Source: an uncultured SAR86 cluster bacterium (lineage in GTDB: Bacteria > Pseudomonadota > Gammaproteobacteria > Magnimaribacterales > D2472). Taken from it: a stretch of DNA of 64,000 nt. Of the stretch, positions 1 through 64,000 are shown piece by piece. The DNA lies in contig CABXPU010000003.1 in assembly GCA_902514105.1 (NCBI GenBank), forward strand, positions 621-64,620, given 5' to 3'. Each line of letters begins with the position of its first letter. Positions within the stretch are counted from its first letter, which is position 1. The position numbers and the translations under genes were made by a program. The notes under the pieces are model-generated. The model saw nothing but the letters and a program-made list of their open reading frames with translations, did no database searches and was not told the origin of the DNA.

Positions 1-269
1 ACAGTGTTTCTCTTTACTTTAACCTTAGAAGAAGAGATACTTTTCTTCTTCTCAAACACATGCTTTCCATAATCTAAAAGTTTACATACTACTGGGTTTG
101 CATCTGATGGAGAGACTTGGACTAAATCAAGAGCAGCTGATTTAGCTGAATTCAGAGCAACATCAATTAAAACTATGCCTTGCTTATCTCCATTTTGATC
201 AATAAGCATAACTTCAGAAGCCCTGATCTTTTCATTGATTGGTGTATTATTTTTCTTAGATGAAGCTAT
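1..269 (-). CDS. infC: Translation initiation factor IF-3 (5' part; runs off the window edge), non-canonical ATA start
   Basis: Manual translation: (M)ASSKKNNTPINEKIRASEVMLIDQNGDKHGIV...LDLVQVSPSDANPVVCKLLDYGKHVFEKKK, the IF-3 N-domain signature. In-frame TAG at 281-279 and no ATG before the conserved region. Not in the ORF track. Confidence 0.93.
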   Translation of the reverse strand, partial: MASSKKNNTPINEKIRASEVMLIDQNGDKQGIVLIDVALNSAKSAALDLVQVSPSDANPVVCKLLDYGKHVFEKKKSISSSKVKVKRNT

Positions 270-401
270 GAGAATAACCTATAGAGAGTATTGAGCATTA
301 ATGAATTAGCAAGATAATATCTTTAATTTATATGTACTTATTCTTTTATTCATAATTAGATGGTGATTTTAAACTAATTGATTGATTACGCAAATCTTTT
401 C

Positions 402-998
402 TTAGGGCTGAATAATTATATGCTCCCAATTTTTATCCCTTATTTGATAGACGTCTCTTTTATTTAGCCTTGAATTATTTCCTTCCCAAAATTCAAAATA
501 ATATGGGGTAAATGAAAAGCCACCCCAGTAATCAGGACATATTAATAAATCATTGTTATCCATAGTATCGTTATATTTTCTAATTACATGCTCGTAAGAT
601 TTAATTTCTTGCGATTGATTTGAACTGATCGCTAATACATTTTTAGCAATAGATCTATTTTTGAAGTACTCCTGATTGTATTCGATCGAGGTTTTGGTTA
701 TTTCTGATTTCATCCTTATTTGAACATTTATAAATGGCCAATAAAACAATGCGCTGATTTGTTTATGAGAATCAAAAGCGATTGATTTGGGAGAATTATA
801 ATTACTAAAAAAAATAAACTGTTTATGGTCAATAAACTTGAGATTTACAAATCTTGAATCTACTTCTGCCTCTTCTTTGTTGTAGGATGAAATAGCAATA
901 ACTTCAATATTTTTTTGTTCCGCATTCATAGCCCTATCGTAATGTTCTTTAAAAATTAAATATGGAACTTCTTGACTTAGGTTATTAAATTTAATCAT
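402..998 (-). CDS. pdxH: Pyridoxamine 5'-phosphate oxidase
   Basis: SRFVNLK, FFSNYNSPK, LFYW...QIR, CPDYWGGF, FEFWEG..SRLNKR motifs. Confidence 0.85.
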   Translation of the reverse strand: MIKFNNLSQEVPYLIFKEHYDRAMNAEQKNIEVIAISSYNKEEAEVDSRFVNLKFIDHKQFIFFSNYNSPKSIAFDSHKQISALFYWPFINVQIRMKSEITKTSIEYNQEYFKNRSIAKNVLAISSNQSQEIKSYEHVIRKYNDTMDNNDLLICPDYWGGFSFTPYYFEFWEGNNSRLNKRDVYQIRDKNWEHIIIQP

Positions 999-1024
999 AA
1001 GAATCAGTTTTTTTAATTATTATA

Positions 1025-1906
1025 CTATTGATAGAAAGAATTTTTTTTAATACTACAAAAGAGAGATGAAGTTTTTATTTTAAAATCTGAATAATGGGAA
1101 GCCAAAAAATGCATAGTTTTATTTTGTGATCTTAGATCAGTGACAAGTGCATGATCTACCATAAATTTTTTATATTCTTTTGTTCTTCCAGAAAATATAT
1201 ATTCAACTGAATTTGCCCAACTGATCATGGGAACATTTCCAGTAATTGGAATTAAACAAGAATGAACCTCACTTTCAAATGTTAATGGGAAAGAAATATA
1301 TACAGGTTCAATTATATTTATTTTATCTGCAATGAATTCTAGATCTTTAGGACTTGAACAGTCTGAATTGGAGAAAATGCTTTTAGGTAAATAAAATGCA
1401 GTATTAAATCCTTCTTCATTTAATATTTTTAAAACTGCAAGATTTCTAGATTCTATAAGAAATTGATCAATGCTTAGTGAAGATTCTTCCTTAATTGCGT
1501 TAATATTTGTTACTAGATCATTAACATTTGATGAGTCAAGATTCTTAACATCTAACCAATAATCATGTTCTTTTGGATCATCTAGTAGGCTAATTAAATT
1601 TCGAAAAGAAAAATTAATCGAAATATGTTCAGGGAAATGAAAAATATCTAAATTATTCCTATCGATATATATATCAACTTCAAAATTTTTATAATATTTA
1701 GCATATTCTACTAGTCTGGTTGGTGAATTTGTTGAATGGACATAAATATTAGAAGGTAAGTCTCTTTGCCGAAGAAAGTTATGAAGTTTAATATCAGTCT
1801 CTTTCAGTTCGCAGCTATAAGGGTTATATGGTAAATATTTAATAAATAGAAAAAAAATAACTATAAAAAAAATTAAAGTTATTAAATATTTATTAATTCT
1901 TTTCAT
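1025..1906 (-). CDS. Membrane-anchored hypothetical protein, probable PLC-like/GDPD-type phosphodiesterase domain
   Basis: N-terminal hydrophobic anchor; the HSTNS...FEVDI...FH...WLDVKN...IES pattern resembles PLC-like phosphodiesterase TIM barrels. Confidence 0.5.
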   Translation of the reverse strand: MKRINKYLITLIFFIVIFFLFIKYLPYNPYSCELKETDIKLHNFLRQRDLPSNIYVHSTNSPTRLVEYAKYYKNFEVDIYIDRNNLDIFHFPEHISINFSFRNLISLLDDPKEHDYWLDVKNLDSSNVNDLVTNINAIKEESSLSIDQFLIESRNLAVLKILNEEGFNTAFYLPKSIFSNSDCSSPKDLEFIADKINIIEPVYISFPLTFESEVHSCLIPITGNVPMISWANSVEYIFSGRTKEYKKFMVDHALVTDLRSQNKTMHFLASHYSDFKIKTSSLFCSIKKNSFYQ

Positions 1907-1911
1907 CCTAA

Positions 1912-3510
1912 TTATTTCGGTCTTGATTCATTAAAATACAAATCTTGCATAAGATTATATTCTTTTAATTCTCCATAGGCATTAAGTACTTTGTGAGCAT
2001 CTTTCTTGTCTATATATTTGTATTCGTATCCAAGAGAATAAAATATAAAATCTGCTGTAAATTGCGTATTGAAAACTTTTTTTCGATCAAAATTAAATGA
2101 ATCAAAGAAAAATTTACTATGTTTTGCTTCTTCAGTTGTGTCATATATAAAAAAAGGAACCTTATACTGATCTTTTGAGGAAATGGAAAGTCCGTGACCA
2201 TGTCCAACAACCTCACCATGATCTGATAAGTAAACTAATAATATTTTTTTATCAGAAAGACTTATCATCTCAATAAGATTATTAAGGAGCTTATCAGTTT
2301 TCATAATAGTTGCATCATATTCTGATGTTTTACTCCCCAAAGCATTCATATGTTTGAAATCTTGCTCGAAGTAATTTTCATATTTTAAATGTGATCCAAA
2401 TAAATGAAGAATAGTAAAATTTTTTTTATCGCTATCAAGGTCTTTTATGATTTGTTCAAAAATATAGTCATCATTACTATCGAAGATGAATTTATTAGAT
2501 GATCGTGCAATTTTTGAGGTCATAAAATTTGTTAATCCATGCTGTGGATGTGAAGAAAACCAAGAGGTATCAAAACCCTTTAATTTTGCTGCCGTGATAA
2601 TACTCATGTAATTCTTCTTTAAAGAAGAATTTGATTTAGATAATGTTAAAATTTTCTTATGCGAATAACGAGTTATAGGAGAAACCGATATTGCATCATC
2701 AAGCCAGATCAGATTTGGATTTTTCTTTTTTAAATCTAAAAGCGGGCTTGTTGGATATTCGTATCCATAAAAAGAATAATGATTTTTTGAGGCTGACTCA
2801 CCAAGTATTAAATATACAGAATCATATACTGAAGTTATTCCTAAGTTAATATTCTCAGGCAGTTTTGTAATTTCAGGCTGATTGATCACAGAAACTTCTT
2901 CTAGATATCTAAAAGTAAGAGTGATTGGATGAAATATTGACCCTCGATAGAGTAAACCAAATGCCTGAACTGGACTTTCTTTAAACCTAGAAGAAAAGTT
3001 TTTGTTATCACTTAAATCAAAAAATAGAAATGGACATATTAAAACAAAGACAAAACTGACAAAAAGCATCTCCTTTTTAAAATAATTAGCACTATATTTA
3101 ATTGTAGAAAAAATAAATAAAAAACTTATTAGTGCTGAAATAAAAAAATTTAAAATACCGAATTGTCTTAAAAAATTTAAAGCTTCGACTTGGCCGGTTT
3201 CAATCAATGATGAAAATGCACCAATACTTAAAATTCCATCATAAACTAGTGAAGATGATAAGTTTATAAAAAATAAAAGGCCTAGTAATAGCCTTGTAAT
3301 AATACCTAATTTTCCTTGAATAGAGAGAAACATAAACAAGACAAAATAAGACAACAAAATATTATAAAAATAGAGCTTACTATGTAACAACATATAATCA
3401 TTAAAGAAATTTATAGCAAACGGTATAAAGAATATAATAGATGAAATTATTAATTTATAACGATAAAAAGTTTGAACAAAAATGTTTATGAAAGAATTAA
3501 ATATACTCAT
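1912..3510 (-). CDS. Phosphoethanolamine transferase, EptA/CptA family
   Basis: About 5 N-terminal TM segments; LILGESAS..HYSFYGY..PTSP, catalytic-Thr region SPITRYS, HLFGSH, YLSDHGE. Confidence 0.85.
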   Translation of the reverse strand: MSIFNSFINIFVQTFYRYKLIISSIIFFIPFAINFFNDYMLLHSKLYFYNILLSYFVLFMFLSIQGKLGIITRLLLGLLFFINLSSSLVYDGILSIGAFSSLIETGQVEALNFLRQFGILNFFISALISFLFIFSTIKYSANYFKKEMLFVSFVFVLICPFLFFDLSDNKNFSSRFKESPVQAFGLLYRGSIFHPITLTFRYLEEVSVINQPEITKLPENINLGITSVYDSVYLILGESASKNHYSFYGYEYPTSPLLDLKKKNPNLIWLDDAISVSPITRYSHKKILTLSKSNSSLKKNYMSIITAAKLKGFDTSWFSSHPQHGLTNFMTSKIARSSNKFIFDSNDDYIFEQIIKDLDSDKKNFTILHLFGSHLKYENYFEQDFKHMNALGSKTSEYDATIMKTDKLLNNLIEMISLSDKKILLVYLSDHGEVVGHGHGLSISSKDQYKVPFFIYDTTEEAKHSKFFFDSFNFDRKKVFNTQFTADFIFYSLGYEYKYIDKKDAHKVLNAYGELKEYNLMQDLYFNESRPK

Positions 3511-3597
3511 TAAAATAGATCCATTAAATAAAAATATTTGAAGCTAGGTAAGATTATATAGTTACAGGTTAACGATAGTTGATTTGGGCTCTTGAAA

Positions 3598-4002
3598 TCA
3601 ATAAAGCAAACTTAATGGCACTGATATTTCTTTTATGGGAGGATAAAATAAATGCCGAGTAGTTTTATATGGAAACTTCTTGTTGGCATTAATCATCGAA
3701 AAAACATCAGCAATTTCAATATTATAGTCGCTTCGCCAAGAAGTTAATACTACACCGCTTTTATAGTAATCCATAAGCAAGCATGGAACTCTTACAAATT
3801 CCAATAGTTTAGCCGCTTTTAGACGATGGTGGCCATCCATAATTGCTAGCGAAGAGCGCTCAATTGCAATTGGGACTGTCCAAAAACCCAATTCAAGAAT
3901 CGCTTCTGCAAGACGAGCAGCGGCAGCAGCATCATGCTCTTCAGTTTCTTGTATTCGTTCCATGCTTATCAGTTCCAAATGACGCATATAAATCCTGACC
4001 AA
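3598..4002 (-). CDS. Small ParB/Srx-fold protein of the SerK/SbnI free-serine-kinase type
   Basis: ETEEH, PIAI, MDGHHR, LTSW and C-terminal FPYKTTRH; no HTH domain. TTG start, with an alternative ATG 15 nt downstream. Confidence 0.7.
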   Translation of the reverse strand: MVRIYMRHLELISMERIQETEEHDAAAAARLAEAILELGFWTVPIAIERSSLAIMDGHHRLKAAKLLEFVRVPCLLMDYYKSGVVLTSWRSDYNIEIADVFSMINANKKFPYKTTRHLFYPPIKEISVPLSLLY

Positions 4003-4016
4003 ATAGATTGAATAAA

Positions 4017-5810
4017 CTAAGACAAGGCTTTAAGGCTTGATATTAAAGCTTCATTGTCACGAGTATCTCTTACTGCAACACGAATATAATCACCATCTAC
4101 ACTACCTTTTCCTGAACAGTCTTTAATGAGGATAGAATATTTGTTACAAAGATCTGAAGCCAATAGACCAGCATCTTTTCCAACTACTTTACAAAAAATA
4201 TAATTCGCTTGCGATTCATACGGTTTCAAATAATCTATTTCTTGCAAATCTTTCATTAACTGGTTTCGGGCTTGTATAAGTTTTATGCAGCCTGCCTGAT
4301 ACTCAGACTCGTACTTACCAATAATCTGCATATAAAATTCAGCGATCGAGTTGATATTCCATACAGGTATGTGAGACTTTACACTTTTTACAAGATCTAT
4401 ATTTGAGCTTGCTAAAACTCCTAACCTGAGCCCACCAACTCCATAACTCTTTCCAATGCTTTTAATGACAACCAAATTTGGAAACCGTTCTAAGTCAGAG
4501 GTATTGAGTACGGAAGAATCAAAGCCATTTTCAGCAAAATCAAGAAATGACTCATCTAATACCAGATACTTACCCTTAGTATGTAAATCTTCTAATATAT
4601 CTATTATTTCTTGATAAGGGATGAAATTGCCTGAGGGATTATCAGGATTAATCAGTATGACTCCATCATTTTCATTAGCTAAAGAGATAACATCATCTTT
4701 TCCGTATCTAAAGCCCTCGTTCTTTGGAACTCTAAGATCTATATCTTTAAATCTAGCCGTATATTCTTCAAAAGTAGGGCCATATAAACCAAATCTCCCT
4801 TTTAGAGATTTCGTTATAATTTCGATTAATTCAGCAGCGCCATTACCAAGAACAATATGAGTGGTAGGAATATCAAACATTTTGGCCGCAAGCATTGCTT
4901 GAACCTTCTCTCCTGAAGGATATGACTGTACAAGACGATTCAGACTATACTTAAGCTCATTACTTAAGGACTCAGGTGGAAAGAAGGGGTTGACCAGATA
5001 ACAAAAGTCTTTAAGGTGGTTAAATCGCCAAAAACCACCATATCTTTGTGAAAGTAGTTTATAACGTTCCTCCGGTGCTGCAAAAATTAAATTAGCAGTG
5101 TCAAGATCTTGAGCATCATCTACCTCATACCATTTTTCACCATTAAGAGGCAGGGCTTTTAAATGTTTCTCATCTAAATTAACAATTACTTTAAGCACTT
5201 GTTCATAATACTCATTATTACCAAGAGCCTTTGCATAAGCCTCCAGGAAAGGCACATAAAAATTGTTTAGGAATTGCTTTGAAAACTTGTAAATATTTAC
5301 AGTTTTATAATATTCATCTATATCAATATAATTAAAATCGGCTTTAGAAATAAAATGACTTATCGAGAAATCATCGCTTATTTTTACAACAGTGCCATCC
5401 ATCCAGGTTTTATATTTATCTACCAAGGCTAAATCTTCAGTTGGATTATTAATAATCATTTCAAATACTCTGGGCTCGAATATCAAATCACTTTCAATCA
5501 ATATAGTGTCGTCTTCGCACAGATGGTCTTTGGCTAAGAAAACAGAGTAGATATTATTAGTAGTAGCATAGTCATTATTTTCCACATAGATGATATCAAC
5601 CCCCTTATAACTTTCACCCAGGAAGTTTTTTAGCTTTTCCTTCTGATACCCAACAACTAAAATAATTCTGTCTATTGGGTGCTTTACAGCGATATCTAGG
5701 CATCGTTCTATCAGAGTCTTTCCATCCACCTCAACCATTGCTTTGGTTTTATGGGCAGTCTCCGTCCCTAGACGCTTCCCCATTCCCGCTGCTGGTATCA
5801 ATATTTGCAT
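4017..5810 (-). CDS. Fusion of a LicC-like (phosphocholine/phosphoethanolamine) cytidylyltransferase and a CobD/HisC-like PLP enzyme
   Basis: N-terminal half: PAAGMGKRLG, TKAMVEV, TNNIYS, ESDLIF, WYEVDD. C-terminal half: DFCYLVNP, GNGAAELI, PTFEEY, NPDNPSG, DESFLDF, KSIGKSYGVGGLRLG (PLP lysine). Confidence 0.88.
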   Translation of the reverse strand: MQILIPAAGMGKRLGTETAHKTKAMVEVDGKTLIERCLDIAVKHPIDRIILVVGYQKEKLKNFLGESYKGVDIIYVENNDYATTNNIYSVFLAKDHLCEDDTILIESDLIFEPRVFEMIINNPTEDLALVDKYKTWMDGTVVKISDDFSISHFISKADFNYIDIDEYYKTVNIYKFSKQFLNNFYVPFLEAYAKALGNNEYYEQVLKVIVNLDEKHLKALPLNGEKWYEVDDAQDLDTANLIFAAPEERYKLLSQRYGGFWRFNHLKDFCYLVNPFFPPESLSNELKYSLNRLVQSYPSGEKVQAMLAAKMFDIPTTHIVLGNGAAELIEIITKSLKGRFGLYGPTFEEYTARFKDIDLRVPKNEGFRYGKDDVISLANENDGVILINPDNPSGNFIPYQEIIDILEDLHTKGKYLVLDESFLDFAENGFDSSVLNTSDLERFPNLVVIKSIGKSYGVGGLRLGVLASSNIDLVKSVKSHIPVWNINSIAEFYMQIIGKYESEYQAGCIKLIQARNQLMKDLQEIDYLKPYESQANYIFCKVVGKDAGLLASDLCNKYSILIKDCSGKGSVDGDYIRVAVRDTRDNEALISSLKALS

Positions 5811-5892
5811 TTGTCAAAGCCCCCCCTTCGTTTCGTAAAAAAGGTTTTTCATAAAAAATTCAAAAAGTATAATAAAAATAACTTATTAACAG

Positions 5893-5922
5893 ATTATAAC
5901 CCTCATCGTGTCGAATAAACAA
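5893..5922 (-). promoter_or_regulatory. Putative sigma70 promoter for the cytidylyltransferase/PLP fusion cassette
   Basis: Minus strand TTGTTT-N18-TATAAT in the 178-nt gap upstream of 5810; AT-rich context makes chance matches likely. Confidence 0.35.
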
Positions 5923-5988
5923 AGACACAGTGGCGTCCTTAAAAAAATGATAAGAGTAAAATCCCCACAGTCTCAATTCAATCTAATA

Positions 5989-7008
5989 TTACTTATACCT
6001 TGGATATCCATCTAGATTTAATGACTGCCAACGCCAAGTATCTTCACACATCTCATTAAGCTCGTATTCTGCCTTCCAATTTATTTTTTCTTTCGCAAAA
6101 GTAGGATCAGCATAACAAATTGCTATATCGCCTAATCTTCTATCAACAATTTGATAAGGTATTTTTTTTTTCGAAGCTTTCTCAAAAGCCTTTATCATTT
6201 CAAGTACAGAAAATCCCTTACCTGTTCCTAAATTTACAATAAATACTTGCGGCTTATTTTTTAATGCTTGCAAAGATTTGACATGGCCCTTAGCTAAATC
6301 TACTACATGAATGTAATCACGCACACCTGTTCCATCTGGCGTGTCGTAATCCCCACCAAAAACACTTAACTTTTCTAATTTACCAACTGCTACTTGTGAG
6401 ATATAGGGTATTAAGTTATTTGGAACACCATTCGGATCTTCGCCAATTAATCCACTTTTATGGGCACCAATAGGATTGAAGTACCTTAATAAGGCTATAC
6501 GCCAACTATCGTCTGTCGCGAATATATCTTGAAAAAACTCTTCAATCATTAATTTTGATCTTCCATATGGGTTCTTTGCTGACAATGGAGAGTTTTCCTT
6601 AATTGGGACAGTTTGCGGATCACCATACACTGTAGCAGAAGAACTAAAGACAATAGTCTTACAATTAAACTCACACATCACATCTGTTAAAATAAATGTG
6701 CCGCCTACATTAGTATTATAATATTTAATAGGTTTCTCAACTGATTCTCCTACCGCCTTTAATCCTGCTAAATGAACTACTCCATCAATTGAATGTTTTT
6801 TGAATACCTTTATTAGTGCGGGTTTATCACATATATCCACGTTATAAAAAGGTATATCACAATCAGCCAGAATTTTTACACGCTTTAAAGACTCAAAGGA
6901 GGAGTTGCATAGATTGTCAACCACAATTACTTCGAAGCCAGCTTTAATCAGTTCGATACAAGTATGGGAGCCAATGTAACCAGCCCCACCTGTTACTAAA
7001 ATTTTCAT
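5989..7008 (-). CDS. galE: UDP-glucose 4-epimerase
   Basis: TGGAGYIGSH, AGLKAVGES, YGRSK, LRYFNP, GEDPNGVPNNL, DGTGVRDYIHV. Confidence 0.96.
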   Translation of the reverse strand: MKILVTGGAGYIGSHTCIELIKAGFEVIVVDNLCNSSFESLKRVKILADCDIPFYNVDICDKPALIKVFKKHSIDGVVHLAGLKAVGESVEKPIKYYNTNVGGTFILTDVMCEFNCKTIVFSSSATVYGDPQTVPIKENSPLSAKNPYGRSKLMIEEFFQDIFATDDSWRIALLRYFNPIGAHKSGLIGEDPNGVPNNLIPYISQVAVGKLEKLSVFGGDYDTPDGTGVRDYIHVVDLAKGHVKSLQALKNKPQVFIVNLGTGKGFSVLEMIKAFEKASKKKIPYQIVDRRLGDIAICYADPTFAKEKINWKAEYELNEMCEDTWRWQSLNLDGYPRYK

Positions 7009-7079
7009 AAAGTCTTTAATCTTAATCTATACAGTAAATTAAAAATACCAATCTCCCCTTTATAAATTATGTATCGGGT

Positions 7080-8063
7080 TTAAAACAAATCAGTAGCTCT
7101 TTTCACTATGTCATTGGTGGAAATATAATAATCCTTTTCAAGGACTCGCGAAGTTGGTGCTGGCGCATCTGGCAAAGCCATCCTAACAGGTGGTATTAAC
7201 AAAGAATCAACAGGTAATTTTTCTAGAACTTTAGCAATAATCTCTGCTGAAAAACCGCCTGATAGCCAACCAGAGTCAATAACTAAAAATCTTCTAGTCT
7301 TTTTAACAGAGTTAATAATTACATCAGCATCAAGTGGATTTAATATTCTTATATCAATAACTTCTGCCGATATATTTTTACTATCAAGTTGTTTTGCAGC
7401 CTCTCTTGCAAGCAGGGAAGTATGGCCCGATGAAACAATAGTAATATCTGAGCCATCTTGAGTAATCATTGGTCTTTGTGATAATAAATCAAGTTCAACT
7501 ACTGGAGATAAATCATCCTCCTGCTCGTATAACCATCTATCATCAATGTACATAACTGGATCTTTACATAAAACAGAGGCTATCAATAAATCTCGGGCAT
7601 CTGAGACAGTTGACGGCATAACAACACGAAGACCGGGAACGTGGGCAAACCATGCATGCAACGCTTGTGAGTGTTGTGCGCCCTGCTCACCTCCACGATT
7701 AATAATACATCTAATTGTCGCTCCAGGATGTGCCTGCCCACCAAACATGTGAGACCATTTAGCAGCTTGATTAACTATGGGGTCAATTGCATAAAGCATA
7801 AAATCCATACGCGGATGAACTACAATAGGTTTCATTCCAGCAAGCGATGCTCCAACTGCAGCACCTGTGCACGCGGATTCTGAAACTGGAGTATCAATAA
7901 TACGCTTAATGCCAAACTTTTTATCTAAATCTGTCATTGAGTTTCCCACATACCAAGGACTCCATAGCCCTTGTCCAATTACAAAAACCTCAGGATATTT
8001 TTCTAATAAATATTCAAACGCTGCCAAGATAGCAGTACCGTAATTATGTTTTTTAACTGTCAT
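7080..8063 (-). CDS. TPP-dependent E1-beta-like (transketolase C-terminal) subunit
   Basis: IIDTPVSE, GAQHSQ, VPGLRVVMP, DPVMYID. Start set at ATG 8063 (MTVKK), overlapping the alpha-subunit stop. Confidence 0.88.
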   Translation of the reverse strand: MTVKKHNYGTAILAAFEYLLEKYPEVFVIGQGLWSPWYVGNSMTDLDKKFGIKRIIDTPVSESACTGAAVGASLAGMKPIVVHPRMDFMLYAIDPIVNQAAKWSHMFGGQAHPGATIRCIINRGGEQGAQHSQALHAWFAHVPGLRVVMPSTVSDARDLLIASVLCKDPVMYIDDRWLYEQEDDLSPVVELDLLSQRPMITQDGSDITIVSSGHTSLLAREAAKQLDSKNISAEVIDIRILNPLDADVIINSVKKTRRFLVIDSGWLSGGFSAEIIAKVLEKLPVDSLLIPPVRMALPDAPAPTSRVLEKDYYISTNDIVKRATDLF

Positions 8064-9102
8064 TTTTAGATTCCGCATATACATATTTTAAAGTTGCATC
8101 AGATGACGGATAAGGATCACTCATTGCCTTATCCCAGGCAGATTTCATACTTTCTTCAAGTTCATTATTTAAATCCACTTCTTGATTTTGAGACCACATT
8201 TCAGCATCAATCATTGCTTTAGACAAACGCTTAATAGGATCTCTTTTTCTCCAATTTTCAATATCATCGAGAGACCTCTCAACACCCACATCCACATCAT
8301 CTCTCCAATCAACATGCCCATACCATCGGTAAGTAACCAACTCTATTAGCGCAGGACCTTTTCCAGAACGAATATCATCAATTAATTCTTTAGAGGCTTT
8401 AGCAATAGCAACAACATCATTCCCATCTACTAATTTGTAGGGGATATCATTAGCAACTGCAAATCTTGAAATCATATCGCTTGGCTGTCTAAGTGAAATA
8501 TTCATATGGCTTGCAAATAAATTATTTTCAATCACAAATAACATTGGAGCATCTTGAATCTTTGCTAAGTTAAATGACTCATGAACTACACCCTCTTCTA
8601 CTGCCCCATCTCCAATATATGCTAGACCTATATGATCTGTTTCTTGGAGTTTAGCAGCTATTGCCGCACCTAAGGCTAAAGCCACCGTACCCGCAACAAT
8701 AGGTACCGATCCATAAAAACCATTTTGTTGATCGTATAGATGCATTGACCCTCCCATGCCTTTGGAAAATCCAGTTTCTTTACCCAACACTTCTGCAAAT
8801 AATCTATAAAAATCAGGATTTAACGCAAGCAAATGAGAATGAGAACGATGCGCACCAAAAATGTAATCCGTACTTTTTAGGTTTTGCGAGATGCCGACTG
8901 CAATTGCTTCTTGACCTACACCCAGATGAACCGGGCCACCAATTAATCCATTCTTTCTACCAAGGGCCAAATGCTGTTCAGCCTTTCTAATTAGAAGCAT
9001 TGATTTCAACATAGGTTTTAATGAGCCAATATCTTGATTAGCGATTGAAACCGCACCATGACACTTTTCTGGATTAGATAGGTCTTTTAAATCATTTTTC
9101 AT
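8053..9102 (-). CDS. TPP-dependent E1-alpha-like subunit
   Basis: HLGVGQEA, HRSH, GMGGSMH, TPP motif GDGAVEEG...ENN, TYRWYGH. Confidence 0.9.
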   Translation of the reverse strand: MKNDLKDLSNPEKCHGAVSIANQDIGSLKPMLKSMLLIRKAEQHLALGRKNGLIGGPVHLGVGQEAIAVGISQNLKSTDYIFGAHRSHSHLLALNPDFYRLFAEVLGKETGFSKGMGGSMHLYDQQNGFYGSVPIVAGTVALALGAAIAAKLQETDHIGLAYIGDGAVEEGVVHESFNLAKIQDAPMLFVIENNLFASHMNISLRQPSDMISRFAVANDIPYKLVDGNDVVAIAKASKELIDDIRSGKGPALIELVTYRWYGHVDWRDDVDVGVERSLDDIENWRKRDPIKRLSKAMIDAEMWSQNQEVDLNNELEESMKSAWDKAMSDPYPSSDATLKYVYAESKNDS

Positions 9103-9134
9103 TTATATTTCCAGGTAAAATTAGTAAAGTTTAA

Positions 9135-10013
9135 CTAAGAAATTGAAGCCCAATTATCTTCAATTTGCTTAGGATTTTTTATCCCAAGAATAACAGAATG
9201 TACATTTTTTTGCATTAATGGCCATTTAATTGCATATTGCAATAAACTAATATTTTTTTTAGCCGCTTCAATTTTTAAATTTTCAATTTGATCTAATGCA
9301 TGAAGATACTGGCTACCTTTGAATAAAGGTAATCTTGAGCGTCTATCATTTATCGGAAATATAGAATTTTTATCATACTTTCCAGTAAGTAGGCCATTTG
9401 CTAATGCGTTATAAGCAATGATTTTAATCTCATTCGTAAAACAAATATCTGAAATATTTTTATTTATTGGCCTGTCAAGAATATTTACTGGCATCTGCAG
9501 ATAATCTACTTGAGAAACGCTACAAGCTTGCTGTACTTGCTTTGAAGAAAAATTAGAACAACCTATAGATTTTATCTTACCTTCATCCTTAAGTTTCATA
9601 AGCTCACTAAAAGTTTCTTTAATTAATATATTGTCATCTGGCCAGTGCACAAAAAAAATGGGTAATACTTCAAGGCGCAATCTTTTTAAACTACTTTCTA
9701 CATCCCTCCTTATAGCTTTGGGTGAGCTATCTCGAGTCACAATGGCACGCGTAGATGTCTCATTATTTTTCCATGAAAGCCCACCTTTGGTTGCAATAAT
9801 AACATCATGCCTTTGCTCTCCTAAAATTTTTGATAGCCTCTCTTCAGATAAGCCGAGGCCGTAAATCCCAGCTGTATCGAAAAAATTTATACCTAAATCA
9901 AGAGATTTATGAATTGCATTTTTTATATCATCAATTTCAACATCACCCCAATCAGTTCCTCCAAGCGGCTCACAGCCGAAACAAATTGGAGATAGTTTTG
10001 TTTCTATTGTCAT
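9135..10013 (-). CDS. Aldo/keto reductase
   Basis: GINFFDTAGIYGLGLSE, ATKGG, SLKRL, HWPD, GKIKSIGCSNF, LANGLLTGKY. Confidence 0.92.
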   Translation of the reverse strand: MTIETKLSPICFGCEPLGGTDWGDVEIDDIKNAIHKSLDLGINFFDTAGIYGLGLSEERLSKILGEQRHDVIIATKGGLSWKNNETSTRAIVTRDSSPKAIRRDVESSLKRLRLEVLPIFFVHWPDDNILIKETFSELMKLKDEGKIKSIGCSNFSSKQVQQACSVSQVDYLQMPVNILDRPINKNISDICFTNEIKIIAYNALANGLLTGKYDKNSIFPINDRRSRLPLFKGSQYLHALDQIENLKIEAAKKNISLLQYAIKWPLMQKNVHSVILGIKNPKQIEDNWASIS

Positions 10014-10648
10014 GGCTTGATATTTAACCTTGTTATGTTTTGAACACCCAGTAGATTACATGCTGTTTCTATTAGAATACGAGCATCCATAAGAAATGTG
10101 CGCTCTTGAACGTAACGGATGCGAAGTATATTTTTGATTGGCTCGATCTCAGTTTCATATTTATTATCTACATCAATATCCCCTAAAGTTTGATCCATGC
10201 TAGAAAAATATAATGATGCCAAATCTGTTATTCCTGGTTTAACAGAAAGAATCAAAATTTCTTTATCTGTGTATTTACTTGTGTAGTACAAAACCTGAGG
10301 TCTTGGCCCGACGAGTGACATTTCACCACTAAGTACATTAAAAAATTGTGGCAGCTCATCAAGCTTATATTTTCTTAAAAATTGTCCAACTTTAGTAACC
10401 CTTTCATCGTTACTCGCAGTAGAAAAGCCACCTTTCTTTTCTGCATTATCCACCATAGTTCGAAATTTATATATTTGAAAAACCTCTCTATTGACAGCAG
10501 ACCTAATTCCTTTATATATGATTGGGCCTGGGGAATCGAGTCGAATCATAATTGATATTATTAATAAAAAAGGTAGCGTAATAACTATAGCTACAACAGA
10601 TAGCACAATATCAAGAAATCTTTTAAAGAATAAATAATACATTAACAA
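10010..10648 (-). CDS. Priming polyprenol-phosphate phosphoglycosyl transferase (bacterial sugar transferase)
   Basis: KRFLDI, KFRTM, LRKYKLDELPQFFNVLSGEMSLVGPRP, KPGIT. Confidence 0.93.
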   Translation of the reverse strand: MLMYYLFFKRFLDIVLSVVAIVITLPFLLIISIMIRLDSPGPIIYKGIRSAVNREVFQIYKFRTMVDNAEKKGGFSTASNDERVTKVGQFLRKYKLDELPQFFNVLSGEMSLVGPRPQVLYYTSKYTDKEILILSVKPGITDLASLYFSSMDQTLGDIDVDNKYETEIEPIKNILRIRYVQERTFLMDARILIETACNLLGVQNITRLNIKP

Positions 10649-10665
10649 GCCTATACATAGGAAAA

Positions 10666-11778
10666 TTAGACGTTTAGGTCCATAATTTTAATCATCTGTT
10701 TATTAACCTCGTGCACGTCAAACTTTTCTTCTGCAATTCGACGACTGGCAATACCCATATCTTTAATCAAACCATTATTTTCAATAAACCAAATCATTTT
10801 TTGCGCCAATATCTTTTCATCTTTTACAGGAACTGTAAAACCATTAACACCATTAATAACTGTTTCTTTACATCCCACGGAATTAGTAGTCAAAATAGCT
10901 CTTCCCATTGACATGGCCTCAAGTGTGCTTCTGGGGAGTCCTTCATGGTATGAAGGTAATACAAAAACATGACATTTTTCTATAACTTTTCTAACATCAT
11001 TTACGGGTCCTAAATATTCAATACTTCCAGACTTGGCCCATGAATTAACTTCTGATACATCAATACCATCTGGTGATGGATCTAAATCACCCACCAATAA
11101 AAATTTTACCCTCGGATATTTCTGTTTAACAATTTTCGCTGCAATTGCATATTCACGAATTCCTTTTGCATTTAAGAGTCTACCTATGCATAAAAATACT
11201 ATATTTGAAGACTTTGGAAGCTCTTCGATTTTATAATGATCAAGATCAACACCCGAGCCAGGAACAACGTGACATTTATTTTTATCAACTATACCTCTTT
11301 CATTAAACTCCATCATATTGTCAGTATTTTGGAACATTACTGAGCAAGATTTTTTTAATGCAGACTTATAAAGATTAGAAACTAAAACTAACAGCAATTT
11401 TTTTAAATAAGAGCCGCCTTGAAAAGAGTACCCTAAACCTGTAATAAGAGCATTAAATCTAATATTAAATACTCTAGATGCAAGACCTCCCCAAATAATA
11501 GGCTTAATTGTATATGCTAAAACCACATCAGGTTTATTTTTATAAATTAATTTACATAAATCAAAAAAAGTTAAAATATCAGCAATAGGGTTAATCGAAC
11601 TCCTCTTAATTCTAATGGGTATGTGCTTGTCCAACATTGCTTCCAAATGTTTTGATCTTTCACATAAATCTGGCGAGGCAGCCATTACAAAAGTATTATT
11701 TTCTTTTAATTGAGAAATAAGATGTCCGCGCATATTTACTAAAGAGTAAGAATAGTTTGAGATTATAAGAAATTTCAT
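10666..11778 (-). CDS. Glycosyltransferase family 4 (PglA/CapM-like)
   Basis: YTIKPIIWG, ITGLG, FQN, GSGVD, GRLLNAKG, PSYHEGLPRSTLEAM. Confidence 0.92.
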   Translation of the reverse strand: MKFLIISNYSYSLVNMRGHLISQLKENNTFVMAASPDLCERSKHLEAMLDKHIPIRIKRSSINPIADILTFFDLCKLIYKNKPDVVLAYTIKPIIWGGLASRVFNIRFNALITGLGYSFQGGSYLKKLLLVLVSNLYKSALKKSCSVMFQNTDNMMEFNERGIVDKNKCHVVPGSGVDLDHYKIEELPKSSNIVFLCIGRLLNAKGIREYAIAAKIVKQKYPRVKFLLVGDLDPSPDGIDVSEVNSWAKSGSIEYLGPVNDVRKVIEKCHVFVLPSYHEGLPRSTLEAMSMGRAILTTNSVGCKETVINGVNGFTVPVKDEKILAQKMIWFIENNGLIKDMGIASRRIAEEKFDVHEVNKQMIKIMDLNV

Positions 11779-11783
11779 AATTT

Positions 11784-12890
11784 TTATATGGTTAACTCAG
11801 CGAAGAATTCTTCAAACTTTTTTTCTGGCAAATGATTTTTTCTTACCTTATTGCTAACTAAACTAAGATCGTAGAAATTTCTTGATTTTTTTATATTTAA
11901 AAATGCCTCAATTTTCGTCTGAAAGTTATTTAAAGAGCCATCAAATAGGGCTATGGAAGCCTCATCAGGAATTACTTCTTTTACAGATTCTATGCTATTT
12001 GCAATTACTGGGGTTTTAGAAATCATAGCTTCCAATAATGCATTGGGCTGACCTTCATTAATTGAAGGAAAAACAAAAAGATCTATTGTTGAAAAAAAAC
12101 TAGTCAAATTAGTGCACACACCCGGAGCAAGAATATGATTTTTGTGCAAAGAATTCCTTGAAATTTCGTTAACCGCGCCCTTGACACCTTTACCATATAG
12201 AAGAAAATAAACATTAGGATATTTTTGAACAATGGGATCAACAACTGAAAGGATATAACCATGATTCTTTGCAGCTACATACCTTCCAAGATGCCCTATA
12301 ATGATTGAATCTTTAGGTATATTCAGCTCCTGTCTATTTAAATTGCGATCCTTATTGGAAGTTTCAATATATGGAATTCCATTACCAATCACTTTATATT
12401 TATTGTCATCTAGATTCCATTTAGGATGAAAGTTGTTTAAAGAAACTTTTGAATTCGAAAGGATTGCAGTTGAATTATTTTTAACTAAATAATTTGAAAT
12501 TTTTGCATAAATTGACTTCAGTATAGATTTCTTAAATTGATGTTCACTTTCACGATAAAAAGTTATGCGTTTTTTTATGCCTATAATTCTTCCTATCAAC
12601 AAAATAAGTCCAGAAAAATCACCTGAAAAATCGCAAATGGCATCAAAATTATTTCTTTTTAAATACGAATAGAACCAAAAGTGATCATTAAATGACATGT
12701 AATCAATATGCTTGACCTCAATATTAACACCTAACTCTTCATAATCATCTGCAAGAGTTCCTCTTTTGCCTTTCCTGCATAATACAACTGAATTTAATTT
12801 ATTATTAAAAAGTGTAAGGAATCGTAGCAAGTACATTTCTACACCCCCAACTTCCAAAGATGAAACAATAAATAGAGTTCTATTTTTCAT
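11784..12890 (-). CDS. Glycosyltransferase family 4
   Basis: GGVE, NGI, GRYVAAKNH, FPSINEGQPNALLEAM. Confidence 0.88.
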   Translation of the reverse strand: MKNRTLFIVSSLEVGGVEMYLLRFLTLFNNKLNSVVLCRKGKRGTLADDYEELGVNIEVKHIDYMSFNDHFWFYSYLKRNNFDAICDFSGDFSGLILLIGRIIGIKKRITFYRESEHQFKKSILKSIYAKISNYLVKNNSTAILSNSKVSLNNFHPKWNLDDNKYKVIGNGIPYIETSNKDRNLNRQELNIPKDSIIIGHLGRYVAAKNHGYILSVVDPIVQKYPNVYFLLYGKGVKGAVNEISRNSLHKNHILAPGVCTNLTSFFSTIDLFVFPSINEGQPNALLEAMISKTPVIANSIESVKEVIPDEASIALFDGSLNNFQTKIEAFLNIKKSRNFYDLSLVSNKVRKNHLPEKKFEEFFAELTI

Positions 12891-14365
12891 TTTATTGTTT
12901 CACGAAATAGAAAAACATGATTAATCTGGATAATTACATAAATCATTATTACAGTTCCAATCTCCAAAAGTAATGCCGATCTAGCGAGATATAATGATTG
13001 AGAGAAATAAAATATTATAAATATAAATGGTAGTATTTTTATCTCAGTAGAACCCGTCAATACTCCTTCATACCTTGATAACAACCTCCCAAAAGCAAAC
13101 ATAAATAACATTACGCCAATCCATCCAAAGTCAAGATACAAATCTGAAATAATTGTTGTACCATCCCCATAATCTATATCACGATCTAAAAATTCTACTT
13201 GAATTAAGTAAGAGGTAAACATTGCAGACCCCTGTCTTTTTATATCTCCATCTAAAGCAACATTAAAAAATAACCCTCCTAGGCCGGGGATTGCAGACAA
13301 TAAATACTGAAACTGATTAACTCCATACTGATAGTCATATACTTCTGGAACCTGCAAAACAACATGATTTAATGATCTTTCAGAAGTTGCTAGATTTATA
13401 AAAGAATCTATGAGGGTTGGAGTCTCAAAATATATTGAGCCAGTTTGTTCTGTTGTATTAATTACCCTGTCTACATAACCATCGGCTAAAGTCCTCGTTC
13501 TTGATTCGGCAATGATTGTAAGAACAAAAGCACCAAGTATTATAATGATTAGAAATGTTTTTAAGCTGATATTTTTTTTTCTTGCATAGAAAAAACCTAC
13601 AATTGCTAATGTAACTGATATTAAAGGACCACGATCACCTGTATATACTGACATAAGCATATACATCATGATCAAAGTTAGTAATAAGTACCCAAAACTT
13701 GATATATATTGAAAAAAATTTAAATTTTTCATTTCGACCTGAGAGTAAGAAAAAATCTTCAAAATTACAGCAGAATAAAAAAACCAATTAAAAAAGGTAA
13801 AAAGATATCTAGATAAAGCGCTAGTTTCAATACCGTAAAGGCCAGATATATAAGATGGGGTGGAAACTAGAAATGCTCCAAAAGTTATATATGCAATAGT
13901 AACAATGAAAAAGATGCTTTTATTAGATTTATAATTCTTTGAAAAATCTTTTTGCGCTAAGCTTTGTTTGGCTGGTCTTTTTACTTTTGTAACCCCTATT
14001 AAAAAGGAGATTAAACCAATCGTGGAGAGACTTAATGGGGTGTCGATTCTAGTTATATCATAATAAAGAAAACTCTCAAATGCTCCTAATACATCTGTAT
14101 TAATTAAACGCAAAATAGAAAATAGAAAAAAAACATTTACATAGCCAATAATAAAAATAGGCGTTAATGACATGAAAGTCATGTTTTTATTATAAATTTT
14201 TATCCAAACATAAAAGAGAACAATGCTTAAGAAAACGAAACTCAGCAACATTCCAGATAGCGCTCCATGTGTTGGTTCAATTTTTGAAACGAAATAAGCA
14301 ATCAGAGAAGCTGATAATAAAAAATACAATCCAATTTTTATAACGCTTACTTTTTTCATATGCAC
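12887..14365 (-). CDS. wzy: O-antigen/polysaccharide polymerase Wzy
   Basis: About 11-12 TM segments, GDRG motif, large loop and SDLYLDFGWIG segment; located among GTs with wzx and wzz. Confidence 0.75.
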   Translation of the reverse strand: MHMKKVSVIKIGLYFLLSASLIAYFVSKIEPTHGALSGMLLSFVFLSIVLFYVWIKIYNKNMTFMSLTPIFIIGYVNVFFLFSILRLINTDVLGAFESFLYYDITRIDTPLSLSTIGLISFLIGVTKVKRPAKQSLAQKDFSKNYKSNKSIFFIVTIAYITFGAFLVSTPSYISGLYGIETSALSRYLFTFFNWFFYSAVILKIFSYSQVEMKNLNFFQYISSFGYLLLTLIMMYMLMSVYTGDRGPLISVTLAIVGFFYARKKNISLKTFLIIIILGAFVLTIIAESRTRTLADGYVDRVINTTEQTGSIYFETPTLIDSFINLATSERSLNHVVLQVPEVYDYQYGVNQFQYLLSAIPGLGGLFFNVALDGDIKRQGSAMFTSYLIQVEFLDRDIDYGDGTTIISDLYLDFGWIGVMLFMFAFGRLLSRYEGVLTGSTEIKILPFIFIIFYFSQSLYLARSALLLEIGTVIMIYVIIQINHVFLFRETIK

Positions 14366-14370
14366 AGCGA

Positions 14371-14964
14371 TTAGTGATTTATTTTATTGTCATAATCAAC
14401 TCTATTAATATAACCTTCTGATCCTTTATCGGATATTACTTTTCCAGGAACGCCAACAACTACTGAATTGTCAGGAACATCTTTTGTAACCACGCAGTTC
14501 GATCCAATCGCCACGCTATTGCCTATTGAAATTGCGCCTACTATTTTAGCTCCTGGACCTATATAGACATTATCTCCTAAAATTGGAAACCCTTTTCTTG
14601 CACCTCTATTTGACTGTGCAATCGTAACACCTTGCTGAATATTACAGTTTTTTCCTATCACGCTCTTTGGATTGATCACAATTCCGCCAAAGTGGCCAAT
14701 ATAAAAGCCGCTTCCAATCTGAGCATGATGAGATATCGATATACCAAATTTATATACATAATGATTAAGAATGATTCTTGCAAATGGAAATAAAGTAAAC
14801 TTAAGAAAATTATTGCTATAGGAATAGCTACAAACCCTCATCCAAAATGTATACTTGTAAGCCTTACCCGCAAGAATATAACGAAATAAAGTCAAGATAC
14901 TTACTTTATTAGTAATTCTATACAAATCGGAAAAAATTAAATATTTAAACTTACTATACGTCAT
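14371..14964 (-). CDS. Hexapeptide-repeat acetyltransferase (CysE/WcaB-like)
   Basis: IGSGFYIGHFGGIVI, IGKNCNI, LGDNVYIGPGAKI, VVVGVPGK. Confidence 0.88.
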   Translation of the reverse strand: MTYSKFKYLIFSDLYRITNKVSILTLFRYILAGKAYKYTFWMRVCSYSYSNNFLKFTLFPFARIILNHYVYKFGISISHHAQIGSGFYIGHFGGIVINPKSVIGKNCNIQQGVTIAQSNRGARKGFPILGDNVYIGPGAKIVGAISIGNSVAIGSNCVVTKDVPDNSVVVGVPGKVISDKGSEGYINRVDYDNKINH

Positions 14965-14972
14965 AAACTACT

Positions 14973-15581
14973 CTAGTTATTATGATTAAGCATTGATTTA
15001 ACTGGCTTTGCAGGCACTCCACAAAAAACAGTATTGGCCGGACAATCTTTAGTAACAACAGAGCCTGCACCAACAACGCTTCCAGTTCTGATTGTAACGT
15101 CTTTAAGAATTCTACTGCCCGCACCAAGCCATACATTATCTTCAATACTAATTTTACCAGGTATTGAACCTGAATCTTTATGATTATCATTTATGTTACT
15201 AATGTCATGATCAAAACTTATCATCGATATATTATGAGAAATAGCTACATCATTACCTATTGAAATTCCTCCAAATGAATCAATATATGTAAATTCATGA
15301 ATAGAGACATTATTTCCAACACTTAGATTATGATAATTTTTTATAATAACGTAAGGAAATATTATGACTTTTTCTCCACAAGATGATGCAAGTCGTTGTA
15401 TGCATAAATATCTAATTGCAAAAGAAATACTAGACTCACCATTTCTAAACAGCGACATTAAAAATTTAGAAATATACTTAGGTGTATACCTCCAAAATCC
15501 AACAACAAAAGGTCTTATTATTAAGGCATAGCGAACAATTTTTGATTTCGATTTCATATCTTTTTTACTCTGTTTTATCAT
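14973..15581 (-). CDS. Hexapeptide-repeat sugar O-acyltransferase
   Basis: VGNNVSI, IGNDVAI, IEDNVWLGAG, VGAGSVVTKD, GVPAK. Start uncertain (ATG at 15581 or 15557). Confidence 0.85.
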   Translation of the reverse strand: MIKQSKKDMKSKSKIVRYALIIRPFVVGFWRYTPKYISKFLMSLFRNGESSISFAIRYLCIQRLASSCGEKVIIFPYVIIKNYHNLSVGNNVSIHEFTYIDSFGGISIGNDVAISHNISMISFDHDISNINDNHKDSGSIPGKISIEDNVWLGAGSRILKDVTIRTGSVVGAGSVVTKDCPANTVFCGVPAKPVKSMLNHNN

Positions 15582-16737
15582 AAAATGATCTCCTGTAAAA
15601 CTCACTTCTCTTTCTGTCTAAACTCGTCACTGTGTATTTTTCCGACTCTTTAATGTTTCTCTTGCATAGCTTTACGAGAGCTTCCTCTTTTGATGCTTTA
15701 ATAATTAGTGACGTAAACGTATCAACATCTTCTTGCTGATGAACAAAGTCACTCTCCAGCAATTCTGGTATTCCTCCAGCAGTTGAGCCAATGCATGCAC
15801 ACCCTCTGCTCATAGCTTCAATAACAGCTCTTGGCAATCCTTCTGTTTTACTTGGCTGCACGTATATATCAATCGAATCAAGCCATTTATTGATACCAAC
15901 TGGGTGTGAAAGTGTGCCCACAATATTAACAATCTTTCCAAGACCTAACCTTTCTATTGATTCTCTCAATTTAGAACCATCACCGCCACCAACAATATCA
16001 ATGTCATACTTTCCAGGAAATTTTCTTTCAAGAATACTTGCGCATTTGAATAATTGATCAAACCCTTTGTATTCAGAACCGAGAGCACCCATTATTCCGA
16101 TTCTTATTTTGCGATCAGGGAGTGTTTTAATATATTCCAGCCTTTCTAGATAAACCTGAGGATCTACCTCAATAACAACGTCTGAGCATCCTACCGAATT
16201 CTTGTATTTCGATGGGTATCTTTTCTGCAAAAATTTATTTGTAACATAAATAGTATTTTGTGAATAATGCACAGCAACTCTTGTTAAGAGGAACATCAGA
16301 GGGGCTGCAATTTTTGCAATTATTCCGCCATAATTGTAAAGGCTCTCCCACGGACAACCAACAACTTCGACTATTATCTTTTTTTTGTTTATTTTTGAAA
16401 GGGTATAACCTAAAAGGCCAATCGTAGAAGGCAATCTTACAATTGCAACATCCACATCAATCAATGCATTATTGATTTTTTTACAGGAGTCTAGATATGC
16501 TCTGACATTAATTGTAGATAGGTTGTCTATTTTTAAGAATGGCAATTTTGAACTAATATTTCCAACCAAAACAGGTACGCCACTCTCAATATTTTCTTCT
16601 TTACATCTAGTTGCCAGCGTAATGCTTGAAAACCACTTACCATATTCATCCACTTTCGTTTTGTTAAAACCGCCAGTTGAATAAAGAGTCTCGTTGGAAT
16701 TAATCAGTTTAATATCGTGAAAAAATATTGCTTTCAT
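15565..16737 (-). CDS. Glycosyltransferase family 4
   Basis: RLPS, EVVGCPW, YKG, QPSKTEGLPRAVIEAM, GGIPE. Confidence 0.9.
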   Translation of the reverse strand: MKAIFFHDIKLINSNETLYSTGGFNKTKVDEYGKWFSSITLATRCKEENIESGVPVLVGNISSKLPFLKIDNLSTINVRAYLDSCKKINNALIDVDVAIVRLPSTIGLLGYTLSKINKKKIIVEVVGCPWESLYNYGGIIAKIAAPLMFLLTRVAVHYSQNTIYVTNKFLQKRYPSKYKNSVGCSDVVIEVDPQVYLERLEYIKTLPDRKIRIGIMGALGSEYKGFDQLFKCASILERKFPGKYDIDIVGGGDGSKLRESIERLGLGKIVNIVGTLSHPVGINKWLDSIDIYVQPSKTEGLPRAVIEAMSRGCACIGSTAGGIPELLESDFVHQQEDVDTFTSLIIKASKEEALVKLCKRNIKESEKYTVTSLDRKRSEFYRRSFYDKTE

Positions 16738-16739
16738 AT

Positions 16740-17981
16740 TTATAGAGTCAATTTTAAAAATTTATTTTTCTTAAAAAATACAAACCATCCTACAATAATT
16801 AATATATAGCAAATAGCTGTGATCGTCGAAAAAACAGCTACAGCATCAAGTAAACTGAAGTAGTAATTAACAATAACAAAGGAAGAAGAAGATAATATTC
16901 CTATCCCCAAATCAAGACCGAGTAATTGTTTTTGTTTTTTAAAAATCAAAAACAAAACTCTAGTGGGAGCCATTACAAATAAGGCGCCAAAGGATAGCAC
17001 CATCCATTTTGCATAATTACCTGATTCAGACCATTCGCTTCCAAATATATAAACAAAAATATCTAATGAATACATAAACATAAGTAATATAGGAACAAAA
17101 ATAATAGAAGATAAATAAAGTACCATTTTTTTATACAAAGCCTTGAGTTCAAGGAACTTGCCATTATCTGTTAATATAGCAGCTTCTCTATAAAATACTC
17201 GTTTGACGGCTGCGCCTAAAATGCCTCCTGGTATTTGAACCATCTTCTTTGATAAAAAATAAAAACCAAGTGTGGCTGGACTGTATAGAAACCCTATTAT
17301 AAAAATAGGGAAATTGTCTAGAAAATACCCAGTTAAATTTTGTGGGGCAGTATAAAAAGGGAAAGCTTTATATTTTTTTATAACTCTTTTGATAGAATCA
17401 TAATTAGACTCTTTAAAAACCCTTGCAATATCAAATGTTGCGAACAGTACAATAACTGATATAAGTATTCCAGTAATGTTGCCTATAATTAAACCATATT
17501 CAGAAATATAAAAGTTAGCTATTAATAGCTGGCTTAGAACAACAATCAATGATTTTATTATTTGAGATTTCGAAATTACTTTATACATGACTAGCATGTT
17601 GGCATATGCCCACCAGATATTTGAAAAACTAAGGAGTAAAGCAGTAAACATTGAAAAAAGAGATAAAGGCCAATTTTCAATTCCAAAATATACCAACGAT
17701 AGCAACCCTGCTGCTATAGATATAACAAAAGCCAACATGAAGCATAATTTTACCAAGCTCATTGCATCTGGCCGATCTCCTTCTAAGACAATGGCAGATT
17801 CATATGACAATGTGCTGAACGTAGCTACAAAGGCTGAAATCGTTACAACAGTTGCCAATAACCCAAAATCTTCAGGGCTGTACAATCTTGTTAATATTGG
17901 TATAGCCAATATGGCTATTAATTGTGCAATTGCTGTTCCACTAACCAATGTAAAGATATTTTTTAAAAAAACTCTATTCAT
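16740..17981 (-). CDS. wzx: Oligosaccharide flippase Wzx
   Basis: SGTAIAQ...PILTRLYSPEDFG start typical of Wzx; about 12 TM segments; FGSEW..SG. Confidence 0.88.
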   Translation of the reverse strand: MNRVFLKNIFTLVSGTAIAQLIAILAIPILTRLYSPEDFGLLATVVTISAFVATFSTLSYESAIVLEGDRPDAMSLVKLCFMLAFVISIAAGLLSLVYFGIENWPLSLFSMFTALLLSFSNIWWAYANMLVMYKVISKSQIIKSLIVVLSQLLIANFYISEYGLIIGNITGILISVIVLFATFDIARVFKESNYDSIKRVIKKYKAFPFYTAPQNLTGYFLDNFPIFIIGFLYSPATLGFYFLSKKMVQIPGGILGAAVKRVFYREAAILTDNGKFLELKALYKKMVLYLSSIIFVPILLMFMYSLDIFVYIFGSEWSESGNYAKWMVLSFGALFVMAPTRVLFLIFKKQKQLLGLDLGIGILSSSSFVIVNYYFSLLDAVAVFSTITAICYILIIVGWFVFFKKNKFLKLTL

Positions 17982-17983
17982 AT

Positions 17984-18132
17984 TGAGCTCTCCCTCAAAA
18001 ATTGAACCATGATCTCGATGAGATTTCCAATTAACCTAATGGGTTGGAGTTCTCACAATAAAGAAATGTTAAACTGAAGAACAAATTATCAATGCCATTA
18101 AAGAGCATATGCAAGGCATCAGAGTAGATGAA
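17984..18132 (+). mobile_element. Decayed IS3-family (IS407-group-like) left end with pseudogenised orfA start
   Basis: Begins TGAGCTCTCCCTCAAAAATTGAACCA (TG terminus, IS3-like IR). After GGAG, 18058-18132 reads ATA AAG AAA TGT TAA ACT GAA GAA CAA ATT ATC... = (I)KKC*TEEQIINAIKEHMQGIRVDE, matching the MKKRYTEEQII..IK.HE.G..V pattern of IS407 OrfA. Confidence 0.72.
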
Positions 18133-18153
18133 AAAGCATATGTAAGCATTAAA

Positions 18154-19704
18154 CTATTTATTAGAAATATATTTTAAAACTTTCTTAACATCAATTTTAA
18201 AATTTATCCATGCCGTTTTGGGATCCGCCAAAAAAACATAATAATATTGAATTGGCTTTCCTAAGATATTAAAAATCCAATGTCTAGGCTTTTTAATTAC
18301 ATTGAAGTTATAGTTAAGATAAACGATATCTTTACCTTTATTTGCATAATTTTTTACAAGTTTAACAATTTCAGTATTCATCTTGTGATCTTTGGTGACT
18401 GGAAATGACAAAATATACGGATTTTTACTAACAGCTTTAGACATATATATTGATATATTTTTATATAGTTTTTTATCAATACCTGCTGGCTCTATACGTT
18501 TAATACCATCAAATAAGCCTTGGAAAACTTTTATAACATTTTTGTTAAAGTCACCAATTAAAATAAAACCCTTATTTAGATCGAAATCTTTAGATAGCTT
18601 TTTAGATAAATTATTTAAATGATATTCTAATACGAAGTCATTATTGCCTTCCATTATATTCTTATAATTATCAATAATAGACTTGTACTCTTTTTGATTA
18701 ATAAGGTTAATTTGCTCTTTTGGGTCTTTAAGCAAATCAAAAAATTCTCCATCTGACTTATAAAATGACTCTATGTATTTATAGTTGTTACTCCTCAATG
18801 CAGTTGCGGATTGATTTTGAAATATAAATCTATTATCGACTCTAAACATTCTTTCTGCAATCTCAGAATTATTAGTTATATTTTTCCAAAGGCTTTTACC
18901 ACTAAAGTCTATTTTCTGAAGGTTATTTTTATGCTGCTCAGTAAATAGACCTAAATAGTCCAAGATTGTTAAAGATAAGTCTAAAGTTGAAATCGTCTCT
19001 TCAAATATTTTAGATTCAACCCCGGGCAGCTTTAATAATTGTGGTGTTAGAATATTATCATCATACATTAACAAATCATGTCCGTACTTTCTCATTTCCT
19101 CAAAAGGTATATTTCTTGAGGGATCTGGGTACCCGTGATCAGAACCTAAAACAATTATAGAATCATCATAGATATTTTTACGCTTAAGCTCATCAAGTAC
19201 CTGCTCTACCTTTTTAGACAGATCATAATCATTTCTACAATCTAGATGAAGCCAAAAAAAGAAATCATCATCAACTTTTTCACTATTTATAAATTTATAA
19301 AATGATTCTATCTGCTCTTCGTTAGAAAGCATTCTATTGTTTAAGTTCAAACCAGAACGCAGTTCAGAGCAATTATCTCCATAAATATTAGTTAAGAAAT
19401 CATTGCCATCGCTCCATGAAAATAACCCATATGTTTTATAGCCATTATTTCTTAATATTTGGGGGAAAGATAAGAAATCAGGATTAAAAACAAAACCATT
19501 ATAGTCAAGCGCTTGAAGCGTGCCTGGTAATGCTGTCATCATTGATGATAGCGACATTATAGTACTTGGCGCTGATGTTACTACATTTCTAAAATCAATT
19601 GCATCTCCAGCAAAAGAATTCATCACCTCAAGCTTACCTCTTTCATCCGCATTTGTTTCATAATTTCTTGTAGAGTCGCATAATATCCAGATAATATTTT
19701 TCAT
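18154..19704 (-). CDS. Soluble sulfatase-like (alkaline phosphatase superfamily) hydrolase/transferase
   Basis: NIIWILCDSTR, TSAPSTIMSLSSMMT (Thr at the nucleophile position), GSDHG, EFFDLLKDPKEQINL. Confidence 0.8.
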   Translation of the reverse strand: MKNIIWILCDSTRNYETNADERGKLEVMNSFAGDAIDFRNVVTSAPSTIMSLSSMMTALPGTLQALDYNGFVFNPDFLSFPQILRNNGYKTYGLFSWSDGNDFLTNIYGDNCSELRSGLNLNNRMLSNEEQIESFYKFINSEKVDDDFFFWLHLDCRNDYDLSKKVEQVLDELKRKNIYDDSIIVLGSDHGYPDPSRNIPFEEMRKYGHDLLMYDDNILTPQLLKLPGVESKIFEETISTLDLSLTILDYLGLFTEQHKNNLQKIDFSGKSLWKNITNNSEIAERMFRVDNRFIFQNQSATALRSNNYKYIESFYKSDGEFFDLLKDPKEQINLINQKEYKSIIDNYKNIMEGNNDFVLEYHLNNLSKKLSKDFDLNKGFILIGDFNKNVIKVFQGLFDGIKRIEPAGIDKKLYKNISIYMSKAVSKNPYILSFPVTKDHKMNTEIVKLVKNYANKGKDIVYLNYNFNVIKKPRHWIFNILGKPIQYYYVFLADPKTAWINFKIDVKKVLKYISNK

Positions 19705-19776
19705 TTAGGTATCCTTCTTTCTAATCAGAAGATTTAATAGATTAAAATTTAAATGTTTCACCAGTTGTAATTGCAT

Positions 19777-20829
19777 TCACTTAGTTAGAGAATTAACGTA
19801 CCAGTCCATCGCTTCATCCAAACCCTCGGATATCATGTACTCTGGCTGGTAGTTTAATAATGTATACGCCTTGTCAATACTGGCCTGAGAATGTCTAACA
19901 TCTCCCGGCCTAAAATCTCTATAAATCGGCGCTTTCTTTTTTAACCCTTGTGTTCTCTGAATAAGCCTATCCTCAATCATTTGATAAAGTTTATTAAGGC
20001 TTGTCCTGTCATTAAGAGCTACGTTGTATATTTGATCAGTCGCGTCTTCATTGTTAGTAGTTGCTGCAAGTAAATTCATTTGTACCGTGTTACTAACATA
20101 ACAAAAATCTCTGCTAGTCTCTCCATCACCATTAATAAATACATCATCTTTATTTAAGATGGCTGCCACCCATTTTGGGATTACTGCAGCATATGCACCA
20201 TTAGGGTCTTGTCTTTTTCCAAAGATATTAAAATATCTTAGGCCTATGCTCTTAAAACCATAAGTTTTCGCAAAAACACTTGCATAAAGCTCGTTTACGG
20301 CTTTAGTAACTGCATAAGGGCTTAGAGGGTTTCCAATCGTATCTTCCACTTTTGGCAGGGCTGGATGGTCTCCATAGGTAGAGCTTGATGCAGCATAAAC
20401 AAACCGTTTAACATTTGCATCTTTACTGGCAACTAACATATTTAAAAAGCCATCTATGTTGGCTCTATTAGTATTAATAGGATCTTCGATTGATCTTGGC
20501 ACAGATCCTAATGCCGCTTGGTGAAGCACATAATCAATACCATCACAAGCTTGCTGGCAATCCTTTAACTCTCTAATATCACCTTCGATAAACTTAAAAT
20601 TGCTACTTAATGATTTTCCTGTAGTTTGTTCAGCATCTGCAATTGCCTGATGAATATTGTGCTGGTATCCTGTTTCGCAATTATCTAGGCCCACTACTTT
20701 TTGATCAAGGACTAGTAATTTTTCTAACAAATTAGAGCCAATAAATCCAGCAACACCGGTGACAAGCCAAGTAGCTTGATTTTCTGACAATTTTTTTTCT
20801 AACTTTTCATATGCTGTCATAGTTTTCAT
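19777..20829 (-). CDS. tviC: UDP-GlcNAc(A) C4-epimerase (TviC/WbpP family)
   Basis: [62 protein letters not shown]. Confidence 0.9.
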
Positions 20830-20835
20830 TTTTGA

Positions 20836-22485
20836 TCATTTCCATCCTTCACGCTTCATGAAATCATACACTGTGTATTCATCATTTGCGTGCATGTGAT
20901 GACAACCTTTAATTTTTTTAAAAAATTCTGGATTTACATCGGTAATTTTTTCTTCTATGAATGAATTCTTTGTTAATTGTATTATCTTGGATAAACTTAA
21001 AGATGCTCCGTATGCATTAAAATCCTGTTTTTGCCTACCTCTTACAACAAAACCGTTTTTGGAAAATAAAATACCGCCATTTCTTGCAATTCTACTATCA
21101 AAAACTATCGGGTTGTTTTCATGAGGCGTCCAATTTGCAGAAATTGGACTGTCACTGTAAAAAGCTAATAATCGAGAACAATGATCATTTCCATAGTGCC
21201 CCTTGGTGTTTGTTAATAGCCACCATTTATTATTAAACAAAAACACCATAGTATCTGCAGCATCAATATCTTTAAAAATATCACCTTGGTATTCCCATTT
21301 CATAGGATAATCTGTACATCGATATAGCCTTATTGAATTGGATTGTGAGGTTTCTGGGATCATAAACAAATTATTTTCATATTCAAAAATATAAGGAAAT
21401 GACATATGAAATTCTTCTTTAATGATCTCCCCTAATATTTTGTATTCCCCGTTCGAAAATATTTCAATTGCCGATATACAACCTTTTTTTGCTTGCCGAG
21501 AATAATCTTCTACATAGCAAATAGTTTTATCATTCTTTGTTATTACAAAAGGATCAGCATAATAATGATCTGTGGGATTCTTTATAACAACTCCTTTTCT
21601 TAAGCTAGCTACTTCCCATTTAGAGTGAACAAACGCAACTCCCCATCTATCCCCTATCTTTAATATTCTTGATTCAAAAATGCGTTTAAAAAATGCAAAT
21701 ACAACTTTATATATATATGTTAGGCTCTGAATTACCGTGGGCTTTTTCAATAACTGATTACTAAAGACAGTACTTTGAAAATTATCGGAAAAATCCTCTT
21801 TCATTATAAAATGAGATAGACATGGATAGCTTTCACTATATAAACTTACCAAATTCTCAACATATGTTCGCTTTGTTGTTACGCTGCCCTTATAAACAAC
21901 AGTACCACCATCAAGCTCGGAGTTTAATATTTGAATAATAAAGCCTGTTGATGGTTTTTTATGATAAACCTCCCAAAATGCTGGTGGAGATCCTCTATTC
22001 CAATTATTATCACCATGATGAAAGGAAATAATACCTTGCTTAGATATCTTAAGTATTTCACCTTGGAATATGCCAGGTGCATTACCCCTTACAATAATAT
22101 CAAGATCTAAGTCTTGAATCTTAATAATATCTTTTTCAGAGTATTTAACAAAAATTCCAGATTTTGAAAAAATTGGTTTCAGGATTACAGGCTCTCTATT
22201 ATTAAAACAGCTTATGTCAAATATTTCAAAATGCTTTCCAATTTCAGAATTTTTTCTTTGTAAAATAACTTTTTCTGTAAAGATTATTAGTTTAAAGAGT
22301 ATCGACTTAAAAATAGATTCGACTCTTTTTAATAAGTTTACTTTTACCTGTTTTAGAAGTGAATCGCTATCATTTATTAGGAAAAACAAATCTGCATTTT
22401 TATTTGATAACTCGGAAATAGTTTTGTAAAAATAAGGGTTGCACTTTGTGTTTTGTAACAAAACACCAACTTTTTTTTTTATCAT
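20836..22485 (-). CDS. Fusion of a formyltransferase-like domain and a beta-propeller (GINT1 N-terminal/GH-like) domain
   Basis: N-terminal: SFHHGD...RGSPPAFWE...ELDGG. C-terminal: YADPF, HMSFPYIF, MIPET, YPMKW, WTPHENNPI, ARNGG. Confidence 0.7.
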   Translation of the reverse strand: MIKKKVGVLLQNTKCNPYFYKTISELSNKNADLFFLINDSDSLLKQVKVNLLKRVESIFKSILFKLIIFTEKVILQRKNSEIGKHFEIFDISCFNNREPVILKPIFSKSGIFVKYSEKDIIKIQDLDLDIIVRGNAPGIFQGEILKISKQGIISFHHGDNNWNRGSPPAFWEVYHKKPSTGFIIQILNSELDGGTVVYKGSVTTKRTYVENLVSLYSESYPCLSHFIMKEDFSDNFQSTVFSNQLLKKPTVIQSLTYIYKVVFAFFKRIFESRILKIGDRWGVAFVHSKWEVASLRKGVVIKNPTDHYYADPFVITKNDKTICYVEDYSRQAKKGCISAIEIFSNGEYKILGEIIKEEFHMSFPYIFEYENNLFMIPETSQSNSIRLYRCTDYPMKWEYQGDIFKDIDAADTMVFLFNNKWWLLTNTKGHYGNDHCSRLLAFYSDSPISANWTPHENNPIVFDSRIARNGGILFSKNGFVVRGRQKQDFNAYGASLSLSKIIQLTKNSFIEEKITDVNPEFFKKIKGCHHMHANDEYTVYDFMKREGWK

Positions 22486-22500
22486 ATGTAGAAAATATCC

Positions 22501-23766
22501 TTATAGTCTTCCATCTACTTCTTTAGCATCAAGTATATTTTTAATATCATAAAGTACGTAATTATCCTTACCAAAGGATTTTATGTTATCGATCGATAAC
22601 TTTTTGAATATATCATGTGCAACTGCTAATAATATTACATCATATTTACCTTTTACTGGTTTATCGATTAGTTTAATATCATATTCACGTATGGCTTCAC
22701 TCTTCTCAACCCAAGGATCATACACATCTACACTGCAATTGAAATTTTCAAACTCTTCAACTAAATCTACCACACGCGTATTGCGAAGATCAGGACAATT
22801 CTCTTTAAACGTAAGACCCATAATTAATACATTTGACTCTGCAGTATGGATGCGCTTTTTAGTCATCAGCTTAAACACTTGATCTGCTATGTAAGATCCC
22901 ATGCCGTCATTAAGTCTGCGACCAGCTAGAATCATTTCCGGATTATAGCCAACTTCTAGTGCTTTGTGAGTTAGGTAATATGGATCAACACCAATACAGT
23001 GCCCCCCTACAAGACCTGGTCTAAATGGTAAAAAATTCCATTTAGTACCGGCTGCCTCTAATACAGATTCTGTATCAATATCTAGTTTATTAAAAATAAG
23101 TGCAAATTCATTAATAAGAGCAATGTTTACATCTCTTTGAGTATTTTCTATGACTTTTGCAGCCTCAGCCACTTTAATGCTTCGTGCCTTATGCGTGCCT
23201 GCTAAAATAATTTCTTGATAAAGCTCATCAACCTCAGTTGCGATTTCAGGCGTCGAGCCAGCGGTCACCTTTATAATAGTGGTGACACGATGTTCTTTAT
23301 CTCCAGGATTAATACGCTCTGGAGAGTATCCACAGTAAAAGTCTTTATTGAATACTAGGCCCGACTTTTCTTCAAGAATTGGTACGCATACTTCTTCTGT
23401 AGCACCTGGATAAACAGTTGATTCGTAAATAACTATGTCACCTTTTTTAAGAATTCTGCTAACTAATTCACTAGCCTTTTCTAAAGGAGTTAAGTCTGGT
23501 CTTTTATGTTTATCAATGGGGGTTGGAACAGTTACAATGAAAATCTCACAATCCTTTATATCCTCAAGATTAGTTGTATAACGAAGATGGATTGCATCAT
23601 TAAGCTCTTCAGAGTTAGTCTCAAGGGTTGAGTCAACACCATTTTTAAGATCATTGATTCTAAACTGATTAATATCAAAACCTACGACAGTTCGTTTTTT
23701 ACCAAATTCAACTGCAAGAGGAAGGCCTACATAACCAAGGCCAATTAGTGCTATTTTTTTATTCAT
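22501..23766 (-). CDS. tviB: UDP-GlcNAc 6-dehydrogenase (TviB/WbpO family)
   Basis: [60 protein letters not shown]. Confidence 0.93.
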
Positions 23767-23796
23767 ATTTTTCTTCTTAATAGATCTTGCTTGTAA

Positions 23797-24747
23797 TTAG
23801 GAAATATTTTTTCTTAAAAAAATATGTTTTATAAAAACTAAAGCAATACTTAGCATCCCACCCAATATTGCAAATAAAATACAAATTTTTGCTCTGCTAG
23901 GCCCCGATTTTTTTTCCATTACCGCAGGAGGGTCAATGTAATCAAAAACATAAGCTTGATTTGCTTCAATAAGGGTTAATTTTTTAGTTTCTTCTTGAAG
24001 AAGTTGTGCCATAACTTGCTTGATTTCGGATAAACTGGTCATTGAGATTTGTTGATTTAAATAACTCACAGCTTTTTCTGATTCTGCTTTATCTTTTTGT
24101 CTATAAAAAGTATTAACTTCATTAATAACTAGCTCAACCCATTGCTTCGCAATAAACGGTGATTGGTGTTTTATTGATAAAGTAATAAAACCAGATTTTT
24201 TATCTTGACTTAAACTTAAGTGTTCAGATCTAAATACTTCAAAGCTCTCTTGGGCGCTGGGTATTTTTTGCTTTGGATAAGAAACATCTCTAACCCAAGT
24301 GTTGCTATTTATTTTATAAATACTTTCGTCATATGTAAGCGTGTTTGTTCCAGAGTTCCACGACTTAACAGCCATAAGATCTGGCACATTAATATTTTTA
24401 AGTATACTGTTTTCAAAGAAGCTTAGAGAGTTTATTTTTTGTATTGCTTGTGCAGAATTGTCCTCTCCACCGCCGCCAGAGGGAAGATTTATCCCAGCAA
24501 GACCTGCAAGGCTACTATAACTTGAAAGAGCACCGGATATGCTACTAGATGACTTAACAGGCACTAGCAAAGCTCTAGATTCATATATATTTGGTAAAAG
24601 AAGGCTGTAAATGACTCCAATAATAGAGATAAATGTTGTCACAGAAACAATAATCCATTTTCCTTGCAATAGAACATTAAAAAGTTCCAAAAGATCTATT
24701 TCATCATCAAAATTGTTTGGATGTTTGTTGCTATGTTCTTCTTGCAT
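23797..24747 (-). CDS. wzz: Chain-length determinant Wzz
   Basis: DEIDLLELF, N-terminal TM, coiled-coil region, IDPP...SGPSR followed by a C-terminal TM. Confidence 0.88.
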   Translation of the reverse strand: MQEEHSNKHPNNFDDEIDLLELFNVLLQGKWIIVSVTTFISIIGVIYSLLLPNIYESRALLVPVKSSSSISGALSSYSSLAGLAGINLPSGGGGEDNSAQAIQKINSLSFFENSILKNINVPDLMAVKSWNSGTNTLTYDESIYKINSNTWVRDVSYPKQKIPSAQESFEVFRSEHLSLSQDKKSGFITLSIKHQSPFIAKQWVELVINEVNTFYRQKDKAESEKAVSYLNQQISMTSLSEIKQVMAQLLQEETKKLTLIEANQAYVFDYIDPPAVMEKKSGPSRAKICILFAILGGMLSIALVFIKHIFLRKNIS

Positions 24748-24753
24748 AAGTAA

Positions 24754-25065
24754 TTATAAATTGATGTATGAGTTTAGTTTATCGTATTCTTGTTTCTTTT
24801 TAATAATAAATTTCTTAGTTATAGCTGCTTTTTCTTGAATACCTTTTGGCGTTAATATATACACATAGTTAATTTTTTGGTTTGAATTATTAAAGTTATG
24901 AATTTTAATAAACCCAATATCAATCAATGCTTTAAGACAATAGTTGACTTTTCCTATACTTAAGCCTGTTTTTTTAGCTATTTGTCTTTGGGATGGATTA
25001 TTATCACCTTGAATAATATGCATTACATCTAAATGGTCTTCAGTGATATTTTGAGATTTGATCAT
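24754..25065 (-). CDS. MarR-family EPS-associated transcriptional regulator
   Basis: SQRQIA..GLSIGKVNYCLKALIDIG...YVYILTPKGIQEK. Confidence 0.9.
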   Translation of the reverse strand: MIKSQNITEDHLDVMHIIQGDNNPSQRQIAKKTGLSIGKVNYCLKALIDIGFIKIHNFNNSNQKINYVYILTPKGIQEKAAITKKFIIKKKQEYDKLNSYINL

Positions 25066-25120
25066 AGGTATTTAATAAATTTTTTGTAACTATTTACAAA
25101 TGTAAAAATAATTTGAATTT

Positions 25121-25132
25121 ATAGCTACCGCA
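25121..25132 (-). promoter_or_regulatory. ops-like RfaH recruitment element
   Basis: Minus strand TGCGGTAGCTAT versus ops consensus GGCGGTAG; located in the leader of the polysaccharide operon next to rfaH. Confidence 0.6.
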
Positions 25133-25163
25133 CGGAATATTAACAAAATGTTTTAATTAATCA

Positions 25164-25190
25164 ATAACCGTTCAAATATTGAACGATTAT
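25164..25190. promoter_or_regulatory. Palindromic operator, candidate MarR-EPS binding site
   Basis: ATAAcCGTTCAA-ATA-TTGAACGaTTAT: 12-bp arms with one mismatch, abutting a minus-strand TTGATT-N16-TAATAT promoter candidate. Confidence 0.55.
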
Positions 25191-25219
25191 AATTAAGATG
25201 AATTTAATAGGCAATGATT

Positions 25220-25699
25220 TTAAAAGATAAGATCTTTCTCTGCTAAGTTAATTATTCTTGTAGAACCAAGAATAGATAGAAGGACATCAATTCGCTTATT
25301 AGACGGAAGTGAGCAAATTTTTACTATACTTCCCTTTAAAGATCCCTTTGAAATAGTTGCATCTTGGCCAATTTGTATTAATGAAGCTACTGGATCTATT
25401 TTTGATGTTTTTTCAGCAATTCGCATTGCTTTAATGTCTTCATGAGAAATAAAAGAGATATTATCTCCAAATGTTATGATATTTTTTATGCCCCTTGTGT
25501 ATTTAAGAGTTGAGTAATTTTTAATATCGGTATTAATAAAAATGTATCCAGGGAATAAGGCCTCCTCTTTAGGAATAGAGTCTTTCTTTTTTATTGTTAT
25601 TTTCGGTAAATAAAAGGGGAAATCTTGATTTAATAGGTTACTTTCTACCCGCTTAACTTCGTTAATTTTATATAAAGCGATAAGCCATTTTTTTTTCAT
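25220..25699 (-). CDS. rfaH: RfaH/NusG-family transcription antiterminator
   Basis: W at the N-terminus, NLLNQ...YLP, EALFPGYIF, TRGIKNIITFG, KOW-like IGQDATISKGSLKG. Confidence 0.85.
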   Translation of the reverse strand: MKKKWLIALYKINEVKRVESNLLNQDFPFYLPKITIKKKDSIPKEEALFPGYIFINTDIKNYSTLKYTRGIKNIITFGDNISFISHEDIKAMRIAEKTSKIDPVASLIQIGQDATISKGSLKGSIVKICSLPSNKRIDVLLSILGSTRIINLAEKDLIF

Positions 25700-25707
25700 A
25701 TTATTAA

Positions 25708-25794
25708 TGGTACCCGAGGCCGGACTTGAACCGGCACGATATTTCTATCGAGGGATTTTAAGTCCCTTGTGTCTACCAATTCCACCACTCGGGC
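25708..25794 (-). tRNA. tRNA-Leu(TAA)
   Basis: GCCCGAGTGGTGGAATTGGTAGACACAAGGGACTTAAAATCCCTCG...GGTTCAAGTCCGGCCTCGGGTACCA; long variable arm, encoded CCA. Confidence 0.97.
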
Positions 25795-25861
25795 ATTTTA
25801 ATTGATACCAAATTTTAATATTTATTATACTTTTAAAAGAGAAAAAGTCTTTAAAAAATAA

Positions 25862-25935
25862 TGGAGGCTGAATCCGGAATCGAACCGGAGTTAACGGCTT
25901 TGCAGGCCGCTGCATAACCACTCTGCCATCCAGCC
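25862..25935 (-). tRNA. tRNA-Cys(GCA)
   Basis: GGCTGGATGGCAGAGTGGTTATGCAGCGGCCTGCAAAGCCG...GGTTCGATTCCGGATTCAGCCTCCA. Confidence 0.97.
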
Positions 25936-26045
25936 AAATTAAGCAAAATGTATTGTATACATCTATTATCTAAATTAGAAATAAAATTATTAATATCTTA
26001 ATTTATATATGTCGTAATTTTTGGTATCAAAGCCATCACTGACAA

Positions 26046-26930
26046 TTATTTTTTTAATTCAGTCTCATAATTTTTATCATCTGATGAATTGCTATCAAAA
26101 TTTACATTCTGCTCTGCTTCTCTATTGCTTAAAGAGCTATATTGACTACGTATATTATTATTTATCGATATACATTTCTCTAGAAGATTGAATGGTTGCC
26201 CAATATCTTTAGAATATTGAAGTAAAGCCTTTGTGTCTTTTGGAAAACATGGGCCACCAAATCCTAACTTCCCATCAGGGCCTGGAACCTGCATATGTGA
26301 ATTTCCAATTCTTTTGTCATTTTTAATAATTTTTATAAAATTTTCCCAATTATCTTCAGCTCCAGAATTGCTAAAAACTTTAAAAAGTTCATTAAAAAAT
26401 ATCACCTTAGTAGATAAAAAGTTGTTAATGGAATATTTAACCAAAGATGCAGAGATTAAATCTGTGAATTGGTAATTGGTATTAATACAATTAGTGTATT
26501 TTCTGTAAAAATTTGCTAATTCTTTATTTGCTTTATCATCATTACCACCAAAAATAATGAGATCAGCATTTATAAAATCTTCATTTGCAAAATTTTCTCT
26601 TAAAAACTCTGGATTATATACAATGTTTGGAATCTTAATTTCTATTCTAGATATATATGAAGGCAATACTGTGCTCTTTAAAACAATTAATGAGGACTCT
26701 GTAAGGGAATTTAATTCATTAACAACGTTTTCTAATATAGAAGCATCTTGTGATCCATCATCATTCATTGGAGTTGGAACACAAATAAATATAGTATCTG
26801 GTTTAAAAGCCTTAAGATCATTAATATTAGTATTTAGTTTTGGATCAACTAAAAGAACCTCTACAGGAGTTTTTAAACTATTATGCAATGCCTTTCCAAC
26901 AAATCCATAGCCAATAATTGCAACTTTCAT
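26046..26930 (-). CDS. UDP-glucose/GDP-mannose dehydrogenase family protein, short form
   Basis: GYGFVG, CVPTP, KSTV, NPEFLRE, GFGGPCFPKD; 294 aa with no C-terminal domain. Confidence 0.85.
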   Translation of the reverse strand: MKVAIIGYGFVGKALHNSLKTPVEVLLVDPKLNTNINDLKAFKPDTIFICVPTPMNDDGSQDASILENVVNELNSLTESSLIVLKSTVLPSYISRIEIKIPNIVYNPEFLRENFANEDFINADLIIFGGNDDKANKELANFYRKYTNCINTNYQFTDLISASLVKYSINNFLSTKVIFFNELFKVFSNSGAEDNWENFIKIIKNDKRIGNSHMQVPGPDGKLGFGGPCFPKDTKALLQYSKDIGQPFNLLEKCISINNNIRSQYSSLSNREAEQNVNFDSNSSDDKNYETELKK

Positions 26931-27469
26931 ACTTGATGCTTAAAAGAACTAACCGTATATATATACGCAGTATAAATAGTTATTAATAAAGATAAGAATA
27001 GGAGCATGTCTCCAAATAATATTAGAAGCATATTATTTAATGTTAATCCTAGTAAGTAAATGGAAATAGTAAAAAGCTGAATTGTAGTTTTAATTTTTGC
27101 TAAAAATATTACTTTTGTAGCGCCTGATCTTCCTTGTCTTGCATTGAAGTCTCGCAACGCACCTACCCAAATTTCTCTTGTTATTATTAAAGATGCCATG
27201 AAGGCTATAAAATAGCTTGTTAGATTTACTGAAAGCCCAAATAAAACAAAAACTATCAATATTTTGTCTGCAATTGGGTCTAGAATTTCTCCTATTTGAG
27301 AGGTTAGGTTATATTTTCTTGCCAAGTAACCATCCCAGTAGTCAGTTGCGCCTGCTACAAAAAATAAGATAAAGGCTAGAAAATATCCTTCTGGCCTGGT
27401 TAATAGCAGAAAAATAACAGCGGCAAGAAAAATTCTGGAAAGCGTTAGTAAATTTATAAAGTACGTCAT
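26927..27469 (-). CDS. pgsA: CDP-diacylglycerol--glycerol-3-phosphate 3-phosphatidyltransferase
   Basis: NLLTLSR, TDYWDGYLARK...GEILDPIADK; directly downstream of uvrC. Confidence 0.93.
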   Translation of the reverse strand: MTYFINLLTLSRIFLAAVIFLLLTRPEGYFLAFILFFVAGATDYWDGYLARKYNLTSQIGEILDPIADKILIVFVLFGLSVNLTSYFIAFMASLIITREIWVGALRDFNARQGRSGATKVIFLAKIKTTIQLFTISIYLLGLTLNNMLLILFGDMLLFLSLLITIYTAYIYTVSSFKHQV

Positions 27470-29247
27470 TTATTTAATATTGTCTTAATTTCTCGTGCTA
27501 TTTTCTCATTAATACCATTAAGAGTCATTAAATCTTCAATACTTGCTTCAGTAATAGATTTAATATTTTTAAATTTATTTAATAATCTTCTCTTTAAAAT
27601 CCGCCCAATTCCTGGAACAAGATCTAGTTGAGATTTTTTTATTGTATTTTTCTTTCTTTGTGCTGAAATTGCAAAACGATGAGCTTCGTCTCGCATTTCT
27701 TGAAGTAACAAATATGATTTTGAATATTTATCAAATTCTACCAACCCATTAGCAGAAAAAATTGTTTCAGTAGCTCGAACTCTATTCCCTCCTTTGGCTA
27801 TAGAAATAACTTTAATATCATTATGAATTGAAGTTTTAATTATGGATCGTGTAAATTTTAGCTGTGTTTTACCCCCATCAATAACAATTAAATCAGGTTT
27901 GATATCTTTATCATCAAAATACTTCAGCCTTCTATTTAAAACATTTTCTAATGAGCCGATGTCATTGCCAGAAAATTCTTTTGGTATATTAAAAAGTCTA
28001 TACCCTTTTTTATAAGGTCCAGTTTTTGAAAAAACTACACATGATGCAATAGCGCTATCTCCTGAGAAGTGACTCACATCAAAAGTTTCAATTCTATTAA
28101 TGTCGTTAGATAATCCAAGATTTTTTGCTAATTCTTTAAATGCAAAAGTGTATTTGTCCTCTTTACTCAAATGATTAGATATAACTTGTTGAGAATTTAT
28201 CTTGCATAAGCTAAATAATGGCCTTATGTCTTTGCTTGGAGTAAATGAGATTTTTATATTAATATTATGTTTCTTTTTGATAGCTGCCTCTATTAATTCT
28301 TTTGATTCAAGTTTATTGATGCAAAGAACTTTATTTGGAATATCTATATTATTATTATAAAAATTTAATATAGCGCCCTGATAAACTGATTCTATTGAAT
28401 TGAAATATCCCTTTTTAATAAGGTTAGTTTTAGTGCCTCTTATTTTTCCTCTTCTTACAACTATTATGCAAACTCCAAGATATCCATTGTCCTCGTATGC
28501 CGAAAATATGTCTAAGTCTTTTGCAAGGGTGGTAACTGATTGCTCTTCTCTTAAAAGAGTAAGTCTATTTAGGCGATCTCTGATCTCAGCAGCTTTTTCA
28601 AAAGCTAATTTTGAGGCAGATGCTTTTATTTCTTTTTTTAATCTATCTACAGTCTGGGAATCAGATGAACTTAAGTAACTTATAGCGCTAGTTATATCCT
28701 CAGAATAGTTATTCTTTGTTATATTTTTTACACATGGAGCGCTGCACCTTTTCATTTGATGTTCGATACATGGTCTAGTTCTTGATGCAAATGTATTGTC
28801 ACTACAATTTCTTATTTTAAATATTTTTTGTATTTCCTTTATTGAAGATTTAACAGCATATGAACTTACAAATGGGCCAAAATACCTTTCATCAACTGCT
28901 TGTTTAGTCCTTTTTAAACTTACAGAAGGAAAATCATGATCAAGAGAGAAATAGATATATGGGTATGTTTTATCATCTCTCAGTAGAATATTAAATTTGG
29001 GCTTGTTTTCTCTAATAAGCATTTGTTCTAGTAGTAGAGCTTCTACTTCATTTTTTGTCGTAAAAGTTTCAATTTGATCTGTTAATTTTTTTATTTGTGA
29101 AGTTTTTCTATCTTTTTGAGCGCTACCAAAGTAACTTGATACTCTTTTTTTTAAATTTTTTGCTTTACCAATGTAAATGATTTCTGAATTGTTAAAGAAT
29201 TTATAAATGCCTGGAGTTTCAGGAACTTTTTTTAGATTAAGCTCCAT
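27466..29247 (-). CDS. uvrC: Excinuclease ABC subunit C
   Basis: GIY-YIG (PGIY...YIGKAKNLKKRV), LRDDKTYPY, DGGKTQL, RDEAHRFA, HhH. Start set at ATG 29247. Confidence 0.96.
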   Translation of the reverse strand: MELNLKKVPETPGIYKFFNNSEIIYIGKAKNLKKRVSSYFGSAQKDRKTSQIKKLTDQIETFTTKNEVEALLLEQMLIRENKPKFNILLRDDKTYPYIYFSLDHDFPSVSLKRTKQAVDERYFGPFVSSYAVKSSIKEIQKIFKIRNCSDNTFASRTRPCIEHQMKRCSAPCVKNITKNNYSEDITSAISYLSSSDSQTVDRLKKEIKASASKLAFEKAAEIRDRLNRLTLLREEQSVTTLAKDLDIFSAYEDNGYLGVCIIVVRRGKIRGTKTNLIKKGYFNSIESVYQGAILNFYNNNIDIPNKVLCINKLESKELIEAAIKKKHNINIKISFTPSKDIRPLFSLCKINSQQVISNHLSKEDKYTFAFKELAKNLGLSNDINRIETFDVSHFSGDSAIASCVVFSKTGPYKKGYRLFNIPKEFSGNDIGSLENVLNRRLKYFDDKDIKPDLIVIDGGKTQLKFTRSIIKTSIHNDIKVISIAKGGNRVRATETIFSANGLVEFDKYSKSYLLLQEMRDEAHRFAISAQRKKNTIKKSQLDLVPGIGRILKRRLLNKFKNIKSITEASIEDLMTLNGINEKIAREIKTILNK

Positions 29248-30535
29248 TATCTTGAAGATATTTTTTGGTATAAATCTTTCCGGCACTCACTCCATACTGA
29301 TCATATGGGTTTATTTGAAGCATTGCAGCAGTAATATATGTTCTATGCTCCCAAGTAGCTATCAGATAGCCTAGAGTGTATGCATCAATTTGATTTAGCA
29401 AAAAGAGATTTAAGGGAATATTGCCATTAATTTTTTCTTCATCTCTTAAAAGATCATCTGCTCCATCTGATAAAAGTTTTGCTTGAGTAATAGCCTGGGC
29501 ATATGCCAAGCTTTTTAAATCCTCTTTACTAGCAATTATATCTGCACATATATCTTGAGCGCCTTGATGAAGTAATTGAAAATAAGAATGTTGAGCAGTT
29601 GGGCCATATCCTCCAAAAATAATTTGTCCTGTTTTTTTAAAATCAGACTTTTTATGTGGCTGTTTACCAAGCGATTCCATTTCAAGTTGCTGGACATAGT
29701 CAGGAAGCGATCTTAATTTCCAGCTATATGATAAAACAGCTCGTGAGCTCTTATTTTCTGAGTTATTCAGCCAAATATCACTATAAGATAATGTTTTAAC
29801 AAATTCTAAATATTTCTTATTATTTTGAAGGTCTAAGTCTGCTTGATTACCGCCCTTCAGGAAATTATCTGGTTCAAAAGTTGCATCAAGAAAAGCAGGA
29901 ACTGAGATATCAGACCATATTGAATATCTGCCCCCGATCTCTTTATCAAATTTTATAATGTGCTTAATATTATATTTAGATGCCTCTGATTCATTTGCTG
30001 TTATTGCTATAAATTTATTCATATCTCCAGACCACTTTATTGCATGGCTTAGAGTCTCAAGTGTTTCATCGGTTGAGAATGACTTTGATGAGATTATAAA
30101 TAGTGTCTCAGTCTTTTTAAGATTAGAAGTTTTCTCTATAAATTCAACAGGATCTGAACCTGTAATAAACAGATGATTTAAATTTGTATTAGGGCCAATT
30201 AAACTTTCAATTAATAACTTTGGTCCTTCAAATGAACCGCCGATACCAAGAACAACAATATTAAGCACTCCATCAAGCACTCCTTTATTTAAGCACTCAG
30301 ACAGATCTTTGGATGGCCAATTAGGTGTATTTGCTCTGTATTTTGTATGCCATGCAGCCTGATCTTCAGTGAAATTGACGTTTTTACCTGCAAATAGGTC
30401 CTCTATCTTTGAATTAATATTAAGTTCTTCAAATTTTGAATTAAATTTATTGAAAATTGAGCTATTAAATCCTTTTAAATGAGACTCATATCTTAAAAGA
30501 TCATTTTCAAAGAAATAATTATTTGGCTTATCCAT
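29237..30535 (-). CDS. pgi: Glucose-6-phosphate isomerase (compact form)
   Basis: GIGGS, SKSFST, GGRYSIWS, QQLEMESLGK, QHSYFQLLHQG, INPYDQYGV. Confidence 0.9.
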   Translation of the reverse strand: MDKPNNYFFENDLLRYESHLKGFNSSIFNKFNSKFEELNINSKIEDLFAGKNVNFTEDQAAWHTKYRANTPNWPSKDLSECLNKGVLDGVLNIVVLGIGGSFEGPKLLIESLIGPNTNLNHLFITGSDPVEFIEKTSNLKKTETLFIISSKSFSTDETLETLSHAIKWSGDMNKFIAITANESEASKYNIKHIIKFDKEIGGRYSIWSDISVPAFLDATFEPDNFLKGGNQADLDLQNNKKYLEFVKTLSYSDIWLNNSENKSSRAVLSYSWKLRSLPDYVQQLEMESLGKQPHKKSDFKKTGQIIFGGYGPTAQHSYFQLLHQGAQDICADIIASKEDLKSLAYAQAITQAKLLSDGADDLLRDEEKINGNIPLNLFLLNQIDAYTLGYLIATWEHRTYITAAMLQINPYDQYGVSAGKIYTKKYLQDNGA

Positions 30536-30537
30536 AA

Positions 30538-31209
30538 TTAATTAATGCTTTGATAGATTGTATTTAATGCTTCTGAAATATCTTCAGCACCCGTTATAGG
30601 TCTTCCAATAACTATATAATTTGAGCCCAAGTCTATTGCTTGCTTAGGAGTCATTACTCTAGTTTGATCATCATTTAAATCTGACAAACGTATGCCAGGA
30701 GTAATTGAAAGAAGCGAACCTCTTGAAGTTACCAGATCAAGCTCATGTGGAGAGCATACAACTCCATCAATTTTTGCTTCTTCTGCTATATCAAGCATTG
30801 CATCAACTTGATCAGCAGCGGTTCTTTGATAAATTTGATTTGTATCTATATCAGATAGGCTTGTTAAAGTAGTAACTCCAAAAACCTTTATATCAGTTCC
30901 TTTTAATGCTTCCATTGCAGATTCCATCATAAGTCTGCCACCTGACGAATGGATAGTAAGCATCTTTATTGGAAGAGTTGATAGTCCTTCAATAGATTTT
31001 TTAACCGTATTTGGGATGTCGTGAAGCTTAAGGTCTAAAAAAATATCAAACCCCTTCTCTGCAGCTAAATGAATTATGTCATGGCCAAGCGCATTAAAAG
31101 AAACGCTTCCAATTTTTACCATACAAAGATTTGAATCTAAACTATCAAGGATATTAAGAAATGAATCCTTATTGGTTTCATCAATGGCTACTATGATTGA
31201 TTTGGTCAT
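30538..31209 (-). CDS. pyrF: Orotidine-5'-phosphate decarboxylase
   Basis: FLDLKLHDIPNTV, TPGIR, DDQTRVMTP, VIGRPI. Confidence 0.96.
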   Translation of the reverse strand: MTKSIIVAIDETNKDSFLNILDSLDSNLCMVKIGSVSFNALGHDIIHLAAEKGFDIFLDLKLHDIPNTVKKSIEGLSTLPIKMLTIHSSGGRLMMESAMEALKGTDIKVFGVTTLTSLSDIDTNQIYQRTAADQVDAMLDIAEEAKIDGVVCSPHELDLVTSRGSLLSITPGIRLSDLNDDQTRVMTPKQAIDLGSNYIVIGRPITGAEDISEALNTIYQSIN

Positions 31210-31233
31210 AATGAATGAATATTAAACCACAAT

Positions 31234-31524
31234 TTACTCTTCTAATAATGATTTAGAGGGCTTAAAGTGCATGGTTGCAGTCTCTCCTAAGTAAGATACC
31301 TCTTTTGTCTTAGGATTAACAAATCTTCTGGGCCTAATATATTTCTTTGAAAAAGTTCCAAATCCTCTAATCTCAACTTTGTCATCTTGAGCAACAGCTT
31401 CAACTATTGAATCAATTATTGCATCAATAGATTTTGTGATTTGATCTTTAGATAATTCAGGAAATTGTTTTAATAAACTAGATTCTATATCAGAGCGGTT
31501 GAGATTATCTTTGGAGTTACTCAC
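31234..31524 (-). CDS. ihfB: Integration host factor beta subunit
   Basis: [20 protein letters not shown]; follows rpsA. Confidence 0.88.
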
Positions 31525-32824
31525 TTAACCTTAAGGAAATCCTTTCTCTTTCTGCATCTACACCAAAGACAACGCAAGAAAGCTTGTCACCTTTTTTATA
31601 ATTATCTAATTCTTCCTTCGGATCTTCTGCGTCTGAAATATCAGAGAGATGAATTAATCCATCTATATCACCCTCTAAGCCAACAAATATTCCAAAATCA
31701 GTAATTGATTTAATTTGGCCCTCAACCTTGTCGCCTAAAGTGTATTTATTAGAGAATTCAGTCCATGGATTTGCTTTGGTTTGTTTTAAGCCCAATGATA
31801 TTCTTCTTTTGTCATGATCAATCTCAAGAATCATAACTTTAATCTTTTGATCCATTTCTACGACTTTTGATGGATGAATATTTTTACTAGTCCAATCTAA
31901 TTCTGATAAATGAATAAGTCCTTCTATACCCTCTTCTAATTGAGCAAAACACCCATAATCAGTTATATTGGATACGTTAGCCTCATAAATCCCACCAACA
32001 GCATAATTGCCATCTACATTTTCCCAAGGGTCATTCTGTATTTGTTTTAAGCCAAGAGAAACTCTTAATTTTTCTTTATCAAAACTTAAGATCTTAACTT
32101 CGATTTCTTCGCCTAGATTTAAAACCTCAGCTGGGTTAGTTACTCTAGACCATGAAATATCAGTTATGTGTAAAAGCCCATCAAGGCCTCCAAGGTCTAC
32201 AAAAGCTCCATAATCAGTAATGTTTTTTACAACACCTTTAACTATCTGCCCTTCTTCTAAATTCTTTAGGAGCTCAACTTTAACAGCAGAATTATTTTTT
32301 TCTAAAACAGCTTTTCTAGATAAAACAACGTTATTTCTTTTGTAGTCTAATTTTATTACTTTGAATTCTTGAACAGTATTTTCTATATCAGGAGCTTCTT
32401 TAACCGGACGAACGTCAACCAAAGAACCTGGAAGGAATGCTTTAACAACTTCAACTTCTACAGAAAAACCGCCTTTAACTCTATTAATAATTTTACCGGT
32501 TACAAATTCCCCGGTTTCTAATGCCTCTTCAAGCATTTTCCAGGTTGAAATTTTTCTAGCTTTTTCTCTAGAGATCCTAGTTTCACCATAACCATCTTCA
32601 ACGGCTTCAAGTGCAACCTCAACTTCATCTCCAACATTAATATCAAGCTCTCCTTCATTATTTCTAAACTCATCAAGAGATACTACTCCTTCTGATTTTA
32701 GTCCTACGTGAACGGTTACCCAATCTTTATCTACATCCAAAACAACCCCAGATACGATTGATCCAGGCTGCATATCTAGCGTGCTTAAACTCTCATCTAG
32801 TAAAGCTGAAAATGACTCTGTCAT
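31517..32824 (-). CDS. rpsA: 30S ribosomal protein S1 (five S1 domains)
   Basis: MTESF start, [31 protein letters not shown]; cmk-rpsA-ihfB order. Confidence 0.97.
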
Positions 32825-33480
32825 ATATTAAATTCCTTTTTTATAAGTTTTTTAGTAAAACTTAGTACTTCATCAAGAGACATTGAAGAAGAATCGACAA
32901 TAATCGAATCATCTGCTGGGACCAGTGGAGATAAAGCCCTTGTTTTATCAAGCAAATCCCTAGCTTCAATATCCTCTATCAGATCGCGCATATTAACTTC
33001 TTGATCACGATTCTGCAACTCTAAATATCTTCTTTTTGCTCTTATTTCTGGCGATGCATCTAAAAATATTTTTAGATCAGCTTCTGGAAAAACTACCGTT
33101 CCCATATCCCTTCCATCAGCTATTAAGTTCTTATTAAGCATAAAATTGCGTTGAATATCTATTAATGATTTCCTGGTCTCACTTAATGCACTTAATTCAG
33201 AAGCTACTTTTGCAATCTTCTCATTTCTAATTGAACCTGTAATATCAATATTTTTATGAAGAATTTTCGTATCATCCTCTTCGGGTATAAAAATTAGATC
33301 TTTAATTTCATTTTTAATTTCATCCTGACAAAGGTCTTTATTATAAAAAAATGCGTAAGACCTATACAAAGCTCCACTATCCAAAATAGAAAAGTTTAAA
33401 AAAAGAGCTAATTGTCTTGCTAAAGAACCCTTTCCAGCTGCTGAAGGTCCATCAATAGTTATAATTTGTCTTTTACTCAC
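32821..33480 (-). CDS. cmk: Cytidylate kinase
   Basis: [34 protein letters not shown]. Confidence 0.96.
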
Positions 33481-34780
33481 TAATTTCCATACCTAAATCA
33501 TTCATTGTTTGAATAAAATTTGGATAAGAAGTATAAATGTTTTTACAGTCCTTAACACAAACTCCACCGCCTATCTTCAAGCTAGAAATAAGAAAACTCA
33601 TTGCAATTCTATGATCTCCAAAAGAGTCTATTTCAATAAGATCATCTGTCTCTGGGATGCCTCCAGTAATTGAAATTCCATCATCGTATAGTGAATATTT
33701 AACATTTAAAGCATTAAGACCTTCACCAATAGCCTCTAATCTATCAGACTCTTTTACTCTTAACTCCTTGGCATCTGAAATTTTTGTAATACCTTCAGCG
33801 CAGGCTGCAGCAATACTTAAAATAGGTATTTCATCGATTATATTAGGAATAATGTCGCCTCCTATATTTATGCCTTTTAATTGTGATGATTTGACCGTTA
33901 AATCGCCTGCCTTTTCTCCACATTTAAAAATCTTATTGGATACCTCTATATTTGCTCCCATTTCTTTCAGAATACTAATAAGTCCGCATCTTGTAGGATT
34001 TAGTCCAACATTTTTAATAGTAATTGTTGAATTTTTAGCTATTAAACCTGCAACTATCAAAAAGGACGCTGATGAGAAATCACCAACCACATCATAATTT
34101 TTTTGTTGAAAAGAATTTCCTGGTATGAAGGTTATTTGCTTGCCCCCATTTATTTCTTTAGATTCAATATTTAGTCCAAAATATTCAAGCATTATTTCTG
34201 TATGATCCCTAGTTATAGCTGGTTCAAATACAGAAACTTTCTTATTTGAAGCTACCCCCGCTAATATAATTGCAGATTTAACTTGAGCGCTAGCGATAGG
34301 CATTTCGTATACAAAATTATCATTTAGCGTTTTTGCAATAATATGGACTGGTGGCAATCCATCTATAATTTTTATATCTGCACCCATCTCATTAAGCGGT
34401 ATTGAAACTCGTTTCATTGGTCTTTTCATTAATGAATTATCGCCTATGAGTTCTGCTTCAAGCCCCAAGCCACTTATTAAGCCCATCATTAATCTCATTC
34501 CTGTTCCTGAATTATCTAGACTAATTGGTGCTAATGGGTTTTTAAAAGGTATTTCTCTGTTCGAGAGTTTTACATCTCCATCTTCAATTGAAATATTGGC
34601 TCCTATTGCATTAAGAGCATTCAAGGTGGATATTGGATCATCTCCATGCAAGAATCCTGAGATAGTAATTTCTTTATTAATTAAAGATCCAATGATAACG
34701 GATCTTTGAGAAATTGATTTATCACCAGGGCAAAGTGCCTGGCCATTTAATGAGGATGTATTTTTAGCAAGCAATATCAA
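33473..34780 (-). CDS. aroA: EPSP synthase
   Basis: PGDKSISQR, NSGTGMRL, SAQVKSA, RVKESDR, DHRIAMS. Confidence 0.96.
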   Translation of the reverse strand: MILLAKNTSSLNGQALCPGDKSISQRSVIIGSLINKEITISGFLHGDDPISTLNALNAIGANISIEDGDVKLSNREIPFKNPLAPISLDNSGTGMRLMMGLISGLGLEAELIGDNSLMKRPMKRVSIPLNEMGADIKIIDGLPPVHIIAKTLNDNFVYEMPIASAQVKSAIILAGVASNKKVSVFEPAITRDHTEIMLEYFGLNIESKEINGGKQITFIPGNSFQQKNYDVVGDFSSASFLIVAGLIAKNSTITIKNVGLNPTRCGLISILKEMGANIEVSNKIFKCGEKAGDLTVKSSQLKGINIGGDIIPNIIDEIPILSIAAACAEGITKISDAKELRVKESDRLEAIGEGLNALNVKYSLYDDGISITGGIPETDDLIEIDSFGDHRIAMSFLISSLKIGGGVCVKDCKNIYTSYPNFIQTMNDLGMEISE

Positions 34781-35634
34781 AACTTAGAATTCTTGTAATC
34801 TTTTATAAGTGTTAAGAAGTTTTGTAATGCCTCATCATCTCCATCTTCTATTAATTTTTTAATTTCATCTAAACTATCCTTGTATGCATCAATAGAGCTT
34901 GAAATGCTTTCCTTGTTACTTAGAAAAATATCTGTCCACATTTTTGGATCTGATCCAGCAATTCTTACAAAATCTCTTAAGCCTCCTGCAGAAAAAGTTG
35001 TTATATTGCTATTCGGATTTTTCATTATGCTATCTAAAACAGCATATGAAATAACGTGAGGCAGATGGCTGGCATATGAAATGATTTCATCGTGCTTCAT
35101 AGAATCTATATTAATAACATCTGCCCCTAAACTTTTCCATAAATTAGTTACTGAGGTCAAACAGTGATTTTTTGATTCTGTTATTTCTGTAATAAGTACT
35201 TTTTTATTATTAAACATGGCTTCATCGGCATAGCCGACGCCAGTATTATGGGATCCAGCCATGGGGTGTGACAAAATAATATTAGATGGTGATGAGTAGT
35301 TATCTGCCAAATAATTATGAATCAATAATTTTGCACTAGCAGTATCTGTAATAGCTATATCTGAATTAAATAAACTATTAATGGAATCATATACTTTTAA
35401 GCTCTCAATAACCGGAACAGCTATTATGATTATATCTACCTCGTTTGGTTCTAAATTATTTATATCACCTAGTGCGTTAATCTTATGATCAATAATTCCA
35501 ACATCTTGAGCTAAATCAAGAGCAGAAGGGTTGTGATCATATGCGCTGATTTTTATATCTGGATTTTGATTTTTTAGAGCCTTAGCAACAGAGCCACCCA
35601 TTAATCCAAGACCAATAATGACAAGTGAATTCAT
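34777..35634 (-). CDS. tyrA: Prephenate dehydrogenase
   Basis: GLGLMGGS, HPMAGS, HD...SHLPH, RIAGSDPKMWTDI. Confidence 0.93.
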   Translation of the reverse strand: MNSLVIIGLGLMGGSVAKALKNQNPDIKISAYDHNPSALDLAQDVGIIDHKINALGDINNLEPNEVDIIIIAVPVIESLKVYDSINSLFNSDIAITDTASAKLLIHNYLADNYSSPSNIILSHPMAGSHNTGVGYADEAMFNNKKVLITEITESKNHCLTSVTNLWKSLGADVINIDSMKHDEIISYASHLPHVISYAVLDSIMKNPNSNITTFSAGGLRDFVRIAGSDPKMWTDIFLSNKESISSSIDAYKDSLDEIKKLIEDGDDEALQNFLTLIKDYKNSKF

Positions 35635-36728
35635 AATAATTCTCCTATATTATCTAAAAAATAATCATTCTCCTCTTTGGTGCCAATAGTCATTCGGATA
35701 TATTCAGGCATATCATAAAGAGCCATTGGTCTAACAATAACTCCTCTTTTCATTAGCCTAATAAATATATCCTGAGCATCAAATGCTCCTTTGAAAGTAA
35801 TAAAATTACCCTGAGAATCTATACAATCCATACCAATAGACTTTAATGCAAAATTGACCCTTTGTCGCTCAGATGAGTTTAATTCTTTACTCTTTTGGAT
35901 GTGATCTTCATCATGAATAGCAGCTATTGCAGCTTTTTGAGCAATAAAATTTACATTGAAAGGTTGGCGAACTTTATTTAGAACACTGCAAAGTTCTTCA
36001 CTACATAAGCCATAACCAACCCTTAAACTTGCAATTCCATGAATTTTAGAAAAAGTTTTAGTTATTAGAATATTATTATATTCATTCAATAATTCTTGAA
36101 CGTTAATATAATCAACTGATTCAACATACTCAAAATAAGCAAGATCAAGAACTACAAGGACTGAAGATGGAATCTCTTGCATCATACTTTTAAATTCATA
36201 TTGGGAGTTAAATGTTCCTGTAGGATTATTTGGATTTGCAACAAAAATAATTCTTGTATTTTCTGAAAGATAATCTTTAAAACTTCCTAAATCGTGACTC
36301 CAATTCAACATTGGAACCTCTATAACTTTTGAGCCACATGATTGAGAAATAATTTTATAGACAGCAAAGGCATGCTTTGACATTAATGCACTAGTGTTGT
36401 TATTTAAAAATGCTCTTGCAGCGATCTCTATAATTTCATTGGAGCCATTTCCTATAATAATTTGAGAGGAATGCACTTTCTCTAATTCACCAATTGAATC
36501 TTTAAGCTCTTTAGCATCTCCATCTGGATAGAGATGCAAATCATTACTTAATAGATTTAAAACCTCTTTAGCTTTTGGAGATGCCCCTAAAGGATTTTCA
36601 TTACTTGCCAATTTCACAACTTTCTTTGGGCCATATTCTGCAATTACATCTTCTATAGGCCTTCCTGGCTCATAAGGATGAAGATCTTCTAAACCTTTAT
36701 TTGCAAAAGTGAGAATTGAATTGCTCAT
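35631..36728 (-). CDS. hisC: Histidinol-phosphate aminotransferase
   Basis: KLASNENPLG, GNGSNE, NPNNPTG, TFSKIHG..LRVGY; pheA-hisC-tyrA order. Confidence 0.93.
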   Translation of the reverse strand: MSNSILTFANKGLEDLHPYEPGRPIEDVIAEYGPKKVVKLASNENPLGASPKAKEVLNLLSNDLHLYPDGDAKELKDSIGELEKVHSSQIIIGNGSNEIIEIAARAFLNNNTSALMSKHAFAVYKIISQSCGSKVIEVPMLNWSHDLGSFKDYLSENTRIIFVANPNNPTGTFNSQYEFKSMMQEIPSSVLVVLDLAYFEYVESVDYINVQELLNEYNNILITKTFSKIHGIASLRVGYGLCSEELCSVLNKVRQPFNVNFIAQKAAIAAIHDEDHIQKSKELNSSERQRVNFALKSIGMDCIDSQGNFITFKGAFDAQDIFIRLMKRGVIVRPMALYDMPEYIRMTIGTKEENDYFLDNIGELL

Positions 36729-37807
36729 GAATCTTCAGGGTATGATCCTAAGATTCTTAGGGATGCTCCTTTAGATTGAATTTCTTTAATAACTGATTTT
36801 AATTTTGGATCGTTCATATGCCCTTCACTGTCAATAAAAAAATCATGAGAATTGGCTAAAGTTCTTGATGGTCTAGTTTCTATCTTATTTAAATTTATTT
36901 TCTTTGTATCAAAAGGTTTTAAAACTTTAAGTAAAGAGCCAGGTTTATTTTTTGTTTGGACTAACATTGATGTCTTGTCCCTACTACTTTTTCCTACCTC
37001 ATCGTTTCCGATAATTAAAAAACGGGTTTGGTTATTCAAGACATCTTCAATATTCCTTTCATGGCAAAAAAGTTTATATTTATCAATTGCAAGATTATTT
37101 ACTATACATAAAGCGTCTTTATGATCTTTAGCATATTGAGCGGCCTCTGCAGAGCTGCTCATAACTTTCCTCTTAATATTACCAAGGTTAGAGTCTATCC
37201 ATTTAGTACATTGTCCAAGAGCTTGAGGGTGGGAAGCAATTACATTAGCTTTTTTAATTGAAATATTCTTTGCTGAAGCAAGTTGATGATGAATATCTAT
37301 ATATGCCTCACCACAAATTTTTAGCTTATGATCTGCTAAGCAATTAAGTGTAGAGTTAATAACTCCTTCATATGAATTTTCTACTGGCACTATGCCTAAT
37401 GAAACTTCATTACTCTCAACTTTTCTGAAAACTTCTTCAATTGATGTGACGGGAGTTCTTTTTGAAGAAGAGCCAAATTTATTAATTAAGGCTGCCTCAG
37501 AGTGTGTTCCCTCAGGCCCAAGATATGCAATATTAATGTCTTCTTCTAAAGAGAGGCAGGCTGCTATTAATTCTTTATATATTACCTTTATTTTTTTATC
37601 AGATATGTTGCCCTTATTCTCTTTAAGAATGTTCCTTAAGATATCAGCTTCTCTTTCTGGTTTATATAAAGAAGCTTTAGGGTCTAAAGTAGACTTAATT
37701 TTTCCAATTTTGAGAGCGAGCTCAGCCCTGCTTTGAATTAATTTAAGCATCTTTTTATCAAGATGATCTACCTTATCTCGATATTTTTTTAGATTTTCCT
37801 TACTCAT
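36725..37807 (-). CDS. pheA: Chorismate mutase/prephenate dehydratase
   Basis: AYLGPEGTHS, PVENS, SHPQAL, NQTRF, IETRP, LGSYP. Confidence 0.96.
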   Translation of the reverse strand: MSKENLKKYRDKVDHLDKKMLKLIQSRAELALKIGKIKSTLDPKASLYKPEREADILRNILKENKGNISDKKIKVIYKELIAACLSLEEDINIAYLGPEGTHSEAALINKFGSSSKRTPVTSIEEVFRKVESNEVSLGIVPVENSYEGVINSTLNCLADHKLKICGEAYIDIHHQLASAKNISIKKANVIASHPQALGQCTKWIDSNLGNIKRKVMSSSAEAAQYAKDHKDALCIVNNLAIDKYKLFCHERNIEDVLNNQTRFLIIGNDEVGKSSRDKTSMLVQTKNKPGSLLKVLKPFDTKKINLNKIETRPSRTLANSHDFFIDSEGHMNDPKLKSVIKEIQSKGASLRILGSYPEDS

Positions 37808-37812
37808 TTATG

Positions 37813-38889
37813 TCAACCATTCTTATTTTCAAAGTCTTTCATGAAATCAATTAAATCATGGACCCCCTCAATAGGCATTGCATTATATATGCTAGCGCGC
37901 ATTCCTCCTAAAGATCTATGGCCTTGTATGTTTAAAAGGCCTCTTTTTTGAGCTTCATTTATAAATAAAGAATCAAGATCTTTGTTGAAGAGTGTAAATG
38001 GAATATTCATAATTGATCTATCTGTTTTCCTTACAGGGTTAGAGAAATAATCAGAATTATCAATAAAATTGTATAAAGTTTGTGCCTTTAAGTGATTCTT
38101 TTGCTTCATTTTTTCAAGACCACCTTCTCTTTTAAGCCACTTAAATACTTTTCCTGCTATGTACCATGAAAATGTTGGAGGCGTGTTAAGCATTGAATCA
38201 TTTTCTGAGTGTTTGCTATAACGAAAGATATTTGGGATATTTGTATTCTCAAGCTCAAACATTGATTTTTTAATAATAACTACAGTTAATCCAGCGGGCC
38301 CGATATTCTTTTGAGCTCCAGCATAAATTAGATCAAATTTAGAGACATCTATTGGTTCGCTTAGTATTACTGAAGACATATCAGCAATAACTTTAGAATC
38401 TATTAAAGGTGGGCTATGGATTGCTACGCCATGAATTGTCTCATTGGGAACATAATGAAAATACTGAGCTTTAGAATCAATGTTCCAATCATCAAAATTA
38501 GGAATATGGTTATAATTTTCTTCCTCTGATGATGCTACAACATTTATGTTTGATAATCTTGAGGCTTCTGAGATAGCTTTTTTAGACCAAGCGCCAGTTA
38601 ATAGATAATCTGCTGAATCTTCTTTAGAGGAAAAATTCATTGGCACCATTGAAAATTGATGAGTTGCACCACCCTGAAGAAATAAAACATCATAGTCATC
38701 TGGAATGAAAAGAAGATCAATAAAATCTTGCTTAGCAGAATGAGCAATCTCTTTGAAAATTGAGGACCTATGACTCATTTCCATAATAGACATCCCTGAA
38801 TTATTCCAATCAAGCAATTCTGCTTTTACTTCTTTTAAAACTTCTTCTGGAATTGCTGCGGGTCCAGCACAAAAATTTCTGACTCTCAT
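37813..38889 (-). CDS. serC: Phosphoserine aminotransferase
   Basis: NFCAGPA, EMSHRS, QGGA, GAQKNIGPAG, NTPP, GHRSLGGMRASIYNA. Confidence 0.97.
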   Translation of the reverse strand: MRVRNFCAGPAAIPEEVLKEVKAELLDWNNSGMSIMEMSHRSSIFKEIAHSAKQDFIDLLFIPDDYDVLFLQGGATHQFSMVPMNFSSKEDSADYLLTGAWSKKAISEASRLSNINVVASSEEENYNHIPNFDDWNIDSKAQYFHYVPNETIHGVAIHSPPLIDSKVIADMSSVILSEPIDVSKFDLIYAGAQKNIGPAGLTVVIIKKSMFELENTNIPNIFRYSKHSENDSMLNTPPTFSWYIAGKVFKWLKREGGLEKMKQKNHLKAQTLYNFIDNSDYFSNPVRKTDRSIMNIPFTLFNKDLDSLFINEAQKRGLLNIQGHRSLGGMRASIYNAMPIEGVHDLIDFMKDFENKNG

Positions 38890-38902
38890 TAGAGGCTGCT
38901 CC

Positions 38903-41446
38903 CTATTCTTCTTTATCGTCTTCTTCGTCTGGAATGGTCACACATTCAATTAATTTTTCGCCTTCTTTTGGAGTAATAACTTTTACTCCCTGAGTATTTC
39001 TACTTAAGGTTGGTATTTGAGAAACTGAGGTTCTAATCATGGTACCTTTATCACTAATAAGCATTATCCCCGCCTCATCATCAACTAAAGCAGAAGAAAC
39101 CATTAGGCCATTTCTTTCACTTGTTTTCATGGAAATAACCCCTTGGCCGCCCCTATTGTGAGTCGGAAAATCATCAAGTTTGGTTTTTTTACCATAACCA
39201 TTTTCAGATACACATAAAATAGTTTTCGTTTCATCTGCAATCATAAGAGAGATAATCTTTTCATCTTTCTTTAATCTCATTCCTCGAACACCTCTTGCAG
39301 TCCTTCCCATGTGCCTAACATGACTTTCTTTAAAGCGAATCAATTTACCCGATGATGAAGCTAACAATATTTCTTGTTTTCCATCTGTAATAGCTGTGCC
39401 TATAAGGCGGTCATCTTCATCTAAATTAATAGCCTTAATACCAGATTTATATTTTTTGCTAAATAAACTTAAATTTGTTTTCTTGGTAGTTCCATTTTTA
39501 GTTGCCATGAATATAAACTGCTTATCAGAAAACTCGCTAACTGGAAGAATATCACTTACAGATTCATCATCATCCAAATTTAACATATTGACTAAAGGTC
39601 TTCCTTTTGAAGTCCTGCTGGCTACTGGTATTTCATATACTTTTAACCAAAAAACTTTACCTTTAGTGGTAAAACAAAGAATCTGGGTATGGCTACTTAA
39701 AACATATAGATTTTGAATCAAATCTTCTTCTTTAACTGACGCAGCAGCTTTGCCTTGACCGCCCCTCCTTTGCTCACGATATTCATCAAGTGGTTGTGTT
39801 TTTGCATAACCAGTTCTTGATATAGTAAGAACTCTGGTCTCTTCTGGGATTAGATCTTCATTAGTAATACCTCGTCTTGTATCATTAATCAATGTCCTTC
39901 GTTCATCCCCAAAGTTATTTTTAATCTCATTAAGCTCATCTATTAATAAAGCCTCTAGAGTAGATTTATCATCAAGTATTTTTTGAAGTTCAAGTATTTT
40001 AGAAACAATATCATTAAACTCTGAATTAAGATTATCCTGTTCTAATCCTGTAAGGCGTCCGAGGCGAAGCTCAAGAATTGCTTTGGCCTGATCTGGAGAT
40101 AATTTATATTTCTTGCCTTTTAGACCATATGCTGAATCTAGATTTGAAGGCTTACATGCATCTTTGCCAACTTTCTTTAAAATGGCCTCAACAGGTCCTG
40201 CCTTCCATTGCTTTTTAACTAAAGCTTCGGCTGCGATCTTTGGATCTTTTGATTTTTTGATAATTGTTATTACTTCATCTATATTAGCTATAGCAACCAT
40301 TAAGCCTTCTACTATATGACCTCTCTCTTTTGCTTTCTTAAGATCAAATTTTGTTCTTTTGGTAATAATATCCTTTCTATGTTTAATGAAAGCTTGGAGT
40401 ATTTCTTTTAAATTAACTTCTCTAGGCTGGCCATCTACAAGAACGGTTAAATTAATTCCAAAAGACTGCTCTAATTGGGTCTGAGAAAATAGATTATTTT
40501 CTAGGACATCTACAGAATCTCCCCTTCTTACATCAATAACAACTCTTAAGCCATCTTTATCTGATTCATCTCTAATCTCAGATATTCCTTCAATTTTTTT
40601 CTCTTTAACTAATTCGGCGATCTTTTCAAGCATTTTAGCTTTATTTACCATGTATGGAATTTCATTAATTATGAGAGACTGTTTTCCAGATTTATCTTCT
40701 TCAATCGAAGTATTCGATCTAACATGTATGATGCCTCTACCTGTTTTATATGCTTCATATATGCCCGCCTTGCCATCAATGGTTCCGCCGGTAGGAAAAT
40801 CAGGTCCTGAAATCTCTTTAATGAGCTCATCAATAGATGCTCTAGGGTTTTCTATTAATTTTAAACAACCATTTATAACCTCTGTAAGATTATGAGGTGG
40901 AATATTTGTAGCCATACCAACAGCTATCCCTGAGGAGCCATTAATTAGCAGATTAGGTATTTTTGTCGGCAGAACATCAGGAATAAATTCACTTCCATCA
41001 TAATTTGGAGAAAATGAAACAGTATCTTTTTCAAGGTCAGCTAGCATTTGATCTGTAATCTTAGCCATCCTTACTTCTGTATATCTCATAGCTGCAGGTC
41101 TGTCACCATCAATTGAACCAAAGTTGCCTTGACCCTCTACAGTCATATATCTCATTGAAAAATCTTGTGCCATCCTAACCATAGCCTCATAAACAGCACT
41201 GTCGCCGTGAGGATGGTATTTACCAATAACGTCTCCAACAACTCTGGCTGATTTCTTATAAGGTTTGTTGTATGTATTTTTTAGATCATGCATGGCAAAT
41301 AAAATGCGTCTATGCACTGGTTTTAAGCCATCGCGAATATCCGGCAATGCTCTCCCATGAATGACACTTAATGCATAGCTCAAATAAGATTGTTTTAACT
41401 CATCTTGGATATCTACATTGATTATTTCTTTAGCAAAATCTGACAT
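38903..41446 (-). CDS. gyrA: DNA gyrase subunit A
   Basis: [34 protein letters not shown], GyrA-box QRRGGQG. Confidence 0.98.
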
Positions 41447-41608
41447 ATTTTATGATAAAAAACGATAAAGTTTTTGTGTGAAAATTACTCCTTAATTGGG
41501 TATATATTTTATCATAAAATAGCTGCCTATTAAGCGCTAAAATAGATAATAAAATAGCTAATTTAACTATGAGAAATAACTAAAATATGTTTGATTTTTT
41601 ATCGAAAA

Positions 41609-42379
41609 TTAAGGTTTGTAGTATTCCAGCCTCTCAATGTCATCTTCAACAACCTCTTTACCATATTGAATTTCTATAATGTGGCAATCTTCATCAAAAG
41701 GATTAGTAATTTGGTGCCATTCTCCCTGTAAAATAGAGTAACTATCAAATTTCTTTAATGTTATATTTTTTCTTTTTTCTGGGTTTTCTTTGCTGTAATT
41801 AACAACACATGATCCTTGGCTAACTAGCCATATTTCATTTCTATTAAGATGTTTCTGAAAACTCATTCCTTGCTTAGGGTTGATAATTAATTCCTTAACT
41901 TTTACATGATCTTTTTCAAATAAATTATAGAAAGATCCCCATAACCTTTCTTCAAAATAATATTGCCAATTTTTTAGAATCCAAGATGATGAATTCTTCT
42001 TGTCATCCCCTCCAACACCAAAGAGGAATTTAATACCTGAAACATCCATTTCAGGTATATTTTTTTTTGTTCTATCGCCCCCGTTTGCAAAATAGATATC
42101 TGCATCTGGATACAATGTTTTAACTTTCTCTAAAGCATTAATACAACTTCCTAGATCATCATCCTCAAAACTAATTACTTCATCCACATGATAAATACTT
42201 TCTAAAATTATTTTTCTTTCCTTAAATGGCATAAAGTATTTACCTTTTTTATTTTCCAGCCATTCATCGCTATTTAAGGCAACGATTAATTTATCACCAA
42301 GATCTTTAGCAGCTTTAAAATAAGCTATATGTCCTGAATGGATAGGATCAAATCCACCACTAACAACTATTAATTTCAT
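41609..42379 (-). CDS. HxGH cytidylyltransferase-like domain fused to a mannose-6-phosphate-isomerase-type cupin
   Basis: SGGFDPIHSGH, LNSDEWL, NGGDR, SSSWIL, then WGSF...KVKEL...SFQKH..RNEIW...H...EIQYG...EDDIER. Confidence 0.8.
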   Translation of the reverse strand: MKLIVVSGGFDPIHSGHIAYFKAAKDLGDKLIVALNSDEWLENKKGKYFMPFKERKIILESIYHVDEVISFEDDDLGSCINALEKVKTLYPDADIYFANGGDRTKKNIPEMDVSGIKFLFGVGGDDKKNSSSWILKNWQYYFEERLWGSFYNLFEKDHVKVKELIINPKQGMSFQKHLNRNEIWLVSQGSCVVNYSKENPEKRKNITLKKFDSYSILQGEWHQITNPFDEDCHIIEIQYGKEVVEDDIERLEYYKP

Positions 42380-42413
42380 ATATATATTTTAAGTTAGATA
42401 GAAAAATTTTGTA

Positions 42414-43793
42414 TTAATCTTTAAATTCGGACACCAGGCCGCTAATAGATTCTTTTGCATCACCAAAAAGCATTCTAGTGTTAGTTTTAAAAAATAGTGG
42501 GTTTTGGACCCCGGCAAAACCTGAAGACATAGATCTTTTTAAAACAAAAACTGTCTTTGCATTATGCGCTTCTATGATGGGCATTCCATAAATTGGGCTT
42601 CCTGGCTCCTCTGTTGCAGACGGATTAACAACATCATTTGCACCAATCACCAAAGCAACATCAACAGCATCCATACTTGGGTTGACATCTTCTGGTTCAG
42701 CAAGGATATCGTAAGAAACATTTGCTTCGGCTAACAATACATTCATATGACCTGGCATTCTTCCTGCTACGGGATGGATGCCATATTTAACATCAGTGCC
42801 ATTTTCTTCTAAAAGCTCTCCTAATTCCCTCACTGAATGTTGAGCTTGAGCAACAGCCATCCCATACCCTGGAACGATTAGAACTGAGCTAGCATTTTCA
42901 AGAATAAGGTATGCATCAGATACTGATATAGGATTGACCTCGCCTTGCTCTTCAATATTAGATTTAGATTTTGAACTGGCATACCCAACAAACAAAATAT
43001 TATTAATAGATCGATTCATTGCTTTGGCCATAATAATTGTTAGTATCAAGCCGCTAGCCCCTACCAATGAGCCAGCCACAATCAATACATTATTCAATAA
43101 AATAAGTCCTGCAAAAGCTGCAGCTATTCCAGAAAAAGAATTAAGTAAAGATATAACTACTGGCATGTCTCCTCCGCCTATAGGAAGAACAAATCCAATA
43201 CCTCCAAGAAGAACTAGAACCAATAAAACTATAAAGAATTCGAATGAAGGAGCCAAGAATGGGGTTATAAAAATAGAATATAAAAGAAATGATATTGATA
43301 TATAAAAAATAGTTGTAAATATTTTTGTAATAATGGATGTTTTAGCAATTTTTAGTCTTTCTGAGAGCTTTCCATATGCAACTATACTTCCTGTAAAGGT
43401 AATGCCTCCAATCGCCAAAGTAATCATGATTAAAGATGATTGAAATATACTTTCAGGTTGGTTGTTGAACTCAGACCATGCAATCAAAAAGGTTGCTAAA
43501 CCCCCAAAACCATTAAATAAAGCAACCATTTCTGGAATTGAAGTCATTTTAACTTTTAAAGCAATTAAAGAGCCAACAATTGCGCCCATTAATACTCCGG
43601 CAAACAAAATTAATGGATTGATAATCCCAATACAGGTAACACCAACTGCTACAAGCATAGCAATTGCTGATAATAAATTACCCTTAACTGCAGTTGATTC
43701 TTTGCCTAGCATTTTTATACCGCTTATAAATAAGATAGATGAAAAAATATATGTAATATTTTGAAGAGCTGATATATCGATTGAAAAAATCAT
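42414..43793 (-). CDS. pntB: NAD(P) transhydrogenase beta subunit
   Basis: GGGDMPVVISLLNS, PGYGMAVAQAQ, HPVAGRMPGHMNVLLAEA, GANDVVNP. Confidence 0.97.
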   Translation of the reverse strand: MIFSIDISALQNITYIFSSILFISGIKMLGKESTAVKGNLLSAIAMLVAVGVTCIGIINPLILFAGVLMGAIVGSLIALKVKMTSIPEMVALFNGFGGLATFLIAWSEFNNQPESIFQSSLIMITLAIGGITFTGSIVAYGKLSERLKIAKTSIITKIFTTIFYISISFLLYSIFITPFLAPSFEFFIVLLVLVLLGGIGFVLPIGGGDMPVVISLLNSFSGIAAAFAGLILLNNVLIVAGSLVGASGLILTIIMAKAMNRSINNILFVGYASSKSKSNIEEQGEVNPISVSDAYLILENASSVLIVPGYGMAVAQAQHSVRELGELLEENGTDVKYGIHPVAGRMPGHMNVLLAEANVSYDILAEPEDVNPSMDAVDVALVIGANDVVNPSATEEPGSPIYGMPIIEAHNAKTVFVLKRSMSSGFAGVQNPLFFKTNTRMLFGDAKESISGLVSEFKD

Positions 43794-43795
43794 AA

Positions 43796-44068
43796 TTATT
43801 TCTTCTTAAACATTTTTAACATTCTATTAGTAACTAAATAGCCGCCAAATACATTTATTGATGCAAAAAATACAGCAAGAAATGCCAATATGGTTTGAAG
43901 TTCAGTATCTTGCGATAAAACCAGCGCTCCAACTAGAGCAATGCCTGAGATTGCATTTGCTCCTGACATCAAGGGTGTATGAAGAGTGCTAGGAACTTTT
44001 GAGATTAGCTCTAAGCCAAGATATATAGATAAAATTAAAACAAAACCTAAGAGAATATAAATTTCCAT
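43796..44068 (-). CDS. pntA: NAD(P) transhydrogenase alpha subunit, part 2 (membrane)
   Basis: VPSTLHTPLMSGANAISG, NVFGGYLVTNRMLKMF. Confidence 0.94.
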   Translation of the reverse strand: MEIYILLGFVLILSIYLGLELISKVPSTLHTPLMSGANAISGIALVGALVLSQDTELQTILAFLAVFFASINVFGGYLVTNRMLKMFKKK

Positions 44069-45186
44069 TATTGAAACCTCTCATTCATTATTTTGCCTTC
44101 ATAAACTAATACACTACTTTTAATAATCTCATCTTCAAAATCAAAATTTATCTGATTCTTTTCTTTGTCATAAAAATCACATACCCAGTGATTAAAATTA
44201 TTAGACAGCGCTAAAGAAGCGTGAGAAGAAACTTTTGAGGCTAAATTTGAAATACCTATTATCTTTACACCATTTCTTAGAACTACTTCATCAACAATAG
44301 ATCCTTCTACATTGCCCCCAGATTCAACAGCCATATCAAAAATCACACTTCCTGATTTCATCTTATCAATAGTTTTATTATCAATAATTTTAGGAGCAGG
44401 ACGACCAAATAACTGAGCAGTAGTTATAACTATGTCTGACCTTTCACAAACTAATGATTGAAGCTCTTTTTGTTTTTCAATTTGTTCTGGGGTTAATTCT
44501 TTTGCATAGCCTTGGTCAGTTTCACCTGTTTCTCCTAAATCAATCTTTACAAATTTAGCGCCAAGAGATTTAACTTGTTCTTCTACAACATCTCTTGTAT
44601 CAAAAGCTTCTACTCTTGCCCCCAATCTTTTTGCTGTTGCTATTGCTTGCAATCCTGCAACACCAACGCCTATAACAAATACTTTGGCAGGCTTTAATGT
44701 TCCAGCTGCTGTCATCATCATAGGAAGAGCATTAGATAGATGATTAGCAGATTCTATGACAGCTGCATATCCAGCTAAATTTGCTTGGGAGCTTAAAACA
44801 TCCATCTTTTGAGCTCTAGTAATTCTTGGAATAAATTCCATGCTGACAAGATTAATATTCTTTTTAGCACAATGATTTAATAGAGCTTGATTATAAAAAG
44901 GATTCATCATCCCCAAGATAGTTGATCCTGATTTCATGGAATCAATTTCTTCTTCTTTTGGAGGTTGCAGAGAAATGACTAAATCAGATTTTATAAAACA
45001 TGTTTCTCTTGAAAATTTTTGTATACCCATATCAGAAAATTCATCATCAGAGGTATGAATCCCAGAACCTATTTCAGTCTCAAATAAAATTTCAGCACCC
45101 AAAGAGGTTAGTGAAGCAATCGTATCGATATGTATAGGAGATCTTGAATCTCTTGAGTCATTTGACTTTAAAGCAGATATAATCAC
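44068..45186 (-). CDS. pntA: NAD(P) transhydrogenase alpha subunit, part 1
   Basis: PRITRAQKMDVLSSQANLAGY, GVGVAGLQAIATA, GYAKE, DMAVESGGN. Confidence 0.95.
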   Translation of the reverse strand: MIISALKSNDSRDSRSPIHIDTIASLTSLGAEILFETEIGSGIHTSDDEFSDMGIQKFSRETCFIKSDLVISLQPPKEEEIDSMKSGSTILGMMNPFYNQALLNHCAKKNINLVSMEFIPRITRAQKMDVLSSQANLAGYAAVIESANHLSNALPMMMTAAGTLKPAKVFVIGVGVAGLQAIATAKRLGARVEAFDTRDVVEEQVKSLGAKFVKIDLGETGETDQGYAKELTPEQIEKQKELQSLVCERSDIVITTAQLFGRPAPKIIDNKTIDKMKSGSVIFDMAVESGGNVEGSIVDEVVLRNGVKIIGISNLASKVSSHASLALSNNFNHWVCDFYDKEKNQINFDFEDEIIKSSVLVYEGKIMNERFQ

Positions 45187-45291
45187 GTATTAGTTTTTAT
45201 TTTAAGTTTGTAGTGAAGTAAATCGTAATAGAAATTAAAAGTCAATTGATTTTTTTTTCGTTATAAAACTAATGTTTTTTTATATATAAAC

Positions 45292-45306
45292 TGTAGTTTT
45301 ACTACA
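45292..45306. promoter_or_regulatory. Perfect palindrome TGTAGT-TTT-ACTACA, HexR-box-like
   Basis: Perfect 6-3-6 inverted repeat in the divergent pntA/ubiG gap; same architecture as the HexR TGTA(A/G)T-N3-A(T/C)TACA motif. Confidence 0.55.
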
Positions 45307-45340
45307 AAATTTATAGATTTAATATTTATTAAAAAATTAT

Positions 45341-46045
45341 ATGAACACAAATATAGATACTTCAGAAGTAGAAAAGTTCGCTGAGCTTGCTAAAAAGTGG
45401 TGGGACCCGAAAGGAGAATTTAAGCCACTTCATATCATCAACCCTTTAAGAGCTAAATATATTGCTGAAAGAGTAAATCTAAATAATAAAGATGTTCTAG
45501 ATGTGGGTTGTGGTGGTGGCCTTTTATGTGAAGCTTTAACTTCTCATAATTGTAATATATCTGGTATTGATGCCGCTGGTCCCGGAATAGAAGTGGCAAA
45601 ACAGCATGCAAAAGAAAATAATAAAAAAATATCTTATGCGGATACTACTGCTGAAGAATTAGTTAAGACTGAATCAGGAAAATATGATGTGGTAACTTGT
45701 CTAGAAGTAATAGAGCATGTTCCAAATCCTCAATCTTTAGTATCAGCTTGCTCAGAATTGTTAAAACCTGGTGGCAGCTTATTCTTATCTACTATTAATA
45801 GAAACCCTAGAGCTTGGGTAACAGCTATTGTTGGTGCAGAATATATATTTAATATTCTACCCAAAGGAACTCATGAATTTGCTAAATTTATAAAACCTTC
45901 TGAGCTTGCTAAATATATGAGAAATGCTGAAATTATTTTAAAAGAAACTAAAGGGATGTTTTATAACCCAATTACACACACTGCATCTCTTAATAATGAT
46001 CTTGGAGTTAACTACTTAATGTATGGAAAAAAACCTACCAATTAA
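45341..46045 (+). CDS. ubiG: Ubiquinone biosynthesis O-methyltransferase
   Basis: WWDPKGEFKPLH..NPLR, LDVGCGGG, EVIEHVP, GAEY...LPKGTH. Confidence 0.96.
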   Translation: MNTNIDTSEVEKFAELAKKWWDPKGEFKPLHIINPLRAKYIAERVNLNNKDVLDVGCGGGLLCEALTSHNCNISGIDAAGPGIEVAKQHAKENNKKISYADTTAEELVKTESGKYDVVTCLEVIEHVPNPQSLVSACSELLKPGGSLFLSTINRNPRAWVTAIVGAEYIFNILPKGTHEFAKFIKPSELAKYMRNAEIILKETKGMFYNPITHTASLNNDLGVNYLMYGKKPTN

Positions 46046-46691
46046 AGGAATCCTTTTTGATCTTGATGGCACTCTAATTGATACAGCGCCTGATTTTATA
46101 TTATCTTTAAATAATCTCTTATCAAAACATGAAAAGCCTCATATAGATTCATCAGTTATTAGATCTAATGTTTCTGATGGCTCGGGAAAAATGATAAAAA
46201 TAGGATTTGGTATAGATGAAAAAAATGATCAATTTGAAAGTCTCAAGAAAGAATTTTTAATAGAATATAAAAAAAACCTTCTTAAAAATTCTTTCTTATT
46301 TGATGGTATTGCAACTTTAATAGATTTCTTAAATTTAAAGCATATAGATTTTGGAATAGTTACAAATAAGCCACGTGAATATGCTGAACCTCTAATTAAA
46401 AATATTCCAGAACTGAATCAATTAAAAGTTTTAGTATGTTCTGATGATCTTTCTCAATCAAAACCAAATCCAGAAGGAATAATAGAAAGCCTAAAGCAGA
46501 TGGGCATCAGTAGCTCTGAATGCATATATGTTGGTGATCACATAAATGATCTAAAGGCTGGTATAAATGCAGGAACAAAAATTATTGCCTGTTATTATGG
46601 ATATTCATTATCCAATAGGAATAATCCATATAATTGTGACTCAGTTGATGATGCTAAAGAATTAAGGGATCTTATAAATAAATATGTCTGA
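46023..46691 (+). CDS. HAD phosphatase (phosphoglycolate phosphatase/MupP-like)
   Basis: FDLDGTLIDT, VTNKP, KPNP, YVGD; ubiG-HAD-yciK order. Confidence 0.88.
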   Translation: MEKNLPIKGILFDLDGTLIDTAPDFILSLNNLLSKHEKPHIDSSVIRSNVSDGSGKMIKIGFGIDEKNDQFESLKKEFLIEYKKNLLKNSFLFDGIATLIDFLNLKHIDFGIVTNKPREYAEPLIKNIPELNQLKVLVCSDDLSQSKPNPEGIIESLKQMGISSSECIYVGDHINDLKAGINAGTKIIACYYGYSLSNRNNPYNCDSVDDAKELRDLINKYV

Positions 46692-47406
46692 GATTAAAGA
46701 TAAGATTATATTAATAACCGGAGCAAATCGCGGGATTGGAAAATCCTTATCATTAGGTTTTAGTAAATTGGGTGCTAATGTTATTTTATTAGGAAAAGAT
46801 GAAGACTCTCTTAATGGAATCTATGATGAAATTATTAAAACATCTTCTACCAAACCTTTAATTATTCAATGTGATCTAAAGGAATTAGATGCAGCAGGCT
46901 CTAATCAAATTAAAGAAGAAATTTTAGCTGCATACGGAAAACTTGATGGAGTAATTCATAATGCAGCAATACTTGGCAAAATGTCCTCCATTGAAGACTA
47001 TGAAGAAAGACTCTGGAAAGAAGTTTTTGATGTCAATGTAAATAGTGCTTTTCTTATCTCAAAAGAAGTATTACCAATCTTAAAAAATTCACCTATGGGT
47101 AGAATTATTTTTACTTCATCGGGTGTTGCTGAAACAGGAAAAGCATATTGGGGAGCATATTCCGCTTCAAAATTTGCTGTTAAAGGTTTAGCTGAAATAT
47201 TAAGAGATGAATTGGATTCAACTTCTAACATTAAGGTGTTTAATTATGATCCGGGTAAGACTAAGACATCAATGAGAGCTTTAGCTTATCCAGGAGAAAA
47301 TCCTAATCAACTTAAAAGTCCTGAAGAGTTGATTGAGGATTACTTATGGTTCTTTAGCGAAGAAAGTCAATTGTCTGCAAAGCATTACTTTAAGTTTGAT
47401 AACTAA
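46684..47406 (+). CDS. YciK-like short-chain dehydrogenase
   Basis: TGANRGIG, HNAAILG, YWGAYSASK, PGKTKTSMRALAYPGE. Confidence 0.88.
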   Translation: MSEIKDKIILITGANRGIGKSLSLGFSKLGANVILLGKDEDSLNGIYDEIIKTSSTKPLIIQCDLKELDAAGSNQIKEEILAAYGKLDGVIHNAAILGKMSSIEDYEERLWKEVFDVNVNSAFLISKEVLPILKNSPMGRIIFTSSGVAETGKAYWGAYSASKFAVKGLAEILRDELDSTSNIKVFNYDPGKTKTSMRALAYPGENPNQLKSPEELIEDYLWFFSEESQLSAKHYFKFDN

Positions 47407-47999
47407 TTAGAATCTAAACCCCTCCATAAGCACAATGATAAAAAGGTTCTATATGGTGTATAAATCATCTCTATCTCCTTATGGCTTATTTTTGGTAGAA
47501 AAATATTAATAGACTTATTTATGCCAAGATCTCCCTCTAGCCAAACGTCCTCATCATTAATATAAAACATACGAACAATCCCTATGGTCCATGGGCCTAT
47601 GCCTTTAATTTGAATAAGTAAATCTGATAAATCTGAGGGTGAATATTTTTGTAATGATTGAGGAGTTTCTTTTCTTAAGCTTTTATTTCTAATAATTCCT
47701 AAGATATATCCTGCTTTTGTTTTTGAGACGCCAGCGCTCCTTAAATCCTTAATCGAAACATTATCTTCCTTAGTTTCTAAAATATTTTCTAATTTATTCC
47801 AAATTGTTTTTGCGGCGCTTGTTGAGACTTGTTGGCTTACAATAGTTTTTATTAGAAATAAATAAAATACCTGCTTATTATCTTTTCTATTAAGAGAAGT
47901 TGTATCTATTGATTTTAATAGTTTATTAAGTGCTATGTGCTGATTTGCTTTAGATTGTTTTAGTAAAAAACTATGAGCGGCCTTAGACCTATTTTCCAT
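47403..47999 (-). CDS. DNA-3-methyladenine glycosylase (AlkA/HhH-GPD family)
   Basis: IVSQQVSTSAAKTI, LRSAGVS, IKGIGPWT, DLGI, PYRT...LW. Confidence 0.85.
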   Translation of the reverse strand: MENRSKAAHSFLLKQSKANQHIALNKLLKSIDTTSLNRKDNKQVFYLFLIKTIVSQQVSTSAAKTIWNKLENILETKEDNVSIKDLRSAGVSKTKAGYILGIIRNKSLRKETPQSLQKYSPSDLSDLLIQIKGIGPWTIGIVRMFYINDEDVWLEGDLGINKSINIFLPKISHKEIEMIYTPYRTFLSLCLWRGLDSN

Positions 48000-48720
48000 A
48001 TTCTTTCAATTTATTAATTTCATTGTCAGTTAACTCTCTGCATTTCCCTTCCTTTAAATCTGATGGAAGAAATATTGGTCCGTACCTTACTCTTTTGAGT
48101 CTGCTAACTGTCATTCCGACTGCTTCAAATACTTTTCTAACTTCTTTATTTTTTCCAGAAGTTAAACAGACTGAAAACCATTGGTTTGCTCCTCTTTTTT
48201 CTCCTTCAACAATATCTGTAAATTTATGATTTTGGCCATCAATCTCAACCCCTTGTCTCATAATCTTTTCTTTTTCTATATCAAAAGATCCTATCGCTCT
48301 TACCAAATATTCTCGATCGATTAAATTTGATGGATGCATACAATAATTAGCAAAAACACCATTATTAGTAAACAACATTAATCCTGATGTATTAATGTCC
48401 AATCTGCCTATTGATATCCAATTCCTTTGATTTGAAGATTTAGGAAGAAAATCAAATACTATAGGTATACTTTTTTCTTTTGCATTTGAAGATAAGACTC
48501 CTGGGGGTTTGTTTAAAATGATTACTTTTAAATGAACCTCTTTAGATCTAATGATCTTGTTTTGATATTCAACTCTATCTTCTGATGTAACTGATATTCC
48601 TATAAGAGCAACTTTGCCGTTAACTTTAACTAAACCTTTTTGGATAATTTCTTCACAGCCTCTTCTAGAACCAATTCCCGCTTCTGCAAGGAACTTTTGC
48701 AATCTAACTGAATTTTTCAA
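47989..48720 (-). CDS. rluB: rRNA pseudouridine synthase (RluB family)
   Basis: S4 domain RLQKFLAEAGIGSRR, GRLDINTSGL, VSRLKRVRYG; follows scpB. Confidence 0.88.
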   Translation of the reverse strand: MKNSVRLQKFLAEAGIGSRRGCEEIIQKGLVKVNGKVALIGISVTSEDRVEYQNKIIRSKEVHLKVIILNKPPGVLSSNAKEKSIPIVFDFLPKSSNQRNWISIGRLDINTSGLMLFTNNGVFANYCMHPSNLIDREYLVRAIGSFDIEKEKIMRQGVEIDGQNHKFTDIVEGEKRGANQWFSVCLTSGKNKEVRKVFEAVGMTVSRLKRVRYGPIFLPSDLKEGKCRELTDNEINKLKEYGK

Positions 48721-48724
48721 TTAT

Positions 48725-49282
48725 TTATATTGCTTGAAGCTTAAATTCTTCATCAATTTCTTCAGTTTCAGGAAGGTCAGGAAGTTCATTGATTTTCTTT
48801 AGATTAAAATCATTTAAAAAATTTGGAGTTGTTGAATAAAGAGCCGGTCTTCCAGGGACATCTCTATAACCAGAAACTTTTACCCAATCTCTTTCTAATA
48901 AATTCCTTACAGTTTGAGTGCTAACATTAACCCCTCTTATTTCTTCTATGTCGCCCCTGGTAACAGGTTGTTTGTAGGCAATTATAGAAATTGTTTCCAT
49001 AAGAGATTTAGAAATCTTTTGTGATTTGTCATTCCATAATGATGAAAGGCAGTTACTAAACTCTTGTTTCACTTGAAGCCTATAACCTGATGCAACTTCT
49101 TTGAGTTCAATGGAGGAGCTTTGATACCTTTCCTCTAAAGAATTTAAAGCTATTTTTATTGAAGATAATTCTAACTCTCCTAAATCTATTTCTAGCAAAC
49201 CTTTTATTTCAGAAAGTCTAAGCGGCCTTCCGGCACCAAAAAGCAGAGCTTCTATAGAATTTATTATTTTGTTATTCATCAA
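48725..49282 (-). CDS. scpB: SMC-Scp complex subunit ScpB
   Basis: IEALLF, IAYKQPVTRGDIEEIRGV, PGRPALYSTT..FL..F. Confidence 0.95.
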   Translation of the reverse strand: MMNNKIINSIEALLFGAGRPLRLSEIKGLLEIDLGELELSSIKIALNSLEERYQSSSIELKEVASGYRLQVKQEFSNCLSSLWNDKSQKISKSLMETISIIAYKQPVTRGDIEEIRGVNVSTQTVRNLLERDWVKVSGYRDVPGRPALYSTTPNFLNDFNLKKINELPDLPETEEIDEEFKLQAI

Positions 49283-50076
49283 TTAAAGCTCCTATTATTT
49301 GATTTAATGTAAATCTCATTATCTTCACTTTGTATTAATTCAATAAGGCCATCTTTTGCTAGCTCTAAAGATGCTAATAAAGAAACAGCAACACCCTGTT
49401 TTCCTTCTTTTTTTTGAAGAGTTTTATAAAAACCTACGATATTCCTTTTTGTTAGAATTTTTAAAATAAAATCAATCTTATCTTGGGTAGAAAGCTCTTC
49501 AAAAGCAACTTGATGGCTTGATTTAAGATCTGGTCGCTCCAAAATCTCTTGAAAGATATCTCTTAGATCATTTGGATTAAGGTTTAAAGATTCTGTTTTC
49601 TCTTCAAACTTAGGCAGTCCTGCTGAGGCAATATAATAATCTCTATCTACTCTAGGTAAAATTGCCATATTTTCAGATGCAATTTTAAATCTTTGATACT
49701 CCTGCAATCTTCTTATCAATTCACCCCTTGGATCTAATTCATCTTCTTCAGATTGAGGCTTTGGAAGAAGCATCCTAGATTTTATTTCAGCCAATGTGGC
49801 TGCCATAACCAAATATTCTCCAGCTAATTCAAATTTTAACGCATCCATTAGTTCAATATATTCAATATATTGATTTGTTATATCCGCAACATTTAGATCA
49901 AGAATATTAATGTTCTCTTTTTTAATAAGATATAACAATAAATCCATGGGCCCTGAAAAAGTCTCAAGACATAGTTCAAAAGCGTTTGGTGGGATAAAAA
50001 GGTCGTCGGGCAGTTTTTCTAACGGTTGTCCCATTACAAGCGGAATTTCTAATTGCGTTTGTTGTATGTTATCCAT
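49279..50076 (-). CDS. scpA: Segregation/condensation protein A
   Basis: FSGPMDLLLYLI, EYLVMAATLAEIKSRMLLP, LELAK. Start set at ATG 50076. Confidence 0.95.
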   Translation of the reverse strand: MDNIQQTQLEIPLVMGQPLEKLPDDLFIPPNAFELCLETFSGPMDLLLYLIKKENINILDLNVADITNQYIEYIELMDALKFELAGEYLVMAATLAEIKSRMLLPKPQSEEDELDPRGELIRRLQEYQRFKIASENMAILPRVDRDYYIASAGLPKFEEKTESLNLNPNDLRDIFQEILERPDLKSSHQVAFEELSTQDKIDFILKILTKRNIVGFYKTLQKKEGKQGVAVSLLASLELAKDGLIELIQSEDNEIYIKSNNRSFN

Positions 50077-50081
50077 GATAA

Positions 50082-50129
50082 ACACTACATAGTGTAAGGT
50101 TAGAAGCCTATTAATACAACATATTGTGT
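50082..50129. promoter_or_regulatory. Tandem NrdR-box-like sites
   Basis: aCACTACATAGTGTa (core at 50083) and aTACAACATATTGTGt (core at 50115), 32 bp apart, directly upstream of scpA. Confidence 0.6.
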
Positions 50130-50271
50130 TTATTAATTATTTAATCTTTTTATAAAAAAAGAGTTTTTTAATTGTTTTGTTAATAAAAATAAAAATTATT
50201 TAAAATAAAAATAGATTAAACTTTTTAAATTCCTTAACTCTGCTTTAATATAAGCTCTCTTGTAGAAAATT

Positions 50272-51318
50272 ATGAATTATTTAACTGACAATACTAGGAT
50301 AATTGACAGAGTAGATGTCCCTACTCCTGCTGAAATTATCAATGAATTTCCTATAACGGATGATATATCCAGACTTGTTTATGGAACAAGAAATGAAATC
50401 AGTCAAATTCTTCATGGCAAAGACCACAGGGTTTTGATAGTTGCAGGCCCTTGCTCTATTCATGACACAACTTCAGCTATTGAATATGCACAATGGTTAA
50501 AAGAAGCAAAAGAGAGATATAGCAAGAATCTTCTCATTGTAATGCGTGTCTATTTCGAGAAACCCAGAACAACTGTTGGGTGGAAAGGTTTAATAAATGA
50601 TCCTGACATAGATGGGAGCTTTAATATCTCAAAAGGTATTAGGACCGCAAGAGAATTATTAATTAATATTGCTGAATTAGGCCTTCCGGCTGGAACAGAA
50701 TATTTAGACCCTATTAGCCCTCAATATGTTTCAGATCTAATTTCATGGGGAGCAATAGGAGCTAGAACTGCTGAAAGTCAGATACATAGAGAATTGGCTT
50801 CTGGGTTATCATGCCCAATAGGTATAAAGAATGGAACAAATGGCAATCTAAAGGTTGCAATTGATGGGATCCAGGCTGCCAACCATCCTCATGTCTTCTT
50901 ATCTACTACCAAAGAAGGTGAAGTAGCAGTTTTTAAAACATCAGGAAATATTGATAGTCATATCATATTAAGAGGAGGCAAGACGCCAAACTATGACTCC
51001 AAGTCTGTTTCTGAAACATTGACAGCTCTAACAGAGGCAGAGGTGAATGAATCAATTATGATTGATGCTAGTCATGGCAATAGCCAAAAAATATTTAAAA
51101 ATCAAATACCTGTTGTTTCATCTATATGCGAACAAATCCTTGAGGGGAATAAAAATATAAATGGGGTCATGATCGAAAGCAATCTGGTAGAAGGCAATCA
51201 AAAAATTTCTGATAATCTTGTATATGGTCAAAGCATCACAGATGCATGCATGAATCTTGCTGATATAGATGGATGCTTCCAGGAACTTGATTCTGCTGTA
51301 TCGAAAGGTCGAGGTTAA
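50272..51318 (+). CDS. aroG: DAHP synthase (class I-alpha)
   Basis: GPCSIHD, RVYFEKPRTTVGWKG, IGARTAESQIHRE, DASHGNS, SITDAC. Confidence 0.93.
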   Translation: MNYLTDNTRIIDRVDVPTPAEIINEFPITDDISRLVYGTRNEISQILHGKDHRVLIVAGPCSIHDTTSAIEYAQWLKEAKERYSKNLLIVMRVYFEKPRTTVGWKGLINDPDIDGSFNISKGIRTARELLINIAELGLPAGTEYLDPISPQYVSDLISWGAIGARTAESQIHRELASGLSCPIGIKNGTNGNLKVAIDGIQAANHPHVFLSTTKEGEVAVFKTSGNIDSHIILRGGKTPNYDSKSVSETLTALTEAEVNESIMIDASHGNSQKIFKNQIPVVSSICEQILEGNKNINGVMIESNLVEGNQKISDNLVYGQSITDACMNLADIDGCFQELDSAVSKGRG

Positions 51319-51324
51319 TGAGGA

Positions 51325-52131
51325 TTGAATAAAGAAAAAATATCATTTGAAAAAGAAGTTGCTGAAACTCTTGGAATAAATGCAGCAATAATACTAGAGC
51401 TTTATAAGTCCTTAAATTTCAAAAGTCATTTGCCTAAAGACAAATTATTAGAGTTAATACAATCTGAATGTCCTTTTATGGATAGAAAAGAGATAGAAAC
51501 TAGTTTTGAAAAACTTTTAAAAGTTAAGCTAATAAAAGCAGACCCAGGAAATTCTAACAAAAACTCAAAGAATACATTTAATGTTAAAGAGCCAAAAAAA
51601 AATAATGATGGCTCTAAAACAAAGATATCAAATTCATGGAGCCCTTCAAAAGAAACTGTTGAAGTTATAGAGCTGGGTGGTATTCAGCTAGATTTTGCTA
51701 AATCTAAGCTTAAAGAATTTAAGATATACTGGATGGAGAGAAGCCAAGCTAGAGATAATTGGAATATTCTTTTTATTGATTTTATTAGACGCGAGTGGGC
51801 TAAAGAGCATTCTTCTAATAAAGGTATGCCTTATTGTATGCACCAAGATTGGTCTCCTAATGAGGATGTATTCGAAGTTCTAAAGCTATCAGAAATTTCA
51901 AAAGAAAAAGCTTCAGATTATCTTAAAGAGTTTATAATTTATTGGGAAGAAAATGGAACTGCTCTTAAGTCGTGGAACTCTAAATTTATAGATTATGTTA
52001 AAAGAAAAGAGCTAAATCTTATATCAAAAAATGGCAAAGAAAATTACAGAAATAATGAACCTGGAAAATTCACGAAAGGTTTTACAGAGAGGAAAAGTGA
52101 TCAATCCTGGGCAAAAGAATTTAAATTCTAA
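51325..52131 (+). CDS. DnaT-like ssDNA-binding domain protein with two tandem domains
   Basis: Internal repeat W.P...EF..YW......WN..F...V/I.R (SWSPS..LKEFKIYW..DNWNILF and DWSPN..LKEFIIYW..KSWNSKF). Confidence 0.72.
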   Translation: MNKEKISFEKEVAETLGINAAIILELYKSLNFKSHLPKDKLLELIQSECPFMDRKEIETSFEKLLKVKLIKADPGNSNKNSKNTFNVKEPKKNNDGSKTKISNSWSPSKETVEVIELGGIQLDFAKSKLKEFKIYWMERSQARDNWNILFIDFIRREWAKEHSSNKGMPYCMHQDWSPNEDVFEVLKLSEISKEKASDYLKEFIIYWEENGTALKSWNSKFIDYVKRKELNLISKNGKENYRNNEPGKFTKGFTERKSDQSWAKEFKF

Positions 52132-52681
52132 AAAAATAGAAGATTATATAGATGCTATAGATAATCTATTCTTAAAGCTTGAGCTTGCCTACCATTATCA
52201 ATTTTATAAAGTTTTTGGTTCAGATAATAAATTAAATGAAGGCAAAAAATTATGGGCAAATAACCTTAAAAAATATGATATAGAGGTTATTAATAAAGCA
52301 TCTGAAGAAATAATTCATTCTCAACCATATTTTCCAACCCTAACAGATATCATAAAAGCTTGTGAAGAATCTAAAAAGAATAATGCTTTGCCTACTTCGG
52401 AAGAAGCTTTTATTGAAGCTCTTAAGTCATATTCTCCCAGAAGAGAATTTCCTTGGTCACATCCCATTGTGTATTTTGCAGGCAAAAAAACTGGCTGGAG
52501 TTCATTAAATGAAAAAGGTAGAAAAGAAATCTTTTATGATTTTAGAAGAAATTATGAACGTCTAATTGGATTATTGAATAAGGGTAAAAAGTTTTCTATA
52601 CCTAAGAATAAAACCACAGAAGAGCTTAAGCCGCTAAATCAAAAACTTTTTGCTAGCTTAAGAAAGAAGCATAATATATAG
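52097..52681 (+). CDS. Lambda replication protein P-like helicase loader
   Basis: LF..LELAYHYQFYKVF, KKLW, YFPTL, LP..EEAF.EA, WSHPIVYFAG..TGW. Probable GTG start at 52097 after GAGAGG; the ORF track starts at 52031. Confidence 0.72.
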   Translation: MINPGQKNLNSKKIEDYIDAIDNLFLKLELAYHYQFYKVFGSDNKLNEGKKLWANNLKKYDIEVINKASEEIIHSQPYFPTLTDIIKACEESKKNNALPTSEEAFIEALKSYSPRREFPWSHPIVYFAGKKTGWSSLNEKGRKEIFYDFRRNYERLIGLLNKGKKFSIPKNKTTEELKPLNQKLFASLRKKHNI

Positions 52682-52728
52682 ATTATAATAGGTGCTTTTT
52701 TAAAACTTAAAATATAATTAAGGAAATT

Positions 52729-53610
52729 ATGTCAAAAAATGTTCGCATATCTATATATATAATTGTGCCTCTAATTTTTTGGATGGTTTCTGGTGCTTTT
52801 GTTAAAGATGAGGTTATAGAGGAAGATAAGATAGCAGAAAAGACTGCTGTAGCCGTAGCTCAATCTTTTTCTGAACCATATAGGCCAGAAATATCATTAA
52901 AAGCAACAGCAACTTCAGAAAGAAGAGTAAACGTTAGAGCTAAAACTTCAGGTGAAGTGGTATCAATTGGAGCAAGACAGGGTGAATTTATTAAAAAAGA
53001 TTTTGTTCTATGTAGTCTTGGTGTTGTTGAGCTAAATAGGACAGAGGTAAAAGCCCCCTTCTCTGGTTATATTGAGAGTATAGTAAAACCAGGGAATTTT
53101 ATTGAAAGGGGTCAACTATGTGCAACTATTATTCAACTGGATCCTATTATTTTTATTGCAGAAGTTCCTGAAATAAACATTTCAAAAGTGAAAGTTGGGC
53201 AAAATGCAGACATGAAGCTTATTACAGGACAGAGGATTTCTGGAAAATTAACTTTTGTTTCTAAGAGCGCGTCTCCAGCTACAAAAACATTTAGAGTTGA
53301 AGTAGAAGTAAAAAATAAGGGTGGAGCTATTAGAGATGGTTTAACTGCTGATTTGGTGATTAAAACTAATCAAGTAAATGCCCATAAAATTTCTCCATCT
53401 ATACTAATTCTTGACGATGATGGAAGATTGGGTGTTAGAGTAGCTAATAATCAAAATGTTGTTGAGTTTTATCCCATAGAAATAGTACAAGATTCATCTG
53501 AAGGTTTAAGGGCAACCGGCATACCTGAAGGATCTAATATTATTATTCAAGGACAGGGCTTTGTTGAAAATGGTCAAGTAATAGAAATTTCTTCTTTAGA
53601 TAGATTATGA
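52729..53610 (+). CDS. RND efflux periplasmic adaptor subunit
   Basis: N-terminal anchor, VRAKTSGEV, KAPFSG, TKTFRVEV, GQGFV. Confidence 0.9.
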   Translation: MSKNVRISIYIIVPLIFWMVSGAFVKDEVIEEDKIAEKTAVAVAQSFSEPYRPEISLKATATSERRVNVRAKTSGEVVSIGARQGEFIKKDFVLCSLGVVELNRTEVKAPFSGYIESIVKPGNFIERGQLCATIIQLDPIIFIAEVPEINISKVKVGQNADMKLITGQRISGKLTFVSKSASPATKTFRVEVEVKNKGGAIRDGLTADLVIKTNQVNAHKISPSILILDDDGRLGVRVANNQNVVEFYPIEIVQDSSEGLRATGIPEGSNIIIQGQGFVENGQVIEISSLDRL

Positions 53611-56600
53611 CAAAAATAATTGATTTTGCATTATCAAAAGCAAAGACAACTTTGATGATTGCGGTTTTAATAATTTTTGCTGGGTCTAATGCTCGTCAAG
53701 AAATTCCGATAGCTGCCTCTCCAAATATTCAACTTCCTTTTGTAAGTGTTTCTGTATTTTTAGATGGAGCATCGCCCGCTGATGGCTCTAGATTAGTTAT
53801 AAAACCATTAGAAAATAGGTTATTAACAGTCCCTGGTGTTAAAAATATTTTTGCATCTAGCAGTCTATCTTACATAAGAATATTCCTTGAATTTGAAGTT
53901 GGTTATGACATAGATAAAGCATTGGTTGATACAAAACAAGCTGTTGAGGAGGTGAAATTTAATTTACCTAAAGAAGCTGAAGATCCTCAAATCAATGAAT
54001 ATAGCAATGCAAATTTTCCTGTAATGAATTTAAGTGTTATAGGTAAAAGCTCTCTAAGGCAAAAAGTCTTCTATGCAAGAGAGCTCAAAGACAAAATAGA
54101 AGCAATTGAGGAAGTTTTAGAAACTGAAGTAATTGGTTCTCCTGATGAAGTCCTTGAAGGCATCATTAATAAATCAAAAATGGAGGCATACGGGGTTACA
54201 TTAACTGATTTATATTATTCGGTTGCAAATAACAATGTAATTATCCCTGGAGGTAAACAAGATACTGGACTTGGTAGCTTTATGATAGAAGTTCCTAGCG
54301 TTATTGAGTCAGCAGAAGATGTTTATAATATTCCTATTAAGGTTACCAAAGATGCGATTGTAACTTTAAGTGATGTAGCTAGCATAAGAAGGACATTTAA
54401 AGATTTTAAGTCCTATGCAAGAGTTAATGGAGAAGATGCGGTAACCCTTGAGGTAATGTTAAGAGAAGGTGCTAATGCAATTGATGCTGCAGAAAAAATT
54501 AATAAAGGGTTAGAAGAATTTAGAGCAACACTTCCTAAGAACCTTACGGTTGTTAAAACCAATGATGACACTGTTTGGTCAAAAATGATGGTTTCTGAAC
54601 TAAATGGCAATATTATTTCTGCTGTTGTGTTAATAATGATTCTTGTAGTTGCAAGTATGGGGTTCAGAGTCTCAATGCTTGTTGGTCTTTCAATACCTTT
54701 TTGCTTCTTGATGACTTATTTATCTTTGTATCTTCTGGGTTATGAAGTCAATTTCCTAGTTATGATGGGTCTTCTCCTTGGAATGGGAATGTTAATTGAT
54801 GGATCTATTGTTGTTACTGAGTATGCTGATAGAAAAATAAGTGAGGGCCTATCAAGACTTGAAGCATATAGACTTGCCTCAAAAAGGATGTTTACTCCTG
54901 TTTTAGCTTCCACAGCAACCACTATAGCTGCTTTTATTCCTTTAATTTTTTGGCCAGGTTTTACTGGCCAGTTTATGCGCTACCTCCCTGTTACTGTTAG
55001 TTTAGTTTTAGCGTCTTCATTATTTTATTCATTAATATTAATTCCTGTTTTAGGTTCATATTTTGGACAAAGTTCATCAAATTTAAAGTTAGGAAAAGAT
55101 AGTGATAAAGGTGGTGTAATTATTTTTGATAAATTTTCAGAATTTTATGGCAAGTTGACTAAAGTTTTTGTTAAGAATCCGGGGGAGACTATGATTCTAA
55201 CTTTAGCAATCTTATTTAGTATAGTTACAGCTTATAATTTTTATGGCAAAGGCACGGTGTATTTTGCAATTGTTGATCCAGTAAAAGCTCAAATTACAAT
55301 AAGAGGAAGGGGAAACTTTTCAGCGCTAGAATCAAAACAAATTATTGAAGATGTTGAAGAAAGACTTTTAAAAATAGATGAACTTGAAAGTATTTTTTTG
55401 AGATCTGGCTCGCCATGGTGGGAGTCTGGAGGAGATAAAATTGGCAGTGGTTATGTAGAGGTTGTTCCTCCCTCTGAACGAGATATAAGTGGTCTTGAGA
55501 TCATGGAATTAGTATCAAAAGTTACCCAAGGAATCCCAGGAATTATTGTTGAAGCAGAGGCTGATATGGGGGGACCCCAGTTTGATTCTCCAATTGAACT
55601 TGAAATTACTGGAGATATTGAATCAGAAGTTATGACAGCTGCTTTAATAGCAGAGGAATATATGAGAAATGAAGTAAAAGGTCTTACTAATATTTTTTCA
55701 AGCCAGCCCTACCCTTCGGTTGAATGGAGTGTTGAGGTTGATAAACAAAAAGCTGCTCAATTAGGTGTAAATGTTGGAGATGTTGGAGCGTTGGTTCAGA
55801 TGCTAACTTCAGGGTTTAAGGTTGGAGAGTTTAGACCTGATGATTCAAAAGATGAAGTAGAAATTAGAGTGAGATTCCCTTCTAAGGATAGAACCATAAC
55901 TGGAATAAATAACTTAAACGTAACTACAAAAAATGGATTAATACCTGTTAGTTCTTTTATAAAATTAACTCCAAAAGAAAATAGAGCAACAATTAATAGA
56001 AGAAATGGAAAATACGAACAAGAAATTGGTGCCTCGACCTTCGATGAGTCAGCTGTAGCAGAAAAAGTTGCTGAGATGCAGCAATGGATTGAAGCCCAAA
56101 ACTTTAGTAAAAGCGGTATAAATATGACATTTACTGGAATGCAGGAAGAAACAGAAGAAGTAAATAATTTTTTGGTTTTGGCCGGTATAACTGCATTATT
56201 TATTATGCTTATTTTGCTTTTAACGCAATTCAATAGCTTTTATCAATCTTTATTAATACTTTCAGCTGTATTTATGTCATTTGTTGGGGTTTTACTGGGT
56301 CTTTTAATAGCTAACAGGCCATTTAGTTCAACTATGACAGGAATTTCTATTGTTACTCTGGCAGGCATTGTTGTGAATAATAATATTGTTCTTATAGACA
56401 CTTTTAATAGACTTAAATTTGAATCACCAGAAACAGATAGACTGGAACTAATTAGAGCAACATGCAAGCAAAGATTAAGACCTATAATATTAACTTCTGC
56501 AACTACTATATTTGGCCTCTTGCCATTAGCAATGGGATTAAGTCTTGATCTACTTGGAAGAGACATCTCAATTGGCACCCGTATTGTAGATTGGTGGCAA

Positions 56601-56738
56601 AACCTAGCACTATCAATTGTTTTTGGTCTAGGTTTCAGTACTTTATTAACTCTAATATTTACTCCTGCTGCTCTTGCATTGCCTTATGTATTAAGAGAAA
56701 AATTTAATCAAAGAAATCTTGAAAAAGTAGAGGTCTAA
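53607..56738 (+). CDS. RND efflux permease (AcrB/AcrD/AcrF family)
   Basis: 1043 aa; GMLIDGSIVVTE, GIVVNNNIVLID, RLRPIILTSATT. Confidence 0.95.
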   Translation: MTKIIDFALSKAKTTLMIAVLIIFAGSNARQEIPIAASPNIQLPFVSVSVFLDGASPADGSRLVIKPLENRLLTVPGVKNIFASSSLSYIRIFLEFEVGYDIDKALVDTKQAVEEVKFNLPKEAEDPQINEYSNANFPVMNLSVIGKSSLRQKVFYARELKDKIEAIEEVLETEVIGSPDEVLEGIINKSKMEAYGVTLTDLYYSVANNNVIIPGGKQDTGLGSFMIEVPSVIESAEDVYNIPIKVTKDAIVTLSDVASIRRTFKDFKSYARVNGEDAVTLEVMLREGANAIDAAEKINKGLEEFRATLPKNLTVVKTNDDTVWSKMMVSELNGNIISAVVLIMILVVASMGFRVSMLVGLSIPFCFLMTYLSLYLLGYEVNFLVMMGLLLGMGMLIDGSIVVTEYADRKISEGLSRLEAYRLASKRMFTPVLASTATTIAAFIPLIFWPGFTGQFMRYLPVTVSLVLASSLFYSLILIPVLGSYFGQSSSNLKLGKDSDKGGVIIFDKFSEFYGKLTKVFVKNPGETMILTLAILFSIVTAYNFYGKGTVYFAIVDPVKAQITIRGRGNFSALESKQIIEDVEERLLKIDELESIFLRSGSPWWESGGDKIGSGYVEVVPPSERDISGLEIMELVSKVTQGIPGIIVEAEADMGGPQFDSPIELEITGDIESEVMTAALIAEEYMRNEVKGLTNIFSSQPYPSVEWSVEVDKQKAAQLGVNVGDVGALVQMLTSGFKVGEFRPDDSKDEVEIRVRFPSKDRTITGINNLNVTTKNGLIPVSSFIKLTPKENRATINRRNGKYEQEIGASTFDESAVAEKVAEMQQWIEAQNFSKSGINMTFTGMQEETEEVNNFLVLAGITALFIMLILLLTQFNSFYQSLLILSAVFMSFVGVLLGLLIANRPFSSTMTGISIVTLAGIVVNNNIVLIDTFNRLKFESPETDRLELIRATCKQRLRPIILTSATTIFGLLPLAMGLSLDLLGRDISIGTRIVDWWQNLALSIVFGLGFSTLLTLIFTPAALALPYVLREKFNQRNLEKVEV

Positions 56739-56773
56739 ATAAATTTTAGAAGAATACTAAGTTACAATTACTT

Positions 56774-56998
56774 ATGGCAAATAAAAAAGACCAAATTGAT
56801 TTTGAATCATCTCTAAAAAAGCTAGAAGGCATTGTTTCTAAGTTAGAAAATAATGATATAAATTTAGAAGATTCAGTTAGATCTTTTGAAGAAGGAATCA
56901 AATTAGTAAAAGATTGTCAAAAACAACTTAATGATGCTGAATTAAAGGTGCAAAAGTTGCTTGAAAATGGAAATATAGCTGACTTAGAAGATAAATAA
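56774..56998 (+). CDS. xseB: Exodeoxyribonuclease VII small subunit
   Basis: FESSLKKLEGIVSKLE...LEDS..FEEGIKL..CQKQL..AE. Confidence 0.95.
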   Translation: MANKKDQIDFESSLKKLEGIVSKLENNDINLEDSVRSFEEGIKLVKDCQKQLNDAELKVQKLLENGNIADLEDK

Positions 56999-56999
56999 A

Positions 57000-57881
57000 A
57001 TGTCTGCCAAGTTCTTAACTCGATCTAGAGAACTTATTCATAACAACCTATCAGGACTTATTAAATCTGAATCTTTAATTGATCAGGCTATGCGATATTC
57101 TGTTTTAACAGATAGCAAAGTAATAAGACCAGCTTTAGTATTAGCTTCAGGTAAATTAAATAGTAATTTAAGTGAAGCTAGTTTAATAAATCTTGCTTCT
57201 GCGGTGGAGCTTATTCATACATATTCGTTAATCCATGATGATCTACCAAGTATGGATAATGATGATTTTAGAAGAGGAAAGGAATCTAGTCACATTAAAT
57301 TTGGTGAAGCATATGCAATTCTTGCGGGTGATGCCTTGCACGATCTAGCATTTGAGTTAATTACATTAGATAAAGATATGAGTGACTCGGCTAAAGTTAA
57401 AGCTGTAAATATTTTATCCCGAGCATCTGGTTCATCTGGAATGGTTTTAGGTCAATATCTTGATATTGAATCAGAAAACAATAATAAAGCCATAGGCGAA
57501 AATGAAATTGAAAAAATACATTCTCTTAAAACTGGTAAATTAATCCAAGCATCGATTAATTTAGGCCAACTGGAGTCTTCACTAAGTGTTGAGAAGCAGT
57601 CAATTCTTTCAGAGTTTGGGTCTGCAATTGGGCTAGCATTTCAGATCCATGATGACATTTTGGATCAAGTTGGAGAGTCATCTATCCTAGGGAAATCAAC
57701 ACAATCTGATATAAAGAATTTTAAGCAGACATATATAACTGTTTTGGGAATAGAAAAGTCTAAGGTGGTAGCTAATAATTTGGCTACAAAGTCTATAAAA
57801 TTATTAGAAAATCTAAATCTTGATAAAGATATTGAAACTTTAAAAGAGCTTGCTGATTATATGGTAAATAGGAAAAGATAA
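57000..57881 (+). CDS. ispA: Farnesyl diphosphate synthase
   Basis: HTYSLIHDDLPSMDNDDFRRG, AGDAL, GQYLD, KTG, AFQIHDDILD. Confidence 0.94.
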   Translation: MSAKFLTRSRELIHNNLSGLIKSESLIDQAMRYSVLTDSKVIRPALVLASGKLNSNLSEASLINLASAVELIHTYSLIHDDLPSMDNDDFRRGKESSHIKFGEAYAILAGDALHDLAFELITLDKDMSDSAKVKAVNILSRASGSSGMVLGQYLDIESENNNKAIGENEIEKIHSLKTGKLIQASINLGQLESSLSVEKQSILSEFGSAIGLAFQIHDDILDQVGESSILGKSTQSDIKNFKQTYITVLGIEKSKVVANNLATKSIKLLENLNLDKDIETLKELADYMVNRKR

Positions 57882-57882
57882 A

Positions 57883-59754
57883 TTGAAAATATTTAATAAA
57901 ATACCTGAATCTCTGCCAATAACTCCCATATTGGATAAAGTAGAATTTCCTAAAGACATAAGATCATTTTCTAATGATGAATTAAAACAATTAGCTGATG
58001 AACTTAGAGAGTTTTTATTATATTCAGTTGGTGTATCAGGTGGCCACCTTGGAAGTGGTCTCGGGGTAATTGAGCTGACAATCGTATTACATTATCTATT
58101 TAATACTCCAGAGGATGACCTTGTTTGGGACGTTGGCCATCAAGCCTATCCTCACAAGATCCTTACTGGAAGAAAAAATATAATAAATACTGTTAGGCAA
58201 AAGGATGGCTTAGCTCCTTTTCCGGTTATAAAAGAAAGTGAATATGATGCATTCGGTGTTGGGCATTCGAGCACTTCTATTAGTGCTGCTCTTGGAATGG
58301 CCTTAGCGAATAAAAAATCTTTAGATAATAAACGAACTATTGCAGTTATTGGAGATGGAGCTATGACAGCTGGCATGGCTTTTGAAGGTTTGAGTCATAC
58401 AGGGCATGAAAAACCTAATATTCTAATTATTCTAAATGATAACGACATGTCTATTTCAGAGAATGTTGGCGGTTTATCTAATTATTTTTCAAGAATATGG
58501 GCTTCAAAGCTATATAAAGGTATAAGAAAAAGTGGTTCTAGTTTTTTAAAAAATCTTCCTAAGGCACATCATCTTGCAAGAAAAGTTGAAACACAAATGA
58601 AAGCAATGGTAGCTCCGGGTATGATTTTTGAAGAACTTGGACTTAACTATATTGGGCCAATTGACGGCCATAACATAGATGAGATGCTTGAAGTAATTGG
58701 TAACTTAAAAGAATTTGAGGGGCCTCAATTTCTTCATATTATTACTAAGAAAGGTGCTGGTCTCGATGCAGCAGAAGATGACCGTATAGCTTTTCATGCA
58801 ATTACTAAAATAAATGGCGAAGAATCTACCAAAAGTAAATCGCCAAAGTATCAAGATATATTTAGTAAATGGATTGTTGACACTGCCGAAAATGATACAA
58901 AATTAGTTGCTATTACGCCTGCAATGCGAGAGGGATCTGGATTAGTTGAGTTCAGCAAGAAATTCCCTGATAGGTATTATGATGTTGCTATCGCTGAGCA
59001 GCATGCTGTTACATTTGCAGCAGGTTTAGCTTGCAAGGGTAAAAAACCAGTTGTTGCCATCTACTCTACCTTCCTTCAAAGAGCATATGATCAATTAATT
59101 CATGACGTTGCAGTGCAAAACTTAGATGTAACATTTGCATTAGATAGAGCTGGTTTAGTGGGTGAAGATGGCCCAACTCATTCGGGAAATTATGATATTG
59201 CTTACTTAAGATGTATTCCTAATATTATTCTTATGACACCATCAGATGAAAATGAAACAAGAAAATTATTAACAACTGCATATAATTTTAAGGGACCTTC
59301 TGCAATTAGATACCCAAGAGGATCAGGTCCAAATGTTGATGTTAGTGAAGAATTAGCTCCCATTGCAATTGGAGAAGCTAAATTAATCAAAGAAGGAAAC
59401 AAAAATATAGTTCTCTTAAATTTTGGCGCTCTTCTTCATGAAGCTCGAATAGTTGCTGAAGATCTAGATCTCACTTTAATTGATATGAGGTTTGTGAAGC
59501 CACTTGATACAAAAATTCTAAAAAAATATTTACGTAATGCTCACATGTTTATCTCACTTGAAGATGGATCAATTTCAGGGGGCGCTGGAAGTGCTGTTCA
59601 AGAATTTTGCTCAGAAGAAAATATTATTATTAAATCTAAGTTACTAGGAATCCCAGATAAGTTTGTCGCTCATGGCTCAAGAGAGGATATGATAAGAGAT
59701 GCTGGTTTAGAAGCTAAACAAATAATAAAAACGTTAGAAACCATGCTGGAATGA
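57883..59754 (+). CDS. dxs: 1-deoxy-D-xylulose-5-phosphate synthase
   Basis: GGHLGSGLG, WDVGHQAYPHKILTGR, GDGAMTAG, IAEQHA, YSTFLQRAYDQ, IRYPRG. Confidence 0.97.
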   Translation: MKIFNKIPESLPITPILDKVEFPKDIRSFSNDELKQLADELREFLLYSVGVSGGHLGSGLGVIELTIVLHYLFNTPEDDLVWDVGHQAYPHKILTGRKNIINTVRQKDGLAPFPVIKESEYDAFGVGHSSTSISAALGMALANKKSLDNKRTIAVIGDGAMTAGMAFEGLSHTGHEKPNILIILNDNDMSISENVGGLSNYFSRIWASKLYKGIRKSGSSFLKNLPKAHHLARKVETQMKAMVAPGMIFEELGLNYIGPIDGHNIDEMLEVIGNLKEFEGPQFLHIITKKGAGLDAAEDDRIAFHAITKINGEESTKSKSPKYQDIFSKWIVDTAENDTKLVAITPAMREGSGLVEFSKKFPDRYYDVAIAEQHAVTFAAGLACKGKKPVVAIYSTFLQRAYDQLIHDVAVQNLDVTFALDRAGLVGEDGPTHSGNYDIAYLRCIPNIILMTPSDENETRKLLTTAYNFKGPSAIRYPRGSGPNVDVSEELAPIAIGEAKLIKEGNKNIVLLNFGALLHEARIVAEDLDLTLIDMRFVKPLDTKILKKYLRNAHMFISLEDGSISGGAGSAVQEFCSEENIIIKSKLLGIPDKFVAHGSREDMIRDAGLEAKQIIKTLETMLE

Positions 59755-60199
59755 TAGCCAAGATACCGGCTAATAAATCATCTAAAACTATACCAAATCC
59801 ATTTTTAATTTTTTGATCAAAATAAGAAATCGGGAATGGTTTCCAAATATCAAACAATCTAAAGAAAATGAATGCCATAAGTGCATATGAGGATCTAGAC
59901 ATTTGTGTTGATAGGTATAAAGCGGGCAACAAAGCCAACCACATCCCCGCAAGTTCATCAATAATAATTGATTTATGGTCTTTATCTATTAAATTTACTG
60001 AAGCTCTTTCACATATCCATATAGCAAAGAGAATAACTCCTACTGTTACAGGTATCATATTTATATAGTGAGATAAGTATATAAAAGACAAGAAAGCAAA
60101 TAAGGAACCAAAAGTCCCTGGTGCATATTTAATTTTACCAATACCACCTAATGTTGCAAAAAAATGTATTGGATTTTTAATATCTGGAAAATTATTCAT
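59714..60199 (-). CDS. pgpA: Phosphatidylglycerophosphatase A
   Basis: APGTFGS, IIIDELAG, FRLFDIWKPFPI, GIVLDDLLAG. Confidence 0.95.
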   Translation of the reverse strand: MNNFPDIKNPIHFFATLGGIGKIKYAPGTFGSLFAFLSFIYLSHYINMIPVTVGVILFAIWICERASVNLIDKDHKSIIIDELAGMWLALLPALYLSTQMSRSSYALMAFIFFRLFDIWKPFPISYFDQKIKNGFGIVLDDLLAGILAIIPAWFLTFLLFV

Positions 60200-61079
60200 T
60201 TTTAAAATGATCGTAGCCTGTAATATTTATATCATAGCCTTGTTCGGAGATAAAATTAATTTCATTACAATCTGTCACATCTCCAATATAAATATAATTA
60301 TCAATATTTAGTTCTTTGGGTATTGTAAAACAAAGGTCATAGTCATCACCTTTATTGATGTCATTAATATTAGACGTTATAGGGATGGTATCTAGATATA
60401 TTCTTGCTCCAAGTTTAGAAGAATGAATCATCTTTTTTAGATCTGTTAAAAGACCATCTGATGTATCAATACAAGCTGAAGCAACTTTAGAAATATTTTT
60501 TCCTAATTTAATCATTGGCTTTGGTCTTAAGTAATCTTTTACAAAGGGTGAATTTTTATTTCCTGATTTCCATGCATTCAAACCAGCGCTCCCTCTTCCA
60601 ACAGGTTTGCTAATATAAATCTTATCGCCAATCCCTGCGGTATCCCTTCTTAAAATATTATTATCATATGGTGTTCCGTACACTATGGCATTTATATTTA
60701 GAGGTCCTTTTGTTAGATCTCCTCCTATCAAGGATATCCTAAATTCTTCTGCAATATCCTTAACACCTTTAGACAATTTCATGTACCAATCAATTTCATT
60801 AAATGGCGAGGATACTGAAAGACTAAATGCTATAGGTCTGCACCCCATTGCAGCTATATCGCTTAAAGCAATTGATACCGCTCTATATCCAATATCTTCA
60901 ACTGGTGCATCAAAGGGAAAATGGACATCTTCAATTGAAGAATCAACTGATGTAACAATAGGAGTGTTTAAATTAAAAATTGCACAATCATCTCCTGGGC
61001 CAAGGATTATGCCATTTTCTTTATAATAATCAGCACCTATGCGCTGAAAGATTTCAATAAATTCAAATTCTGAGGACAA
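60192..61079 (-). CDS. thiL: Thiamine-monophosphate kinase
   Basis: EFEFI, GPGDDCA, LSDIAAMG, GGDLT, IDTSDGL, GDDYDLCFT, GYDHF. Confidence 0.94.
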   Translation of the reverse strand: MSSEFEFIEIFQRIGADYYKENGIILGPGDDCAIFNLNTPIVTSVDSSIEDVHFPFDAPVEDIGYRAVSIALSDIAAMGCRPIAFSLSVSSPFNEIDWYMKLSKGVKDIAEEFRISLIGGDLTKGPLNINAIVYGTPYDNNILRRDTAGIGDKIYISKPVGRGSAGLNAWKSGNKNSPFVKDYLRPKPMIKLGKNISKVASACIDTSDGLLTDLKKMIHSSKLGARIYLDTIPITSNINDINKGDDYDLCFTIPKELNIDNYIYIGDVTDCNEINFISEQGYDINITGYDHFKNE

Positions 61080-61082
61080 GAA

Positions 61083-62273
61083 TTAACTTGGATATCTTTC
61101 AAATAATCCAGAAGCGCCCATGCCGCCGCCAACACACATAGTAACAACACCAAATTGTTTGTCTGCCCTCTGCAATTGCCTAGTGATATGACCAACACAT
61201 CTAGCTCCAGTCATTCCAAAAGGATGTCCAATCGAAATTGAACCGCCATTAACATTTAATTTATCCATTGGAATTCCAAGGGTATCTCTACAATATACAA
61301 CCTGCACCGCAAAAGCTTCATTAAGCTCCCATAAATCAATATCATCAACTGATAGGCCATTTTGTTTTAATAGTTTAGGTACTGAAAAAACTGGTCCAAT
61401 TCCCATCTCATCTGGCTCACATCCCATTGTTGTGAAGCCTCTAAAATAAGCAATTGGTTTTAGACCTAATTCCAGAGCTTTATCTTCAGACATTATTAAT
61501 GAAACTGCAGCACCATCAGAAAGTTGCGAAGAATTTCCTGCTGTTACCGATCCATTTTCATCAAAAACTGGTTTTAATGCGGCTAATCCTTCTAATGTAG
61601 TAGTTGGCCTATTGCACTCATCTTTATCTACAGTGTAATCAACCTCTTTTGCCTCACCAGTTTCTTTATTCATTAGCATCATTTTAGTATCCATTGGAAC
61701 TATTTCATCTGAGTAAATACCAGCTTCTTGCGCAGCAGCAGTTCTCATTTGACTTTCAAGTGCATATTCATCTTGAGCTTCTCTTGAAATGTTATACCTC
61801 TTAGCAACAGTTTCAGCAGTTATGCCCATTGGATGATATATACCTGGATATTCTGCAGCCAATCTGTCATTAACAAAGTTATCCATATTCATTTTTCCAC
61901 CCATCATTGAGATAGTTTCTGCTCCTCCAGCTATAACAGCATCATAGCAACCTGCCATTACTTGAGATGCTCCCATTGAAATAGTCTGCATACCCGAAGA
62001 GCAATATCTATTAACAGTAGTTCCGCCAGTAGTAATAGGTAAATTTGATAAAACAGCAGCATTTCTTCCTAAGTTATGCCCTTGAGCCCCCTCTGGATTA
62101 CCACAACCCATGATGACATCTTCTACAGCTTCAGCTGGAAGATTAGGATTTCTTTCTATAAGGTTATTAATAATATGTGACAGCATGTCATCTGGTCTTG
62201 TTATATTAAAACCGCCTCTATGAGATTTTGCTAATCCAGTTCTTACGCTATCAACGATTACTGCGTTTTTCAT
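61083..62273 (-). CDS. Acetyl-CoA C-acyltransferase (thiolase)
   Basis: NRYCSSG, TAGNSSQLSDG, ELNEAFA, GHPFGMTG, MCVGGGMG. Confidence 0.95.
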   Translation of the reverse strand: MKNAVIVDSVRTGLAKSHRGGFNITRPDDMLSHIINNLIERNPNLPAEAVEDVIMGCGNPEGAQGHNLGRNAAVLSNLPITTGGTTVNRYCSSGMQTISMGASQVMAGCYDAVIAGGAETISMMGGKMNMDNFVNDRLAAEYPGIYHPMGITAETVAKRYNISREAQDEYALESQMRTAAAQEAGIYSDEIVPMDTKMMLMNKETGEAKEVDYTVDKDECNRPTTTLEGLAALKPVFDENGSVTAGNSSQLSDGAAVSLIMSEDKALELGLKPIAYFRGFTTMGCEPDEMGIGPVFSVPKLLKQNGLSVDDIDLWELNEAFAVQVVYCRDTLGIPMDKLNVNGGSISIGHPFGMTGARCVGHITRQLQRADKQFGVVTMCVGGGMGASGLFERYPS

Positions 62274-62302
62274 TTTGTCTCCGTAAATTAAAAATTTCAG
62301 TC

Positions 62303-62620
62303 TTATTTTAGACTATCATCATCACGACTTAAAGCCTTATACCAATTGGGTATAATATCAATATCATACTCTTTTGCTTTCTTAACGATATAAGGAATAC
62401 TTATTGGGCTAAATGGAAGAACGGTTAGAATGCCAAGGCCTAAACTTTTTAGATTTTCTTTTAACTGAGTATTCGCTTGTTCAATTTCTTCTTCAGTTGC
62501 AGCACCTTCTAGATAATTAATATATGTATCAAGCATGCGTTTATTTACTTCATTTTCTTCCAGGAAACTTTCTTTTAGACGCTGAAGATACAGTTGAGCT
62601 TTTTTTGAATTTAAAAACAT
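62303..62620 (-). CDS. Hypothetical small protein
   Basis: 105-aa ORF filling the gap; one hydrophobic Pro-rich segment (LGLGILTVLPFSPISIP). Confidence 0.7.
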   Translation of the reverse strand: MFLNSKKAQLYLQRLKESFLEENEVNKRMLDTYINYLEGAATEEEIEQANTQLKENLKSLGLGILTVLPFSPISIPYIVKKAKEYDIDIIPNWYKALSRDDDSLK

Positions 62621-62663
62621 TTGATAAGTATTGTATTACAGGGTTAATTCAATATGATAGATT

Positions 62664-63323
62664 TTGATTATGAAAAAAGCTGAAAGAGCACGATTAGTTT
62701 CAAAAATATTAAATAAACAATACCCTGAGACACCGATCCCTCTAGATCATGATTCTGTTTATACATTGCTTATAGCTGTTTTGCTTTCAGCTCAGTGCAC
62801 AGATAAAAGAGTTAATGAAGTAACCCCTAGTCTATTTAAACTAGCATCAACTCCAGAAAAAATGTCAAAAATATCTCAAGATAAAGTTTATAAAATAATT
62901 AAGCCTTGTGGCCTTGGTCCAAAGAAATCAAATGCTATTGTTGAGCTTTCTAAAATATTAGTAAATAAGTTTGCTGGAATAGTGCCAAATGATATTAATA
63001 AACTAGAAAAACTTCCTGGGGTTGGTCATAAAACTGCTTCAGTTGTTATTTCGCAAGGTTTTGGGGTGCCAGCTTTTCCTGTTGATACTCATATACACCG
63101 ACTTAGTCAAAGATGGGGTTTAACTAATGGTAAAAATGTTAAGCAGACAGAAAAAGATCTAAAATTTCTATTCCCTATAGAAGACTGGAATAAATTACAT
63201 CTTCAAATAATTTATTGGGGGCGTGAATTTTGTAAAGCTAGAGAATGCTATGGAACCAAATGTAAAATATGTAAAACTTGCTTCCCAAAAAGAAATAAAC
63301 CTTTTATGCACAAAAGACCATAG
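62664..63323 (+). CDS. nth: Endonuclease III
   Basis: LLSAQCTDKRVN, LPGVGHKTA, VDTHIHR, C-terminal Cys cluster. Confidence 0.95.
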   Translation: MIMKKAERARLVSKILNKQYPETPIPLDHDSVYTLLIAVLLSAQCTDKRVNEVTPSLFKLASTPEKMSKISQDKVYKIIKPCGLGPKKSNAIVELSKILVNKFAGIVPNDINKLEKLPGVGHKTASVVISQGFGVPAFPVDTHIHRLSQRWGLTNGKNVKQTEKDLKFLFPIEDWNKLHLQIIYWGREFCKARECYGTKCKICKTCFPKRNKPFMHKRP

Positions 63324-63366
63324 TTCCTTTAAAATAACTCTTCACATTTAAACATTGAGGAGAAAA

Positions 63367-64000
63367 ATGCCATCTAAAGGAGACTCTATCTTTACTAATA
63401 AAGATTCTATAGAGGGCTATGATCCTGATCTATGGAAGGCTTTAAAAGAAGAAAATATTAGGCAAGAAGAGCATCTAGAGCTTATTGCATCAGAGAATTA
63501 CGCAAGTAAAAGGGTCCTTGAAGCCCAGGGATCTATCCTAACTAATAAATATGCAGAAGGATATCCGTCTAAAAGATATTATGGAGGTTGTGAGAATGTT
63601 GATATTGCAGAAGATCTAGCAATTTCAAGAGCTAAGAAACTCTTTAAAGCTGACTATGCAAACGTTCAACCTCATAGCGGATCATCTGCAAACTCAGCCG
63701 CTTTTCTAGCTTTACTAGAACCAAATGATAATATCTTAGGGATGAGCTTAGATCATGGTGGTCACTTAACTCATGGCTCTAAAGTAAACTTTTCTGGAAG
63801 AAACTATAACAGTTTTCAATATGGGCTCCACCCCAAAACACATGATATTGACTACGATCAGGTTAGAGACTTAGCCCACAAGCATAAACCTAAATTAATT
63901 ATAGCGGGGTTCTCAGCATTTTCCGGTGTTGTAGATTGGGCAATTTTCAGAGAGATTGCAGATGAGGTAGGTGCGTATCTTTTAGTTGATATGGCTCATG
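63367..64000 (+). CDS. glyA: Serine hydroxymethyltransferase (5' part; runs off the window edge)
   Basis: Manual translation: [56 protein letters not shown]; GAGGAG SD upstream. Confidence 0.97.

Follow-up and report, generated by a model that had tools for sequence, protein, structure and literature searches.

SerK from Thermococcus kodakarensis (TK0378) and SbnI from Staphylococcus are free L-serine kinases that share the ParB/Srx fold, and phosphoserine is the substrate of SbnA. FrbH contains a nucleotidyltransferase domain followed by a CobD-like PLP domain and decarboxylates a CMP-bound substrate. SerK is reported to use serine and not threonine (PMC5120207), and SbnI is described as the supplier of O-phosphoserine in a staphyloferrin-B-type setting (Verstraete 2018). 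For the Campylobacter jejuni capsule, Cj1436 is reported to convert serine phosphate into ethanolamine phosphate by decarboxylation, and serinol phosphate is given as the product of Cj1437 (PMC12409886). LicC is poor at forming CDP-ethanolamine, with a 2700-fold preference for phosphocholine (PMC6697681, Table 1). The same source names FrbH as a related cytidylyltransferase and describes E104 of PntC as touching the primary amine of the substrate, with an Asp at the equivalent position of LicC.

The window analysed here is a 64,000-nucleotide stretch of DNA from an uncultured SAR86 cluster bacterium. It contains four consecutive, co-oriented genes (Table 1), as the initial annotation had proposed; all four ORFs are real and lie where they had been placed, and their domain assignments agree with Pfam and NCBIfam, with the PLC-like call for the 293-aa protein matching a modelled GDPD/PLC-like barrel. 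Separate housekeeping hisC and serC genes in the window were likewise recovered above their model cut-offs. The four genes are set in a surface-sugar gene island of a marine bacterium. The source genome is 68% complete, which bounds every genome-wide absence reported below. We favour, with a probability of roughly 55%, a reading in two modules: a cytoplasmic pair predicted to produce CDP-ethanolamine from serine, and a separate EptA-like/GDPD-like module at the outer face of the membrane that likely uses a phospholipid donor.

Table 1. Island genes and two housekeeping genes in the window
Feature	Coordinates	Strand	Assignment
Fusion, 597 aa	4017..5810	-	LicC/PntC-like cytidylyltransferase (~1-245) + CobD-like PLP enzyme (~260-597), predicted phosphoserine decarboxylase
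Small SerK/SbnI-like protein, 129 aa	3598..3987	-	Predicted free L-serine kinase, O-phosphoserine supplier
EptA/CptA-like membrane phosphotransferase, 532 aa	1912..3510	-	N-terminal helices + sulfatase-fold domain; separate module
293-aa protein	1025..1906	-	One N-terminal membrane helix + GDPD/PLC-like TIM barrel; partner of the EptA-like gene
hisC	35631-36728		Housekeeping; 330 bits, cut-off 276.55
serC	37813-38889		Housekeeping; 533.6 bits, cut-off 253

In the fusion protein, Pfam recognizes NTP_transf_3 at residues 4-122 (37.6 bits; cut-off 27) and Aminotran_1_2 at residues 302-592 (76.9 bits). All seven PDB matches of the N domain are nucleotidyltransferases, six of them named cytidylyltransferases or the PntC fusion (LicC 1jyk, E 1e-12; PntC fusion 6pd1, 6e-10; IPCT 2xme and 4mnd; 4jd0; 1tzf) and the seventh GlmU (9dqf, 4e-4). 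The domain keeps the GxGxR...K signature, its E106 aligns with E104 of PntC, and it is predicted to be a LicC/PntC-like cytidylyltransferase. The PntC likeness and the aligned glutamate would also suit a phosphonate route, in which decarboxylation of phosphonoalanine by the PLP domain would yield 2-aminoethylphosphonate, for the N domain to turn into CMP-aminoethylphosphonate as PntC does. As no gene of the PEP mutase family (ppm) was found in the 68%-complete source genome or among the Pfam-scanned neighbours, and a serine kinase would have no role, such a route is extremely improbable.

The best PDB matches of the C domain are 6oux (7e-34), labelled 'threonine phosphate decarboxylase-like' and presumably the serine-phosphate decarboxylase of Sulfurospirillum multivorans, and CobD 1lc5 (2e-25); the PLP lysine in the KSIGK motif aligns with those of both. 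The top NCBIfam model is CobD (TIGR01140) with 179 bits, against 136 bits for HisC. From these scores and the nearest solved relatives, the C domain is predicted to be a phosphoserine decarboxylase, but the CobD score is below the cut-off of 290.55, which counts against this assignment. The HisC models and the many HisC structures among the PDB matches, together with the Cj1437 precedent for serinol phosphate (PMC12409886), would instead allow the PLP domain to act as an aminotransferase that turns dihydroxyacetone phosphate into serinol phosphate and hence CDP-serinol, with the small protein otherwise employed, e.g., in nucleotide binding or regulation. This is highly unlikely, because decarboxylases outscore HisC for this domain and because it would leave unexplained why the fusion is so tightly paired with a SerK/SbnI-like protein in which the SerK-aligned motifs are kept. 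The family to which the fusion belongs is very widespread (at least 7999 homologues; at least 589 species genomes), and no paper on it was found in the open-access library searched. Relative to this family, the predicted kinase partner is a new element.

Read from a TTG codon, the small ORF spans 4002-3598 and encodes 134 aa. An ATG at 3987 is preceded by AGGA 7 nt upstream and yields 129 aa, as in nearly all of the 86 homologues, and is most likely the true start; the spacing to the fusion gene then becomes 29 nt and not the 14 nt given initially. The protein matches the SerK model NF053625 with E 7e-10 and 38.5 bits (cut-off 380), and SbnI was matched weakly in NCBIfam. In the PDB matches, DGHHR and the C-terminal KTTRH align with SerK, and E16, W36, P39, DGHHR (51-55), P106, K108, T110 and H112 are invariant in 37 sequences. 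A Foldseek search with its AlphaFold2 model (pLDDT 95.9) returned SerK and SbnI as the nine best matches, with TM-scores (query) of 0.82-0.87, compared to at most 0.51 for ParB, Noc and sulfiredoxin. Both model and motifs suggest a free L-serine kinase, the presumed source of O-phosphoserine, while half the length of SerK and a score far under the SerK cut-off count against it. In a PNAS 2025 survey, one SerK-like protein is reported to bind CTP rather than ATP (PMC12704722), which casts doubt on the identity of the phosphate donor and even on a kinase function as such. Moreover, a kinase may not be needed for the supply of phosphoserine, since the window contains serC and the source genome a fragment of a ThrH-like phosphoserine phosphatase.

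The initial annotation had proposed a search for co-occurrence of the two genes elsewhere. For the small protein, 80 metagenome loci were retrieved; in 54 of them the fusion gene sits immediately upstream of the small gene, with 6-76 nt between the two. Among the 52 loci whose small protein is 48-71% identical to that of the window (L087-L138), the fusion precedes it in 51, and the remaining one is interrupted by the contig end. The pairing is thus not due to chance. A tree of 115 fusions places all 35 that bear the pair in one clade with a support of 1.0, which also includes one kinase-less fusion; as the pair is limited to this clade, the 54 pair loci are related by descent and do not count as independent. 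No small gene was detected near the fusion in 80 fusion-centred genome loci.

More distant homologues of the small protein (~40% identical) occur without the fusion at 25 loci. Staphyloferrin-B-like siderophore clusters are found among these: an SbnA-like PALP enzyme and an SbnH-like decarboxylase are encoded at 14, an SbnG-like aldolase at 16 and a TonB receptor at 15 of them. These clusters provide an independent context that supports a phosphoserine role for the small protein, as judged from gene content. Downstream of the fusion at locus L079 lies a DUF1015 gene, a family proposed as serine kinases by GapMind 2026 (PMC13759103). The siderophore contexts also bear on a threonine route, in which the small protein would act on L-threonine as a kinase, and (R)-1-aminopropan-2-yl phosphate would arise on the PLP domain as it does on CobD, leading to CDP-aminopropanol. 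CobD provides the top NCBIfam model of the PLP domain and some of its top PDB structures. Yet the score is under the CobD cut-off, the best match 6oux is presumably a serine-phosphate decarboxylase, and SbnA-like enzymes, which accompany the small-protein homologues, are phosphoserine users. Since SerK reportedly does not accept threonine either (PMC5120207), we consider this route very unlikely.

Conservation of the pair and the siderophore contexts support, but do not prove, a path from serine via phosphoserine and phosphoethanolamine to CDP-ethanolamine. The small protein would phosphorylate L-serine to O-phospho-L-serine like SerK and SbnI, the C-terminal PLP domain of the fusion would decarboxylate it to phosphoethanolamine like Cj1436, and the N-terminal domain would combine phosphoethanolamine with CTP to CDP-ethanolamine. 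The last two steps could also run in the opposite order, as in FrbH, whose domain order the fusion shares: CTP and O-phosphoserine would first give CDP-serine, which the PLP domain would decarboxylate to CDP-ethanolamine. We regard this order as unlikely, because the stand-alone relatives Cj1436 and CobD use the free phospho-amino acid and because E106 aligns with the PntC residue reported to touch a free primary amine, which suits phosphoethanolamine.

In the preferred order of reactions, a transferase would finally move phosphoethanolamine onto a sugar in the O-antigen or capsule unit for which the island codes, and the CDP-ethanolamine of the pair would then serve cell-surface decoration. 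In relatives, LIC12162-family, CDP-alcohol-phosphotransferase-like, LicD or TagF-like genes adjoining the pair are candidates for this step. Where 2 kb or more of downstream sequence is available, a LIC12162-family transferase is encoded near the fusion at 27 of 36 pair loci, and in 15 of the 31 loci of marine relatives with room for it, the gene immediately upstream of the fusion is CDP-alcohol-phosphotransferase-like; LicD is found near the fusion in 35 and TagF-like genes in 6 of 80 genome loci. Such neighbours fit a CDP-alcohol as the predicted product. By tblastn, 20 of the 54 pair loci contain no candidate transferase; many of these are short, several span 8-14 kb, and the count misses some, since L145, one of the 20, carries a LicD-domain gene by Pfam. 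In the 68%-complete source genome, no LicD, TagF-like or LIC12162-family gene was found, nor a CDP-alcohol phosphotransferase beside the pair, so that the earlier caveat on the absence of LicD and a dedicated CDP-alcohol phosphotransferase from the island holds and extends, for LicD, to this genome.

The EptA-like and 293-aa genes are separated by 5 nt. The 532-aa protein matches Pfam Sulfatase with 106 bits and is only a distant relative of EptA, EptC and CptA, because it scores ~82 bits against EptA/CptA models with cut-offs of 404-561. Its hydrophobic segments are within residues 18-166, its best PDB match is EptC (5zzu, E 1e-14), and it keeps GES, GSH and SDHGE as well as a Thr that aligns with the nucleophile region of 4kav. 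The 293-aa protein, with no Pfam or NCBIfam match, was modelled by AlphaFold2 (pLDDT 86.5) as a GDPD/PLC-like TIM barrel, for which the top Foldseek matches are glycerophosphodiester phosphodiesterases (TM-score (query) 0.44-0.50). It has 381 homologues, two of which show weak matches to Menorin (PLC-like clan); E76, D78, H90, D119, K121 and E152 are invariant, and in nine of the ten long homologues scanned a Sulfatase domain precedes the 293-aa-type domain on its N-terminal side. Both pssA and psd, for which a genome check had been suggested, are present in the source genome, and ordinary phosphatidylethanolamine is therefore available to an EptA-type enzyme. The EptA-like transferase and its GDPD/PLC-like partner likely act at the outer face of the inner membrane and draw on a phospholipid donor.

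In a single four-gene pathway, the EptA-like enzyme and its PLC-like helper would instead move phosphoethanolamine from the CDP-ethanolamine of the pair, directly or via a lipid intermediate. The four genes adjoin each other in one orientation, no terminator is predicted between them, the EptA-like gene occupies the place of the LIC12162-family transferase in relatives, and Sulfatase-domain proteins are encoded by 2 of 68 scanned genes downstream of the fusion (L072, L078). However, the EptA-like and 293-aa genes occur near relatives of the pair in none of 80 kinase-centred and none of 80 fusion-centred loci, their G+C is ~0.25-0.29 versus ~0.35 with a step at ~3500, and the 293-aa domain accompanies sulfatase-type domains independently of the fusion. 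Furthermore, the usual donor is supplied through pssA and psd, and CDP-ethanolamine is not expected in the periplasm, to which the catalytic domains of EptA-type enzymes are exposed. A common pathway is thus quite unlikely. The part of the pathway first proposed that gains comparative support is its two-gene core, through the conserved pair, a structural match to SerK and SbnI only, the SbnA-like contexts, and decarboxylases and cytidylyltransferases as nearest solved relatives; the loci, the G+C difference and the domain fusions of the EptA-like/293-aa type speak against joining all four genes.

The 532-aa protein resembles EptA, EptC and CptA in its architecture and aligned catalytic residues, and differs from them by its distance and by its pairing with a GDPD/PLC-like protein, which to our knowledge is not a described EptA partner. 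The small protein has the fold core of SerK and SbnI with DGHHR and KTTRH aligned, and its distant homologues hold the place of SbnI in siderophore clusters. In contrast to these kinases it comprises 129 instead of ~240-254 aa, with ~100 residues of the second subdomain absent, scores far under the family cut-offs, and is partnered with a predicted CDP-alcohol-forming fusion and not with cysteine or siderophore synthesis. Cj1436 and 6oux, the best solved relative, contain the same CobD-like PLP domain of fold-type I, and the reaction predicted for the fusion is the one reported for Cj1436. While these two are separate enzymes whose products go to an amide ligase or into a cobamide linker, the domain in the window is fused to a cytidylyltransferase, so that its product would be nucleotide-activated.

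PntC-AEPT of Treponema denticola (Tde1415; 6pd1, the second-best PDB match of the N domain) and FrbH of the FR-900098 pathway likewise join a LicC-like cytidylyltransferase to a PLP enzyme by which its aminoalkyl substrate is made or processed. Both act on phosphonates within ppm-containing clusters, whereas here no ppm was found and the partner is serine-kinase-like; PntC-AEPT moreover contains a class V aminotransferase in place of the class I/II CobD-like domain. The N domain matches structures and models of IPCT, and the CDP-alcohol-phosphotransferase-like gene upstream of the fusion in marine relatives (15/31) recalls IPCT/DIPPS, which uses another substrate and has no PLP domain; in pair-bearing relatives the genes are separate. 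With the Lic pathway (LicA kinase, LicC and LicD) and the eukaryotic Kennedy pathway, the pair shares the sequence of kinase, cytidylyltransferase and use of a CDP donor for phospho-alcohol transfer, and LicD genes near the fusion (35/80 genome loci) add to this likeness. The kinase-like protein of the pair is of unrelated fold, and the head group would arise de novo, by phosphorylation and subsequent decarboxylation of serine, instead of from choline or ethanolamine uptake.

The four minus-strand ORFs that the initial annotation had read as one pathway, from serine via O-phosphoserine and phosphoethanolamine to CDP-ethanolamine for cell-surface decoration, occupy the positions it gave and form the closing end of a Wzx/Wzy-type polysaccharide island. 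The island also encodes TviB/TviC-like sugar-nucleotide enzymes, a flippase, a polymerase, acetyltransferases, GT4 glycosyltransferases, an initiating sugar-phosphate transferase and GalE. Beyond the island, core genes follow in the order gyrA-serC-pheA-hisC-tyrA-aroA-cmk-rpsA, which is typical of Gammaproteobacteria. The source assembly comprises 956 kb in 54 contigs and is 68% complete; the genomes of relatives measure 0.7-1.8 Mb.

Several other genes of the island and its edges stand out. Between the initiating transferase and galE, a pyruvate-dehydrogenase-E1-like, TPP-dependent alpha/beta pair and an aldo-keto reductase suggest an unusual branched or acylated sugar. A sulfatase-fold protein of 516 aa, which has no membrane segment, obvious signal sequence or CxPxR motif, is a soluble alkaline-phosphatase-superfamily enzyme within a glycan island and, speculatively, a candidate cytoplasmic phosphotransferase. 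The 549-aa GINT1_N protein is weakly formyltransferase-like in its N-terminal part. At the island edge, a 294-aa ORF matches the nucleotide-sugar dehydrogenase model (413 positions) between 76 and 304 only and may be a gene remnant. The pdxH-like gene, 26 nt downstream of the gene for the 293-aa protein, scores 133 bits, below the pdxH cut-off of 180, and probably marks the core-genome flank.

Features of the polysaccharide island, its flanks and one related locus
Feature	Coordinates	Strand	Length (aa)	Remark
pdxH-like gene	402-998	minus		pyridoxamine-phosphate oxidase type
Polysaccharide island	~24747 to 1025			from Wzz-like gene to 293-aa gene
293-aa gene	1906-1025	minus	293	GDPD-like
EptA-like gene	3510-1912	minus	532	
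Small kinase-like gene	3987-3598	minus	129	SerK/SbnI-like
Fusion gene	5810-4017	minus	597	cytidylyltransferase-like and CobD-like PLP domains
E1-like pair and aldo-keto reductase	7080-10013			
Sulfatase-fold protein	18154-19704		516	
GINT1_N protein	20836-22485		549	glucosamine inositolphosphorylceramide transferase 1, N-terminal domain family
RfaH-like gene	25220-25699			by polysaccharide island
Partial nucleotide-sugar dehydrogenase ORF	26046-26930		294	
LIC12162-family gene	L091:7495-9255			fetched locus; also in 33 other loci

The fusion protein combines two enzymatic domains. Residues 1-~245 constitute a nucleotidyltransferase, with matches to NTP_transf_3 (PF12804; 37.6 bits, cut-off 27) and IspD (33.5 bits, likewise above its Pfam cut-off), and carry the GxGxR...K signature as AAGMGKRLG...K23, invariant in 12 sequences. 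When used alone, this domain matched seven PDB sequences, six of which are cytidylyltransferases or a PntC fusion: LicC (1e-12), Treponema PntC-AEPT 6pd1 (6e-10), 4jd0, two inositol-phosphate cytidylyltransferases and glucose-1-phosphate cytidylyltransferase. GlmU (4e-4) is the remaining match. The nearest characterised relatives use CTP together with phospho-alcohol or phosphonate substrates. E106 of the fusion, invariant in 12 diverse family members, aligns with E104 of PntC and with an Asp of LicC. According to Rice et al. (PMC6697681), PntC E104 contacts the primary amine of aminoethylphosphonate, and LicC has the smaller Asp at this position for the bulkier choline. A phosphonate as the substrate of the fusion is the weaker reading, as no PEP-mutase gene was found in the 68%-complete genome.

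Residues 260-597 form a fold-type I PLP domain (Aminotran_1_2, 76.9 bits). Its best model is CobD TIGR01140 (179.3 bits), ahead of HisC TIGR01141 (135.7 bits), but the curated CobD cut-off of 290.55 bits is not reached. The best solved relatives are 6oux, entitled 'threonine phosphate decarboxylase-like enzyme' (7e-34) and which we take to be the Sulfurospirillum serine-phosphate decarboxylase, 3ftb, and CobD 1lc5 (2e-25); the Schiff-base lysine in the KSIGK motif aligns with that of 1lc5 and 6oux. The domain had been called an extra paralogue, and this holds because the genome's real hisC is present elsewhere in the window, where it reaches 330 bits with the HisC model. We infer, judging by its closest solved relatives and by the kinase partner, that the PLP domain would decarboxylate phosphoserine instead of acting as a transaminase. 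This conversion of phosphoserine to ethanolamine phosphate by decarboxylation is ascribed to Cj1436 in PMC12409886. The serinol reading, in which DHAP would lead to serinol phosphate, is weaker. At least 589 species genomes contain a member of the fusion family, which in Proteus, Providencia, Photorhabdus, Vibrio and Photobacterium is 55-58% identical.

The small gene downstream of the fusion probably does not start at TTG 4002, as first proposed, but at ATG 3987, with AGGA 7 nt upstream; the resulting protein has 129 aa, as do nearly all of its 86 homologues. Across 37 sequences, the family keeps a TEE motif near the N-terminus with the invariant E16, W36, P39, DGHHR (51-55) and, at the C-terminal end, P-x-K-T-T-R-H (106-112). 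DGHHR and KTTRH, invariant or nearly so in these 37 members, align with the archaeal free serine kinase SerK, and since KTTRH matches the end of the 242-aa SerK chain, the small protein lacks about 100 residues of the second SerK subdomain. E16 (129-aa numbering) would fall near SerK model positions ~28-30, as judged by match ranges; the catalytic glutamate E30 of SerK was taken from the PDB titles of the E30A/E30Q mutants. Foldseek ranks 1-9 of the AlphaFold2 model (pLDDT 95.9) contain only SerK and SbnI, with TM-scores (query) of 0.82-0.87, while no value above 0.51 was obtained for ParB, Noc, PadC or sulfiredoxin. The model places the protein in a ParB/Srx-like nucleotide-binding fold, closest to SerK/SbnI. 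Curated cut-offs are missed by a wide margin (38.5 versus 380 bits for NF053625, 15.8 versus 350 bits for NF033589), and the protein is therefore filed as SerK/SbnI-like and not as a member of these families. It also falls short of the full two-subdomain length (129 versus about 240 aa). Longer, fused versions were looked for and not found, which is weak evidence. Its context, namely the pairing with the fusion and the occurrence in SbnA-type siderophore clusters, predicts that it phosphorylates free L-serine. SerK phosphorylates serine, not threonine or homoserine, according to PMC5120207; the threonine reading, in which the pair would lead to aminopropanol phosphate, is the weaker one.

The pairing of the two genes is conserved beyond the window, as the proposed link between kinase and fusion had anticipated. 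A metagenome scan with a small-protein alignment (8 closer sequences) yielded 151 relatives, from which 80 loci were kept, and the fusion lies directly upstream of the small gene, at a distance of 6-76 nt, in 54 of them. Of the 52 loci whose small protein is 48-71% identical to that of the window, 51 are pair loci and the remaining one is cut at a contig end; the more distant L142, L145 and L153 complete the 54. The two genes have stayed side by side even as the fusions drifted apart to 49-82% identity. A tree of 115 fusions comprised that of the window, 34 complete pair-linked sequences and 80 taken from genomes. It groups the 35 fusions with a kinase partner in a single clade (support 1.0), where L004 is the sole kinase-less member. 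Because of this single clade, the kinase was probably recruited once, and the 54 pair loci are related by descent and do not count as independent events. None of the 80 fusion-centred genome loci (Bacteroidales, Clostridia, spirochaetes, Akkermansia and others; fusions 47-63% identical) contains the small gene by tblastn at E 1e-3. It was not found in 40 relatives of the source genome either, bar two weak matches (E 0.0025 and 0.006), and the island is thus strain-variable.

A second line of evidence on the substrate comes from 25 metagenome loci in which the small protein (~40% identical) occurs without the fusion, mostly in siderophore clusters. Among them, tblastn detected an SbnA-like PALP enzyme together with an SbnH-like decarboxylase in 14, an SbnG-like aldolase in 16, an octopine-dehydrogenase-like gene in 13 and a TonB-dependent receptor in 15; at least one of these siderophore-cluster genes is present in 19 of the 25, and Pfam confirms the families on the members scanned. 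Such a gene set is that of the staphyloferrin-B layout. SbnA consumes phosphoserine, and in the staphyloferrin-B setting SbnI reportedly 'generates O-phospho-L-serine', as the title of Verstraete et al. (2018) has it. A half-size SbnI would be new for staphyloferrin-B-like siderophore clusters. Loci in the range L140-L162 combine the SbnA-like PALP gene with an octopine-dehydrogenase-like gene, not an ornithine-cyclodeaminase-type SbnB, as well as SbnG- and SbnH-like genes and a TonB receptor. In the Lachnospiraceae locus L079, a DUF1015 gene follows the fusion immediately; DUF1015 proteins have been proposed as serine kinases by GapMind 2026 (PMC13759103). The fusion has two different putative serine kinases as neighbours, and the small kinase also accompanies another phosphoserine user; together these contexts indicate phosphoserine as the probable substrate of the fusion, and the kinase partner is the strongest comparative argument so far for this substrate across the fusion family. 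As for phosphoserine metabolism in the source organism, serC is present in the window and the genome holds a ThrH-like phosphoserine phosphatase fragment (163 bits, cut-off 133); a clear serA was not found in the 68%-complete genome, where the best 2-hydroxyacid dehydrogenase reaches 108 bits versus a cut-off of 454.

The genes surrounding the pair indicate possible uses of its product. The common order in marine pair loci is a CDP-alcohol-phosphotransferase-like gene (~280 aa), the fusion, the small kinase and a gene of 586-594 aa. The latter, which gave no useful Pfam match even at E 1, encodes a LIC12162-family transferase (NCBIfam TIGR04331, 411-455 bits, cut-off 225), an assignment also found in the protein atlas. 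Its classification as a divergent sulfatase was rejected, since BLASTP found no similarity between its 587-aa form and the EptA-like protein and it belongs to the LIC12162 family instead. Of the 36 pair loci with 2 kb or more of downstream sequence, 27 have the LIC12162-family gene there, and the CDP-alcohol-phosphotransferase-like gene is directly upstream of the fusion in 15 of 31 with room; this company may give the LIC12162 family a donor substrate. In the genome loci, 68 same-strand genes directly follow the fusion: octopine-dehydrogenase-like (25), ornithine-cyclodeaminase-like (18), TagF-like (3), CDP-alcohol phosphotransferase (2), sulfatase-type (2), LicD (1) and DUF1015 (1). The two dehydrogenase types together account for 43 of the 68 (L005-L082; gut and rumen Bacteroidales, Clostridia). 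Over whole genome loci, tblastn found one or other of them in 49 of 80 and LicD, whose presence near the fusion had been in question, in 35 of 80.

These neighbours fit a CDP-activated phospho-alcohol product, and the dehydrogenase partners suggest a putative opine-type N-carboxyalkyl derivative of the head group. Both ethanolamine phosphate and its derivative N-[(R)-1-carboxyethyl]ethanolamine phosphate occur in Proteus O-antigens (PMC9630907). No candidate transferase was found by tblastn in 20 of the 54 pair loci and 34 of the 80 genome loci, a coarse count based on single queries and many short loci; it misses some, as L145 (LicD) and L072 (Sulfatase) are positive by Pfam. LicD, TagF-like and LIC12162-family genes were not found in the 68%-complete source genome, which does not establish their absence; of its three CDP-alcohol phosphotransferase genes, one in the window adjoining uvrC resembles pgsA, another is also PgsA-like and the third resembles pssA.

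The remaining two genes probably do not belong to the same pathway. The EptA-like and 293-aa genes occur in none of the 160 related loci (tblastn at E 1e-3 for the 80 fusion-centred genome loci), and given their absence from the 80 genome loci the four-gene arrangement is not general. The 532-aa protein has EptA architecture, with hydrophobic segments within residues 18-166 followed by a sulfatase-fold domain, and retains GES, a Thr aligned to the nucleophile region, GSH and SDHGE; at 81-83 bits versus EptA/CptA cut-offs of 404-561, it is only a distant EptA relative. The 293-aa protein has one N-terminal helix and 381 homologues, and matches no Pfam or NCBIfam model even at E 1; Menorin (PF10223, PLC-like clan) is touched by two homologues only (35.5 and 25.1 bits). 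Its AlphaFold2 model (pLDDT 86.5) is a TIM barrel with GDPD enzymes as top Foldseek matches (E ~1e-7; moderate TM-scores of 0.44-0.50 by query and 0.5-0.6 by target), including B. subtilis GlpQ, the staphylococcal lysophosphatidylglycerol phospholipase D and the C-terminal domain of phage K gp155. The original label 'PLC-like' is thus sound at the superfamily level, but no curated family model backs it. The two genes are 5 nt apart, and in 9 of 10 scanned homologues of at least 390 aa a Sulfatase domain precedes the 293-aa-type domain; they represent a unit recurring elsewhere as a single polypeptide.

At window position ~3500, the G+C content drops: the fusion and kinase genes have ~0.35, the EptA-like and 293-aa genes 0.25-0.29. 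The AT skew shifts as well, in line with a mosaic island, although in AT-rich genomes the genes for membrane proteins are generally richer in A+T anyway. Between the pair and the EptA-like module, no terminator is predicted. The genome was also searched for pssA and psd, and a pssA-like gene was found next to psd on another contig; the cell should therefore make phosphatidylethanolamine, the usual donor for EptA. The EptA-like/GDPD-like unit would be a separate module of the outer face of the inner membrane and is probably phospholipid-dependent.

For the pair itself, the following route is proposed. The small kinase would convert serine to O-phosphoserine, the PLP domain of the fusion would decarboxylate this to phosphoethanolamine, and the N-terminal domain would use CTP to form CDP-ethanolamine, from which some transferase would move phosphoethanolamine onto the island's glycan. 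Cytidylylation may also come before decarboxylation, the order reportedly followed by FrbH. We give a probability of about one half to the joint reading, namely an undescribed lipid-independent CDP-ethanolamine route in marine bacteria, with a kinase-free form in hundreds of gut, rumen and enteric species, in which the 129-aa protein would be the smallest known serine kinase, decarboxylation and CTP activation would be fused, and LIC12162-family, CDP-alcohol-phosphotransferase-like, LicD or TagF-like enzymes would decorate surface glycans; with an opine-dehydrogenase partner, the product would be N-carboxyethyl-phosphoethanolamine, as in Proteus O-antigens. If true, this would assign a function to the fusion family and to the LIC12162 family of O-antigen 'transferases' and define a minimal serine kinase. 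The route would also offer a genetic handle on zwitterionic and opine-type glycan decorations, exemplified by EtnP and N-carboxyethyl-EtnP in Proteus O-antigens (PMC9630907); decorations of these kinds influence phage adsorption and recognition by the immune system.

A search of the open full-text literature, with few subscription journals covered, found no description of the route, the fused enzyme family or the half-size kinase. Phosphoethanolamine on bacterial surface glycans is normally credited to EptA-type enzymes drawing on phosphatidylethanolamine; cytoplasmic, serine-derived CDP-ethanolamine would, if the joint reading is true, constitute a second, Kennedy-like source. Each chemistry has its precedent in SerK/SbnI, Cj1436, LicC/PntC, LicD/TagF and the CDP-alcohol transferases, and what is new here is the kinase-linked fusion clade, its siderophore-cluster cousins and its LIC12162 and CDP-alcohol-phosphotransferase-like partners.
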